NCBI GenBank assembly: GCA_000934665.2
Contig: KZ538004.1
Location: 62,001-126,000, forward strand
From: Catajapyx aquilonaris
Lineage: Eukaryota
Direction: 5' to 3'
Length of the DNA: 64,000 bases
Of the stretch, positions 1-64,000 are shown piece after piece. Each line of letters begins with the position of its first letter. Position 1 is the first letter of the stretch. The translations under genes were made by a program, and so were the position numbers. The notes under the pieces are model-generated. The model searched no databases and was not told the origin of the DNA. It saw only the letters and a list, made by a program, of their open reading frames with translations.

Positions 1-150
1 GTCCATAAGTAATACTAATGACACATGCCCATTTTATACTAGCCCCCTAGTTAACAGCATTTATAAAGGCATGCCACAATATGGCAGGTAATTTTTTTTT
101 AAAGTGTTTTCTGTTAACTTTTCACACAATCATTTTTTTATCCATTACAC

Positions 151-356
151 CAGTGGTTTCCAACCTTTTACCAACTGCGACCCCCTAAACATGTTTCCAT
201 AAATGTGCGACCCCCCCCCCCCNCCCCTTCTACAACTGACCCATTTCCAGAAAACATACACTCTGTATGGCCGCAAAAATGGTACAATTTACACAGAAAT
301 TGAAGAAGAAAAAAAAGTTGAACAAAGGCTCGCGACCCCCAGGTTGGAAACCACGG
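151..356. mobile_element. hAT-type MITE family A, copy 1
   Basis: TIR CAGTGGTTTCCAACC; perfect 8-bp TSD CATTACAC. Confidence 0.9.
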
Positions 357-487
357 CATTACACATTAATAAGTTTAATAAAATACTGTATTATGTATGA
401 TGTAACCATTAAGTGTATGTGACCAATAACTTACAATGTGGCATACATCCTACAGTGACAAAATGCATATGGAATTCACTACACTAC

Positions 488-611
488 CTTCCTAAGATAA
501 AAGTCATCCTCTATTTGGCCTTCTTCATTCACTAATTCTGCCAGAAGACTTTCATCTACTGGATACATAGAGCCTTCTTCAGGATGTAGCTCAGCTTCTG
601 TCACCTCAGGT
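488..611 (-). CDS. TBC1D16: TBC1D16 coding exon 7 (RPEVTEAELHPEEG...NEEGQIEDDFYLRK); the gene and its TBC domain continue left of the window
   Basis: tttgcag acceptor, AAG|GTAG donor, phase 2 to 0; matches the HPEE...NExGQVEExxxLRK segment that precedes the TBC domain. Confidence 0.92.
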
Positions 612-1114
612 CTGCAAATAATATTGTGATTTCAATGTTATGCAACCATGCAGTCATCAAAATAATCAACAAAATGTATTGGTACATACACCCTTTTTAA
701 TGAAAGTTAAGTGATTGGAAATAACAGCCAAGTTGTGCATCAGTTCTACTGTACATTGTGTTGTTGAGGGTCTGCTGTAAACTCGGTGGAAGAAAACTCA
801 AATAATGATCTGGCGACTACCATTGGGCAAAAACTCAATTTGTCCAATGCACTTTTTGGCCATGGGACAAATAGCTGAAAATGCTTTTTGATGAGATGGA
901 AATTAGACACAAAAGAGAATGGAATGACGGATCAGATAGAAATGTAGCATACAATGAGAAAAAAAGGACTGATTTAATTAATCACCAATTAATCATCGTC
1001 TTCTGTCATGGCAATTAAATGTTATGGATTACGTAGTATATAAGAATTCTTATTCCAATTATTGTGTAAGTATTCTAATCACAACATGAAGCAGTTTTTC
1101 TTTCTTAGATCATT

Positions 1115-1453
1115 GGGGCCGTCCATAATCCGCGCGGACATGTTTTTTTCACCTCCCCCCTCCCCCTCCCCTTTGCGGACAGAAGCGGACAATATTTTAC
1201 CCCCCCCCCCTAAAAATTGCACGGACATGCCCCCCTTGACCCCCCCCCCCTGCCCCCGATTCGCCACACTGAAAGTGTTATTTTCAATAATATATTGGTA
1301 TTTTTTATTTTTCGATATCTACACACAAATTCCTTTTTTCAGAGGCATTACGGTATATTTGAGAGGTCTGACNCCCCCTGTACGGACAAAAGCGGACAAA
1401 GTGCAACGCCCCCTCCCCCCCTTCACTTGCCTGCGCGGATTATGGACGGCCCC
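1115..1453. mobile_element. MITE with 3-bp ATT TSD (PIF/Harbinger-like)
   Basis: TIR GGGGCCGTCCATAATCCGCGC at both ends; internal GCGGACA repeats. Confidence 0.8.
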
Positions 1454-1579
1454 ATTATACATTTTTCACCCTCGTCAGCAGTTGTGTCGATTACATTAAT
1501 AAGAAATATTATAGGTTATGCTCCTCAAATATGTAGAAGTCAGGCAAATTGGAGGATAAGATGAACAGGACTGACTGAC

Positions 1580-1797
1580 CATTTCCATTGGAAGGATATA
1601 GCTGTGTATTCGCTGCTTACATCCCTCCGAAAAGCATTTTTTGCAAATTGTCTTGTTGTCCAAGGGTGCTTTCCCTGAATTGCATTCTTGCCCAATAATA
1701 GTCACCAAATCATCCTTTGTCAAGTTTATCAGGAACCGTTTATGAGCTACCAGAGGAGGTAGAGCCTGGGTGACAAGGTATGGTATGACCTCATAAT
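1580..1797 (-). other. Candidate divergent TBC1D15/17-like exon inside a TBC1D16 intron (DYEVI...LPP...CFSEGCKQRIHSYILP)
   Basis: strong acceptor (tcctgtccctcacttcag), donors at 1620 and 1579, open frame; motif spacing resembles the pre-TBC and TBC-start segment; out of phase with the flanking TBC1D16 exons. Confidence 0.35.
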
Positions 1798-2353
1798 CTG
1801 AAGTGAGGGACAGGAGCACTATACAAAGGTGTACAAAGCAGGTTTATCCTGGAAAACGCTAGCTATTTTTGTGAGGTCCTATGCTCTTTTTTTTGTTACA
1901 TACATGGATTCCTGAGTTCAGCAATGGATTACTGAACCACATAATCTGTGCAGTCAGTATGTATAGGCCTACTGGCCAAGTGTATCCAACTTGGTGCAAC
2001 TGTGCTTTCAAGTTACTTTGAAAACACTGTTACGTAATTAGGTTAAATTTTTATACAATAAAAAACTATGCCACCTAGTCAATTAAAAGTGCCACCAAAT
2101 ATACTATTCACATAATTATGGAAGCCGCCAATTTTCTTTTTCAATTCATTATTTGGGCAAATTCATGTGCGTCTATGCTGCTGTCCCAAGGGGATTAGTG
2201 CAGGACATGTATTTGACTTTCACCCCAACTAGTTTTGGAGTTAGGGTGTTTCTCCTTGGGATGGCAGTATGGTCTAAGACATGATTTAATATTTTTGTGA
2301 TGTTCCCCAAGTCTTTGAGCACTCTTGCCATGTGCCCCATTCTATGTGCTATA

Positions 2354-2777
2354 CAGGGTGTATCTGAACTCAGTGCCCCGACGTATATGACTGCCTTCCT
2401 AGCCACCAGAGGATCGATTTAAGTATAGGGTCATTATGTCTGGCCGCCGCATTACTGAGATAATTGGCCGCAAACATGTAGTACAAAATATCCTGTCGGT
2501 TAGGCCACCCATCGAACCCTCCCCCAGTCAGAAGGCTCTGGAAGGTCTGGGGGAGGGACTTTGTTGGTTTGTTGCCCACAGGTGGTAAGGCCTCTTTGGA
2601 TAGTTACACCAGAAAATTCTATTTAAAAGTCAGAAGGAGCGATTAGGCAAAAATCGCGAAAGAGTGTATCTCAGTAATGAGGCTGCCCAGACATAATGAC
2701 TCCTCTACATAAGTTGATCCTCTGGTGGCTAGGAAGGCAGTCATATACGTCGGGGCACTGAGTTCAGATACACCCTG
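2354..2777. mobile_element. Tc1/mariner-type MITE (CAGGGTGTATC family)
   Basis: about 60-bp perfect TIRs, TA TSD. Confidence 0.9.
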
Positions 2778-3719
2778 TAGAATGGAGCACATGGTTAGGG
2801 GCACATGGTTATGGGCACAACAAGCTACAAAAAAATAACTGATATCGGACAATATGTTATCAAAAAGTGACCCACGATTCTGGAACACCCTGTATAAGGT
2901 CGCTAACATAATCCCTTTGTGTATGGAAATGTACAATTTTTGTCACTTTAACATGTCATAACTTTTGCAAATATGGGCTTCAGCACGAAATATTTCATTT
3001 TTGGTTATCATATATTGTCCTTTATTAGCATATTCTGTTTCATCCTGATTCATTATTATCACCCATGACATGTCCCTTGTGAGTAATTCTATCAGTATAT
3101 TAATTAGCTATTAACCCTTTATCTACCGTCATAAGGAATTTCCCGCGTTGGGGGGGGGGGGGGGGNGGGGGGGTGTTATATTATATTTTAAACCTGTGCT
3201 TTGTCATCGGCCACATCTGGATGAGTCAGCAGTATTTTTTTCCTCACCGCCAAGGTCACCAAAGCCAACCTTTTAACCAGAGCTAGCTATTGACAATTGG
3301 TTATGGGACGACAGTTATTGCATTTTTTCAACAATTCTTCCAATGAATCAGCTGCAATGTGCCAAATTCAAAGTCCAGAAATGTTACATCCATGTTTCAT
3401 AGTAGTTCACTATCTGTTCTTTGCATTTGTTTTGATGTGTATTCAATACTGAATTGGAAGTCTCATGGTATTATAAAGGAAGGCAAGTACTCTCCGTCAA
3501 TAGGGAAAAAAACCCAGACGTTAATAAAATATTATTATTATTAGTAGTAGTAGTAGTAGTTCACTATCTGCCCAATGAGCATGAAGAAATTCATGACCAT
3601 TCATTATAGTTTAGCATGTAGATCGCGAAATTAGGAAATTACACTATTAACCTAATTGCCGTTATCTACTTAGTATAGTAAAGATGGCTGCCATGCCATT
3701 GGGTTTTTTCTAATTACTT

Positions 3720-3986
3720 ATTTATTTATTTATTTATTTATTTATACCCCATTGGGAGAATCGGCACTCCATTATGGGGGTGGAGTACCACCATTGGATG
3801 GGACCAAGGATAGGGAAGGAAGGAAGCGACTGTGGCCTATTATACGGAAACAACCCCGGAGTTATCCTGGGGGGACCGTGGAAAACCACAGAAAACCACA
3901 GTCAGGGTTGCCGGCCCCGGGATTCGAACCCAGGACCTCCCGATTAGCAGTCGGGCTCCTTAACCACTACACCAACTTGCTTCAGT
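3720..3986 (-). mobile_element. tRNA-derived SINE family 1, tail type A
   Basis: A/B boxes (TGGTGTAGTGG, GGTTCGAATCC), (TAAA)n tail, 18-bp TSD GGTTTTTTCTAATTACTT. Confidence 0.9.
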
Positions 3987-4927
3987 GGTTTTTTCTAATT
4001 ACTTCCTTTGTTGTGCCTTGTTTTTCACCATAGTGTAACTAAATGATGCCAATAATTACTAGCTTCAACTCCAAAACGTTTTCATCGGTTATTTTAGCAT
4101 AAGGAAGGAAATATAAGGCAAGGTTGCATTGAATCGGACACGAGTGCAGACAACCGTAACCCGATCCTCAGCCCCTAGATAAGACCTACTAGTAGATATG
4201 GCGTTAAATTCAATTTTTTTTTGCCTTTTTTCGCATCACCATTTGATGACCACAGTATTGACTTAAAAATATCAAATATTTGTCAGATGAAGCTTATATT
4301 GTAACGATTCCAACGACATCTCAAGCATTAACATCATGACCTTGACACTTGAGGTACAGCGATTTTTTCGCCATCCTGAATTCCAGGATAGAGGGAGATT
4401 TAACCCGCATACACAGCCACATGTTACAGGAAAGCCAATTAAGGCATACCGGTACCTGAAGGACCTAACATTACTGCCTCATACTAACAAGTTGAACATG
4501 ATCCATACAGTGCTTTTTCCCAGCAGCACAAGCAATGTGCAAATTGTACACCAGCTGCATTACAGTACAATATCTGTGATATCTGTAAGTGCAATATTGT
4601 ATTCACCACCAACAGGTATCCCTTGAGTGATACAATCTCAATTTTCCACCGCCATGAAGTGATCATATCTCCAACCCCTCCCTATTACCACTTTCAATAT
4701 GATCCTGGGCCAACACTATTTTCTAATCTTTCAGCCCATGACTGGCTGTTTTCCTGCCCAGTGACCCAGGTGGCTTTTATTTCAAGGACCATGTGCTACT
4801 GGATACATTGTTTAGACCTACCCCTTCCCCTTCACAACACAATTTCAGTTCAGAGAGGATTATAGCCATCAGGGATCTTCTCACACCTTGCAACCACTTT
4901 GATTCCTCAGATTAAAGAATTACACAC

Positions 4928-5159
4928 CTGCACACCATAAACTGCCGATAAGACTTATGACGCTCATTGCACCGTGCTTCCTCACTCTCTCCCTCAGCCT
5001 TCATAAGGAAGTTCCAATCTTCAAAAACATGGGCTAGGTGGTCCAAGCCTCCATGGTGGAAATGGAGAATTTTGTACTGACTTTCCATAGAGGCAATGAC
5101 AAGTTGCCCACAGGTACATTCACGATTGCTGAAGAAGAGTCGCAGTGATCGCATCTTTC
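4928..5159 (-). CDS. TBC1D16: TBC1D16 coding exon 6 (GKMRSLRLFFSNRECTCGQLVIASMESQYKILHFHHGGLD)
   Basis: near-identical to the conserved TBC1D16 block MRSLRLFFS...GQLVVASRESQYKxFHFHHGGLD; canonical splice sites, phase 1 to 2. Confidence 0.95.
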
Positions 5160-5228
5160 CTGCAAGGAAAAGCAACGCCTTCTTGCAATGCAAGCAGCTT
5201 TTATAAACTTCACTAAAGTATCACATAC

Positions 5229-6039
5229 CTAAATCTATTGTGAAAACTCCATGTGCTCGACTGCGTCGAATGGGACTAGCAGCTCTAGAAGTGGTCGTGG
5301 ATGATGCCATGGAAGACGGGCCATCTTGAAATGTAAGGTTGTGGTGCAAGGCCAAGGATTCGGGTGTTTCTTCCAACCAATTGTGACCTAGTCTCTTAGA
5401 ATATATTGTAGTCTCAATTGTGGGAGATGGTGGGCATGATTCTAAAAATTGATTGGAAGCCAATGATGTTGAGTCAGAATGACCCTGTGATGTTGATGCA
5501 TGTGCATGACTGCTTCCTTCAACAACTATAGTTGAAAAGTCACTTGTGTATGACTCGGAACAAATGTTACTCTGGTAGCAACTTGACCTTTGATTTTCCA
5601 TCACTGAACCCTCACCACTTTCAGAATCTCCATCTGAATCCAAGCATTTATCATCGTTGTTAGTGTCACAAGGGAACACTTCTGGAGAAATTGTCAGAGA
5701 AGATATATCAATCTCAGTGGCATCTTTTGGTGAAGGAATTTCAGACCTTAATGCTTGAATTGTTTTAGCATCGTCAATTTCTTCACCTTCGTTGTGTGAA
5801 GAGCTCACTTTGGACTCAGTTGAAGTAACAACATTTGTAATGCTCTGATTAATTAGTAAGTTTTTGTCTACATGGTCTACTCGATCAGGCACATTAACTT
5901 TGGAAATGCTTGCACCATGCAAAGCATCTACGGCCCATAACCTATCTTGCTGAGGACTAGTGTTACTCATCACAGTCTTGGCATTGTACATAGGACTAGA
6001 GTTCTGGCACTGACTGTGCACCTCATCATGAGGATTGCT
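5229..6039 (-). CDS. TBC1D16: TBC1D16 coding exon 5 (long Ser/acidic linker ending GVFTIDL)
   Basis: tttccag acceptor, GTATGT donor, 811 nt, phase 0 to 1; end matches TBC1D16 GVFxVDLG. Confidence 0.9.
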
Positions 6040-6364
6040 CTGGAAATAAACAACAACAAAATTCATTATCTGTTCAGTTCCTGTCAAATGTCAATCCATC
6101 ATCACAGTCAATACAGAAAAAGGTGTCATAAAAAGAACCCTGTATTATCACACTTCACCTTTGCACTTCTATCAGCTCAGAACATTATCATTCAAATTGT
6201 GTAGCATGTGATACCCAGTTGTGCTTCTTGGGTTATTTTCCAAAAGTTTCTCCTAACCTCAGTTCATGCAAATAATAACCACACAAACAATCAGGCAATC
6301 ATAACATATAGGATGCTGCAGATAAATTCGTAACATGCAATGCATGTAAATAAGTGCTTTCTAC

Positions 6365-6521
6365 CTTAAGTGATATTCCATCTGATTCATGTCCACTGAC
6401 CCCAATGCCACTATCAACTTGTGAATGGCTGTCTATGTAGGAAGAACTAGGATCTTTTTCAATACTGCAGCAATCAGAAACAGTTGATGCCATGCTGATG
6501 CTATCCTGCCTCTCTGCTTCC
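6365..6521 (-). CDS. TBC1D16: TBC1D16 coding exon 4 (EAERQDSISMAST...DGISLK)
   Basis: ctttgtag acceptor, AAG|GTAG donor, phase 2 to 0, open frame. Confidence 0.8.
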
Positions 6522-6587
6522 CTACAAAGATATACAAGGAAAACATTTTGTATCCACCATACACATCAGTCACCTACTAGCACTCAC

Positions 6588-6737
6588 TTGACAGCAAGTT
6601 TGTAACCTTCATCCATCGAAATTTCACTGCTAATAGAAGCACGACGTAAAAATGGGCTACACATAGTCACGTGAGAATGGAATGAGGGTCCAGGAGACCA
6701 TCGTGGGCTTCCACATCCACTTGTTGATCCACGAGAG
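6588..6737 (-). CDS. TBC1D16: TBC1D16 coding exon 3 (SRGSTSGCGSPRWSPG...YKLAV)
   Basis: tgtag acceptor, GTGAGT donor, 150 nt, phase 2 to 2, open frame linking the neighbouring exons. Confidence 0.8.
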
Positions 6738-6807
6738 CTACATTTAAAGAATGCATAAGTGTCATGACTTCATTTTGTCCTGTAAAATCCATGTAACATG
6801 AACAGAC

Positions 6808-6997
6808 CTTGATGGAGAAACATTTTCAAGAGACAATGGATTCTTATGAAGAGTACTATTGGGTATCCAGCTAAGAATAAGAGTGGGACTTCCACCTTCC
6901 CATTGATGGCACCGAATTGTCAGATATCCTGGGCGATGAATTGGTTCAGATTCCTGTCTGACGGTACTTGGTGGATGCACGCAAACATTGTTTTTAC
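6808..6997 (-). CDS. TBC1D16: TBC1D16 coding exon 2 (CKNNVCVHPP...PGYLTI...TLILSWIPNS)
   Basis: ttgcag acceptor, GT donor at 6807; KNNVCVHPP, PGYL and TLILxWxPNS motifs of the TBC1D16 N-terminal domain; phase 1 to 2. Confidence 0.93.
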
Positions 6998-7443
6998 CTG
7001 CAATCATAACATTCTAGATTACTGGCGTGAATAGATTTCCCACATACCAGCCAACTCTTTTCACATGGCTGCAATTACCTTTTTTCCTAATATAATTAAG
7101 CAACCCATAGACGGAATGGGTATGTTGTCAAAGCAGCAACAGCATTTTTCAATGTTTTGAGGAGCTTTCACATGATCAGTGTAGGTGGTTTTTACTTACA
7201 TGGTGCAGGCAGTCTTTAGGAATAAAAAAACACCTAATTTTGAAATCCACTGATTCTGATCAGAGTGGGATGTTAGTTTCAAAACATATATGGATAATTT
7301 CTGGAGATTTTTTTGCTACTATTGCTTGTGAGTAGGATGTTTCCTATTCTCATAATTGACATGACACCCAAATAACTTTACTTTTGTACCCAAAAAAACA
7401 TTTTTATTACTTGGCTTGCGTAATTTGTGCAATCAATCAAATA

Positions 7444-8361
7444 CGAGGTGCATCCAGAAAGTGAGTTCAGTTTCTTATTAGAAAAACTACAATGCACCCC
7501 CAGAAGTTGTATTATATACCTCTGAAAGCGTCAACTGTCTACCTTTTTTTTTTTTCAACATAAGTTCCAGCCAAATCGAGGCATTTATCATAAGAGTTAC
7601 AGAAGATTTTGTATGCCTATGTCATAGTAGTTTGCCGCTAGTCATTTCCACACCGGACTGCAACTCCTTGTCATCGTCAAACCTCTGCTTGGCATGGCAT
7701 TTCTTCATTCCCATGGACAGGTGGTAATCGCTAGGCTCTAAATCCCGGCTCTAAGGATGGTGATCGAACAATTGTCACTTGAATTGTTGCGGAAGAGTTC
7801 CAGGACTCAAAGCAGTATGCTTTCAGGCATTGTCATGAAAGAAAAACACCCTGAAACTCAACATGCCGCTATGTTTCTTTGGAATGGCCATCCTTAACCT
7901 CTGTAATGTCTCACAATAAACCTTTGGGTTGAACAAATATAGCGTCATGTTGAGTTTCGGAGTGTTTTTCTTGCGCGACAATGCCTGCAAGCATACTGCC
8001 TTGAGTACTGGAACTCTGCCGCAACAATTCAAGTGACAATTGTTTGACCACCATCCTTAGAGCCAGGATTTAGAACCTAGTGATTACCACCTGTCCATGG
8101 ACATGAAGAAATGGCATGCAAAGGAGTGGTGTCATGATGATGAGGAGTTGCAGTCCAGTGGAGAAATGGCTGGCGGCAAACTTCTATGACACATGCATAC
8201 AATATCTTCTGTAGCTCTATGACAAATGCCTCAATTTGGCTGGAATCTATGTTGAAAAAAGTAGACAGTTGAAGCTTTCAGAAGTATATAATATACAACT
8301 TCTGGGGGTGCATTGTAGTGTTTCTAATAATAAACGGAACTTACGTTCAGGATGAGCCTCG
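7444..8361. mobile_element. Mariner-derived fold-back element made of two transposase 3' ends
   Basis: TA TSD, CGAGG termini, about 400-bp inverted arms each carrying decayed (H/R)DNA and SxDLxPSDYHL motifs. Confidence 0.88.
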
Positions 8362-8704
8362 TATTAAAATCTGGTCACCCTTTTAGGAAACCAGAGAACC
8401 CCAAGAAATGTGCAGACGTAGCTAATCAATAATTGAAACTCTTTTCGTATTACAGACTGTTGCTGACCTGGGGATAAACCTCGGGACTCTGACGCATTAA
8501 GCACCATTAATTCCCATGCTGCGCACCTACTTAGTATTATCACTGCACATTTAGAGAACAAAAACATCATCTAAGCAGTCAGGGCTTTACAACTTAAAAC
8601 TGATGCTGTTGTTTATGGTATTGATATTGTCATTGTCATCATCATCGTCACTGTTCTTGTTTCCTCATCTTTTGAGCCCCCTTGATCACACCATATTTAC
8701 TTAC

Positions 8705-8804
8705 AGAACACTATTTCTGAATCCTGAGAAGGTGGTTGTGGATTATCACAGTGGCCAAATCCAAAGAGGTTGGTAGCTCGCTTGAAGAGAGTATTGAGCG
8801 CCAT
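8705..8804 (-). CDS. TBC1D16: TBC1 domain family member 16 (Rab-GAP), first coding exon (MALNTLFKRATNLFG...DSEIVF)
   Basis: ATG at 8804; GTAAGT donor at 8704 (phase 1); resembles the TBC1D16 N-terminus (xxxLLxRA...DGEIIYSKNNVCVHPP); likely acceptor at 8860. Confidence 0.88.
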
Positions 8805-10139
8805 CCTGTGTTTCAATATCCACAGGAACCCATTCTCAGCTCTCTCTCTCTCCTGCTCTCTGAAAGAACAAGATTCATTATAATACTGCAAAAACACTAA
8901 CATCAATTTTAAGTACAGAATATCAGAGTAGACAATTTGTTGAGGATCTCAGAAAGCTATCACCATTTGCACAAACTTCACCATACTACACACAGCAAAA
9001 TCATCTGGCTGTTTAGTAACTAAATAATCATTAATTTCCTTGAATGCCGAGAGATGCGTAAGTCTGAACCCATAGGATATGTCTGACTCTCATAATGTTA
9101 ACAAATTTACTCAATCAGTTACTATACAATGTTAACCATATACTGCAACACTGTAATATGAGAAACTCGTATGGGTCCAGACTTGTGGGGCACGCTGTAT
9201 TCCGCTCAAAAAGATGTGAACAATTTTGCATTGGAACCAAATGTAAAATTATCTCCATCTTTTTGAGTGATAGAGTAGTCTACAATACTGCAATGTCACA
9301 TCTGAGACCAGTTATGACTTGTGGCGTTAGTAGCTCTTGTTCGTCCAACAAACCACATGAATGAGAAACTTTAAAGTAAATATACTAATCCATCAAATGG
9401 CAGGACACACGGCTAAAACTTTAGATTCTAAAATGTTTAATTCATATTGCCCAATTACTGTAAACACAATGGCACATTCTGAACTGTGTTTAGAATATTT
9501 AAACATTTTCCTGGTAGTGTACTTCACAAACAGGCCAATGTGAGTCATGAATGCTTGGAAATTCCCAAAAGGAAGTTTCTCCTGTGCTGGTACAAGCTAG
9601 GTTGTCACAGCATGATTTCAGTCTACCAAGGTATTCAAAACGCGAAAAAGTGTCTACAACCCGTAAAAGTCGAGGGTAATACCGAAAAAACCAACCCAGT
9701 CCACAACTGTCATCAGCTTACAAGTGTCCATCGACACCATATGTTACACTTCGCAAACATCTGGATGGAATCATAACATCTGCAACACCTTATCACCAGT
9801 TTCCTTGAGCATTGCTTTCCATCGTTGCTCTGTTGCGCGTAGGATAAAAATCAGGTATGCCACAATTCCCCTTACAATCCAGCCAAACTCGTCTTATCCA
9901 TGAAGACATTGCTAACGATGTCACGACCTGTCTGCTCTGCTCACATCCACCTGAATATGGGACTAAAGAAAGAGTTACTGAACTGGCCGATGAGGGCGAC
10001 ACTGTCTGGTTGTAATAGCCCGCCATCTTCCAGTCTTCATGGAAATAGAATTTACGGTACTGTATGGTACTGTGTTCCTTCGACCTTCGAAGCTGTGTTC
10101 CCAGAACAAGTTCTGTGAATAACGAAGAATCCAAGGACA

Positions 10140-10300
10140 AATAAAAAACTCGAATCCGAACAAAAACAACAGCATATCCAACTGCCCATTAATATATGTA
10201 TTTATAATAACATAATGGACTAAAATCGCGCGCTTACTGAAGCGAACGCCGCCACTCGGATTGATGTATAAAACATTGTTTGGCTACTATTCCGTTTGGT
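10140..10300. promoter_or_regulatory. Probable bidirectional promoter between TBC1D16 (-) and the zinc-finger gene (+)
   Basis: divergent gene arrangement; repeat-free, CpG-retaining stretch; AAGATGGCG motif at 10021-10029 (-); exact TSSs cannot be determined from sequence. Confidence 0.45.
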
Positions 10301-11931
10301 GCCGGGCATGCATAAGGAGAGTGGAGAAGGGGACGCTGGATCTCTGGTACGAGATTCACAGGAGGATGGGCGGTTAGCGGAATGGAACAAGTGAACATCT
10401 TAGGTCTTGCACAGCAGGTGGTGTTTGCCTCGGATTGAGGCTGCAGTCGGAGCGTCATGTAGGTGTGGATGGGCCAGCCCTGACTCTGCCGCTTTTGTCT
10501 CGCCCGTGGTCTCGCCATTCCAACAGGACTTCTGACCTCTAGAGGTGGGTATTATAGAACAAGCCGAACTTGAAGCTGGTCTTTTTGGGCAGGAGTTTAT
10601 AGGCCCAACTCTCAGTTTTTGTGGGGGGTTTTGCAATGTTGGGGTAGTTTGGATCATCTCTTTGTGATTATCTGTGGTTCAATCTGGGGGCAGATGTGCA
10701 GCTGTGCAGGATGTCTGTACATGTGATGCTCATGAGGTGAAGTTTCTTGACATTGACAGAGCTTTTGAAACTTGGAGGTAGCATCACTTTTCTGTCAGCC
10801 TGTTTTATTGATGTTGAATGTCAGACGTTATGTTAAAGAATGGTCACATATTTTGCCCTTTTGCCACTAGCAGGAGGTACTGAAGAAAGCCAGTAGTTTA
10901 CGTATTGTGTCAATGGTATTACGCAGCATCCTCAAAATAGAAGTTGTTGGAACACGTTTGGATAGGGTCTGGTTTGCAAAATTAGGCATACCTCACCTCT
11001 ACCAGGTTTTTGTTTACTCCTGGACTTTGCCTGTTGGCTTCCATTTTTGCCTATTGTAAGTAGTGCTCCTGCGGAAAGTCAGTGACTTGCACTTGTTGCC
11101 ATTTATCAGGAGTTGGAAACTGAAACAAGTAGAGCAATAGTTTTGCGTGCATTATTTGCATCCACCATCTTTGAGGTACAAAAGGTCACTTGTCAGTTGG
11201 AGTCGAAGGAATCGTGTCTTCTCCCTGTCTTCCACATCTGTGTGATGTGACCTACCTGAAGCTGGTTCACATTGCAAGTGCATCCATTTCAGAAAGGTGC
11301 TGTGTAAATGCATGAAAGTGAACCCGTACTGTAATGATTGCAGAACAGGTTCGAAGTTGAGAGTGCAATTTGAATGGCCCCAATTAAAAGATGCACCAAA
11401 ATAATTATTATTGAACTTTTACACCTGAACATTCCACAGTTCTCAAAGACTCAAATGTCTATATGTAGAAGTTCCACATAACTGGAACTGCTGGCATACA
11501 TAGGATAAAATTCTGCAGAATTTTATCCTATGTATTTTTAGTTTCATCGATTTGAAATACGTGCCAGATTAAGTTTAGCGTTTCCACCACACTGGCTGAA
11601 GGTTCAAGGCAGACAAAAAATTATGGATTGAATTGTGATTGGGAGAAGCAGGTGACCTTTTTTCTTCCCTAGTTACTAAACTCGTTTATTCTGTGAAAAA
11701 TTTAATATAATTATGTGTTGCCAGAGGTCCATCAGACTTTTTCACCAAACTGGAGTGGTGTAACAATCAAAGGGCCAAGTTTTCGTTTATTGAATGTGAA
11801 ACTGAGGAAATAGAGGATAGTGTTTTTGTCAAGTTTGGTATTGAAATTTTATTTAGACCTTTCTAAATTGAATCATCCACAGTTCCACAACTCGAAGTTT
11901 TTATCCAGGTCCTTGGATATTCAATATATGC

Positions 11932-12169
11932 ATGGTGTTACATAATTCGACCACAAAACTTACTGGGTGAATTTCTGGGCACCAGTTGATTACATTACGT
12001 AGAGGTGCCGTTTGGGCTCTACAACCTAGTTGCTGAGATATGAGATATTTATCATGTGGAATGGTCAGTCACTAAGCTGTGGAGACCAGACAGCACCTTC
12101 ACATAAGTAATCCACTGGTGCCCAGGAGTTCACCCCAGAAGTTTTTCAGTTGACTTATGAAACACCTTG
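11932..12169. mobile_element. Decayed Tc1/mariner-type MITE
   Basis: imperfect inverted arms of about 60 bp, CA(T/A)GGTGTT termini. Confidence 0.65.
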
Positions 12170-12389
12170 TATAAGTTCCACTGTACCTCTCTTTTTGATA
12201 AGGGTGGGGAGGGAAGGTCTTAATACAAGGTCATCAAAAAAGAATGCTTGAATTTTAAAACCCTCTAACTTGAGAAGTTGTAGACTACTGGGTGGCATTT
12301 TTGTCCCATTGCTAGTTAAACTGCTAAGTTAGGAGTACCAATGTTGGCACTTGTATTACTAAGTTAGCAGTAACTAGCTGTGGGACACA

Positions 12390-12752
12390 GGGGAGGCGTG
12401 GTGGCTGAGTCGGTAACGACTCAGCTTGCTGATTGAAAGGTCCCAGGTTCAATCCTAACCCAGGAGTTCCCTTTCAACTGCATCAGGAGGGTCTCTGACC
12501 CACGCCTTCCAGGTGTCTGGCAACCTACCTCCAGGGAGACTGCACGTGACCCAATATTCCGACAATGCGCCTGTGTCTCCTCCCCAAAAACCCCGATCCT
12601 TACCCTACGTCCTCAAGTCTTTTCACGGTGATCTAAGGAAAACTAGAAAAATGGTATTAAATGGTGGCATTCCACCACCACCACCCCCCCCCNCCCCCCC
12701 CACCCCGGGCTGACTTCTCTCTAATGGGGTAAAGTAAATAAATAAAATAAAT
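12390..12752 (+). mobile_element. tRNA-derived SINE (distinct head and body, type A-like tail)
   Basis: TGGCTGAGTCGG and GGTTCAATCC boxes; ends AATGGGGTA + (TAAA)n. Confidence 0.75.
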
Positions 12753-12753
12753 G

Positions 12754-13223
12754 CCGTATTACCCCTTTAAAGCGGCATGCTGGTATAAAACGAGCTGGTA
12801 TAACTGGGGGGTGGCCGGCATGCCGCAATACCCAAGGTAGAGTTCCATCATTTTGATCCTTGTCATTTTTTTGGGAATGCATCTGACACTGTACAAAAAT
12901 AATGTTACGGTGAAAAATGTGCGAGTACAGGGCTGTGAAAATATACAAGTTCATCTGTTTCACAGGGCATAGAGTGTCACCAATCTGAGAGAGGAACCAT
13001 CCCAAACATTACAAAGGATCTGCAAAGGATCAAGGCAAATTCCTTCAGTGCTTCCTTTTGCTGGTGAGTAACCATAATTTTCATAGAGATCGTAAGAAAA
13101 CCTCGCCTTATGCTGGCATACCTCGCGTAGACCGGCATGCCGGTATAGCCACCAGATCGTGCATTTCTAAAAACTGGTCGACCTGGACTACACCGGCATG
13201 CCGCTTCAAGTGAGGTAATATGG
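12754..13223. mobile_element. MITE with CCGTATTACC...AAGCGGCATGC TIRs (pogo/mariner-like)
   Basis: inverted termini; second partial copy at about 52815-53680. Confidence 0.75.
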
Positions 13224-13597
13224 TAAATAAAAAGCTAGCAGTGGGACGAACGTTCCACCTGTGGTATCTAATTGATTTAAGTTTTGAAATGCAAAAAAAA
13301 TGTCTGAAGTTTTGGTCTTACAATAGTTTGTTTTTATATGAGCTCCATTTGTCGCTCAGCGAATGTAAATACGGTAATCAGTGTGGCCCAATTTTGCCAA
13401 AACCCAGTATCTGATATTTGGCGGGAAATTCAAATTTCACCATGTCAAATGTATTAGATGAAATTGGTAACACTTTTTTCTTGGAAGTGGAATTACAAAG
13501 TAACATTGGACTTGACGAAATTATGGTATTTTTTGTGTACCATTATGGTAAATGGTACGGACCTGGAAATTATGGTATGAATGCCACAATTATGGTA

Positions 13598-13697
13598 CAG
13601 TCGGCACGGAAAAGGTAAGAACACTTTGAAGGTTCCAGAATCCGCCAATACATTGCGCTAGACCCTCAAAGTGTCGTTACCTTTTCCGTGCCGATTG
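13598..13697. mobile_element. 100-bp palindromic MITE
   Basis: TA-flanked CAGTCGGCACGGAAAAGGTAA inverted arms. Confidence 0.75.
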
Positions 13698-14671
13698 TAC
13701 ATCTGGCACCCTTGCTCGCAGCACCCCTGGTTAAGAACCGCTGCTGTACATCTACAGCCATATCACAAATGGAAAAATGTTTCAACCGGTCCTGCCTAAG
13801 ATAGGCCTTTGACCCTTTCTGTACATGTTTTCACTTCCAAGAAATGACCCCTACTTGGTCGGACCCGTCCCTAGAAAAGGGGTAGGCTCCCATATGGGAT
13901 CAATTTACTGGCCCACTACTGAGAAAGGACGGAAATTATCAGCCGAATTTCCTTGTATCTCATTCTTCCCGAATTTTGGTTCTACCCTGGTGCTTCTCAG
14001 AGGTCTTGGTGCAGATAGTTGCTGGTTTTTCAAGTGATCAGTTCTTGTGTGGCGTGAGTCGAAAAGGTAGTTTGGGGCCTTGTCTTGGGGAATTTGTCTG
14101 TGAGTGACTGACCACTTCTCCAGATATTTTTCCCATTGGTCTTTATGAGATGGTCAAGAGAACCTCTAGTTGATGAAACTCAATGTCTAGAAATGCATCC
14201 TTTGTTGTAAAAAGGACATCTAATGTCTATTTGTTTGTCAGACTTGAGTGTCGCCCTGTAAGCACTGCCTTCATTTATTCCAGTGTAAACTCTGGTGTTA
14301 CACCAGTGAAGCACTGGTTGCACACTTGAAATTGAACATGCAATGCCATTGTGATGTCATTACACTCTGGAGTCATTGCATTGCCCCTACCCTACACAGG
14401 TCGATAAACGTATAGCACTATCATTTGCGTAATACTTCTGCACCCTGGAGGTATTCTTTCAAGCAGGGTATTACAATGGGCAGCCTCATCAATTTTATAA
14501 ATTCATTATTGGAACAAGATGCAGCTCAAAAAATTGGGCCTCATATGCTAGAAACATGTAACCAAAATTTGTGCATCCTCCAATCTCTTCTTGAAGCTAT
14601 TTGAAGTCTGACAAAATTGTAATAATATTTTGACCCCTGTATCTCACTTGGTTGTCACTCTTTTGCAATTA

Positions 14672-15310
14672 CAGTGGAACCTCGTACTTCTAACGCCCCT
14701 AACTTCAAACTTTCAGAAGTTCGAACACTAATTTTGGGATAAATTTGATCAGGAGTTCGAACGATTCTTCTAAGTTCGAACTACCCGTGCAGTGAAAAAA
14801 TTCACTCTCTACATGAATGCCATATTTTGTGCGCCCAAGTCGTCTCTCGCTCTCGCTGTGAAAGCATCTCTTGCATTACGCTCATGTGTTTTCAGTGATT
14901 TTTTTGATTAATTTTTGATGTACAGTATTTAATTGACTATACAAAGATGACTCTACTTTCAAACAGTAACCTTTCTTCTCCTCTCCACCTTCCTTTCCAC
15001 ATGGTGCATATCTACTACTCACTGGAGCAGTAAATTCCATTTTCATTTTGTTCTACAGTGTTTACGTATTTTATTTATTGTTTTCATGTGTTAATTTATT
15101 ATTTCAGGCATTTGATCATGTAATGGTTGCCTTAAATGATATGTATTTGCTGTTTAGGTTTATCAAAATGGGTATTGTCTAGGGTCTGGGAACTGATTAA
15201 TTATTCACTTTCCATGATTTCTTATGGGGAAAACTGATTCGGACTTCAGACAATTCCGAGTTCGAAAGTCCTCCTGGAACGAATTAAGTTCAAAGAACAA
15301 GGCACCACTG
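14672..15310. mobile_element. Tigger/pogo-like non-autonomous element
   Basis: TA-CAGTGG...CCACTG-TA, TTCGAA subterminal repeats; inverted copy at about 48927-49840. Confidence 0.8.
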
Positions 15311-15594
15311 TATTCCACCTTTAACTTTTTTCATGGACACTATTTTGTACCAAAAGGCTTGATGCCAAGAGACAAATAATCATCCTACATATTCCCTAAC
15401 TAATTTACTAGCATCCTTTCAAAGATGAGGTCACACACCTTGATGTGGTGCCTTGTACAAAGTCTAGATGCCCAACCTAACTAAACAATCCTGAAAAAAA
15501 CACTAAATATTTACCATGCCAAATAAGTTCTAGTGGATTTGGCCAAACATGAAGTTCTGCAGAGAAGCCATGCAAGTAGTGTACAGTTGGGTAA

Positions 15595-15733
15595 AGGAGT
15601 ATCTTTCCAGACCAGACCAAAAAATTAGCCTCCAACAGAGGTGCTGCCTGGGGGAGTGCAAGTTATTGCATCAGGGGGAGGCAGCACCTCTGTTGGAGGC
15701 TAATTTCTTGATCTGGTCTGGAGAAATACTCCT
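15595..15733. mobile_element. Palindromic MITE (Kolobok-like AGGAG termini)
   Basis: about 55-bp inverted arms, TTAA on the right and GTAA on the left. Confidence 0.65.
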
Positions 15734-15816
15734 TTAACTGTGTGTGCAGTATGATTGTCAATAGAAACTGTACCACTAATGTGTCAGATCGTTCTCTCAT
15801 TTTCCATACATTGGAG

Positions 15817-16071
15817 TAGTGGTTGCCAACCTTTTTCAGGTCACAACCCCCTTTAATGATAGTCAAGTAACCTGTGCCCCCCCCCCCCCCCCCCCCCCNN
15901 NNCCCCCCCCCCCCCCCCCCCCCAAATGGAGTGTAGAAATGATTAAGCATGTACCTGTGCGTAAATATTTTTAAAAGTCTTCGTGGTGAAATTTCCTATA
16001 AAATTTATTGCAAGTAAAAATAACTGCGGGCCCCAGAAAAGGCTTTGCAACCCCCAGGTTGGGAACCACTG
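15817..16071. mobile_element. hAT-type MITE related to family A
   Basis: (T/C)AGTGGTT TIRs, degenerate 8-bp TSD CATTGGAG/CACTAGAG. Confidence 0.7.
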
Positions 16072-16121
16072 CACTAGAGTATTGTTGAGAAAGTATTCCA
16101 GCAACTAGTGTTATCATATTA

Positions 16122-16678
16122 AGGCCGGTTCTCAAAGCAGCGGGTTGGAGCAAAGCGTGCGCTTGCAAGCGCCTTGGAGCGGGTGGTTTGGCCGCTCTGA
16201 CGTCATTCGAAAGTGGGTAAAGATTCACTTGCCCGCTGCTAGGAGCTAGCGGGTGCGATCTGCTCCGGGTTGATTTCTACCCACTTTGGCCCACCACCCG
16301 CTCCATGGGGACCAATCCGGTGGACCTGTGGGAGTCACGTGGTCACGTGACGTAATCACGTGGGCTCCGATTCGAATGTTTTGGAATATGTCACGTGACG
16401 TGGTCTTTATTTACTTGAAAATAGTTTACAAAATTGCAGGTGTATTTGGTAGTAAATGTCACTATTATGTCATATAAGTTCATAGGCAAACGTAATTATT
16501 TAAAATATTTTAATTAGCCCGCCGCCGAAAATGGTCTACGCGCTTACTCTAGCACGCACCAGCTACACACACCAGCTACTTCGTGAAGACCAGAATATTC
16601 TCGAGCTGCCAAACCACCTGTTCCAAGGCGCTTGCAAGCGCACGCTTTGCTCCAACCCACTGCTTTGAGAACCGGCCT
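16122..16678. mobile_element. PIF/Harbinger-like MITE carrying an E-box cluster
   Basis: about 70-bp TIRs AGGCCGGTTCTCAAAGCAG, TTA TSD. Confidence 0.85.
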
Positions 16679-16804
16679 TTAATGTTAAAGTGTTAACATT
16701 GAACTTCTGCCGGTAGCCTTTTACTAATTTTAATTACAGTACTTGTCTTACTAATGAGCTTGTCTTCTTTTTTACTCCCTGCAGGTCACTACCATCGTGC
16801 CAAG

Positions 16805-18154
16805 ATGAATTTTACACCATTTGGGAGCCATTTCCCTTCAGCTCTACCTTCCATTCATCAGTTTGCAGCCAAATTCACCCATGATCCACCCACAACTACG
16901 CTTTCCGGTCATCATCAAGTGATGACATCTCCCGTAATGACTACCGCTATCGATGGTGCGCGGTTTTTACGTCCCGAACATGTCACCCTTCAAGTAGCAC
17001 ACCTGGGCAGTCACGCAACATCAACGTCTGTGCCCATAAGTGTTCCAGACGCCATCAAGTACACCCGTAGTGGAAGTGTTTCTGCATCGCACCAGTTGCA
17101 GACTTTAGGAATTGCTGCTTTGGGCTCAAAGTACTCTATTGTGCCTAGTACAAACATTCATACTTTCACCCGAGTTAGTGATGAGGAAGCTATCCGCAGC
17201 TTGGTTTATTCACAAGAAAATGGCATTCTCCCACCTACTACCAGCCAGCCATCAGCTGCTAAGCAGCCAAAAAAGGGGTTCGCATCTTCAGAGCAAGATC
17301 TGCAACCACAGGACCTATGTGAAACCATCCTTAAAGACTCGGAAAAAAGTCGGCCACAACCAGAGCATGAAAAAGACAACCCAAATGAAGGAGGTTCCAG
17401 TGAGAGGCCTACGAGTGAGGATGGAAACCAAGATTCAAGCAGTGACAATCCACCTGCAGCCTTGTCACCTGTTCCATGGGGTCTCTCTACCCAAGCAGTC
17501 CCTGTGTCTGATTATCTGACACGATTTCCTTCAAACGCACTAAGCCTTCATCAGTTTTTGAAATTTTCGGCTGAGAGCATGAAAAAAGTTGAGACGCAGT
17601 TCTTGCCAACATTGACTCCTCCAATTGGAGTAGAGCCTTTAAAACCTCTGAAGAAGAAGAAGAAGAAGAAGAAGACTAAGAAAAGGCCACGGCCCAAGCC
17701 AGGGGAAATCCAGATCACGACAGCTCTGGATGGTACGACTCTGTATTGTTGCCCACAGTGTCATGTAGCCTATACAGATAAAGACCAGCTAGATCAGCAC
17801 ATGATTGGACACAAGCTGGAACGTCCATATGCATGTGACTTGTGTGGTGCACGTCTCAAAAGAAAGGAGCATCTGGACAGGCATAAACTAGGCCACTCAG
17901 ATGAGAGGCCATATGTGTGCAGTGTCTGCCTTAAGGCATTCAAACGCAGCGAGCATATGAGCCGGCACTTTACTATACACTCGGGAGAAAAGAAGCATGT
18001 CTGTGCCGAATGTGGGAAAGCATTCAGTCGCAAGGATCATCTAAACAAACATGTACGCTCCCACCTTACTAAGAGGATGAAGGCAGAGTACGCACAACAG
18101 AGGGGCACTAATGCTGATGTGCATGCCCCACCCACCCCATCTGTAATGTCTTGA
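16805..18154 (+). CDS. C2H2 zinc-finger transcription factor, 4 fingers, 449 aa from ATG 16805 (resembles the arthropod l(3)neo38-like family)
   Basis: acceptor ccctgcag at 16784; MNFTPFG...IHQFAAKF N-terminus, poly-Lys NLS, RPKPGEIxxTTALDGxTLYCCP motif, four CxxC-x12-HxxxH fingers; ends TGA CTAG. An upstream coding exon cannot be excluded (frame open from 16785). Confidence 0.93.
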   Translation: MNFTPFGSHFPSALPSIHQFAAKFTHDPPTTTLSGHHQVMTSPVMTTAIDGARFLRPEHVTLQVAHLGSHATSTSVPISVPDAIKYTRSGSVSASHQLQTLGIAALGSKYSIVPSTNIHTFTRVSDEEAIRSLVYSQENGILPPTTSQPSAAKQPKKGFASSEQDLQPQDLCETILKDSEKSRPQPEHEKDNPNEGGSSERPTSEDGNQDSSSDNPPAALSPVPWGLSTQAVPVSDYLTRFPSNALSLHQFLKFSAESMKKVETQFLPTLTPPIGVEPLKPLKKKKKKKKTKKRPRPKPGEIQITTALDGTTLYCCPQCHVAYTDKDQLDQHMIGHKLERPYACDLCGARLKRKEHLDRHKLGHSDERPYVCSVCLKAFKRSEHMSRHFTIHSGEKKHVCAECGKAFSRKDHLNKHVRSHLTKRMKAEYAQQRGTNADVHAPPTPSVMS

Positions 18155-18191
18155 CTAGCTGCTGGAGAGAGGGGGGGCACCAATACCACAG
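18155..18191 (+). CDS. Readthrough extension part 1 (LAAGERGGTNTT), after UGA-CUAG and up to a phase-1 donor
   Basis: in frame and stop-free; CAG|GTAAGA consensus donor at 18192. Confidence 0.7.
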
Positions 18192-18347
18192 GTAAGATTA
18201 TGGATATTCAGATGATAGACATATGTTGTTGCAATATACTGCATCTCAACATACATAGGATATCCTATGTATACACAGGAGTTTCTTTCAATTTATTAGA
18301 TTATAATAAATTCAGAATTGGTGAATTAGATGTACTTTCTTTCACAG

Positions 18348-18778
18348 TTTCAGCTACAGTGGATGCTGCCTACCTAGGTCACATTGCAAACATAGTGGTG
18401 GGCAATGTAGATTTTTCTGCCACAGTCCCCCAACCTCTCCTGTCGGGAACCAGCGTGCCACCAGTACCAGTGAACAAAAGGAAAGCGTCACCTGTGCGGC
18501 CAAAGAGGACCCAATTGCAGGAGCGGCCAGAAGAGCGGCGGCACATATGCAATATTTGTTCTAAGGGTTTCAAGCGCAATGACCACTTGGCTCGCCACTA
18601 CATAATACACTCGGGAGACAAGAGCTACCATTGCCGAGAATGTGGGAAAGGGTTCAGCCGAAAAGATCATCTGGGAAAACACGAGAAGTCGCACATTGCC
18701 AGGCGGGTGAGGGCTGAGTTTTCTCAGGTGCAGCGTGGAACTCCTGTGAGTGTGGCGGTACCTAAGTGTGTGGCTTAG
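18348..18778 (+). CDS. Readthrough extension part 2: exon encoding a linker, basic NLS-like patch, zinc fingers 5-6 and a duplicated SHIARRVRAEFSQ tail
   Basis: acceptor gtactttctttcacag, phase 1 matching the 18191 donor; two intact C2H2 fingers paralogous to fingers 3-4; TAG at 18776-18778. Confidence 0.85.
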
Positions 18779-20281
18779 CAGAGACTTATCTGTGTTTGTT
18801 AGTAAGTACACTTTTTATATTTATGACTGGTGGACACATACCCAGTGTTTATGCTTTTTGTCACAGGTTTTGCCTGCTTTTGTTTATTGCACCTTCTAAA
18901 CTCATGTATGGCTAGCAAATGTTGCCATTACATTTTTTTGTGACAGAGGAAAGTACTTGTTGATGAGGATTGTGCCTTGTTTTTTGGTTAATTTTTTCTT
19001 GCAAAGGATCAGCATAATGGCACTGTGATGAGGAAGAGCAGCTCAAACTGATGATTAGTGATATCATTCCCATGTGTTCCTTGAGTTTTTAAAATGCCAT
19101 TTCTTCGTAGCCATTTTGGCTTTTGATTTAACTTGATTTGCCATGTATAGTGTGTGTGCCATTTTTGCTTATTTCTGTGGGTCTTAATGTGTTCTTCATT
19201 GACTGCTTTATGCAGCTATGTTGATTTAAAATTTTATTTGTGCTGATTCAGAATAGAAGAAAACAGATGATATGAAATGTTGTACACTTACACAAAGGAT
19301 TTATCATAATTGGAAATGTACAAAGATCATGTAATACTATGAAATATGAACTAGTCATTGTAAGTCAAACTGTTTGAAGTGAACATTAATATTTGGTTTT
19401 TTATTCATAATAGAGCATAATATTGTGTAAGTAAGTAGTGTTGTGTTAGTTAAGTGGGAGGAAAGATGATTCTATGGCAACTGCACATTAAGTCAATGTC
19501 TGATTAATCTGAAATTGATCTTACTCTGGAGATATTCTTGGGAGTGTTTTGAGGAGCACTTGTCAAATACTTGCATGGTGGGGTGCAGAAAGGCCTTGGT
19601 AACAACACAAAACTGCAAACTCATGACCAACCAATTTTAATGGGACTTAGAAGATATCAGTATGGAGTGATTGGCTAGGAATAGTGTGGAACAGTAAACT
19701 GAGTTTTTTAATGAGACTAATTCCGTGCTCCTACTTTACTAAATTTTAACCCATATTCCCATTGTTCAGGCAACATGTGGCTGAGCAATCAGAATAGGTA
19801 ACCAGGGAGAGCTGTCCCAGGCACAGGGTGGAGAGAGGCAAGGAGGCAGTGGGAACTAGGCCGAGTGTCATCCCCAACTCACCTCACTTGAATAGTATGA
19901 TTAGAGTCTCATGCAGTCAGTATGGCTGGAAAAAGTCAGGCTGCAGCAATATTTTAAAATCAACTGAAACCAGCTGACCTTACAGTGTCCCACTACCATG
20001 CCACCTCCATGTCCAGACTACCATAATGAATGAGATAGGCATTGCTTTACAATAATTGGAGTACAGTGAAACCTCATTATAACGCTCCTGCATATAATGC
20101 TATTCCCCTCATAACACCCCTTTTTTCTGGTCCTTTGATCATCCCCATGCGGGCCCGCTTATTGATTTGGCAAATATGTCAATTTTAGTTCACATACGCA
20201 TACGGTTATTTGCAGTCACACATGTCGGTACTACCCTAGAGAACACAATTTGTCATGTAAGCATGTGGACAATGTCTATAG

Positions 20282-21078
20282 CAGCGGTTTTCAAACTGGG
20301 GTATGCGAACGATTTCGTGCAATGGCGTCCGTTGTCTACATTTGTGGGGAAAATTTTAAAGAAAAAAAAAAATATGGGAAAAACAAACCTGGGATCTAAG
20401 GATATCCGATAAGTGGAAAACATGTGGAAATATCGGAAGGTGAGATGGGAGGGAGGATTTGGTGGGGGGGGATACGACTTGAAATGAGCAGCCTAAATGT
20501 ATTACTTCCATATAGGGTCAATATGCAGGACCGTGGAACTGCAAATTACACACATCTCCCTAGGTGCAAATACTGCAAAACAACTGCCCACTTATTCCCA
20601 GATGTTAGTGATTAGTGCACCAACTGGCGCAGCAGTATACGAGAGTACAGGATCGAGAAAAAATTATCGACGTTTCAACAGATGGAAACAGGATTTAAAA
20701 CAGGAATTTGGACATAAAAATCCTCGGCACCTTTTGGGCGGAAAGCATTGACGATTATCCTGGCATGGCCCCAAGCTGTGCTTTGAAACACTTGATTCCA
20801 TTATTTTGCCACAACCTATTTACATGTGGAGCTGGCTTTTCATCAAAACAATACCGGAATTGACTGACTGTGGAAAAAAACGACTTGAGACTCAAATTGA
20901 CGTCACTTGTCACAAACATTGACCACTTGTGCGCAAGCAAGTAGACCCATCACACTAACTGGTAATTAGTGCTCACAATTACTACGTATTATAATTATGG
21001 TAGCATGAGAATGGGGGTACAAACTGTCTGGGCAAATTTGAAAAGGGGTACGCAGCGAAAAAAGTTCGGGAAGCCCTG
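20282..21078. mobile_element. hAT non-autonomous element
   Basis: CAG termini, perfect 8-bp TSD GTCTATAG; empty site present in the paralogous sequence near 37200. Confidence 0.85.
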
Positions 21079-21348
21079 GTCTATAGCAATAAGAGAAAAC
21101 TGGAGCTACAACTCTCTGCTTCTGAGCTTGCTGGGGTGTTGTCAAGAAGAACCATATTGGACTACAGTAAAACCTCGATATAATACGCCTGCATATGCAG
21201 GGTGAAGGGATTTTGGGGCATAATAGCCAGGTCAGACTGATAGTACTTGCAAAACTAATATAGGGATGTGCAGTTAGTTTTGGGAGCCATTGCATAGTTA
21301 ACGCGTCCTGTTTTTTTTTTGTGTCTCAGAGCTGCTGACAGACTAGGG

Positions 21349-21564
21349 CAGTGGTTTCCAAACTTTTACCAACTGCGAACCCCTAAACATGTTTCCATAA
21401 ATGTGCGACCCCCCCCCCCCCCCCCNCCCGGCCCCTTCTACAACTGACCCATTTCCAGAAAACATACACTCTGTACGGCCGCAAGAATGGTCCAATTTAC
21501 ACAGAAATTGCAAAAATAAAAACAGTTGCACAAAGGCTCGCGACCCCGAGGTTGGAAACCACTG
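21349..21564. mobile_element. hAT MITE family A, copy 2
   Basis: same TIRs as 151-356; TSD GACTAGGG/GATTAGGG. Confidence 0.9.
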
Positions 21565-21968
21565 GATTAGGGGGCACACCTCGGCCTCTCTTCGGGGGTT
21601 AGTACACTGTGTGCACCCCTCTTCCTATGGACTGGGGTGGGAAATGATGACCATGGCCAGTACGGATGGTTTAAGAGCTCTTATGGGCTAGTTAATCTGC
21701 CTTAAAACCATCTGACCCACGTAACGCATCCTGCTCCTTCTAAGTTTCGTGACGTCACACCCACTCCACCAGCTTCAAAGGAGAAAAAGTCAGCTGGAGG
21801 GCCTCCGAATAATCCGGCCTTAGGTCCATAAGCGCATCGTCCATGTGCAATAGGTGATCAAATCCCATGCAAGTAAGAATCCGGGTGCGACGCCCGTGCA
21901 CTTTGTCGTTGTTTACCTCATATTCTACCATCTGACACTATACTTTAAAGGCTCCGTATGCATTAACT

Positions 21969-22251
21969 TATCCGTGGGGCTTAACGTCGGCCTATTTATG
22001 CTGCTAATAAGGCTCAACACCGACGCCAGGGGGTGGTGGTCCTCCTGGAAATTTGGCCACTCTGGGGATCTTTAATGTGCACTCGTGCAATGTCACAATC
22101 ACACGGGACCGACGGCTTTACTTCCCCCTCTGAAGGAAGGCGCACTCTCACTTTTGTACCACCCGGAGAAAAGTCACCGACCTCGGCTGGGTTCGAACCC
22201 ACAACTTTGGGACTGAGGCGAGCGGGCTAACCACCAGACCACCAGCGCTGG
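21969..22251 (-). mobile_element. tRNA-derived SINE with a Nin/Deu-like central domain
   Basis: GGTTCGAACCC B box; GAAGTAAAGCCGTCGGTCCC...TTAAAGATCCC core; 15-bp TSD CCGTATGCATTAACT. Confidence 0.85.
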
Positions 22252-22303
22252 CCGTATGCATTAACTACACAACAGCGCCAAAAACTACTTGCACGTCCCT
22301 ATA

Positions 22304-22740
22304 CAGGGTGTATCAGAACTCTACCGTAAGCCATATGCCAATGGCGTAATGGTCAGCAGATGATCATTTACAATATCGGAATCATAGGCCTGGGCCGCCG
22401 CATGACCGAGATAATTGACCTCAACCAATAGGTATAAAATATCCTGGCAGGTATGCAAACCTTCAGCCGCCAATCGCATCACAGGTGATGTCGCAGCTAT
22501 TTTCTGGGGGGCTACTGCCACACTGCTATGGGGGTAGTCACTAAGGGCTCTTAGAATGCAGTTCCCCCCAGATGCACTGCTATTCTACAATCACGCTTAA
22601 GCGCAATCGCTACTTCGCAAATGATAAATTATCTACGTGATGTGGCTGCCTAGACATGATGACCCCTCTACATATAATGATGCTCTGGTGCCCCTTATGC
22701 CATTGGCACATGGCTTACGGTAGAGTTCTGATACACCCTG
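22304..22740. mobile_element. Tc1/mariner-type MITE (CAGGGTGTATC family)
   Basis: about 45-bp TIRs, TA TSD; interior related to 2354-2777. Confidence 0.85.
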
Positions 22741-23761
22741 TATAAGTTTTGCGGGTACTATCAGTCTACCTGGTGATTATGCGTGAAAATCCCTTCACCC
22801 TGTATAACGCTATCCCATTTTTAACACCTTTATTTTTGCCAGTCTCTTGATCAGGCCCATAAGGGCCAATGGTAGATTTTCCCACTCACAACACTTTCCT
22901 GCCTATAACCCTCAATTTCCCTGGTCTATCCCACGTATAATGTCGAAAGGCCCATATTGGGTACAGCAGGGTTTGAAATTCACCTTGGCGGTTGGTTTGG
23001 GGAGAGAGAAGCCATCCCGGGCAGCTGGTGGACATGAGATGGGGTGGTGAGTGATGTGTCAATGGTCAGGAGGCTCTGCTGAGCTGATAGGCTTGCTGAG
23101 ACCCATGGGGGAAGTGCAGGGGGGGGGGGGGGNGGGGGCTGGAAAGCAGGCTGGCAGTATGGGAGCAATTATTAGCAATTGACAAGTGATGAATAACAGG
23201 GGTTTTATTTTCCATACACCTTGGAGGTATTAGGGCCAATGTGGGATGGTGTAAAGGCCCATTTACATCATCACTTTCCATGTAAGTAGGAGCAGTCAGC
23301 CAATCAGAAGTTCCCCGCTCCTAGGAAGTGTAGCAACAGGGAACATTCTGGTTGGCTGACCATTCCTACTTACGTTAGGAAAGTAATTGTGTTAACCATT
23401 TGCAGCATAGGGTTTGCAATGGCAAACACCCAGAAATATTTTTCCCCACCGTAACGGATGATGTTTGCAAAATAAAAACACCATGAATGTCTGCTACCTA
23501 CTTCCCTCTATACAGGGCCGGCGCTAGGGGTGTGCGACCAGTGCTACCGCACAGGGTGCAGATGTGTATGGGGCGCGAAAGAAGCGTGGTGAGCCCTTTC
23601 CAAATAATATAAAAATGTCGTTAAATTTTTCTTTCTTAATGGCGCACACAAGGCCCCGGCCCATTGTAATGGCGCACTCTTTGACGTCTGTGCAGGTTTT
23701 TCCCCTGGGTGTCCCTCGAGTCTGAAACTAGAGGACTTTCCTGTAACATGGTGGTAGTATT

Positions 23762-24023
23762 TTTTAATTTTTGAAATTTATTTTACCCCATTGGGAGAAT
23801 TGGCGCTCCATTAGGGGGATAGAATACCACCATTGGAAGGAGCCAAGGATAGGGAAGGAAGGAAGCGGCTGTGGCCTATTATACGGAAACAACCCCGGAA
23901 TTGTCCTGGGGGGACCGTGGAAAACCACAGAAAACCAAGGTCAGGAATGCTGGCCCCGGGATTCAAACCCAGGACCTCCCGATTAGCAGTCGGACACCTT
24001 AACCAGCACACCAACCTGCTTCA
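23762..24023 (-). mobile_element. SINE family 1, tail type A
   Basis: co-linear with 3720-3986; left boundary approximate. Confidence 0.85.
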
Positions 24024-24057
24024 GTATTTCATGGTTGCAATATATGTTTACCATATA

Positions 24058-24491
24058 CAGGGTGAAGGGAAACTCCCAGATAATCACCAGGTAGACTGAT
24101 AGTACTTGCAAAACTAATACAGGGATGTGCAATTAGTTTTGGGCTCTGTTGCGTAGTTAATGCGTACGGCGCCGTCAAAGTTTCGTGACGTCACATCCGT
24201 TCCGCCCGCTTCTGCAAAGTAAAAGTCAGCTCGAGGGGCTCCAGTCCCTTGCCTTGGTCCCTTAACACATCATCCATGTGCAATAGGTGATCAAATCTCA
24301 TCAGAGTAAGAATCCGGGTACGACAACTGTGCACTTTGTCGTTTTTGCCTCATATTACACCATCCGGCCCTCTACACTTTAAGGGCGCCGTACACAATGG
24401 AGCCAAAAACTAATTGCACATCCCTATAGTATTAGTTTTGCGAGTACTATCAGCCTACCTGGCGATTGTCCGTGAGTTTCCCTTCACCCTG
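24058..24491. mobile_element. CAGGGTGAAGGG MITE, uninterrupted copy
   Basis: long TIRs, TA TSD. Confidence 0.9.
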
Positions 24492-24951
24492 TATACATGT
24501 ATACAGTATGTAACCATATAGTAACTATACACTACAACAATGCAACAGGAAATTCCTATGGTTCCATACTTTGTGGGGCACCCTGTACATCGAAGCCTTC
24601 GATAAGTAATTGTGCCATTTTCTCATTCAGAACAGTTTATCAGTTCAGGGCAAAATGGAAACGGGCAGTAATTTGTTTTTGTAAAGCCAACAACTTGTAA
24701 TATTACAGGTGTTTCCATTTGGGTACATTATTGTGAGACAATAATGGCACAACAACGATTGTGCACAGATTCAGGTAGCCATGCTCTACGGCCTACAGGC
24801 AATGTTGCACTGTGCTGCTGAAAATTATTTTTTTAAAGTGTGCTACAGAGTCAAATAAATAGTTTGGGAGTGGTAATTTGTTACTGTTTTCAAAGATTCG
24901 CTCAATGTGCCATGGTGATGGCGAGATGAAAACACCTCATAACTACATAAG

Positions 24952-25325
24952 CAGGGAGCATATACTACATAAGAGGCGCAAACATTCGATTTTTGCGTCT
25001 CTCTGTTTATAGGCCGTCAAGGTCCGCGGGGGTCCGCCATCTTTGATGGTTTTGGCTGCCATGGCAATACATGGCAACAATAATTTACTTACCCATTCCA
25101 ATATCGAATTCAAATTCGCGCGTGTTCTTGCAGTGTAGTTGCCATGGCCGCCAAAACCATCAAAGATGGCAGACCTTATTTTTGCCTGTACCCTATTTAT
25201 ACCTCGTTGGCATACCACACACTTCAAAATGGCCGCCAGCCTTGGCAACGCCCTATAAACAGAGATACGCGAACATCAAAGGCGCCGACAGAAGTTTGCG
25301 CCTCTTATGTAGTATATGCTCCCTG
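24952..25325. mobile_element. MITE with 7-bp TSD (P-element-like)
   Basis: 32-bp perfect TIR CAGGGAGCATATACTACATAAGAGGCGCAAAC; TSD ACATAAG. Confidence 0.85.
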
Positions 25326-26568
25326 ACATAAGTATGTGAGGAATCACTTTGTTATATTTTTTTCTTGCCTAACTGATGCCCAGTGACCATGTCACATGAC
25401 TTTTCAAAGGGAAATATTAGCATCTAAGGAGGTGTCTCAAAGGGTTAACAGGCCTTAAGGAGGTGGGCCTTGTCGCCAAGAGTTGCACATGTGAACATTG
25501 TGAAGAGGTGGCTTGTGTAAACTATGATCCTGGTTGGTGACTCTTGTTTTGGGTTCTTCTGGGGATATTTTTGGGGTCTATGTAGTACGTGGGCAGGTTA
25601 GGTTAGCATTAGGTCAGGTCAGGTAAATGTGGTTTATAGGCATCTACCTGCATAGCAACACTGAAGGCATCCGTTTCCCTAAGTCAAGGGTCAATTAAAA
25701 TGCTTATTCCGCATACGACGAATTCCTGATTATAATGCTACTTTGGGTCAGTCCCTTGAAAAGCATTATACTGAGGTTTTACTGTATTTGGCTACTCAGG
25801 TGTTTTATCTGGTACCTAGATTTTTATATAACATCCTCACTAATGAGAGTAATGACACACCAAAGTTGGCATGGCTTGCTGCACACTGGCACAGTACAGC
25901 CACTTCCACCATTGAAAGTCCAATTGATTTATCTATCAGGTACCTAGATCTGGATTTAAAACCCATGTTAGATTGGAATCCTGTATCTGACTTGAATTCC
26001 ATTTCAGATCCAGGTACCCATTGGGATTCAGATCCAGATTTGAATCTGCTAACACTAGAACATATTGTGCCTGTAGTCAGTTTTGGGTACAAGTTATTTC
26101 CCCATGCCGCATGTGGAAAGTAAAGTAAGAGAAGGGATACATTTTAGTTGTTAGCATGCATTTAAACATGTCCATCCCAATATGCCCTTTTTAAACACAT
26201 TGCATATGAATATCTCACAGCCCTGACATCACATGCAATATGCATACTTGGTTTTTCCATTTATGCAGGATGAGAGTGTTATTTTCAAAATCCCATGATT
26301 TTGTTCTCCATGGTGTTCCTGCCTTAAAATTTTGGTTGTAAGCGTGTGCATTTTCTTCTCCTTATCCGGTATACTTGATGTGATTACCAATGGCATAGGT
26401 TTCATTGAGGGTCTCCATTTACTGTTTTGTACCATTTGTGTGTTAGTAGCACAATCATCTGTGCACTAACACGATTTTAAAACATTTTTAAAGCTGGTTT
26501 ATGCCAGCAGAATAATTTTTTACATTTACAGTTGATGTGCCACAGTTTTTAAAAAATGTCTAACAATA

Positions 26569-26757
26569 CAGGGTGTTTCAGAGTCATGGGTCAAGCGCAT
26601 GCGAGGGGGTGGGGAAAAATCGGAGTTGGCGACAACCCCGGTCAGTTTTATAAAACAAGTAGAAATACGGCCGTATTTATTTATTTATTATGGCCGTGCG
26701 GCGTGACGTCACATCCTTTCTGTTCGAATTGACTGGCGCGGACTGGCAGGTGCAGTA

Positions 26758-26817
<60 letters not shown>

Positions 26818-27300
26818 TCTTACCCCGTTATCATCCTTTTTCGGCTCTTTAGGGGGGATTTTTTGTTTTGTCTGGAACTCTTGCTTACATGTTTACTTTT
26901 TGGGATGGGATAGGGGAGGAAGGAGGCGGCTGTGGCCTTTTTAATTAGGAAGCAACCCCGGAATTCTCCTGGAGGGACCATGGGAAACCACAGAAAACCA
27001 CGGTTAGAGTTGCCGGCCCCGGGGCTCGAACCCAGGACCTCCCGATTAGCAGTCAGACCCTATAGCCACTCCACCAACCCTGCTTCGGTGCAGGTGCAGT
27101 AGTAAAAAACCGTTAAACCAGGTTCAACCCACTGCACCTGCCAGTCCGTGCCAGTCAATTCGAACAGAAAGGATGTGTAATAAAATAATTGATTACTGCC
27201 GTATTTCTAATTGTTTTATAAAACCGACCAGGGTTGTCGCCACCTACGATTTTTCCCCACCCCCTCATGCATGCTTGACCCGTGACTCTGAAACACCCCG
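26569..27300. mobile_element. Palindromic Tc1/mariner-type MITE with a central SINE insertion
   Basis: C(A/G)GGGTGTTTCAGAGTCA TIRs, TA TSD, long inverted arms. Confidence 0.85.
26762..27089 (-). mobile_element. SINE family 1, tail type B
   Basis: 16-bp TSD GCAGGTGCAGTAGTAA, (ATT)n tail. Confidence 0.9.
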
Positions 27301-27542
27301 TATTAACATTGGTACTCAAAGATGAGCACCATTCATTTATTTCTTTTCCATTTGTGAGCACTTGTAACACATACTGCTCCATTCCATTCAACATCCATTT
27401 GTTAACCATGCCATTCACTTCGTTCCCTTCATTTCATACCGTTCAATTTCATTTGTGTCAATTTCACTTACACTAATTCACCATTAATTTCCTGTTTGCA
27501 GTATTTGTCTCATTTTGCAATTAAATTCAAGTCTGAATTTAA

Positions 27543-28424
27543 CCCTGTACCGCGCATTGTGTCTTGAGGGCGACAGTTAATTTGCACAGGCGCCATAAGC
27601 TTCCAAAGTTGGTCCTGGAAACCACAGTGAGGCTTGATGTCACAGTTAGTTTGTTAACTTCCGCTAGATGACAAGCAATGCCAACAAATGACACGGTCAG
27701 GATACGATATGAAGCGGAGAAGCCAAGGTCATTGAAAATGGCGCGAAATTTGAATTTGCTGAAGCAGCAATTGTTTCTAGAGCTGATTAGATATAGGTGC
27801 AGATATTAAATATCCAATTACATGTGTAAACTGCAAAGAGGAGCTCTGTCGTCGCCGTTTGCGGCCATTCTAATTTTGTCAGCACAATTTCATCACAATT
27901 TTATGGCGGCGCAGGCACAATATTGTTTGAGGATTGAGTCCCAGGTCATTGTGCGTATTTTTATTCAAAAATGGTAACATGTACAGATTTGACCACTACT
28001 ACGTATTTAAGGTCCAGCGATTACAATTTGGACTGGAATATAGATGGGCCCAGAGATCTCAAGGGGAGCCGGTTAATGAAAGAGGATCATGACCCCCACC
28101 CTGAGCTGCATGCAACGGTGGAATGGTGGGGGTTATGGTCACTTTTAGTTTTCTGGCTCCCCTTGCGATATGGATGCCATCTATATATCAGATCAAATTG
28201 TAATCGCCGGACCTTCAAAACTTAGCAAAGGTCATCTCTGTATGTGTTACCGTTTTTGAATAAAAAAATACTCGCCATGACTTTTGATTCAGCCCATGTA
28301 ACTTCAAAGTCATTGGGTCAGGGATGACCAAAACATAATAAAAACCATCCTTACGTCGACTATGATGAGAAAAAGGCGTTAGATTTTTTTTCTTCCCGAA
28401 ATCCTAAATGTGTGCAGTACAGGG
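27543..28424. mobile_element. piggyBac-like non-autonomous element, copy 1
   Basis: TTAA TSD, CCCTGTAC termini, internal palindrome; inverted copy at 32108-32988. Confidence 0.88.
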
Positions 28425-29170
28425 TTAATATAAGCCATTGCTGAACCCATTTGTTTCTTGTCATTTTCCAGTCATCCTGGGCAGTTCATGTCCATTCACT
28501 TGCCAATCATCAGTATGTCAATTTACTGTTCACTTTCCTATTAATCCCATTCTTTGCCACCCATTTCCATATACCTCCATTTATCACTCACTTGTATTAT
28601 CTCCCATTCCATTCATTTCAATCCACTACAATGATTTCATAAATTATTGCCATTCCAAATTGAATGATGCTCATCGTTATACAACAGTTTCCGCAAATGA
28701 TTTAAAAAGATGGCGAAAAAAAACATCAAGGCTGCTAGCAGTCCAAGCTTTGATGAATCAATATGCATGACAGTTCCATGTGCTCCTACTGGATCTCCTG
28801 TAGAACACTGAGTGAACCATGCCTGGAGGGTCATTGTCATGTTATCACGTGGTATTAAGTTGCACCCACACTCTAATTATTTTTCTAATTCCTAATTATT
28901 CCTAATGTAGAAATATACAGTAGAATGCTATATGAAACAGGTCTAAAAATAAACATTGAATGTAGGGGAGAGAAAGCAAGAAGGAGGAAAAATTAACCAA
29001 CTCTGCATCTACTGTCATAAAAAGTCCAGGTGGATACCAAGTTACAAGGGCCATACTTTGGATGGACAATGATAATGGCTAGAACTTGTCCCAAACTGTC
29101 ATATTCTTGCTGTTTAATCATGGAACTACAAATTGTCCTAACTAGATGATGTACAGCCAACTAAACATAT

Positions 29171-29967
29171 ATTAGATCAAAAACTTTCCCTTCAGTAAAA
29201 AAAAGAGAAGTAAGACCTCCGCGGCGGAATAAAAGTACTGAAACAAGGCAGGCGCACATAAGACCTTCACCAATTGATTTAAGCTGTACCATAGGTCTTA
29301 CTCAAGCAATTTCCAATTTACTACTCATGAAATCTCCTTTCTGAAAACAAATTTGTGGAATTTCTGTCGTACTACTAGTTACTTCTAACTTAGCAGTACC
29401 AGTGTAGTGCAATGGTACTGCTAAGTTAATAGTAACTACAGACCTATAGTTAATAGTAGTACGACGAAAATTCCGCCCATTAATTTTCCATGAGCCACTC
29501 CATATTAGTGTTTTATGAAATTAGGAACTTCAATATTAAGCACATTGAATTTCTATGCGATTAGTGAGAATTATTGCCATGAAACATTCATGCACAATCG
29601 TCACCTCTTTTAGATGCTGATTTTAACTCTAACGTTTAATTTTTCACATATACGTAGACTAAACGTTAATTGGTGAATTTGAGAGGGTCTTTTTCGATTG
29701 GTTCGATCTGTTAGAATGGGTTTAGTTTTTCCCCCATTTTTTTTCTTTTCATAATAAAATACTACCTATACTGCTCTGAGTAGTTTGCAGCAGTCGTTTT
29801 ACGAGCCGTTCCATACCGTACTTGAGAATTGCTTGAGTAAGACCTATGGTACAGCTTAAATCAATTGGTGAAGGTCTTACGTGCGCCTGCCTTGTTTCAG
29901 TACTTTTATTCCGCCGCGGAGGTCTTACTTCTCTTTTTTTTACTGAAGGGAAAGTTTTTGATCTAAT
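29171..29967. repeat. Near-perfect inverted repeat of about 140 bp (29171-29311 vs 29828-29967)
   Basis: arms read as reverse complements with very few differences; related diverged copy at about 57560-57800. Confidence 0.9.
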
Positions 29968-31779
29968 TTCAGTTCTTTTTTGACAGTACGCATAACTTAT
30001 GCTCTACACTATACAGTCTTCACTATGAATGCATTGGAGACGATTTTCGTCGCTTAGAAGTCCCTAAAATTATTTTCACAGAGATAGTCGTAAAAAAACG
30101 AAAGTCGAGTGCTACCAGCCAACGGTTAGTCTGATTTAATTATTATGAAATAGCCTATACGCTAAAATATACGGAATATATACATTGAGAACTGTACCAG
30201 ACGAATTTTCTGAAATCGTGGTACTTTGCAACAATTCAATCAATACTTATCTGCGGCTTGCCTCCGTCACATCTGAAAACTCCCAACCGTACTTAATTTT
30301 CGCGAAATGCGACGATTTCAGCAAATCAGTTCGTCTGGCACGTTATAATAAAATACGCAAGTACATGTCTGCAAAACCTGCGTAACGAACGGACAGTATG
30401 TCTGTGTATATGCCCAGGACATGTATCCGCTTTTCCAATTCCCGGACCCGCGGAAACCAAAACTAGACAACTGTCACTAATGTCACTTACAACATTATTC
30501 GGGGCAACCCTTCAATTATCTACATTGAGAACCATACCAGACGAATTTACTGAAATCGTGGAACTTTCCAAGAATTAAATCAATACTATATGATTGTGTG
30601 GCTTGCCTCTGTCACATCTGAAAACTCTCAAACTACTTATTTCATTTTCGCGAAATGCAACGATTGCAGCAAATATTAGTCTGGCACATTTCTCAAGGTA
30701 GATATTCCGCATACTGTAACATAATTTCATAATTAAATTAGCTTAAGAGTTGACCGATATTACCTGGTGATGGCGATATAGCAGGGAGCGAACGGGGTTA
30801 ATAGTAGGCCCTACAGTTGAATCCGGATACAACAAACTTCAAGAGACTGCGGAAAAAGTCTGTTATAACCGAGGTCTGTTATAGCCGAATCGTCACGCAA
30901 CGAAAACATAAATTTCTGCTTTCAATGTGGCTGTACTATGCACTACTAGACTACATACCGATTAATGAAATCTGTCACAAATGCAATATTGATGGCTCAC
31001 CCGAAAATTATGCAGGACCAAGATATCCGAAATTTCCTTCTGCCGTCTCCCTTTTGCAAATTGTATACCTGTAAACCAATATTTTCCCACCGAGGGTCCA
31101 AGAAATGGTCCGTTATACCCGAGGTGAGGTGAAAATGAGTCTGTTATATCAGGAGTGAAAATCCACAGTGCCTAATGGAAGCATGCCGGGACAGCCTTTA
31201 TAACCAAGTATGTTATAGCCGAGGCTGTTATATCCGGATTCAACTGTAAATCTGTAATACGTGCAATGCGTTCACACCAGCGCAGCGGCAGGGTAACATT
31301 TGGCTAATAACAATATGGCGAGGTGGTAAATAAGTATTGACGTTTCTAGGTGATGGCATTATGAACAAATGAAGTAATGACAGAAAAAATAAGAGGTAAA
31401 AAAATCACAGCTCCAATCCTGCAGCAGTGGGAACTGCGAGATTTTGAACATAGATCCGCACCATCCCACTGCACCTTCGGCCCTTTGGCGAAGAAACCGA
31501 ATTCCGAATAGTTATTGAGCAAAAAAACTGAGACGTGTTTTTTGGTGGTTTTAAATTTTTTGCGGCGTTTTGAAGAGGAATTAAGTAAAAGTGTAAATGG
31601 TAGGAAATCAAGTCACAACGGTGGGGATCTGTGTTCAAAATTTGGAAGCTCTACCTACAGCAGAACTTGAGTTAGGGCGAATTAAAAAAACGTAACAAGA
31701 ACAAGTAGGAAAAATTCATTGTTGAAACATTGTTGAAATCTATGCTACGGTCTTACTTAAGGGCTATCGCCCTTAAAAT
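29740..31779 (-). mobile_element. Helentron/DINE-1-like non-autonomous element (left boundary approximate)
   Basis: minus strand starts TTTT + AAGGGCGATAGCCCTT hairpin + AGTAAGACC subTIR, with a matching GGTCTTACT repeat near the other end; internal direct repeat of about 160 bp (30182-30345 / 30522-30690). Confidence 0.5.
30814..31246. mobile_element. Tigger/pogo-like MITE
   Basis: TA-CAGTTGAATCCGGATA TIRs; GTTATA subterminal repeats. Confidence 0.85.
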
Positions 31780-31780
31780 A

Positions 31781-33109
31781 CAGGGTGAAGGGAAATTCGC
31801 GCCCAGTCGCCCGGTAGACTTATAGTACTCGTAAAACTAATCTAGGGATGTGCAATTAGTTTTGGGTGCTGTTGCATAGTTAATGCGTACAGTGCCGTCA
31901 AAGTTTTGTGACGTCACATCCTTTCTGCCAGCTGTAAAGAAGCTAAAGCCAGCTCGAGGGCCTCCAAACAATCCAGCCTTGGGTTCGTAACACATCGTCC
32001 ATGTGCAATAGGTGATCAAATCCCGTCAGACTAAGAATCTGAGTACGACACCCATGCACTTTGTCATTTTCACCTCATACTTTACCACCTGGCCCTCTAT
32101 ACTTTAACCCTGTACTGCACACATTTAGGATTGTGGGAAGAAAAAAATTCTAACGCCTTTTTCTCATCATATGCGACGTAAGGATGGTTTTTATTATATT
32201 TTGATCATCTCTGACCCAATGACTTTGAAGTTACACCGGGTGAGTCAAAAGTCATGGCGAGTATTTTTTTATTCAAAAATGGTAACACATACAGAGATGA
32301 CCTTTGCTAAGTTTTGAAGGTCCGGCGATCACAATTTCATCTGATAAATAGATGGCATCCATATCGCAAAGGGGACCAGAAAACTAAAGGCGATCATAAC
32401 CCCCACCCTTCCACCGTCTCATGCAGCTCGGGGTGGGGGGTCACGATCCCCTTTCGTTTACCGGCTCCCCTTGAGATCTCGGGGCCATCTATTTATCAGA
32501 TGAAATTGTCATCGCCGGACCTTAAAAACGTAGTAATGGTCATATCTGTAAATGTTTCCGTTTTTGAATAAAAATAGTACAATGACTTGGGACTCAAGCC
32601 TCAAGCAATATTGCGCCTGCGCCGCCAAAAAATTGTGATGAAATTGTGCTGGCAAAATTAGAATGGCCTCAAATGGCGACGAGAGAGCTACTCTTGCAGT
32701 GTTACACATGCAATTCGATATTTAATATCTGCACCTATATCTAATCAGCTCCAGAAACAATGGCTGCTTCAGCAAATTCAAATTTCGCGCCATTTTCAAC
32801 GACCTTGGCTCCTCTCCGCTTCATACCTTATCCCGATCGTAACATTGTCGACATTGCATGTCATCTAGCGGAAGCTAAGAAACTAATTGTGACATCAAGC
32901 CACACTGTGGTTTCCAGGACCAATGTTGAAGCTTATGGCGCCTGCGCAAATTAATTGTTGCCCTCAGGCAACAATGCCCGCTACAGGGTTAAAGGCGCTG
33001 TACACATTAACTACGCACCAGTGCCCAAAACTAATTGCCAATCCCTATATTCGATTTCTGAGTACTATCAGTCTACCAGGCGATTGGGCGTGAGTTTCCC
33101 TTCACCCTG
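31781..33109. mobile_element. CAGGGTGAAGGG MITE interrupted by the piggyBac-like element
   Basis: TIRs plus TA; removing 32108-32992 restores the 24058-24491 structure. Confidence 0.88.
32108..32988. mobile_element. piggyBac-like non-autonomous element, copy 2
   Basis: TTAA TSD; empty TTAA site visible in the sibling MITE at about 24379. Confidence 0.9.
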
Positions 33110-33122
33110 TATATGACATTTA

Positions 33123-33851
33123 CAGACTACTGAATCAAAAAAGAATGCACTTATTTAAAAACCCTATAACTCAAAAACCTGTAGATATATCTTAATGATT
33201 TAAGTGTTGAAATGCTAAGAAAGATCTAAAGTTTTGGTCTCACTTTAGTTTGTTTCAATATGAGCTTTATTTGTGGCTCGGCAGATTTTAAAAGGCAGTA
33301 TTCGCCCTCGTGCCAAACCCTCTTAATCATATCTGTAGTTACCGTTGCAATCCTATCCCGTATGTGCTGGAGGTGATTGGTCTTTACACCACACACATTG
33401 TTCTTGATGATGCACACAAAAAGTCGCCTCATCCATGAAACAAACCTGAAGTAAGAAAGTTTCATTTTTTCAGCGTCCCAGTGTGTGAAGTCTTGAATGA
33501 GAGTTTCCCAATGCCTAACCCTCTCAAAAGCCCAGATCTTACACCCATAATACCCCGATTGACTTTTTTTTTGTGGCGACACATGCATGGTGAAAAGATT
33601 CGGCATCTCCAGCACCTACGGGAAAAGATTGCAAACGTAACGCCAGACATGTCTGACCTGTTAGGCACAACACCAATTACCGTATTTGCATTTTTCGAGC
33701 GACAAATGGAGGTCATATCGAAACAAACTATGGTAAGACCAAAACGTTGGACCTTTCTTAGCAATTCAAAACTTAAATCATATAGATATGTCTACAAGTT
33801 TTCGAGTTATAGGATTTTAAAATCTGCTAATTCTTTTTCGATGACCCTCTG
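33123..33851. mobile_element. Tc1/IS630-derived fold-back remnant (two transposase C-terminal ends)
   Basis: SPDLTP...FFLW...LREKIANVTPDM on +, and IRDRIATVTTDMIKRVW on -; decayed inverted termini. Confidence 0.7.
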
Positions 33852-35722
33852 CATTCAGAAGGTCAGCCATTTCGTCCCTACATTTCAGCAGACATTGACT
33901 TAAACATAAGCCTCTTGAGATAATATATTCTGTTGCAAAAGCATGATTTGATGTGTGCAGTCAGCTTTTACCCAAGCAGTGCAGTGGTTAAATTTTGGAA
34001 CAGCTGGTGGGAGGTCTCTCTCGTCTCAACATGGCAGCCTGAGGAAATTGGGGAGGCAGGGGACATGACAGCCTCATTTGTAGAAGAAAAAAACAACAAC
34101 TAAAAACTAAAAGCAACCTGATTCAAGGAATAATGCTGATCTTGTGTACCTTTGCCTTTCCAAGGAAGAATGCAATGTGAAAGAAACATGGTGCCATGTC
34201 TTTTTTTATTTGATAATATTTGTATTTTTGACATGCAAAGTTATTGTTAGTATGTAAAACACACTATCTGTTGATAGAAGAGTTTTTTATTCATTAAAAA
34301 AAATTATTTCAAAAGTGATTAAGTCCTTTTGAGCTTTGAGCTTTTGAGCCTTTGGATCTTATGGCTGATACAGTGTGATCCTATTTAAATGTCTTGATTA
34401 GTTTTTAAAATTTTGGCATTAGCTGCTTGTTTTAAGTAACAGCTTGTTGGGGGCTAACCAAAATATTAGTTACTCACATTAGATTGTTTTGATGCATCCA
34501 TTTTCTTTCTGAATTACAATGATTGATGAGTTTAAGACATTGAGAATGTTCCATGTGGGACATTAGCATCTGAGGTCAAGTGTTGAACCCATGTTTTACA
34601 AGCTAACCACCACTACCCCCTGTCAGTGCAGTTATATGAATCTAGACTTAACCTGGTCAGAATTTGAGTCATTGTAACTACATAATAATAGGAAATTACA
34701 AGTTTCAAGCTCAGAATCAGATGTCAACAATTGCAAAAAGTGATTGAACATTTTTTTTGGTCCATTAATGCCATAATAGGCATGTCCAGGGGGTTTGTGG
34801 GGTCTCCAGTGTAGTATGCACTGCAAAATCATAATGTGTCAAGCATTATTGGGGTAGGGGGGAGAGGGTGGAGGGGGCACACATCACTGATTTGTGCCAT
34901 AGGGTTGGTGCACCAACTTAATCCAGGTAAATCTGGCCAAAATTTTATGTTTTGGAATATATGAAGACCTCAGGGGAAGAACGATCAAGGTCCACCTCAA
35001 GTGTAACTGAGATATTCCAATTTTAAATTTCCAAATCCCATAAGGTTCCATTGTAAATCCCACTTTTGGGGCCTTCCATTGGGACCTGTGATCATTACTC
35101 CACAACCATGACCAAACAATCATATTCTAGGCTAGTGAAAGCATCTTCTAAGATAATAATATGTAACTCACTTTTAACAAAAAGTCGACCTTTACCAAAG
35201 TGGACCACATCAGCTGCCTCTCCGCAACATTCACATGTGAAATTATTCGTGGCAAGGCCCACCTCCTTACACCATCCCACAATGGCCCTCATGCCACCAA
35301 GGTGTATGAAAAAAATGCCCTGTTATTCATCGCTTGTTGTCAATAGCTCATTTCTCCCATACTCCCAGCCTGAAAGATGCTGCCATACCGGTACTGCTAG
35401 GCTGNNNNNNNNNNNNCCCCCCCCCCCCCCTCTCTCTCTCTCTCCATGAGGTGAGATTCCGGAACACACACACCACCGCCTCATTGGCTGCGGCTACGGC
35501 TGGCCGCGGCCTCCGATTGATTCACTATCATGCTGAATAGGGTTGGCCATCCACACCCGTACTTTGACCTACTCTCCTAGGCGTGTATCTGCTGAAGATA
35601 TGGCTGTGTACGCTGAAGATAAGGCTGTATCCGCAGGGAAGGAAGGTTAGGTTAGGTTGGTACAGTACATGGTACTCCTACCCCTGCCACACAAAGCAGT
35701 GAAAATTAATATTCCAGTACTA

Positions 35723-35983
35723 GGGGCGACACGGTGGCGGCGTGGTTAGCGCCACAGCCTTCCACCTCTAAGGTCCCGAGTTCGATCCCCGGGTCGCGCA
35801 AAGGATGCTTATGTGGATAGAGTTTTGATGGGTTCTCTCCGTGTTCGCGTGGGTTTTCTCAGGGTTCTCCCATTTCCTCCCGCAATCAAAATCCATCACA
35901 CGCAGGCAATGATTAAAGACGGTTCACGAAAAGATGATCCCCTAAGAGGCCCAAGGGGCCTATCACAAGGGTATCCATTATTT
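35723..35983 (+). mobile_element. tRNA-derived SINE with a V-like domain
   Basis: A/B boxes; TTCTCTCCGTGTTCGCGTGGGTTTTCTC...TTTCCTCCC core; 14-bp TSD ATATTCCAGTACTA. Confidence 0.85.
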
Positions 35984-37717
35984 ATATTCCAGTACTAGTA
36001 TATATATGTATATAAGGGGGCTTACCCAGCATAGCCATCTACAGCCCCCGGCTCCATCAACAACTAATCACCGAATAGTGTCAACATCATAAACGAACAA
36101 GAAGAGCCAAACAATCCTGGATAAAACCGAAAACCGAAAAACCTTAAGGCGCGACCACAAAAGCAATTACTAACACGCTCAGAGACGCATACAATTTTGA
36201 GCCTCAGATTTAGAGAACCAAGAGAACCAAGAGATTAAGAGAACTAAACCTAAGAGAGGGGGACTAAGAGAACTAAACCAGTACATATTCAAACTCCGCT
36301 GGCGACGGAGCTCACCGCACGGTGACACATCACATTCATCCATTGATCCCCCGGAGCCAAGCATCAGCTGCTAAACAAAGAGAATTAAAGCTCCTCAGAA
36401 GAGCTCCCATGAGCATCCTTGGAGAAGGAGGCCAGCCAGCACCGCTCCGCAAGGCCAGCCGCATCACCCCAGATATTCCAGTACTGAAAATATTAACACG
36501 CTTGCCCCTTGCCCCTCTGAATAATTTATTAACAATTGAATGTGGCACGTGGGGATATAAGAGACCGCTTCGGAAAGAACTCGGCAAGCGAACGGCTCGG
36601 TAGGGCAATGGATAGGGTTCCGGCCTACAAATTGCAGGGTCGTGGGTTCGAACCCTTGTGTGGTTTCGTTTCTCTCTCCCTCTCCCTCTGCCTCTCTCCC
36701 CCTCCCTCCCTTTCTTTGTGGCCACAGCCAGCCGATGAGGCGGTGGTGTGTGTTCCTGAATCTTCCCTCCAGGAGTTTCAGGCCACATCCCCCAGGCAAG
36801 CCACCAGGACTATGCAAGCCTATCAACTCAGCAGAGCCTCCCCGCTGTTGCCACATCACACTCAAGACTCTCTCTCTCTCTCTCTCTCTCTTTCCCCNNN
36901 NNNNNNCTGCCCCCTCCCTTTCCACTAGTCCACCCGAGATGGCTTCTATTTCACCAAAGCAAACCTCAGCTGGCAGAGTGAACTTCAAGCCCTGCACTGT
37001 GCACATGATGTGTATTTTGACATCATATGCAGGATTTGTTTCGCTGCGGACCAGGGAAACTTAGGTGTATATGAGGGAAAGCATTGTAAGTGGGAGCATT
37101 ATATCAAGGTTTTACTGTAGTCCAATATTGTTCTTCCTGACCTAACACACCATCAAGCTCAAAAGCCAAGAGTTGTAGCTCCAGTTTCCTCTTATTGCTA
37201 TAGACATTGTCCACATGCTTATATGATAAATTGTGTGCTCTGGGGTGGTACCAACATGTGTGATTGCAAATAACCATATGTGAACTAAAAATAACATGTT
37301 TTCCAGATCAATTTTTGGCCAGGTTTCATATTGTCTTATATCACTGCAATGGTGGTTTAAAATGTGACCCTTCAATTTGATTTCAGTATAGATATTCTGA
37401 TTACTATTCAGAAGCTGCTATGATACTTAACCCAGATATGCCAGGAAAAGTTTTTGTTGAATTTTTGAACTTTTTTTGTTTCTATTAATTCATATTAGTT
37501 CCCAAAACACAAAAATCGAGATGAAACATTTTTCTGAATGCTTGTTTGCAAGAAAATGGCCGTCCCCTACAATTATGGGATGCTAGGAAAATGTAGCCTA
37601 GTGTGGCTATAGTAGTAGTTGATTACATTACCATGGCAACAGTGACATTCAGCAATATCCATAGTTTCATAATATCACCAATGATTGATTGTTATCATTT
37701 GCATTTTCACGGAAACA

Positions 37718-38017
37718 ACCGAAGCAGTGGTAGCGGAGGGGATATGGTATCCGACTGCTAATCGGGAGGTCCTGGATTCGAATCCCGGTGGCCGCCGACC
37801 CTGACCGTGGTTTTCCGTGGTTTCGCATGGTCTCACCAGGAAAATTCCAAGGTCATGTCCGTAATTATAGGCCACAGCCGCTTCCTTCCGTCCCTATCCC
37901 ATCCCCATATACGAGAAGTAAAAACGAAAGCAAGAGTTCCAGATAAAAAAATATGGTGGTATCCCACCCCCCTAAGCCCATGGCTCTAGCACGGGGTACA
38001 AATTATTATTTTAAAAA

Positions 38018-38068
<51 letters not shown>

Positions 38069-38082
38069 CATCATCATCATCA
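37718..38082 (+). mobile_element. SINE family 1, tail type B
   Basis: TSD TCACGGAAACA; (ATT)n/(ATC)n tail. Confidence 0.85.
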
Positions 38083-39527
38083 TCACGGAAACAGGCCGTT
38101 CAAAGAAGGGGTTGTAATTGAGTAACAATCAACAACAATCAAGCATTGTTGCCATGGTTGACATGTTAACTAATTGCAATGTAATCTCGTTTTAATTATA
38201 TGGATTCATTACAATACAGTTCAACAAAGCATACAAAATCCACACGCATACTTTACTTGTCCAAATGTGTGTGCATTTGCCTCTTGTCTTCCCCAGAAGG
38301 GACACCAAATTTCAACACTAATCTCAGGCAAGGAAAGTAAAAAATATGCCTACATTTCCCCATCGACATCATCATTCATAAGTTTTCTAAGTATTACAAA
38401 CAATAAATAACTCATAGCAATAATCAACATTTGAGAATTAATTTCTAATCATATTTGATACATGAAGGTGCAGCCATGATTTCCTGCGTTAAAATTCAAG
38501 CACCTGTATCTTAAAAATCTGAAGCAATATTGAGCAGGTTTGAACTTGTATTGTTAGCTGGGACTCTCCTGAAGCACACGTGACTACGGCCAGCTCTTTA
38601 TCAGCAGAAGAACCCGCGCAGAAAAATTAGAATGTAACAACTGTGTAGGTGTCCCCTATAGGGGACACTCGGCATATCTGGGTTAATAATAAGCAGATGA
38701 ATGTCTTAAATTGATAACAATTGAAACAGGTACTTTAATTAAATCACACTGTATCATTATGATGGAGTGTAATTTTGCCATGACTTCTCTGCAAGGCCAT
38801 ATTTATTGTAACACTTTCCATCATTTGGAATACCGGTATCTCTGTAGAAAAAAGGTTGATATCATCAATGGCATAGCCTTGTTGATGCAATTTTGTGCAG
38901 CAAATATAACGACATTGTCTAAATAATTCAAAGTCATCATGTTTGGACCAACAGCTGATCACCCAACGCAACGGACTGAATCTATTTTGTTTAAAAACTC
39001 GTTTACGTTTAAATACTTCTGAAATAAACATCATCATTTACAATGCAGTCTCATTGAGATGAAAGAACCTCTGACAGCAACAAAATCTTTAGAGTGATAA
39101 ATAAGTTGTAAATCCTAGTCCAAATGTTTTAAAGGGAGAATGAACCAATTAAAAAATTACAAATGAAAATTAATAATTATTTGTTGGTGAGAGGGCTCTC
39201 TGGAAAATGTCTGTGGATCAAGCTCTTCTGACCCATGTCTCAATTTATCTCTGCTTAAACCCAGCTGACATGAGCTCGTTGACAAGTGCATAATAACCAA
39301 ATCACCTTAAGGTGCCTCAGAGCTTCTACTCTTTTGTCCCTAATTTTAATAGCTCCTAAGTCACAGGCTAGTGACATGTGAGAGTTAAATTATGCTTTCT
39401 TAACATTTAATCGTTGTTGGTGCTGACACTGAGTGCAGTTCATGAGTGATCACAAAGAGGCAGTTAAAGAGCAAGTACCAGTACACACTCCTCCGTCTAC
39501 TAATAATGTAAAAACAACACCTTAAAG

Positions 39528-39760
39528 CAGTGGTTTCCAACCTTTTACCGACTGCGACCCCCTAAACATGTTTCCATATATGTGCGACCTCCCTCCCCCC
39601 TAGCCCCTTCTAAAACTGACCTATTTCCAGAAAACATACACTCTGTACGGCCGCAAAAATTGTTCAATTTACACAGAAATCGCAAAAAATAAAAATAAAA
39701 TTGAACAAAGGCTCGCGACCCCCCACGACCCTCCCGCGACCCCCAGGTTGGAAACCACTG
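39528..39760. mobile_element. hAT MITE family A, copy 3
   Basis: TIRs; TSD CCTTAAAG/CCTTAGAG. Confidence 0.9.
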
Positions 39761-40312
39761 CCTTAGAGGCTTTAGAACTATAAATCATGACAGAAAGTCT
39801 GAGAACTGTCACCAGCTAAGTTCATGTGCAGAAAAGAAAACTTGAGATACTTATTAGTGATTTTACAAACAACCTACTGAGTGCAAAATGTTGAATGTTG
39901 TCTGTTTAGAAACACATGTAATTAAAACAGGAATTCTGGTTATGCTATTTTATGCAACAGCATCAACATCAATACAAGGTTTTTTTCTATTAGCAAGTTG
40001 CCATACCCTTAAAGCTTTAAACTTACTCCCACTTCATTGAACATTGAATTTATGAAAATACATGATATGCAGCTACTGCTGCAAAATAGTTTCCCATCAT
40101 ACCACTGGTGGCAAGCACAGGCAGAATACTACTTCCTTCAAAGCATTATTTCATTACTGTTGGATGATAATAAAAGTGAGCTGTGGTATATGAAAGGAAT
40201 GTCTATTAGTTGTTTCAGGAGAGCCAGAGGGTATTGCTGTGTGTGGCTTTCAACCTTGTTAGCTTTCTGTTCATGTTCTTATGCATTGTCACCAGCGTTA
40301 CCTTTTCATTAA

Positions 40313-40955
40313 AGGATGAGGCACAAAATATATGGGCGAGTGGCCTTCCGTTCGATTTACCTGAAAATTTGATATGTTGTGGCCCAGACCATCCTGATCA
40401 ATGTTAGATAGGGACATTTCGAGGTAGGACCTACAGGGAGCATGCTAATGACCTCCGCAGGTAATAGGGGGAGTAGTAGACTACAATAAGTCTCAGGAAC
40501 TCAATGGTTATTGCATTAAATTATCTATTAATCTTTATTACCTATTCATCTGGTTCAAATTCTACTCCTTGAAGGTTGTCATCTGGAGTTTCCTCCAGCT
40601 GCACTTCAACATTCATTGGGTCAGTGTAAGGAAGCGAGGTTTCTCTCACAGCAGTCTTCTAGCCTCTTCGATGAATAGCAATTAGCATGCTCCCTGTAAG
40701 TCCTACCTCGAAATGTCCCTATCTAACATTGATCAGGATGGTCTGGGCCACAACATATCCAATTTCCAGCCAAATCGAACGGAAAACCAAATCATATCCC
40801 ATATGACCTTCGGAGGTCAATAGCACCCTCCCTGTAGGTCCTACCTCGAAATGTCCCTATCTAACATTGATCAGGATGGTCTGGGCCATAACATATCCAA
40901 TTTTCAGGCAAATCGAACAGAAGGCCACTCGCCCATATATTTTGTGCCTCCTCCT
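40313..40955. mobile_element. Kolobok-like element with TIRs of about 150 bp and a duplicated right arm
   Basis: TTAA-AGGA start; left arm 40313-40462 is inverted at both about 40680-40790 and about 40805-40955. Confidence 0.7.
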
Positions 40956-41361
40956 TGGCCATTTCAACAATGGTTCTCTTTTTAGGATATGCATGATTTC
41001 AATGGAAATGCATATTTTAGATCAATTATGTTTTATTATTTCAAGAGCCATTGGTTTAAGGGTGTGGCAACAAAAAATGTAATCTGAAAAATTACAAAAA
41101 TGAGTTCCTGGATGATTGGAAACAACAAGGATCAACGTACCATATGCAGAGTGAGAAGACTGCCAACCATATATCAGTTGAAACAAAATGAGTTATTTTA
41201 CTACATGCATTATTTGTTTATATGCCAAAGGAGACAGCAAAGAACAAATTAATGTAGCCCAAATTTTTGCTTTCGCTTCAATTAGTTCATCAAATAATCT
41301 TTGATATTTTCCACCCCCACTGCTGAAGGTGTGCAGTTGGCAAACATGGTACCCCTTATGT

Positions 41362-41724
41362 CAGGGGTGGGAAAACTACGGCCTGCGGGCCGGATCCGGC
41401 CCGTGAAGACAGTTTGTGCGGCCCGCGCAAATATTTCGGTATTCCTGAAAATGTTGAAAAATTAAAATTGCATAATTTTATGCCTGTGCATTTCTTTTTA
41501 ATTCTATGAAATTCACAAAAATATTGTTTTTTATTTATACAAGCCATTTTCATTGATATATTTAGCTAATTTTATCGATTTTAGAGAATTTAATGATAAT
41601 TTATGCAATTAATGGAAGTTCATTTAAAACGATGGATAGTTGAAATTTCTTTTGTTAGATGCGGCCATCAATTTTTTTAAAAATCTCTATGCGGCCCACG
41701 GAGAAAAAAGTTTGCCCACCCCCG
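41362..41724. mobile_element. hAT (Charlie-like) MITE
   Basis: CAGGGGTGGG termini, GCGGCCC repeats, TSD CCTTATGT/CCTTATAT. Confidence 0.85.
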
Positions 41725-41922
41725 CCTTATATGAATTGGTTAGCAGACCTGGCCCTAAAAAGTAGCTAATCATAAAGATGATAATGACACTCCATTAACA
41801 ACCATTTATTAAATAGCGATGTCCAAAGTTTTTTAATAATGTACAATTAATACAAAACTAGATGGTATTAAAATATCAGTTTTGTTTACGTCAAGTGCCA
41901 TGTTCAGCTATTTTATCACTAA

Positions 41923-42047
41923 GGGCCGGTTTCACCGAGCTCAGTATATGATAAAACCAGGTTATTTCTCAAAATCCCTATCTATTTGTATGGATTTTCC
42001 TAAAGAAACCTGGTTTTATCATATACCAAGCTCGGTGAAACCGGCCC
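41923..42047. mobile_element. PIF/Harbinger-like palindromic MITE
   Basis: GGGCCGGTTTCACCGAGCT TIRs, TAA TSD. Confidence 0.85.
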
Positions 42048-42154
42048 TAAGGGTAAGGAGCATTGAACTCACAGTAAAACTAATCTAGCAGGATTTTACT
42101 TCAACATTGTTATTAATACATTTTGGTTAATTGGTTAATTTGAGGTTTTTTAAA

Positions 42155-42249
<95 letters not shown>
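42155..42249. repeat. (ATT)n microsatellite
   Basis: perfect trinucleotide run. Confidence 0.98.
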
Positions 42250-42250
<1 letters not shown>

Positions 42251-42756
42251 CCAATCCAATTAAATGAAAATACCCCATGTTGGGTAGAGGAATGGAATTA
42301 TACATCATTACCTATTTGTCTACATAATATCAGGAAATATGGATGTATGTGCACCACCATCAGGCAACCTGTCATGGAAGACAGTTTCTGCCAAAGCTAC
42401 AGAGTCAAAGCTGCCCAGCTGCAAGGATTTTACACGCCCCTCCAATACCAGCCTTATGCCTAGTGATCTCTGTTATATTTTTAAAAAATTTATCTGAGTG
42501 TGAGTTCTTACCATAAAAGTCACTGACATCAGAAATGCTCTCTGGGTACCAGTGGCACGGAAATGGTCCAGACACTTGGGGGCAGGCCGACCATTGATAA
42601 GTGTCAGGACCATTTCTCTGCCGATAGTACCTTTATGCACAGGTGGAAGTGTTGCATGACTAGGTCAATAGTGAGACAAGTGTATAAATATCTCCACATG
42701 ATATGTTGAAAGATAGGCAAAAATGTGTACTTTCATTTTTGCATCCCACTGTATAA

Positions 42757-42983
42757 GCGCCAAACATGACTAACCCTCTTGAGGGGGTAAATGGTTTTAG
42801 GCGCGTTTTCTGAATCAGCAACCGCGAATTGTCTGCCTGCAAACATGACTATGCCACTCTCCTGTTCTGGATGGTAATGATTGGAATTCTTGCTGCTACA
42901 TTCTTGATTTGTGAAAAGATCTCATCAACATCTAATCAACATTTTCTCAACATTAACCTGTGAGGGTTAGTCATGTTTGGCGC
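42757..42983. mobile_element. Small TIR element (Harbinger-like)
   Basis: GCGCCAAACATGACTAACCCTC inverted termini, flanks TAA/TGA. Confidence 0.7.
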
Positions 42984-44315
42984 TGAGCCCTTCATATAAT
43001 GCCATATTTGTAACTGTACAAATCACTGTCCCAAATCACTTGCATGAACAAAGTCCAGATGAAGAGAACAATGACGTGTGTTGCAGATAGGCTAAAATGA
43101 TTTGTAAGTTATTACGATGGGAATCTCAGATGTGTTACGGCTTGGAAATTCATCGTATATAAAGAAAATGAGCACAAGTCAGTGCATTTCTATATCTTTA
43201 TTACAGTATTGTTCTTCCACATCTTATGCACCTTAGTTACACTCAACCATGCAATTTTTAATATTAGCCCTTCCTTGTAATGACTTTTGTAGTAGGAAAG
43301 GTTGTTTTATTCTCTCCCTCTAGGAAGGATTTATTGTAACAACACATAATGCTTGATGCTGACAGACAAGAGCACAATCCACACAAGTTGTTGGCTGTCA
43401 CAGTGTTATTGGTCTCCCAATATCAATTTCTATTCATTACCCAGTATTATTTAATAATGTGCATATGGTTGCTGAGGTCACTCAGTTGCATTATCACGCC
43501 ATAATCTATTGTTATTATGTCAGTCACAAATTTTTTTTTTTTTACTAATCAGGCATTTAAACAAACCTTCAGTGACATCTCATTGCTTCAAAAAGTGGTT
43601 GGGTTGAATCTTCATATGAAATATCAGTGTGTTGGTAATAACAAAAGTATTGACATATACATCCACTTGCATCAACTCAAATGAAGAGAATATCTCTGAT
43701 TATGTATTGCAAATACCTATACATGATCAGAGATTTTTTTCATAAATTATGTTGATATGACTGGTCCTTAGCATTTGTATGGTGTTAATGAAAACTTTAC
43801 TCTTAAAATATACTGGAAGTTCAAGCTTCTGAGATATGGCTAGAAAGAGTCTAGTCATAATTTCTATATGCCGCAAGGAACAGTTTAAAATTATACCAGT
43901 TTCATTTTAGTGAAGGCAACCAAGAGCTACTGTAACTGGCCCAATGAATAGCTGACCTGATGCTTCTCCTGTCAAGTGATTTTATTCTAGTTTGTGGAGG
44001 AGGAAGGAATTGACCTGTGTGTGGGTTGTTGGGCGCATGGAAATGCAGGGCAGTAGTATGCAATAAGGAAGCAGCACCATACCCTGTCTACTTCACAGGC
44101 AAGAACAGAATCAAATGTGCCAGTTCAGTTGCACACTGGGTCAGGAGTATTGTAGTGATAAAAATCCTAAGCTGCCATTTCTCTACATGTTGCGATAGGA
44201 TCTGTTCCATCCCTCGGATGATATTCTCACAGTGTGACAGGCTTCACATGGAGTGGTCAGAGTAGGGTATGATGTGGCAGTTATTTTGTTTCCCCCTGGT
44301 AGGATGAAAGCATAT

Positions 44316-44529
44316 GAGGCGCTCAGAGAAAAAACGGCATATCCCAACCGCCCTCTGATTTTGAGATTGTAGTGCTTTTGTCCGACATGAATTGGGATAT
44401 GCCAAAGCTCACATATTCCACTTGTAAAATTGGTCCCTAATGGAAAATCATATTCTCTTGCAACACAAAAAGCTGTTTATCTCAAAATGAACTCCGGTTG
44501 GGATATGCCGTTTTTCCTCTGAGCGCCTC
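44316..44529. mobile_element. MITE with GAG termini (Sola-like)
   Basis: 35-bp TIRs GAGGCGCTCAGAG..., 4-bp flanks ATAT/ATGT. Confidence 0.75.
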
Positions 44530-45079
44530 ATGTTTCCAAATTAAAATTTGGCAGAGGAGATAATAAACATTTAGGAGTTTTGTTGGGAAAAGGATGAAGA
44601 AGGAGGACATTGAGGTTGGTTAGTGGTTAGACCTGCATATGGTTATACCATACCATTTATGTGTTCAGTATGGATGCAACTGAGTGACCTGAATGACATC
44701 CACATATTATTGAATGTGGTAATTGAAACTTTTTGAAACTATGCTAAACTTGATGCAATTCTATGGTGCTGCTCTAGCATTTATTTCATTGGACTGGTTC
44801 CTGACATATAGAATTTAATGATGAGATATTATTAACATGCACCTGCGTTTACAACATGGTCAGTATCACGGCCTAATATCTCGAGTAACATTATTGACTA
44901 CTCTAGTTATGATAGTTGTTTCTGATACTCTCAATATGTACATATTTTGTCCCATAGAATTTTGTCAGTTGCCAATCTCATGAACTGTGCCATTTTTATG
45001 CTTTGTTGAGGCTTGAAAGTGACCCATTAACTATTAATGTAAATTAAATGCATTGACAGGCACAATGTGACAGAGTATT

Positions 45080-45080
<1 letters not shown>

Positions 45081-45138
<58 letters not shown>
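45081..45138. repeat. (TAA)n microsatellite
   Basis: perfect run. Confidence 0.97.
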
Positions 45139-45139
<1 letters not shown>

Positions 45140-47679
45140 TGTTTGGATGGGAGTGTCAAATGTGGAATATTATATGGTTATGTACTGTGAGTTGGCATTT
45201 ATTTTTTTGGCAAGAAAACTATAACTTGATGTATTGGATATTTTAACTCTTCTCTGTGGTTGTTACGGCATGACTAAGGTCATAGTAGTTCCTTCATCTT
45301 ATGTGAAAAGAGTGTATCATAATTATGTTATTACAGTGCTGAGTCACTGTCCCATTTCTGCCATAATACCTCCTTTTTTTCTGTGTTAGAAAAAGGCAAA
45401 TTGTATTTGTAGTCATGCAAGATTGAATTGTAGCATCTCTCCCATGAAAAATAAGTGCATGAACATCACAACAATCACCTTCCCTGTGGCCATTGTGTAA
45501 CTAGGTCAAAGTTTGGTAATTTTGCAATAAGTGTTACTAGATCTGTGATGAGAGCATTAGGATGAGGTTGTGAAGCCATGTGCTTTAGATTTTTGGAGTT
45601 GCAAGGCAGACTATGTCTGTAGCCTTGAAAATTGCCACCAAATCACACCAGAATCCTTTGGAAATATGAAAATAAATTGTATTGAATCACTTGTAGTATG
45701 AAAGTGGTTCAGTTGGGCCAGCGCAGAAGCTGGACCATGAGATTTTGAAGTCTCATGGGTCAGGAGTTTGACTCTCCATTATAGGCAGCAGTTTATATTG
45801 GCCATATTCAGTCTTATAGAATGTATAACTATCTGACCTGTGGTGACTAGTGAACTCCCTGAATCTCATTGGCATGTCACTAACAGTACAACTGCTTTAG
45901 TGATGGAGAGATGAAGCATAATTTTTTATATCCCATGAACCACGTTCAACTAGAGTATAAGATATTAAACATATCATCACAGACTGACCCCTACTAGCCA
46001 TTGTACAAGGTGTGCAAAAGTGTAATTTTTTTAAACAATAAAGAATATTGCCAAAGGCTCTTGAGGGCTTAACAAGTCACTACCAAAGGAACACTTGTGA
46101 TTTTTTAAGTGCTTGTAAGTGTAATGTTTTCAGAAGGGTTTTTTAAATAGAGAAAAAAGGGTTCCACAACAGCAAACCTGTTGAAGATTGCTGGACTAGG
46201 CACAGGCACTTTCAGAAACAGTGACCTTCCATGACTCCAGATTAAGTAGACATCTCACGAACCCAGCCTGCAATCCTTTACACCGGGATTGGTTCAGGAG
46301 GATGAATTGGTAGAGTGCAGCTGGTACTGTGTGTTTTACACTGGGGATACTTCCAAGTTTTGTCCAGTCATGGCTTGATGTCAAAAGGTTTTCAGTTTGT
46401 TTGAATGGGAAGGAGCCAAAGCTATAAGATACAGAGAATGGTAGATGGAGGATCCCATGTTTTAAGATCCTAGAATTCCAACCAAGATAATAAATAAGTG
46501 ATAGAAACCACCCATATGGCTAATGCCAAATACTCTTCAACATTTTCATAGAATGGGGAACATTTTTAATTTCCTGTATTGACAACAACATTTACATTTG
46601 TAATAGGCTTATCCAAAGAATTGGTAATTTGGATCACTACAGACAGTATATCGAAATAAGAGAAAGTGAGGAAATGTCGGGATACTTAAGTTGGAATTTA
46701 CCTTTGGCAGTTATCAGGTTAATTTGCAACTTAAGGAACAATATATTCTAAGTGGTTCTGGTTTAAAGGAATCCAGATTAACTTCTCCTCGTCTGAGTCC
46801 TGTTTGCTCTGTAATATGGGAGTTCCCTTCACTGAGTTCACCATTCATCATGTACTGTACTTGGGTCATTTTCATTTTTTTTTGCGCAAATCCAGATATT
46901 TGTTTGTGAAATATGAAACCTAAACGTCATAGATTTTACTTATACCACATGATTTGGAATCACCTGTAGTATTTTAATCCCATGTTGGACATGATATGGT
47001 CGGGAAAGTTTAATTGATATTACCTCTTGGTGGCACCCATAGGGGAGGGACCTAACCTTTGGTATACACAAAAACCATTGAAAAGCCTAGAAACACCCCA
47101 CACAGTTGCAATATTTAGTCCTATTTTGGCATGTTGCACTCATGAGAAAGCATACAATATGGAATCATGCCAATAACCATTAATATTTGGTCTGACTTGA
47201 TCCTTGTAATTGAGCACATTGATGATAATCAGATGACAGTGGCTCTAGGCACACTTTGGTAAGCAGAAAGAGAGTGCCTTGAAACAAGGATTTTCCCATG
47301 CCATCTCTTCTTACCATTTCTTGCCTTTTGCCATCATGGTGGGTCAGATTTCAATCCATACCATAGGTGTTGGCTGGGTGTCTCCTCTAGGTTACCTCTC
47401 TCACATTGATGTAAAGCTGCCTCTTATCTATCACCCAAGGAAACAATTGATGGCCATTTGATGATAATAATAGTAACAAGCAATATTGAGTTAGTGTACC
47501 ACCCATGTTGGGCATATGGCACGGTACCTTTATTTGCTTTTAGGTGTACAAGCGCTTGGTCATTATCTCTAATTCCCAGATACTGTGAGGGAGGGAGGGA
47601 CATATGCAAGCGCAATGTCATTTTGTGTATTCCCCTGGGGGCTGCTAAGTTAGTGGAAATCCAACCTGATTCTATGCTG

Positions 47680-47990
47680 GAGCCCCCAAATAGTATCTCC
47701 ACCTTGCCATGGTGGGTGGGCTTCTGTTTCTCCCATGATCCTGAGAGCTAGGCAGGCAGTAGCTTCATCTATTGGCAGGGTCTCCCAAGCCAGACAGGTC
47801 TTTGGGGTAGGACACAGACAAAGAGAGTGCAAGTGTTTCCTCTCTTCTTTTTTTCTCTTCGTTTCTCTCTCCATCTGTCCCACCTTTGTATCTTCTGATA
47901 GCCAGATAGCCATGTTGCTTTTGCTCCTTCCCAATCAATCAATCATTCAACTGAAGATGGAGACAACGAAACTCCCTATGAAATGAGAAA
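47680..47990 (+). mobile_element. Decayed RTE-clade LINE 5' UTR remnant
   Basis: CACCTTGCCATGGTGGGTGGGCTT...ATGATCCTGAGAGCTA...GGGTCTCCCAAGCCAGACAGGTC resembles RTE 5' UTRs as recalled. Confidence 0.6.
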
Positions 47991-48926
47991 GAGAAGTCCT
48001 GGCTTGGGATCGTGCCCGGGACCTCCTATCTGTGGGCAGAAGCATTACTGCTGCACCACTCCATGTCCCCACTGACCCTTTGATGATCTTGTACCTGCAT
48101 GTCCACTCCCAGTCACCCCTCCCTTGCTCATGGAACTGCAGCATTATCGTAAAGGTTCGCAAAGATGTCATTGACAAAACACAAACTTTTTGTTCCAGAC
48201 TATCAATCCAGGCAGGGGACAATACAATTATTACGTAATTACCATATTTACTTAAATCTAAGTTGCACCCTAGTTTTAAGTCGTTTTAAGTAGTGAAATT
48301 TGAAAAAATAGAATGCTTTGTACCAGGTTCTAAGATGCACCCTATTTCCCCTCGTATTTGTTGAAGACAAAAGTGCATCCTAGATTCGAGTAAATTGAGA
48401 ATTAAATATCACCTCCCCACTAACAACCTTACTGCCACAAAGACATTATTCTTATACACCTAGAAATTCCAAGCAATAGAGCTCAGAATCTCTACCCTTT
48501 CAATTCTCCCATGTAGGCTCATTTGCATCTAGGCCAAGATTGCAGTGACAGCACGAGCAGAATTCACCACTATAAGCAATCATAAGGATGTTGCAAGTTG
48601 CCAACTATAATAATTGATGTATCATCACCATCATCTTTTATGAGATACCACATGATTGGCACGTGACTTCTCATAGGAACACCTTTTAATTTCTTGCTTT
48701 CTTTATGGTATACGATGTGGAAGGAATTTTGAGAAACCCAAAATGACATATACGAATATAGAGAGAACTCACTAGTCACTTATATGACACAAAAGTGTCA
48801 TGGCTTGATGTGACTGAATAAGTAATAACAAGGAAAAATATTAACCAATTGTGAAACTTTTGTTCCATGTGAATGGCTCCTCTGAAACACCTCCCACATC
48901 TGCCTGATGCAGGGATCATACACATA

Positions 48927-49840
48927 CTGTGGCGCCTCATACTTCGAATTTAATTAGTTCCAGGAGTTTGTTCAAACTTTGAATTGTTCGAAGTCTGAAT
49001 AACTTTTCCCCATAAGAAACAATGGAAAGAGAGTTAATCCGTTCCCAGACCCGAAACAATACCCATTTTGATAAACTTAAACAGAAAATACACATAATTT
49101 AAGTCAACATCACACAATTAAATGCCCTAAATAAATAATAAATTAAAACATGAAAACAATAAATAAAATGTCAACATTGTAGAATCTCTACCTCTATAAA
49201 TAAGGAAGTTTGTGAGTTTGTCAGTTTGGATGTTTGTCCCTTATAGAAATCCGGGGAAAGGCCCCTACACCGCCTTATATTAGCATATCGGGAGTTACAT
49301 TTTTCAAGGAATTTAATGCCGCATGTTTCAGCTTCCGAAAATGAACCTAACACCCATAACACGCATATTCCCAATTAACCAATTATCAATTACCTATTTA
49401 ACAATATTCATAGATTTCAATGGTAATGCCCTCATTACATTGTAGGCCTACCACCATAACATACCCGGGCAACGCCAGGTAACCTGCTAGTAAAATATAA
49501 ATTGCATTTACTGCAGCATCAGTTAGGAGTGGTGATGCCCCGTGTGGCTGGTGGAGAGGACCAGAAAGGTTACTGTTTGGAAGGGGAGTCACCTTACATT
49601 ATGTATAACCAAACACACCAAAATTAAGTGATAAAAGCATTGAAAAAACACAAGCATATCGCAAGATGCTTTCACAGCAAGAGTGAGGGAAGACTAGGAC
49701 GCAAAACTTATGGCATTTAGGCACTGAGAGCATTCTTTCACTGTGCGCACAGTTTGAACTTAGAAGCATTGTTCGAACTCTGGATCGAAGTTCTCCCGAA
49801 GTTAGCATTCGAACTCTGGAATGTTTGAAGTAAGGAGCAT
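48927..49840. mobile_element. Tigger-like element (inverted sibling of 14672-15310), interrupted by a Helitron and cut off at a SINE
   Basis: reverse-complement similarity to 14690-15310. Confidence 0.75.
49185..49490 (+). mobile_element. Non-autonomous Helitron
   Basis: 5' TC, 3' hairpin (ACCCGGGCAACGCCAGGT) followed by CTAG, inserted between A and T with no TSD; absent from the sibling element. Confidence 0.85.
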
Positions 49841-49843
49841 TCG

Positions 49844-50078
49844 AGGGAGGCGAAGTGGCGCAATGGTAACGTTCGCGCCCACGGATGTTAAGGTCCCGGG
49901 TTCAATCCCGGCCCGGGGACACCCCCTTCATCTCGTGCAGAGTAAAGTGTCGTCTCTGACTTCGTCTCGGGTGGAATATCCACAGACTAATCCACCCGGG
50001 GGAGCTCACAAAACGACCACATGCGGACAAGGCACTGCACATCCCCTCCTGTCATCCCTTCCTGCCCGTGGGCCCGGG
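49844..50078 (+). mobile_element. tRNA-derived SINE family 2 (3'-truncated)
   Basis: A/B boxes; co-linear with 54595-54965. Confidence 0.8.
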
Positions 50079-50845
50079 TGCTGTATAAATAGGATCCAGT
50101 TGTTTGCTTATATGTTTTATTCATTTTATTTGATGTACCTGTTCTAGGGCAAGAGCCCTTATGGAAGGTGGGGGACACTGCTCCAATACAATGTAAAGCT
50201 ATGGACAAACAAACAAAATGACAGAAGGAGGACAGAGCAAAAGAGATCGACAATGAAATATCCACAAGCTGAGGGTGTGCAATGAGTGTTGGTCATGATT
50301 AATATTCCTAAGCACTTTAGAATCATTCTGCAAGCCTTCAGCATATGGCAATACTGTTAGTACCTACAGGAAAACACACATCATAAAATGTGTGGTTTTA
50401 GGGCTGTAAAGAAATAAAAGAATGATATTGGAAAATAATTAAAGTGACTAAAATAATTTTCTGATAACATATCGTGCATCGTACTACAAGGGCTGTTACA
50501 AAATGATTTACACTTTAATTTTTTTACACAAATACTGGGCCCGTACTGGTTGGCATATAGGCACACATTATCAATAGAATCCTCCCTGAGCCAAATCTGA
50601 TGCCCCAAGCAAAAACCCTGTACGTGCAAAAACCATGTATGTTCAGCTAAGCATACCACTGCACTCCCATTTATGTTTTCCACGTAATGGTAGAAATCTC
50701 GTTTCTCTATGAGCCTCTGTTGCAAAGTTAGGGACATGGTAAAACCATGAACGCATATGTATATAAGGCAGGCACATGAACTTCAACTGCTATTATCTCG
50801 AAATGACAAAAACCACACATACAGGGTTTTTGCTTGGGGCGTCAG

Positions 50846-51199
50846 AAATGCACAGGAGTCACGGGTGTGGCAACCTCTCCTTGCCCTCCAGGAACTACTT
50901 TTTGGAGATGCCCACTGCCAGACAACTGCTCGCAGTCAACAATGTCCTCAAAATGGCTCCGCCGAAGGGATTTTTTCATAGATCCGGCTTTGGGTGCTTC
51001 CACATCTGCCGTACTCCCCCAACCTGGCTCCCAGTGACTTTAACCTGTTCGGATCCAGGGGAAAAAAAACCCAAAATAACCCTCTGCCAATGCCATTTCA
51101 AGGACATTGCTGACTGCGAGCAGTTGAGTGCATCACACCACCAAAAAGTGGTTCCTGGAACGCCTGGAGAGGTTGCCACACCCATGACTCCTGTGCATT
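50846..51199. mobile_element. Palindromic MITE-like fold-back
   Basis: about 110-bp imperfect inverted arms AATGCACAGGAGTCA... Confidence 0.7.
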
Positions 51200-51396
51200 C
51201 GGCTCCAGGAGAATTCTAACGATAATGTGTGCCTATCTGCCAACCTACATGGGCCATGTATTTGTGGCAAAATAAATAAATTGTCAATCATTTTGGCACA
51301 GCCCTCGTAGCAGTATTTAATTGGCTGCACAGGTGTGGTTCAGCATATTAAATGTTTGACAGCCCTAAACAACCCCCCACTCTGATCTGAAATTCT

Positions 51397-51630
51397 TAGT
51401 TAGTTAGTTAGTTAGTTAGTTGGTTGTTCCAAAGCAACTAAGGCTATCTGGCAATCATATAGTGGATTTCTGGTAGTGGGAGGAAACGGGAGATCCCCGA
51501 GAATACCCACGCAAACACAACGAGAACCCACGCAAACACAACGAGAACCTATCGAAACTCTTTCCATATAAGCATCCTCAGCCCTACCTGGGGATTGAAC
51601 TCGGGACCTAAGAGGTGGAAGGCTGCGGCA
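51397..51630 (-). mobile_element. V-like SINE, second copy, with (TAAC)n tail
   Basis: reverse-complement match to 35755-35890; internal duplication of about 21 bp. Confidence 0.75.
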
Positions 51631-52831
51631 TGACATTTCAGTGTGGTAGTATTGGACTAGGGCCTATTCAATGTTTTATTACTACCAAGCTAGTCCCACC
51701 TGACCCCACCAGGCAAAAAGATGAACCCTGTTTCTCTGTGTTTCTGAATATGGCTCCAAAGCACTTAGGGGAAGCGCCCAAATCGACACCATTACATTTT
51801 GTTTCTCTTGTTAGAAAATGACTGAATGCAGCAACAGGGAAAATGGATTTTAATACATGGAATATGTACCTACAAGCCCCCACAAGGAACTTTCTGGGTG
51901 CGCCACTGTTTAGTCCGATCCGTATTGTTCCAGGCTCCGTTCATCAACGTAATACAGTAATGTATACAGATGAGGGACAAGGACCAGTGACCACTGTTGG
52001 GTAACCCCTGCCGCCGTAGTGTGCCAAGAAACGAGCTGTAGAAGAGACTTTGGTGTACGACTACTTTTCCGATGTCGAAAGAGAGAGAGATAGGGGGGGC
52101 GGGGAGGTGGCGCAATTCTCCCCCCTTGCCAAAAATTCACGGTACGCCACTGTAGATGCGCAAATGTTTTCTGTTACTACTTTCTTGATTTTACCCAAAA
52201 TAGTCTTCAGTAAAGCAGTCCAGGATGAGCATGAGCGCAGGTTGTTATGAAGGTAACTTATTGGCGATTTCATTGAAATTTGCGCTCAAATGGGCAAAAA
52301 TATCCATACACACATGCATGCATGCTTTTCCTTATAAGTGGTAGTATGCAATGGAAAAGGAGAAGCAAAGATTTGATGCCCCAACTCCTCCCAACAGGCA
52401 AAAAAGCCTGTCACCTACGCTAGTCCCATACTAAATTTTGCGGCCTCATCGTGCTGCATATTTGACCGCACATCCCAAAAATATCGGTCATAAATTGTAA
52501 GCATTTTGATCTAACTATAAGATGACCTGAAAACTATGCTGTTGATTCAGTCATTGATAAAAACAATCACAGGTAAACATTTTTTTTACCATAGGTTGTA
52601 TGGATGCGCAAATGTTTTCTGTGACTACTTTCTTGATTTTACCCAAAATAGTCTTCAGTAGAACTGCCAGGATGAGCATGAGCGTAGGTAGCCAAAATTA
52701 GGAACAAGACAACTTTCTACTGTGGCTGCCAGTTCACATCAACAAGTGGCAGCACAATGTAGTTACTTTAGATTATGTAAATAAACAGTGTAAGCAACAT
52801 TGTACACAAAAATACCGTATTACCTCACTTA

Positions 52832-53528
52832 GGCTGGGTTCATGCTAGGCATTTTCGTCGCGCGACAAGTCGCTGAAAACAGAACACATGCGAACATACG
52901 GAGCACGACACACCACAACTTGTTTCCTGCTTGGTCGTCGCCAAACGAAGCATGCTGCGTTTTTGCTGCCGCGACTGGACGTGCAGCTGGAAACAGAACA
53001 CATGGTTACCAGTAGGCGCAGGCACACCTGGCGACAAAATCGTGTGAAAAGTGAGCTGTGGGAAGTGGACTCGGAAGGGGAAGCACACTGGCATTGAAGA
53101 TGTTCGAAACAGAGCCCATGGTACTAGCCATGCAAGAACGGATAGAGCTGTCCTGTCTCCGTATATGTTGTCCCACGCAACGTAGCAGCTCATCGAATGT
53201 AGGGATGGACATTCGATAGTATTCGAAGAACTTCTCTGGAAATTGTCTGAGTCTGTGGTACAGACGGTGGAATTGTCCCTCAGAGATTCTCTTCATGTTC
53301 AGTAGGTGCACCCAATGTCCTCGCTTCCTCTTAATTTTCTTGGGGCGCGTTGCGACAGCAATGCAGACCAACTCGAGCACATCGATCTTCTGGCATCATC
53401 TGACGTCATCTGGTGTACTGCGCGTGATAAACGCTCCCAGTCGCACCAATGTGAACCTCATGAGTGTCAGCGACGAAAACGCGGCAACAAAGTCGCCAGC
53501 GACAAAAACGCCTAGTGTGAACCCATCC
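52832..53528 (-). mobile_element. PIF/Harbinger internally deleted element with an N-terminal transposase fragment
   Basis: TIR GG(C/A)TGGGTTCA, TTA TSD; ORF 53006-53380 WVH...GQF..L...F.EYYRMS..TFDELL...I.RQD is typical of Harbinger DDE N-termini; inserted into the TIR of another MITE. Confidence 0.9.
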
Positions 53529-54594
53529 TTAAAGCCTGCTTAAAGCGGCATGCCAGTGTAGTCGAGGTCTACCAGTTTTTAGAAATGTACGATCTGGTGG
53601 CTAAACCGGCATGCCGGTCTAAGCGAGGTATGCCGGTTTAAGGCGAGGGTTTCTTATGATCTCTATGAAAATTATTATTACCCAAATGAATGCATTACAC
53701 CATGTTGTACGGTACACATACAGCCCAGGACACTTATATTGTCTGACACATCCCATAAGATCGTTCGTTAAGTTCAAATTTTTACGGAAACATTTTCAAT
53801 TAAAAGTACATGGCAGCCAGAAGGGAAGCATACCTACCAGAATATTTCATGCGTTTGGTTTGGATTTTATTAACTGAGTGATAAAGGATTCTCAGACATA
53901 TTGATACCATTGGGATATCAAGTTACCATGCAAAATAATTTTGAGCAAATTCGGTTGCTTATATTCTGAGTAGGTTATAATTATTTAACATGAGCTCTCG
54001 TGAATGTAGAGTAGGGTCTATGTGGGCATAGCATTAGTCAAGATACTGTTACTGCATTAAAATAACGTCCCTTCAAAAATTGCATAATATTTTTGCACAG
54101 CGTGGGCAAATTCTCAGAGATTGTTTGGAGCACTCATTTTCTGGCTCATGCAGCGCGCGAGATGTTCGGGATTGATTTTTCTAACTGAACAGTCCCAATC
54201 CCCACCCTACCCCTCCAGTCTGCCTCCCTCCTCCATATTACTTTCTCCAGGCTGCGGTTCTATTGGCCAAAATGGCCAACATGCGACCCTTGGTCACCAG
54301 CGACCCTGTGCCCCTCGTCGCCAGGATCTGGGTTTGCCAGATTCTTGCAACGGGGACCAAAACGGTCAATGGCCCTGGACTCCGTTGCTGGGGGCATAAT
54401 GTCGAGGATAAGTGAACGCTCCGTCGCCTGCGACAGGGCACCGAATCGGTCGCGGGTCATGGGATCATGGATATGTGAATGCACCTTAATAAGATGCTTT
54501 TCAATTGAAGCCTTTTTTGCAAAAGCAACATACGTCAAAAATGGTCGAGAATGAATTATGACTGCCATCCCATATTTCCAAGCATTGCACTCTT

Positions 54595-54965
54595 TATTTT
54601 TATTTTTTATTTTATTTATTGTTTTTAAAATCCGGGTAGTGCTTGGACCACTCTTGGGGTATTGCACGGACCTTTATTTACTAACTTGCACAACGTACAC
54701 AATTGGAACCTTTGACGAAGCGTCAGGGCCCACGGGCAGGATGACAGGAGGGGATGTGCAAGGTGCAGTGCAATGTCTTAAACGTGGCCATTTTTAGTGA
54801 GCTCCCCCGGGTGGTTTAGTCTGTTGGAAATACCACCCGAGACGAAGTCAGAGACGACTCATGAACTCTGCACGAGATGAAGGGGGTGTCCCCAGGTTGG
54901 GATCGAACCCGGGACCTTAACATCCGTGGGCGCATACGTTACTGCAGCACCACTCCGCCTCCCCT
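54595..54965 (-). mobile_element. SINE family 2, full length
   Basis: 14-bp TSD AGCATTGCACTCTT, A-rich tail. Confidence 0.85.
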
Positions 54966-55310
54966 AGCATTGCACTCTTATGCTCTTATGATCAGCGATG
55001 AGCATCACTCAGCAATGAAACCAATTGTTTGAAGCAAAACTAACAATCGATTTTCACCTCGCTGCACATCGCTGATCAAATCGCTCACATGTAAAGGCAG
55101 TTCAATAGCAATGCAAAAGGACAGTACTTGTCAAGGGGAAAAAAATCTAGAAAAAAATTCACTTTTTGCAAGATCAGCAGATGATGTCAATCTTTCCGAG
55201 CGGGATGTTTATCAAAGAACAGCACTAATGATGTGACATGTTGTGTACCATGAAGGAGTAGCCAGGGAGGGTTAAAATGTTTTGTCAGTGTTGTTTCATT
55301 ATTTGTCACT

Positions 55311-55605
55311 ACCGAAGCAGTTTGGTGGAGTGGATAAGGTGTTCGACTGCTAATCGGGAGGTCCTGGGTTCGAGTCCCAGGGCCGGAAATCCTAACCGTG
55401 GTTTTCTGTGGTTTCCCACGGTCCCCCCAGGAGAATTCCGGGATTGCTTCCTAAATAATTAGGCCACAGCAGCTTCCTTCCGTCCCTATCCTATCCCAAA
55501 AAGCAAAGTAAAGATGAAAGCAACGAGTTCCGGTCAAAACAAAATTGGGATGAACTCCCCCCCTAAAGAGCCGCCGGCTGATAACGGGTATGAATTATTA
55601 TTATT
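55311..55605 (+). mobile_element. SINE family 1, tail type B
   Basis: TSD ATTATTTGTCACT; (ATT)n tail. Confidence 0.9.
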
Positions 55606-58484
55606 ATTATTTGTCACTGCACCTTCCTGTTGACTGTCAAACCCTTATACTCATCAGTGACAGATGAAATCATAAGAGTAGTGGCTCTGAAGATGTGTAG
55701 GGCAATAGGTGCATTCTCTGATGATGAAAATCATGTATTTCTTCATGAAACATAATGAAAAGTGGAAAATGATGCATAATATTATTCCACCTTTTACATA
55801 AGAACAGCACATGTCAATATCAGCCTGGAATTTCTTTCAACATTTCCACTGTTTGCAGACATAGGAACTTATGTCATATCTCACATCAGTGTCCCCATAA
55901 TAAGACATTATTTATTATTTCTGTTAAACTCCTCTTTTGAAGAGCAGGGAATGTACTTTGTGTCTCCTGAAAAGTGGCATTTTTAAACATGTTTTTTTGC
56001 AAAAAAAAAAGGCTTCAATTATATTCAGTCTTATCATTTTCGGTGCTTGCCTTCCTCTTGAGGTGCACATGCACACCATATGAGCATTTAAAATTATACA
56101 CAGTGATCCTAAATATTTGTCAGACTAAACTGCTTATTTTTAAGAGTTGCTTTTGTTGCTCTCAAAAGTATTAGTTGATAATATTAGGCCAAACTGAATC
56201 ATCTATTTAAGTTCTGGAGCACAATTTATTTGTGATTAGGAATGGCCCATTGTAACAATTAGCATCTCACATCAATGACAAATTCAACTTTGTGCGAGCC
56301 AGACCAACTCCCTTGCAGGCTTTGCAGGCTTTAAAAAGGATGGGCACATGTAACCTAATGCTGGCAAATAATACTTTTGATAATCACTAAAAGTCAGCAT
56401 GCAAAAGTTACTGCTTGAAATACGCAGTTTAGTGCCAGAAATAACCATAGCAGTTGGACAAGTATTTTGCATCACCCTGTGATATTTACTTTGACACCAC
56501 TTTCTTAGGTCTGGTAATAATAACAATGATGATGATGTGGGCAGTGCGGCCCTTTATTGTGTACGTGCTCAGTACGTACTGTATATATTGTAGGTTGCAA
56601 AACCCTGGTCCGCAGGTATAAGGGGAGGGGAGATTCCCAAGGGAGGGCTTGCTGAAAGTTTAACATCATTTTTCGGACCATTCATAAACCAGACCTTTTC
56701 TCCCGACCCAAATTGATATCTCGACTCCCTGACGCTATTCTGCCAATTTTTCAATTAATTGTGGCCTCATTTTGATCTCCTGCAACTACATTAATACAGG
56801 CGGTCCTGGAAAGCAAAGATATTGTGACATTATTTTTGAAAGCAAGAAATTGCCTATTAACAACCGACCCAGGTTCCATCCAGGGCAGCACTGCCCTACC
56901 ACCACTCCACCTGCCCCAGTCGTCACTGCCTATTCCTTTCCAGCCTGTCTTCCTTTCTCCATATTCTACCCTCAACCCTGAATCAGCCCCATATGATCAT
57001 CCCTGAACCCATCTGCCCCAAGGCTAACAAGCCCCTCTGCTGCCTCCCCTTCTCCTAGCATGGTGCACTATTCCAAACACCACCCATTGATAGCAAAAAG
57101 CATGTCTCTGGATCACCCCATGGGCCTGGCAACTCCCAGTCCCACTCCCACGCTTGCCCAAAGGTCTCCAGCATGCATGCAAGTAATCTGGGGTGTGACA
57201 AGAAAATTTTGGCAGGGTATGTGCTAGAATTGCAGAAAAGCTTTGCCATGTGATATATGGTATACACCATGAAGTATACCCCCACACACTTGCTCCACGA
57301 CACAGCTGCATAGAACTAACTGCTTTGTGGCTGCATGAAGTCTTCATTATTTTTCAAACCCCCATTTTCAGGGTCAAAAAAAACCTTTGAATGAACTCTA
57401 TGGGCACATGAAGAGCTGTAATGGATGTTATGTATCTATAAGGGTGAGGCGAGTTCTAAGAAACAGGTGACAAAGATTCAAGGTCAACAAACTTCAATGC
57501 ACCCATTTCCATGGTAGTGCTTTAGATGTGTGGACTGGACAGACAGACACCTTAGATTTTTCAAAATAAAACCCAGCTTACTGCTATCAGTAGTTTGCAG
57601 TAGTATATTATCTTTTTCAAGAGCCATTCCACACAATGCTTCAAAATTGCTTGAGTAAGACCTATGGTACAGCTTACATCAATTGGTGACGGTCCTATGT
57701 GTGCCTGCCTTGCTTCAGTACTTTTATCTGCCACGGAGGTCTTACTACCCTTTTTTACTGAAGGGAATGTTTACGCTCTTATTTCAGTTATTTTTTTAGA
57801 CTTTTTCTCATAAAAAGGCTTAGAGAATGGCTCTGTCCGTCCATCTGTCTGTCAGTGGACAGACATCAGGGCTGCATGAGATGGCGACAAACGGTTTTCA
57901 GATTCAGCAGATCCTAAATAGGTTTCAGGGTCAACTTCCGGCGACACTCTATCTGGCAAGGTCAAGTCTACATGCTTTAGAAATTACTAGTAGAGGACTT
58001 GTTGCCAAATTTTGGGAACATTGCTTGGCCCACCCCAACCATGGCCTCTACCAGTTGGCACATATGCTGTCTCTCTGCACACTACTGCTGCTGTCAGGGG
58101 GAAAGTAGTACTATATGCACGTTGGTGATGAGTCACCGTGCGGACAAAGCCCACCTGAGTGCTATAAGCAGCGCTTGTCTCACCTCTATTGAAGTGGGCC
58201 CCACCCTTTCTGAACACTACTATAAGAGATGATAGTGTAAACATGTTTTAAAACTTTTATATGCACCAGGAAGTCTGGGGTTCAAATCCCGTACCAGTCA
58301 CCTTTGCTCGGTTGCGTCTTTTTCTCCTTTTCACCCTTCTCTACCCAGGGCCAAGAGAAAAGGTCAGGCCTTAAGAAGGTCCAAAATTAACAAACTACCT
58401 AGGAACATCCTCCCTTGCAAACCTTTCACCACTTCCCTATATCAGTGAAATGTGTTCATGTAACAATAATAATAAAGGGCCTAG

Positions 58485-61400
58485 TAGTGGGGGCTCTTAG
58501 CGAGATGAAGGGGACAAGTTGGACAAAAGCACCAAACTTTGCATGGAGTTTTGTTTGGTCCTACGCTAATAGTTTTTGGTAGGATCCACGCTATCAGTGC
58601 ACATGGGTCATGTCACGTAACATTTTTTCAGAAATCGCCCTGCGCAAAGGGGGATTCCTCGTCAAAGAGGCCGCCCTTGGCCATTACAACCTTCTCCGAT
58701 TTTGACCATATGCGGGTATGTTGTAGTGCCCATATATGGGTTTGTGCAACCGAGTTTGTTTATGTGTACGATGCGTGGTTTAGAAACTACAGGGTGTCAC
58801 ATGTGCCCATTTTCTAGCATTTTTGACCCATACGTATATGCTGTTACTTGGGAGGGCCACAAGATCAGGTTTAATTTTAAATTTAATGTGTGCATTTGAA
58901 AGGTATTTTCGCTTTCTATGAGATGGTCATACATATGCCCATGAAAATCCCAAATTTAAATTCAAAATGGTTCCCAAAATTTTTATATTTTCATATTACT
59001 CATTAATCGACCCCTACTACTGATTTTGAATGGCGCTTCAAATAATACGGGAAATGTTTGCTTGAGATTGCTGCCAAATCTGGAGATCAGAAATTCGATA
59101 TTTGTGAAAATATCAAAAGCATTTTGTGCGCCAAACGTAGAAATCCCGAAAATTGGCAACAAAATTTCACAAAATAATATTGTTGCTCTAAAATAAATAA
59201 AGGCCTACCACGTACATATGATATTGCGAGAAAACCTGATTCAAGAACTCGACCGAGTTAACAATAAATACCGATGTCATTGAGTAATAAGATAAATCAC
59301 ATTAAGTTAAAAGAGACCACCATTTTTAAGAGCTTCTGAAGAAACAAGTTTCAGAATTTTTCTGGTCGTTTATGGATGTCCAATAAAATTGTAAAGTATC
59401 TCAGCGATTAAATGGGTACCGGTATTTATCGATACAGAAATAATATTAGAGTTGCTATTTCAGCACTTACTTAATTGTTATTAAGCAACAATATGACAGA
59501 TGCTCTCTTCAAAATCTCTGAGCATCGTAACACGTGCTTGGGTTCTTACTGCTCCGCTCCAGGGACATATACAGGGTGTTTATTGTAACTCTGCAAAGAC
59601 TTTCAGGGGTAATAGAGGGGACCAAGACAAGTATTTTCGACATAGGAACCCGTGTCCGGAAACGCCATCTAGAGGGGGTTCATAGACAAGGAATGGGTGC
59701 GCTCAGACGCATCACGCGAGAGGCGCTAGGCGAGCGGACTGTTTTGTTGATAGGTGGCACACAGTTGTTGCCAGGTTATGGCGTATCGCGTCGTTGTAAG
59801 TAAACAACAACGCGATACGCCATAACCTGGCAACAACAGAACCGCTGTTGACTATCCACGCGTCTCCTGGGAGGCATACTTTAGTTGCTAGATGGCTCTG
59901 CTGTTGTCAGGTTATGGCACATCGCATCGTTGGTTACTATCCAAGCGCCATCTATCAACAAAACAGTCTTCTCCCCTAGCGCCTCTCGCCTGGCTCGTCT
60001 GAGCGCACCCGTTCCTTGTCTATGAACCCCCTCTAGATGGCGTTTCCGGACACGGGTTCCTATGTCAAAAATACTTGTCTTGGTCCCCTCTATGACCCCT
60101 GAAAGTCTTTGCAGAGTTACAATAAACACCCTGTATAACGAAGGTGTTTTGGAATGATGCATTTCGCGTAGGGCGGTTTATCGGGGTTCATTGTTGGACA
60201 CAAGAACCGACCTGAGTGTTACATGTAGCCTACACAACTGTTGAGAAAGGCATGCTCATAGCTGGAGGCCTATGGAAGAATCTTCATCGTTGCCCCATCC
60301 ACCTATGTACACGGTTAGTCCATTCTTGTGTTCAACAATGAACCCTGATAAACTGCCCAACACGAAATACGACATAATATACAACATCATTCCAAAATAC
60401 CATTGTCGCATGTGTCCCTGGATTGGCAACTGTCCACACGTCAAGTTATGCTCGTATGGTCAGCGGTTTTAAAGAGAACATTTTATCATATTGTTGCTTA
60501 ATAATAACCGTTATGTAAATGCTGAAGTGGCAGCTCTAATATTATTTATGGATCGACAAATACCCAATTAATCATTCAGCCACGGGATAATTTTTTTGGC
60601 CATCCATACACGACAAGAAAGATTCTGAAACTTGCACCTTCCTCACTGAGAAGCCCATTAAAATTGGAATCTCTTTTAACTTCATGCAATTTATCATTTT
60701 ACTCGGCCATTGACATCGGCATTTATTGTTACCTCGGTAGAGTTCTTGAATCAAGGAACAGGGGTTCTCCAGATTTTGCGGAATCCCAAGTAAACATTTC
60801 CCTTATCATTTTAATTGCCGTTCAAAATAAATCGCAGAGGTCCATTAATGATCAACATCAAAATAATAAATTTTTGACCACCATTTTTCTTTAAGATTTT
60901 TTGTCTTCTTAATTACGAGTATGACCATCTCATAAAGAGTGAAATTACCTTTCAAATGCACACAAAGTTTAGGAATTAACTGTTCTTCTGGGAGTTGTCC
61001 TCCAAGTAACACTGTAACAGCTTATCGATGCTTACGGAGAAAAATTTGCACATTGGGCACCCTGTAGTTTCGCAACCACTCGTCGTACTGAGAAACAAAC
61101 TCGGTTACGCAAACCTGTCTGTTGGTGCTACAATATACTTGAATATGACCAAAACCTGAAAAGGTCATGGCAAAGTGTAGCCACATTGACGCAGAATGCC
61201 CCATAAGATCCTACTTATACTGTAGTTACCATTATTTTATACATTCATACACACTGATCATATAGGCTACCTAATCAACCCCCTATTGTGCAGCTTATTT
61301 AAATAACACTTAAATAACATGTAGTCTGCGGGGAACTATGCATTGTTATTTGTAATGCGGGAGTATTAACAATTGAAGAAGTATCCACCGGCTGACACGT

Positions 61401-61561
61401 TCACATGGATTATGACTCATAACTCATGATCCATTGTCTTGATCACGTGGATCCTACCAAAAATCTAAAGCGTAAGCAATGCAGATTCCATGGAAAAAAT
61501 ATGGTGCTTTTGTCCAACCTGTCCCCATGCTGTCAAATTTTGACCCTAAGAGCCCCCACTA
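58485..61561. mobile_element. 3-kb fold-back DNA element (hAT-like TAG termini)
   Basis: TIR TAGTGGGGGCTCTTAG; diverged inverted arms extend to a centre near 60250; no clear TSD. Confidence 0.75.
59572..60133. mobile_element. Young Tc1/mariner-type MITE nested in the fold-back
   Basis: near-perfect TIRs of about 190 bp (CAGGGTGTTTATTGTAAC), TA TSD. Confidence 0.9.
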
Positions 61562-61628
61562 TAGCAATATACCACAGAAGCAGGGAAAGCATTTCCCAGA
61601 TTATCATCATTATTATTTTATGCACTAG

Positions 61629-61679
<51 letters not shown>

Positions 61680-62063
61680 TAATGGCATTTCCCAAAAACA
61701 GAGGTGCCAGCAAATAATGAGGAAGCGCTGGACCTCCTTACCTCACATGACCAAGGACAAAAATTCAGGAGCACTGGTTGGGTTATGCACTAGCAAGTGG
61801 AAAAAAACACATGTAATTCGCTTTACAACAGTGGCATGGAACTGAACCCAGCATATTAATGAGGTATTCCTGTACTTTTACATTATGTTCATAACTTGCA
61901 ACATCTTTGGGATATAAGCACTAAGTTCTGCCCACACTTGCGCCATCTTGGCCCAGACACCATGCACACCTGTAATGCTACGTCGTATGTACTATATATT
62001 ATCGCATTTTTCTGGTAAACTCACAACACTTCAAAATGAACACACTTCATAACTTCAGGAATT

Positions 62064-62294
62064 TTATGAATCCATTCCATTATAATGTAGACCTGCACGC
62101 CTCCGCCTTTCTATATGTAGCAGAAAGAGCATCTTGTTTGCCTCGTAATAGAATGGATTTGACTGTGAATCGAGGTCAGGACAGTAGTACACTCCATCTC
62201 CCCCGCCATTCCCATTGTGGTTAGGAATGCTTCGGTGAGTCTGATGATGCACGTTGAAATTTTCCATGCACTCACAGCCAATATGTGATGAGGT
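62064..62294 (-). CDS. Terminal coding exon of a FAM104/VCF (VCP nuclear cofactor)-like small protein
   Basis: acceptor tcttccacag; encodes YCPDLDSQSNPFYYEANKMLFLLHIERRRR, resembling the C-terminal YxxxNxxLxxxHxxxxxR helix of the family; upstream exons not identified. Confidence 0.6.
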   Translation of the reverse strand, partial: TSSHIGCECMENFNVHHQTHRSIPNHNGNGGGDGVYYCPDLDSQSNPFYYEANKMLFLLHIERRRRAGLHYNGMDS

Positions 62295-62525
62295 CTGTGG
62301 AAGATTTAATACGTATGAAAGGATATGGAAAAGGGCAGTAGTCACGTGAAGTAACATACTGAAAGATAAGATATTGTCACCACAAGTGTGTGTAATCTCA
62401 GGCATACACTGCAAGTATGTGTTCCAAAATCAAATTTTGTCACTACAGATAATACCTTTCAGTGGAAAGTGTAGAAAATAATATCAGGAGAACCATAGTT
62501 TCAGGAACCAAAAACTTTGTGGTTA

Positions 62526-63079
62526 CCGTATTTACACGCATATAAGACGCACATGCGTATAAGACGCACCCCGGTTTTGAGGCGAAAAATCGTGGAAAAT
62601 CGGTTGTTGACCTATATAAGACGCACCCAGATTTATTGCCGTAGTTTGGGAACTGGCCTCGAGCTGCCGGCAGCAACCTCGTGTGCAATGCATGTCCAAT
62701 GCATGTGCGTGTGGAATCCATTAGAATCCAGTAAGGGGGGGGGGCAAGTGGAAAATGGGACAATGCTACGCATCTGAAACGTATAGGTGGCAAGGTCACA
62801 CCGGAATTGTGCACGTGTGTGGACGGGGAGAGCATAACAATGGAAGTGAAGGAGAAACGCAGGTCGTACCGTGCCGATTTCAAGAGGAAAGTGATCAACT
62901 GTGCTGACAGGACATCAAACCGACAAGCTTAAATTTTTCAATAAACGATTTTCACGATTTCTCACGGGTTTCACCCGTTGTGCCCTGCCGTATAAGACGC
63001 ACACGCGTATAAGACGCACCCTACTTTTTGAGCTACAAAAATCGGAAAAAAGGTGTGTCTTATATGCGCGTAAATACGG
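62526..63079 (+). mobile_element. pogo-like MITE retaining the transposase start (MEVKEKRRSYRADFKRKVINCA)
   Basis: TA-CCGTATTTAC TIRs, TATAAGACGCAC repeats, BrkDBD-like fragment at about 62840-62930. Confidence 0.85.
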
Positions 63080-63316
63080 TACTTGTCTTGATCAGAAAAG
63101 GATCCCTTCCACAACGGACTTTTCCTCTCACCATCACTTTTAGTGGAAGTTGTTCAGAATAACAGAAGATAAAAAATGAAACTCAGTTATGCCCTATCTA
63201 TTCCGGTGGTGTAAAATTCGAATTTGGAACTGTCCATTTTGCATTTTTTCAATTATAAAATATATTAGTAAATACCTTACTGTAATATGCATGTATTTTG
63301 TTTTGTGTTGCTTTAG

Positions 63317-63317
<1 letters not shown>

Positions 63318-63347
<30 letters not shown>

Positions 63348-63349
63348 CA

Positions 63350-63379
<30 letters not shown>
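63318..63379. repeat. (CATA)n microsatellite
   Basis: perfect tetranucleotide run. Confidence 0.97.
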
Positions 63380-63380
<1 letters not shown>

Positions 63381-64000
63381 CCAATATCCATCATGGCTTT
63401 TCCCAGCGGGGTGCCAGCGGATAATGAGGAGCAGGTCCTCCTTACCCTCACATGACCATGCTTTAGTTAAATTGTAAATAGAGCACAATAGTGTGGGTAT
63501 GTAAAAGCTAAACACTTCACTGTTTCTTAGGAAATCATAACACATTATTTCATATTTTTACATGTTTTTCATTCAGTTTCATATGTTTTTTTTTTTTTTT
63601 TGCTCCTCTTCTTATCCAACCTTTTTAGTGTTAGGACATGCCCCGGTCCTGTGGGTGATGGATAATCGGGGTTCTACTGTATTTCCAGTTATATATAATG
63701 AACAATTAACACAAAAATCAGTCACCAATGCTTTACAAATAAAAATACAAATTATCTGACATTCTTACCTCTTCCTGTCATTATTTTATAATGATAAAAA
63801 ATGCAAAACTGAGAATTTGAAATTTGGGTTTTCGCAAATAACAGAATATATTACACCTGAGTTTCACTTTTTCATGTGACACGGCCACACACCATGCATT
63901 TTAAAATTGAGCATATTCACGTCTGCTCATGGAAAACTGATCACAACATTTGAAGGCATTAAATGTGAAAAGATATATCTCCATTTGGCATTTTGAAGAT

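Follow-up and report, generated by a model that had tools for sequence, protein, structure and literature searches.

Candidate stop-codon readthrough at UGA-CUAG, across an intron, into a duplicated pair of zinc fingers in an l(3)neo38-like C2H2 gene

AQP4 is one of the mammalian genes in which readthrough occurs at a UGA-CUAG stop, and alternative splicing of Cf2 reportedly gives proteins with different C2H2 finger numbers and different DNA specificity. UGA-CUAG has been described as the readthrough trigger in four human genes (Jungreis 2016, citing Loughran 2014, Schueren 2014 and Stiebler 2014), and the same account estimates that 5-6% of mosquito and fly stops undergo functional readthrough, which it considers abundant in Pancrustacea. 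In that work second ORFs with an exon break were generally classed as alternative-splice exons unless the stretch from stop to break scored as coding. Its Supplemental Data S1 includes l(3)neo38-RA of D. melanogaster and AGAP004178-RA of A. gambiae as stop-orthologous 'Ancient' readthrough candidates, with extensions of 8 codons behind TGA-G. The terms 'neo38' and 'readthrough' were not found together in the main texts of the literature searched. Drosophila vvl/drifter carries a leaky stop giving rise to an isoform 286 aa longer with distinct activity (Zhao et al. 2021 PMC8417969; PMC8863297), and readthrough of up to 50% in the prothoracic gland is quoted in a review (PMC8863297). For Drosophila Glass PC a UGA-C stop has been described with a predicted 75-aa extension following all five fingers, the extension being dispensable for eye development (PMC6655844).

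Readthrough of this kind had been proposed for a gene in the window, the whole stretch of 64,000 nucleotides that was analysed. The original prediction described a 449-aa four-finger ORF ending in TCT TGA CTAG, a 37-nt stop-free bridge to a donor reading CAG then GTAAGA, a phase-1 acceptor at 18347, and a 431-nt exon in which a basic patch and two intact C2H2 fingers precede a TAG, the spliced frame amounting to 605 residues. The four-finger ORF was recovered to the base, the coordinates of bridge, donor and acceptor all hold, and sequence and Pfam matches agree with the description of the downstream exon. Transcript data came from X1, a single public run consisting of contigs only, of unrecorded kind and possibly from the same project as the assembly. 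X1 was taken as RNA-derived solely because its contigs skip two GT..AG introns, and stretches without X1 contig cover (e.g. the intron) were not counted as evidence. The features of the locus are as follows.

13020..13063, + strand: 3' end of the 5'UTR exon, with donor GTGAGT at 13064
16785..18191, + strand: large exon of 1407 nt, holding the entire main ORF, the stop and the 37-nt bridge
16805..18151, + strand: main ORF, 449 aa, C2H2 protein of the l(3)neo38 family
18152..18158, + strand: stop TGA (18152-18154) then CTAG, the UGA-CUAG leaky context
18155..18191, + strand: stop-free in-frame bridge of 37 nt, LAAGERGGTNTT and then the opening base of the junction codon
18192..18347, + strand: intron of 156 nt, GT..AG, GC 0.29, skipped by X1 contig 2
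18348..18775, + strand: coding part of exon 3, 142 full codons without Met, comprising a pre-finger region, basic patch, two fingers and tail
18473..18508, + strand: basic patch NKRKASPVRPKR, resembling the K-rich/RPKPGEI patch that precedes main-ORF finger 1
18542..18610, + strand: extension finger 1 (C2H2), paralog of main finger 3; Pfam zf-C2H2, extension residues 65-87
18626..18694, + strand: extension finger 2 (C2H2), paralog of main finger 4; Pfam zf-C2H2_4 and zf-C2H2_6, extension residues 93-115
18776..18778, + strand: second stop TAG, end of the readthrough ORF
18779..19689, + strand: 3'UTR, colinear with the genome; X1 contig 2 to 19343, contig 3 at 19457-19689

The large exon follows an acceptor (...ctccctgcag) at 16784 and is covered by X1 contigs 1 (16780-17395) and 2 (17397-18186, plus 5); a 39-nt loose end of contig 1 before 16780 has an exact window match at 13029-13058. 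The main ORF encodes four C2H2 fingers at approximately 17744-18064 (Pfam zf-C2H2, E=1.1e-15). TCT TGA CTAG occupies 18149-18158, and the stop thus stands at 18152-18158 in the leaky context of UGA followed by C, in its strongest form, UGA-CUAG. The donor at 18192 scored 7.18 bits with a generic donor matrix, and the acceptor AG at 18346-18347 opens exon 3 at 18348 in phase 1. Alternative AGs at 18352-18353 and 18358-18359 leave the phase unchanged, as had been predicted for acceptors at 18353 and 18359. The intron between is a multiple of 3 in length and stop-free in the reading frame, with in-frame ATGs at 18200 (A at -3, G at +4) and 18212 and an AATAAA at 18305; the two intronic ATGs did not feature in the original prediction. 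The 431 nt of 18348-18778 include the TAG, and the two extension fingers (Pfam zf-C2H2, E=5e-10) have all eight zinc ligands intact, while the basic patch NKRKASPVRPKR is possibly a nuclear localisation signal. Once spliced, the ORF comprises 1818 nt and 606 codons with stops only at codons 450 and 606, which confirms the 605 residues if the UGA position is counted.

The 1791 nt of X1 contig 2 match 17397-18191 and 18348-19343 with 0 differing letters, and the 156 nt skipped between these two stretches have GT..AG ends. The predicted junction 18191/18348 with UGA retained is therefore present in this contig, which also supports exon 3 as part of the same mRNA as the main ORF and its stop. In this one run, at the level of contigs, the mature mRNA carries an in-frame second ORF behind a retained stop, and these data establish both the anatomy of the locus and a splice that keeps the stop. 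Two candidate explanations were discarded on the same contig. An assembly error at 18152-18154 was ruled out for that molecule by agreement of the transcript contig with the genome, and access to exon 3 only via a donor upstream of the stop was ruled out by the junction 18191/18348.

A further possibility is that the UGA is recoded, either by insertion of selenocysteine or by A-to-I editing that turns it into UGG. Selenocysteine is encoded by UGA, and the original prediction had raised editing at 18154 as a point to be checked. The TGA in the spliced contig reads A, not G, at 18154, in data where minor isoforms and low-level or partial A-to-I editing could escape notice. In the minimum-energy fold computed for 18100-18360 (z -1.58) the stop is not base-paired. 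The SECIS check that had also been suggested found no element in 16700-20500 (Rfam, E<=10), the matches obtained being cHP and MIR528, both at chance level, and the SECIS expected in a selenoprotein 3'UTR is thus missing from this interval. These observations argue against recoding, which appears highly improbable. No significant stimulatory RNA structure was found after the stop (z -1.6 to +0.1).

The absence of a phase-1 donor just upstream of the stop, part of the original prediction, was borne out by donor-matrix scores: none of 69 GT sites in 16790-18151 was a usable donor above 2 bits, and 18192 was the only GT in 16790-18192 to exceed that value. A minor isoform could still be made from a cryptic donor upstream of the stop joined to 18348, for which the best phase-1 GTs would be those at 17733 (1.92 bits), 17835 (1.09 bits) and 18012 (0.65 bits). 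Forms with extra fingers do arise by ordinary splicing in relatives, as seen in a six-finger locus with an intron within finger 5 (L026) and in a leafhopper isoform of 582 aa with added fingers. However, these cryptic donors are weak compared with the 7.18 bits at 18192, splicing from 17835 or 18012 would interrupt a finger, the sequence of X1 contig 2 is unbroken over 17397-18191 and the CTAG context would go unexplained. We consider such an isoform improbable. Nor was a Cf2-like swapping of fingers through an alternatively spliced terminal exon observed, the sole contig using the post-stop donor. Skipping from the 5'UTR exon directly to 18348 would keep the frame, and was rejected on account of a TAG at 12970 and the lack of an ATG: in the frame of the main ORF this exon reads TAG at 12970 and has no ATG thereafter, and so the only upstream exon seen supplies no in-frame start.

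Exon 3 contains no in-frame ATG of its own. It might nevertheless be translated from another RNA, its in-frame position behind the UGA being a coincidence. Such an RNA could be an unspliced or internally initiated transcript, in which ATG 18200 or 18212 would start a two-finger protein of approximately 190 aa, or could begin in another first exon, so far unseen, that supplies an AUG and is spliced from a phase-1 donor to 18348. The intronic ATGs, with the favourable surroundings of 18200, fit this explanation, and translation of the intron would directly account for its lack of stops in that frame, a result matched by 0.008 of shuffles (3 and 5 stops occur in the remaining two frames). Tandem paralogs, which would also fit, are usual in the family, two loci (L003 and L006) having a second four-finger unit approximately 5.5 kb downstream and a further two (L001 and L018) lying on one contig. 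On the other hand, the intron has a GC of 0.29 and lacks a codon-position pattern, its values of 0.31/0.24/0.29 resembling those of the 3'UTR (0.34/0.33/0.36) and not those of the coding parts (0.54-0.63/0.44-0.50/0.43-0.56). The sole transcript seen removes the intron together with both ATGs, and the one upstream exon provides no in-frame AUG. Translation from another RNA would leave unexplained the TGA-CTAG stop (CTAG constitutes 0.0022 of the 4-mers in the window), the agreement in frame (1 in 3) and the fit of the splice phases, and is judged unlikely.

The best protein matches of the main ORF were insect proteins, one of them named lethal (3) neo38 by its source. The main protein was 43-46% identical over its full length to seven insect-type orthologs of a group designated type C, a label coined in this analysis, and shared with them an N-terminal MNFxPFG, QPQDLC, DYL...FLK and a K-rich patch with RPKPGEI. 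Four C2H2 fingers, a KRxKAE tail and a C-terminal xMS/xLS were also common to these proteins. Judged by sequence, the gene belongs to the type-C subgroup of the l(3)neo38-like four-finger C2H2 family. The main ORF terminates in ...VMS and the orthologs in ...(I/T/P/S)MS or (A/S)LS, and since these C-termini align, the stop position is, on this alignment, ancestral. A recent nonsense change at 18152-18154 was accordingly rejected, the orthologs ending at the same residue.

A conserved TGACTAG, for which an alignment with related species had been suggested as a check, was not found in the orthologs examined. Termite-type type-C contigs (L010, L014, L021 and L035) have TGA-G, in the context TGA-GACA, followed by a 15-codon second ORF, the contigs being too alike for a test of this ORF in its own right, and L028 has TAG-G and no extension. 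No finger-coding stretch was detected downstream in L010, L014 and L021, within 1.2, 3.8 and 6 kb, respectively. Neither a TGA-CTAG stop nor a two-finger exon behind the stop occurred in any of 41 metagenome loci of relatives, the orthologs examined being termite-type contigs and one other, with no close relative among them. When the 142-aa extension was compared with 1.84 billion representatives, the best 150 matches were poly-zinc-finger proteins of 673-5807 aa that matched in the fingers only. A word-indexed comparison of extension residues 1-64 with longer proteins gave 208 candidates, none at E<=10, and one of the whole extension with near-length proteins gave 9, none at E<=0.001.

The coding character of exon 3 was compared in its finger part, no orthologous counterpart having been found for the 37-nt bridge and the approximately 60-64 pre-finger residues. 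Exon 3 was stop-free in frame in 0.0009 of 20,000 shuffles. The extension shows 54% identity with main fingers 3-4 and their tail, with a weak second alignment spanning the basic patch, and comparison with main fingers 3-4 gave a pN of 0.25 and a pS of 0.79 (saturated). Main protein and extension share 36 of 66 residues, whereas each shares 41-48 of 66 with the type-C orthologs (42-48 for the extension), indicating that the duplication is old and that both copies stayed constrained. Relative to the consensus of eight type-C orthologs, 9 columns differ in the main protein only, 9 in the extension only and 13 in both, and 35 agree throughout; the extension keeps 42 and the main ORF 39 of the 51 columns invariant in these orthologs. 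The extra fingers have changed at the protein level at the rate of main fingers 3-4. Substitution patterns of this kind indicate long-term protein-level constraint on the extra fingers, and exon 3 appears to behave like a real coding exon.

These comparisons bear on the suggestion that exon 3 is an untranslated relic, either a partial tandem duplicate or the remains of a tandem paralog, now spliced 3'UTR with a frame that has not yet decayed. That the extension is absent from the type-C orthologs examined, and that no homolog was found for its pre-finger part, would be consistent with a relic. Against this are the balance of 9 versus 9 changes, the 42 of 51 invariant columns kept, and the pS of 0.79 alongside a pN of 0.25. 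With eight zinc ligands intact and 142 codons open (0.0009), silencing would have to be very recent, and a relic would explain neither the CTAG context nor the matched frame and phase. A relic is rather unlikely.

Programmed readthrough at UGA-CUAG is the probable explanation, to which we assign a probability of about 0.6. Precedents in the gene family and in Pancrustacea also speak for it, whereas the missing extension in the relatives examined and the lack of a significant RNA structure behind the stop speak against it. We infer readthrough by ribosomes, along with its level and its effect on DNA binding, from the features described above. The gene would be pancrustacean, probably hexapod, and of the l(3)neo38-like four-finger C2H2 type, and its exon 3 would be a reduced copy of the 3' part of the same gene, comprising a DYL-like stretch, the basic patch and fingers 3-4 with tail. 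Most ribosomes would stop at the UGA to give the 449-aa four-finger protein. Some, in the CUAG context, would decode UGA with a near-cognate tRNA and continue through the 12-codon bridge, the junction codon and exon 3 to the TAG. The product would have 605 residues and carry another DNA-binding module, of two fingers, approximately 100 residues past finger 4. The helix contacts of the extra fingers at positions -1, 2, 3 and 6 are R-D-H-R and R-D-H-K and differ little from the contacts in main fingers 3-4 and in the orthologs, suggesting that a further copy of the half-site bound by fingers 3-4 would be recognised by the long isoform. This second half-site contact would alter avidity or site spacing preference.

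A fuller account, for and against which we see the chances as roughly even, is that a partial tandem duplicate of the fingers was exonised behind the ancestral stop and is expressed only via UGA-CUAG readthrough. How much six-finger protein, with its repeated half-site module, is made relative to the four-finger protein would then depend on termination efficiency and not on splicing. The intron may also be kept stop-free and divisible by 3 in length, which would let an extended protein be made from spliced and unspliced RNA alike, and readthrough would have been the entry route for a new domain.

If correct, this would mean that a transcription factor can gain, by readthrough, an entire DNA-binding module maintained by selection, and that a duplicated gene fragment can be captured via a leaky stop. 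In the accounts cited here, none of the extensions of vvl, Glass, l(3)neo38 and the mammalian UGA-CUAG genes is presented as the addition of a DNA-binding domain. Second ORFs that cross an intron are, according to the treatment in Jungreis 2016, usually discarded by pipelines as alternative-splice exons, and under the rule applied there the stop-to-break stretch of the present gene, only 37 nt, counts against readthrough. Since the paralog l(3)neo38 is itself among the ancient readthrough candidates, the family could offer a means of following the growth of a short leaky-stop tail into one that bears a domain.

Compared with the systems described at the outset, the window gene lies closest to l(3)neo38 and AGAP004178, which belong to the same four-finger C2H2 family and likewise have a TGA at a conserved C-terminus. 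As given in their supplemental entries, those candidates have 8 codons, TGA-G, no intron and no domain, whereas the window gene is a different paralog with TGA-CTAG and would gain a further 155 residues that include two fingers. Like vvl/drifter, it would be a transcription factor in which a leaky stop gives a long isoform, although the 286-residue extension of vvl is not described as a DNA-binding domain in the sources drawn on, and the window gene is known from sequence. Glass PC is similarly a C2H2 zinc-finger factor, and an extension by readthrough is predicted behind its UGA-C stop, but as reported this adds no fingers. The stop and the four following nucleotides are identical to those of the mammalian UGA-CUAG genes, the motif's leakiness being known from mammals, where the extensions are short, such as the peroxisomal targeting signals in LDHB and MDH1. 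Like Cf2, the gene is predicted to give proteins with differing finger number from one locus, but in Cf2 the choice is reportedly made by splicing, whereas the window transcript keeps its stop and the choice would fall at translation termination. The locus is thus a readthrough candidate of a known kind, unusual in that a duplicated DNA-binding module would be added across an intron.

The zinc-finger gene comprises the following elements, the first of which was defined by the loose end of contig 1 of X1, the single public run covering this stretch.

Up to 13063, + strand: 3' end of the 5'UTR exon (...TGCTG/GTGAGT)
16805-18151, + strand: main ORF, 449 aa, four C2H2 fingers (Pfam zf-C2H2, E=1.1e-15)
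18152-18154, + strand: TGA stop followed by CTAG (context TCT TGA CTAG)
18155-18191, + strand: in-frame bridge of 37 nt, ending at a CAG/GTAAGA donor
18350-18775, + strand: coding part of exon 3 (peptide P0002), 142 codons, two C2H2 fingers (Pfam E=5e-10)

Beyond the TGA the genomic frame continues for 207 open codons to a TAG at 18776-18778. The bridge donor scored 7.18 bits with a generic donor matrix, and phase 1 is shared by the acceptor at 18347 and by two further AGs, 6 and 12 nt downstream of it. The spliced ORF has 606 codons with stops at 450 and 606 only, giving the 605-residue long form of the original prediction, whose sequence anatomy (ORF, TGA-CTAG, bridge, donor, phase-1 acceptors, two fingers and TAG) was likewise borne out. 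Of 20,000 mononucleotide shuffles of exon 3, a fraction of 0.0009 lacked an in-frame stop, and CTAG accounts for 0.0022 of the 4-mers in the window. Runs of Ns (12683-12705, 15899-15902, 35405-35416 and 36898-36906) and five single Ns, 31 in all, fall in homopolymer or simple tracts such as the long C run at about 12693, none near the zinc-finger finding, and look like assembly or polishing marks. An open frame of 289 codons on the - strand (5221-6090), with many Ser, Thr and acidic residues, possibly belongs to a neighbouring gene as one of its exons.

X1, the sole public run with a match, contains 0.89 of the words sampled from the stretch; its kind is unrecorded, it and the assembly may come out of one project, and it was available as contigs only, from which rare variants drop out. 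Contig 2 (1791 nt) matches 17397-18186 and 18343-19343 with no other letters and 156 nt skipped, a skip that becomes GT..AG when the cut is moved 5 nt to the right, placing the intron at 18192-18347. Contig 1 covers 16780-17395, and its 39-nt loose end matches 13029-13058 exactly, its one other letter being accounted for by the last bases of the 5'UTR exon. Since these contigs skip the intron and join the 5'UTR exon to the large exon, X1 is RNA-derived. In this one run the mRNA consists of the 5'UTR exon, 16785-18191 and 18348 to at least 19343, with the UGA kept after splicing; the predicted 18191-18348 junction is thus observed, and an assembly error at the TGA is excluded by the perfect match of contig 2. 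Contigs 1 and 2 abut at 17395-17397 (base 17396 uncovered, mean depth 10.5 versus 5.64), probably a coverage break; a GT at 17394 is phase-1 by our arithmetic, yet falls below the -3-bit cut of the phase-1 donor list. Within the first intron of the gene (13064-16784) lie inverted repeat arms at 16121-16197 and 16603-16679 (77 nt, 95% complementary, 405 nt apart), which look like a small non-autonomous, MITE-like transposon.

Top matches of the main ORF were insect proteins of approximately 430-550 aa with the same layout, their source names including lethal (3) neo38 (one) and chorion transcription factor Cf2 (one). Full-length identity to any match was at most about 46%, indicating no close relative in the collections searched. 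Alignment with seven orthologs of the nearest subgroup, here labelled type C, which includes proteins from cockroach, cricket, katydid and damselfly as well as unnamed ones, gave 43-46% identity, with MNFxPFG, QPQDLC, DYL...FLK, a K-rich patch with RPKPGEI, the four fingers, KRxKAE and the C-terminal residues in common. The window protein ends VMS and the orthologs [I/T/P/S]MS or [A/S]LS, a correspondence indicating that the stop at 18152 is ancestral. A recent nonsense change at this position is ruled out, as the orthologs end at the corresponding residues.

Over its fingers and tail, the extension has 54% identity to the corresponding part of the main ORF (fingers 3-4 and tail), and a weak second alignment together with our own reading suggests that the basic patch and YL...FSA stretch of the extension resemble the region before main finger 1. 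The extension thus resembles a shortened copy of the 3' part of the gene, with fingers 1-2 missing; protein searches with the pre-finger residues and with the whole extension detected no homolog of its pre-finger part. Identities in the 66 aligned residues number 36 between main and extension copies, 42-48 between extension and type C, and 41-46 between main and type C. Relative to the consensus of eight type-C orthologs, nine changes are confined to the main copy and nine to the extension, both differ in 13 columns and all agree in 35; of the 51 columns invariant in these orthologs, main keeps 39 and extension 42. Between the two copies (60 codons), pS is 0.79, which is saturated, and pN 0.25. 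The extension has thus kept pace with a translated copy over a deep divergence, as an untranslated copy could not have done. These comparisons, made over the finger part, indicate that exon 3 is coding and has been maintained by selection on its protein through most of its history. That it is a recently silenced relic is unlikely. By our reading of the sequences, in Zif268-type numbering, the helix contact residues of the extension are R-D-H-R and R-D-H-K, and those of main fingers 3-4 are R-E-H-R and R-D-H-K, identical to the type-C consensus; the extra two-finger module would read a half-site similar to that of main fingers 3-4.

For comparison, 41 related loci were taken from metagenome contigs. 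Four type-C contigs end HTIS TGA-G followed by a 15-codon second ORF, and are too alike to test that ORF. In three of these four (L010, L014 and L021), the available downstream sequence of 1.2, 3.8 and 6 kb contained no stretch coding for fingers, and L028 ends TAG-G without an extension; as far as can be seen in these contigs, the extension appears lineage-specific. In all seven type-B paralog loci (L001-L007) the protein ends PPLLS at a TGA-A stop, behind which lies a second ORF of 29 codons, in frame, beginning with ATG and identical throughout; the loci are too similar for its coding conservation to be judged. Tandem family paralogs lie on the same strand about 5.5 kb apart in L003 (3211-3618 and 9093-9521) and L006 (4604-5011 and 10558-10971), and L001 and L018 are tandem paralogs on one contig. 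Stick-insect protein models P0003 (760 aa) and P0004 (678 aa) are fusions of two tandem paralog units. At L026 (1236-2217), six fingers are encoded in one ordinary ORF with an intron splitting finger 5 (...FICSVCMK / GFKRNEHLARH...), which shows that the finger array has grown independently in this family by duplication with normal splicing, and a leafhopper isoform of 582 aa also has added fingers. A cryptic splice bypassing the stop would fit these relatives, which gain extra fingers by ordinary splicing, but is quite improbable here, where there is no usable donor upstream: none of 69 GT sites in 16790-18151 exceeded 2 bits with the generic matrix, and the top phase-1 GT, at 17733, scored 1.92 bits, in agreement with the original prediction, in which no phase-1 donor was spotted just upstream of the stop.

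Exon 3 contains no in-frame ATG. Skipping of the large exon (1407 nt, a multiple of 3) would keep the frame, and was rejected since a TAG at 12970 interrupts that frame in the 5'UTR exon, with no in-frame ATG following it. The leading alternative, itself unlikely, is translation of exon 3 from another RNA, such as a protein of about 190 aa started on unspliced or internally started RNA. The 156-nt intron (GC 0.29) is divisible by 3 and its reading frame lacks stops, as in only 0.008 of shuffles (the other frames have 3 and 5), with in-frame ATGs at 18200 (A at -3, G at +4) and 18212. However, its composition is of non-coding type without a codon-position pattern, it is spliced out of the one transcript observed, and the TGA-CTAG, matched frame and phases would be left as coincidences. 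The open frame may be selected, for translation of the retained intron, or due to chance. An AATAAA occurs at 18305 inside this intron. Recoding of the UGA, by selenocysteine or by the A-to-G editing at 18154 that had been proposed for checking, is very improbable: a search of 16700-20500 against Rfam at E<=10 gave neither a SECIS nor any other match, while the X1 contig has A at 18154 (rare variants dropping out of contigs) and folding of 18100-18360 leaves the stop unpaired (z -1.58), giving no support for editing. Nor was stimulatory RNA structure found 3' of the stop (z -0.96 and +0.11 spliced, -1.33 unspliced). As exon 3 has no in-frame ATG, the 5'UTR exon no start in that frame, the region upstream of the stop no usable donor and 16700-20500 no SECIS match, readthrough of the UGA remains, the only route into the extension frame that our analysis found.

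Programmed readthrough of UGA-CUAG is the favoured reading, with a probability of roughly 0.62, and would stand out because the added part is reached across an intron and brings in a duplicated DNA-binding module. Of the contexts that stimulate UGA readthrough, CUAG is the best known (Jungreis 2016, citing Loughran 2014), and near-cognate tRNAs can insert Arg, Cys, Ser or Trp at UGA (PMC6655844). In mosquito and fly an estimated 5-6% of stops undergo functional readthrough, which is described as abundant in Pancrustacea and not in a centipede (Jungreis 2016). D. melanogaster l(3)neo38-RA and its mosquito ortholog AGAP004178-RA are listed as stop-orthologous 'Ancient' candidates, each with an aligned TGA stop in TGA-G context and an extension of 8 codons (Jungreis 2016 Supplemental Data S1), suggesting that a paralog of the window gene already has a conserved leaky stop. 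Among transcription factors, readthrough is reported to add 286 aa to vvl, at up to 50% in one tissue (review PMC8863297), and is predicted to add 75 aa to Glass PC, at a UGA-C stop (PMC6655844).
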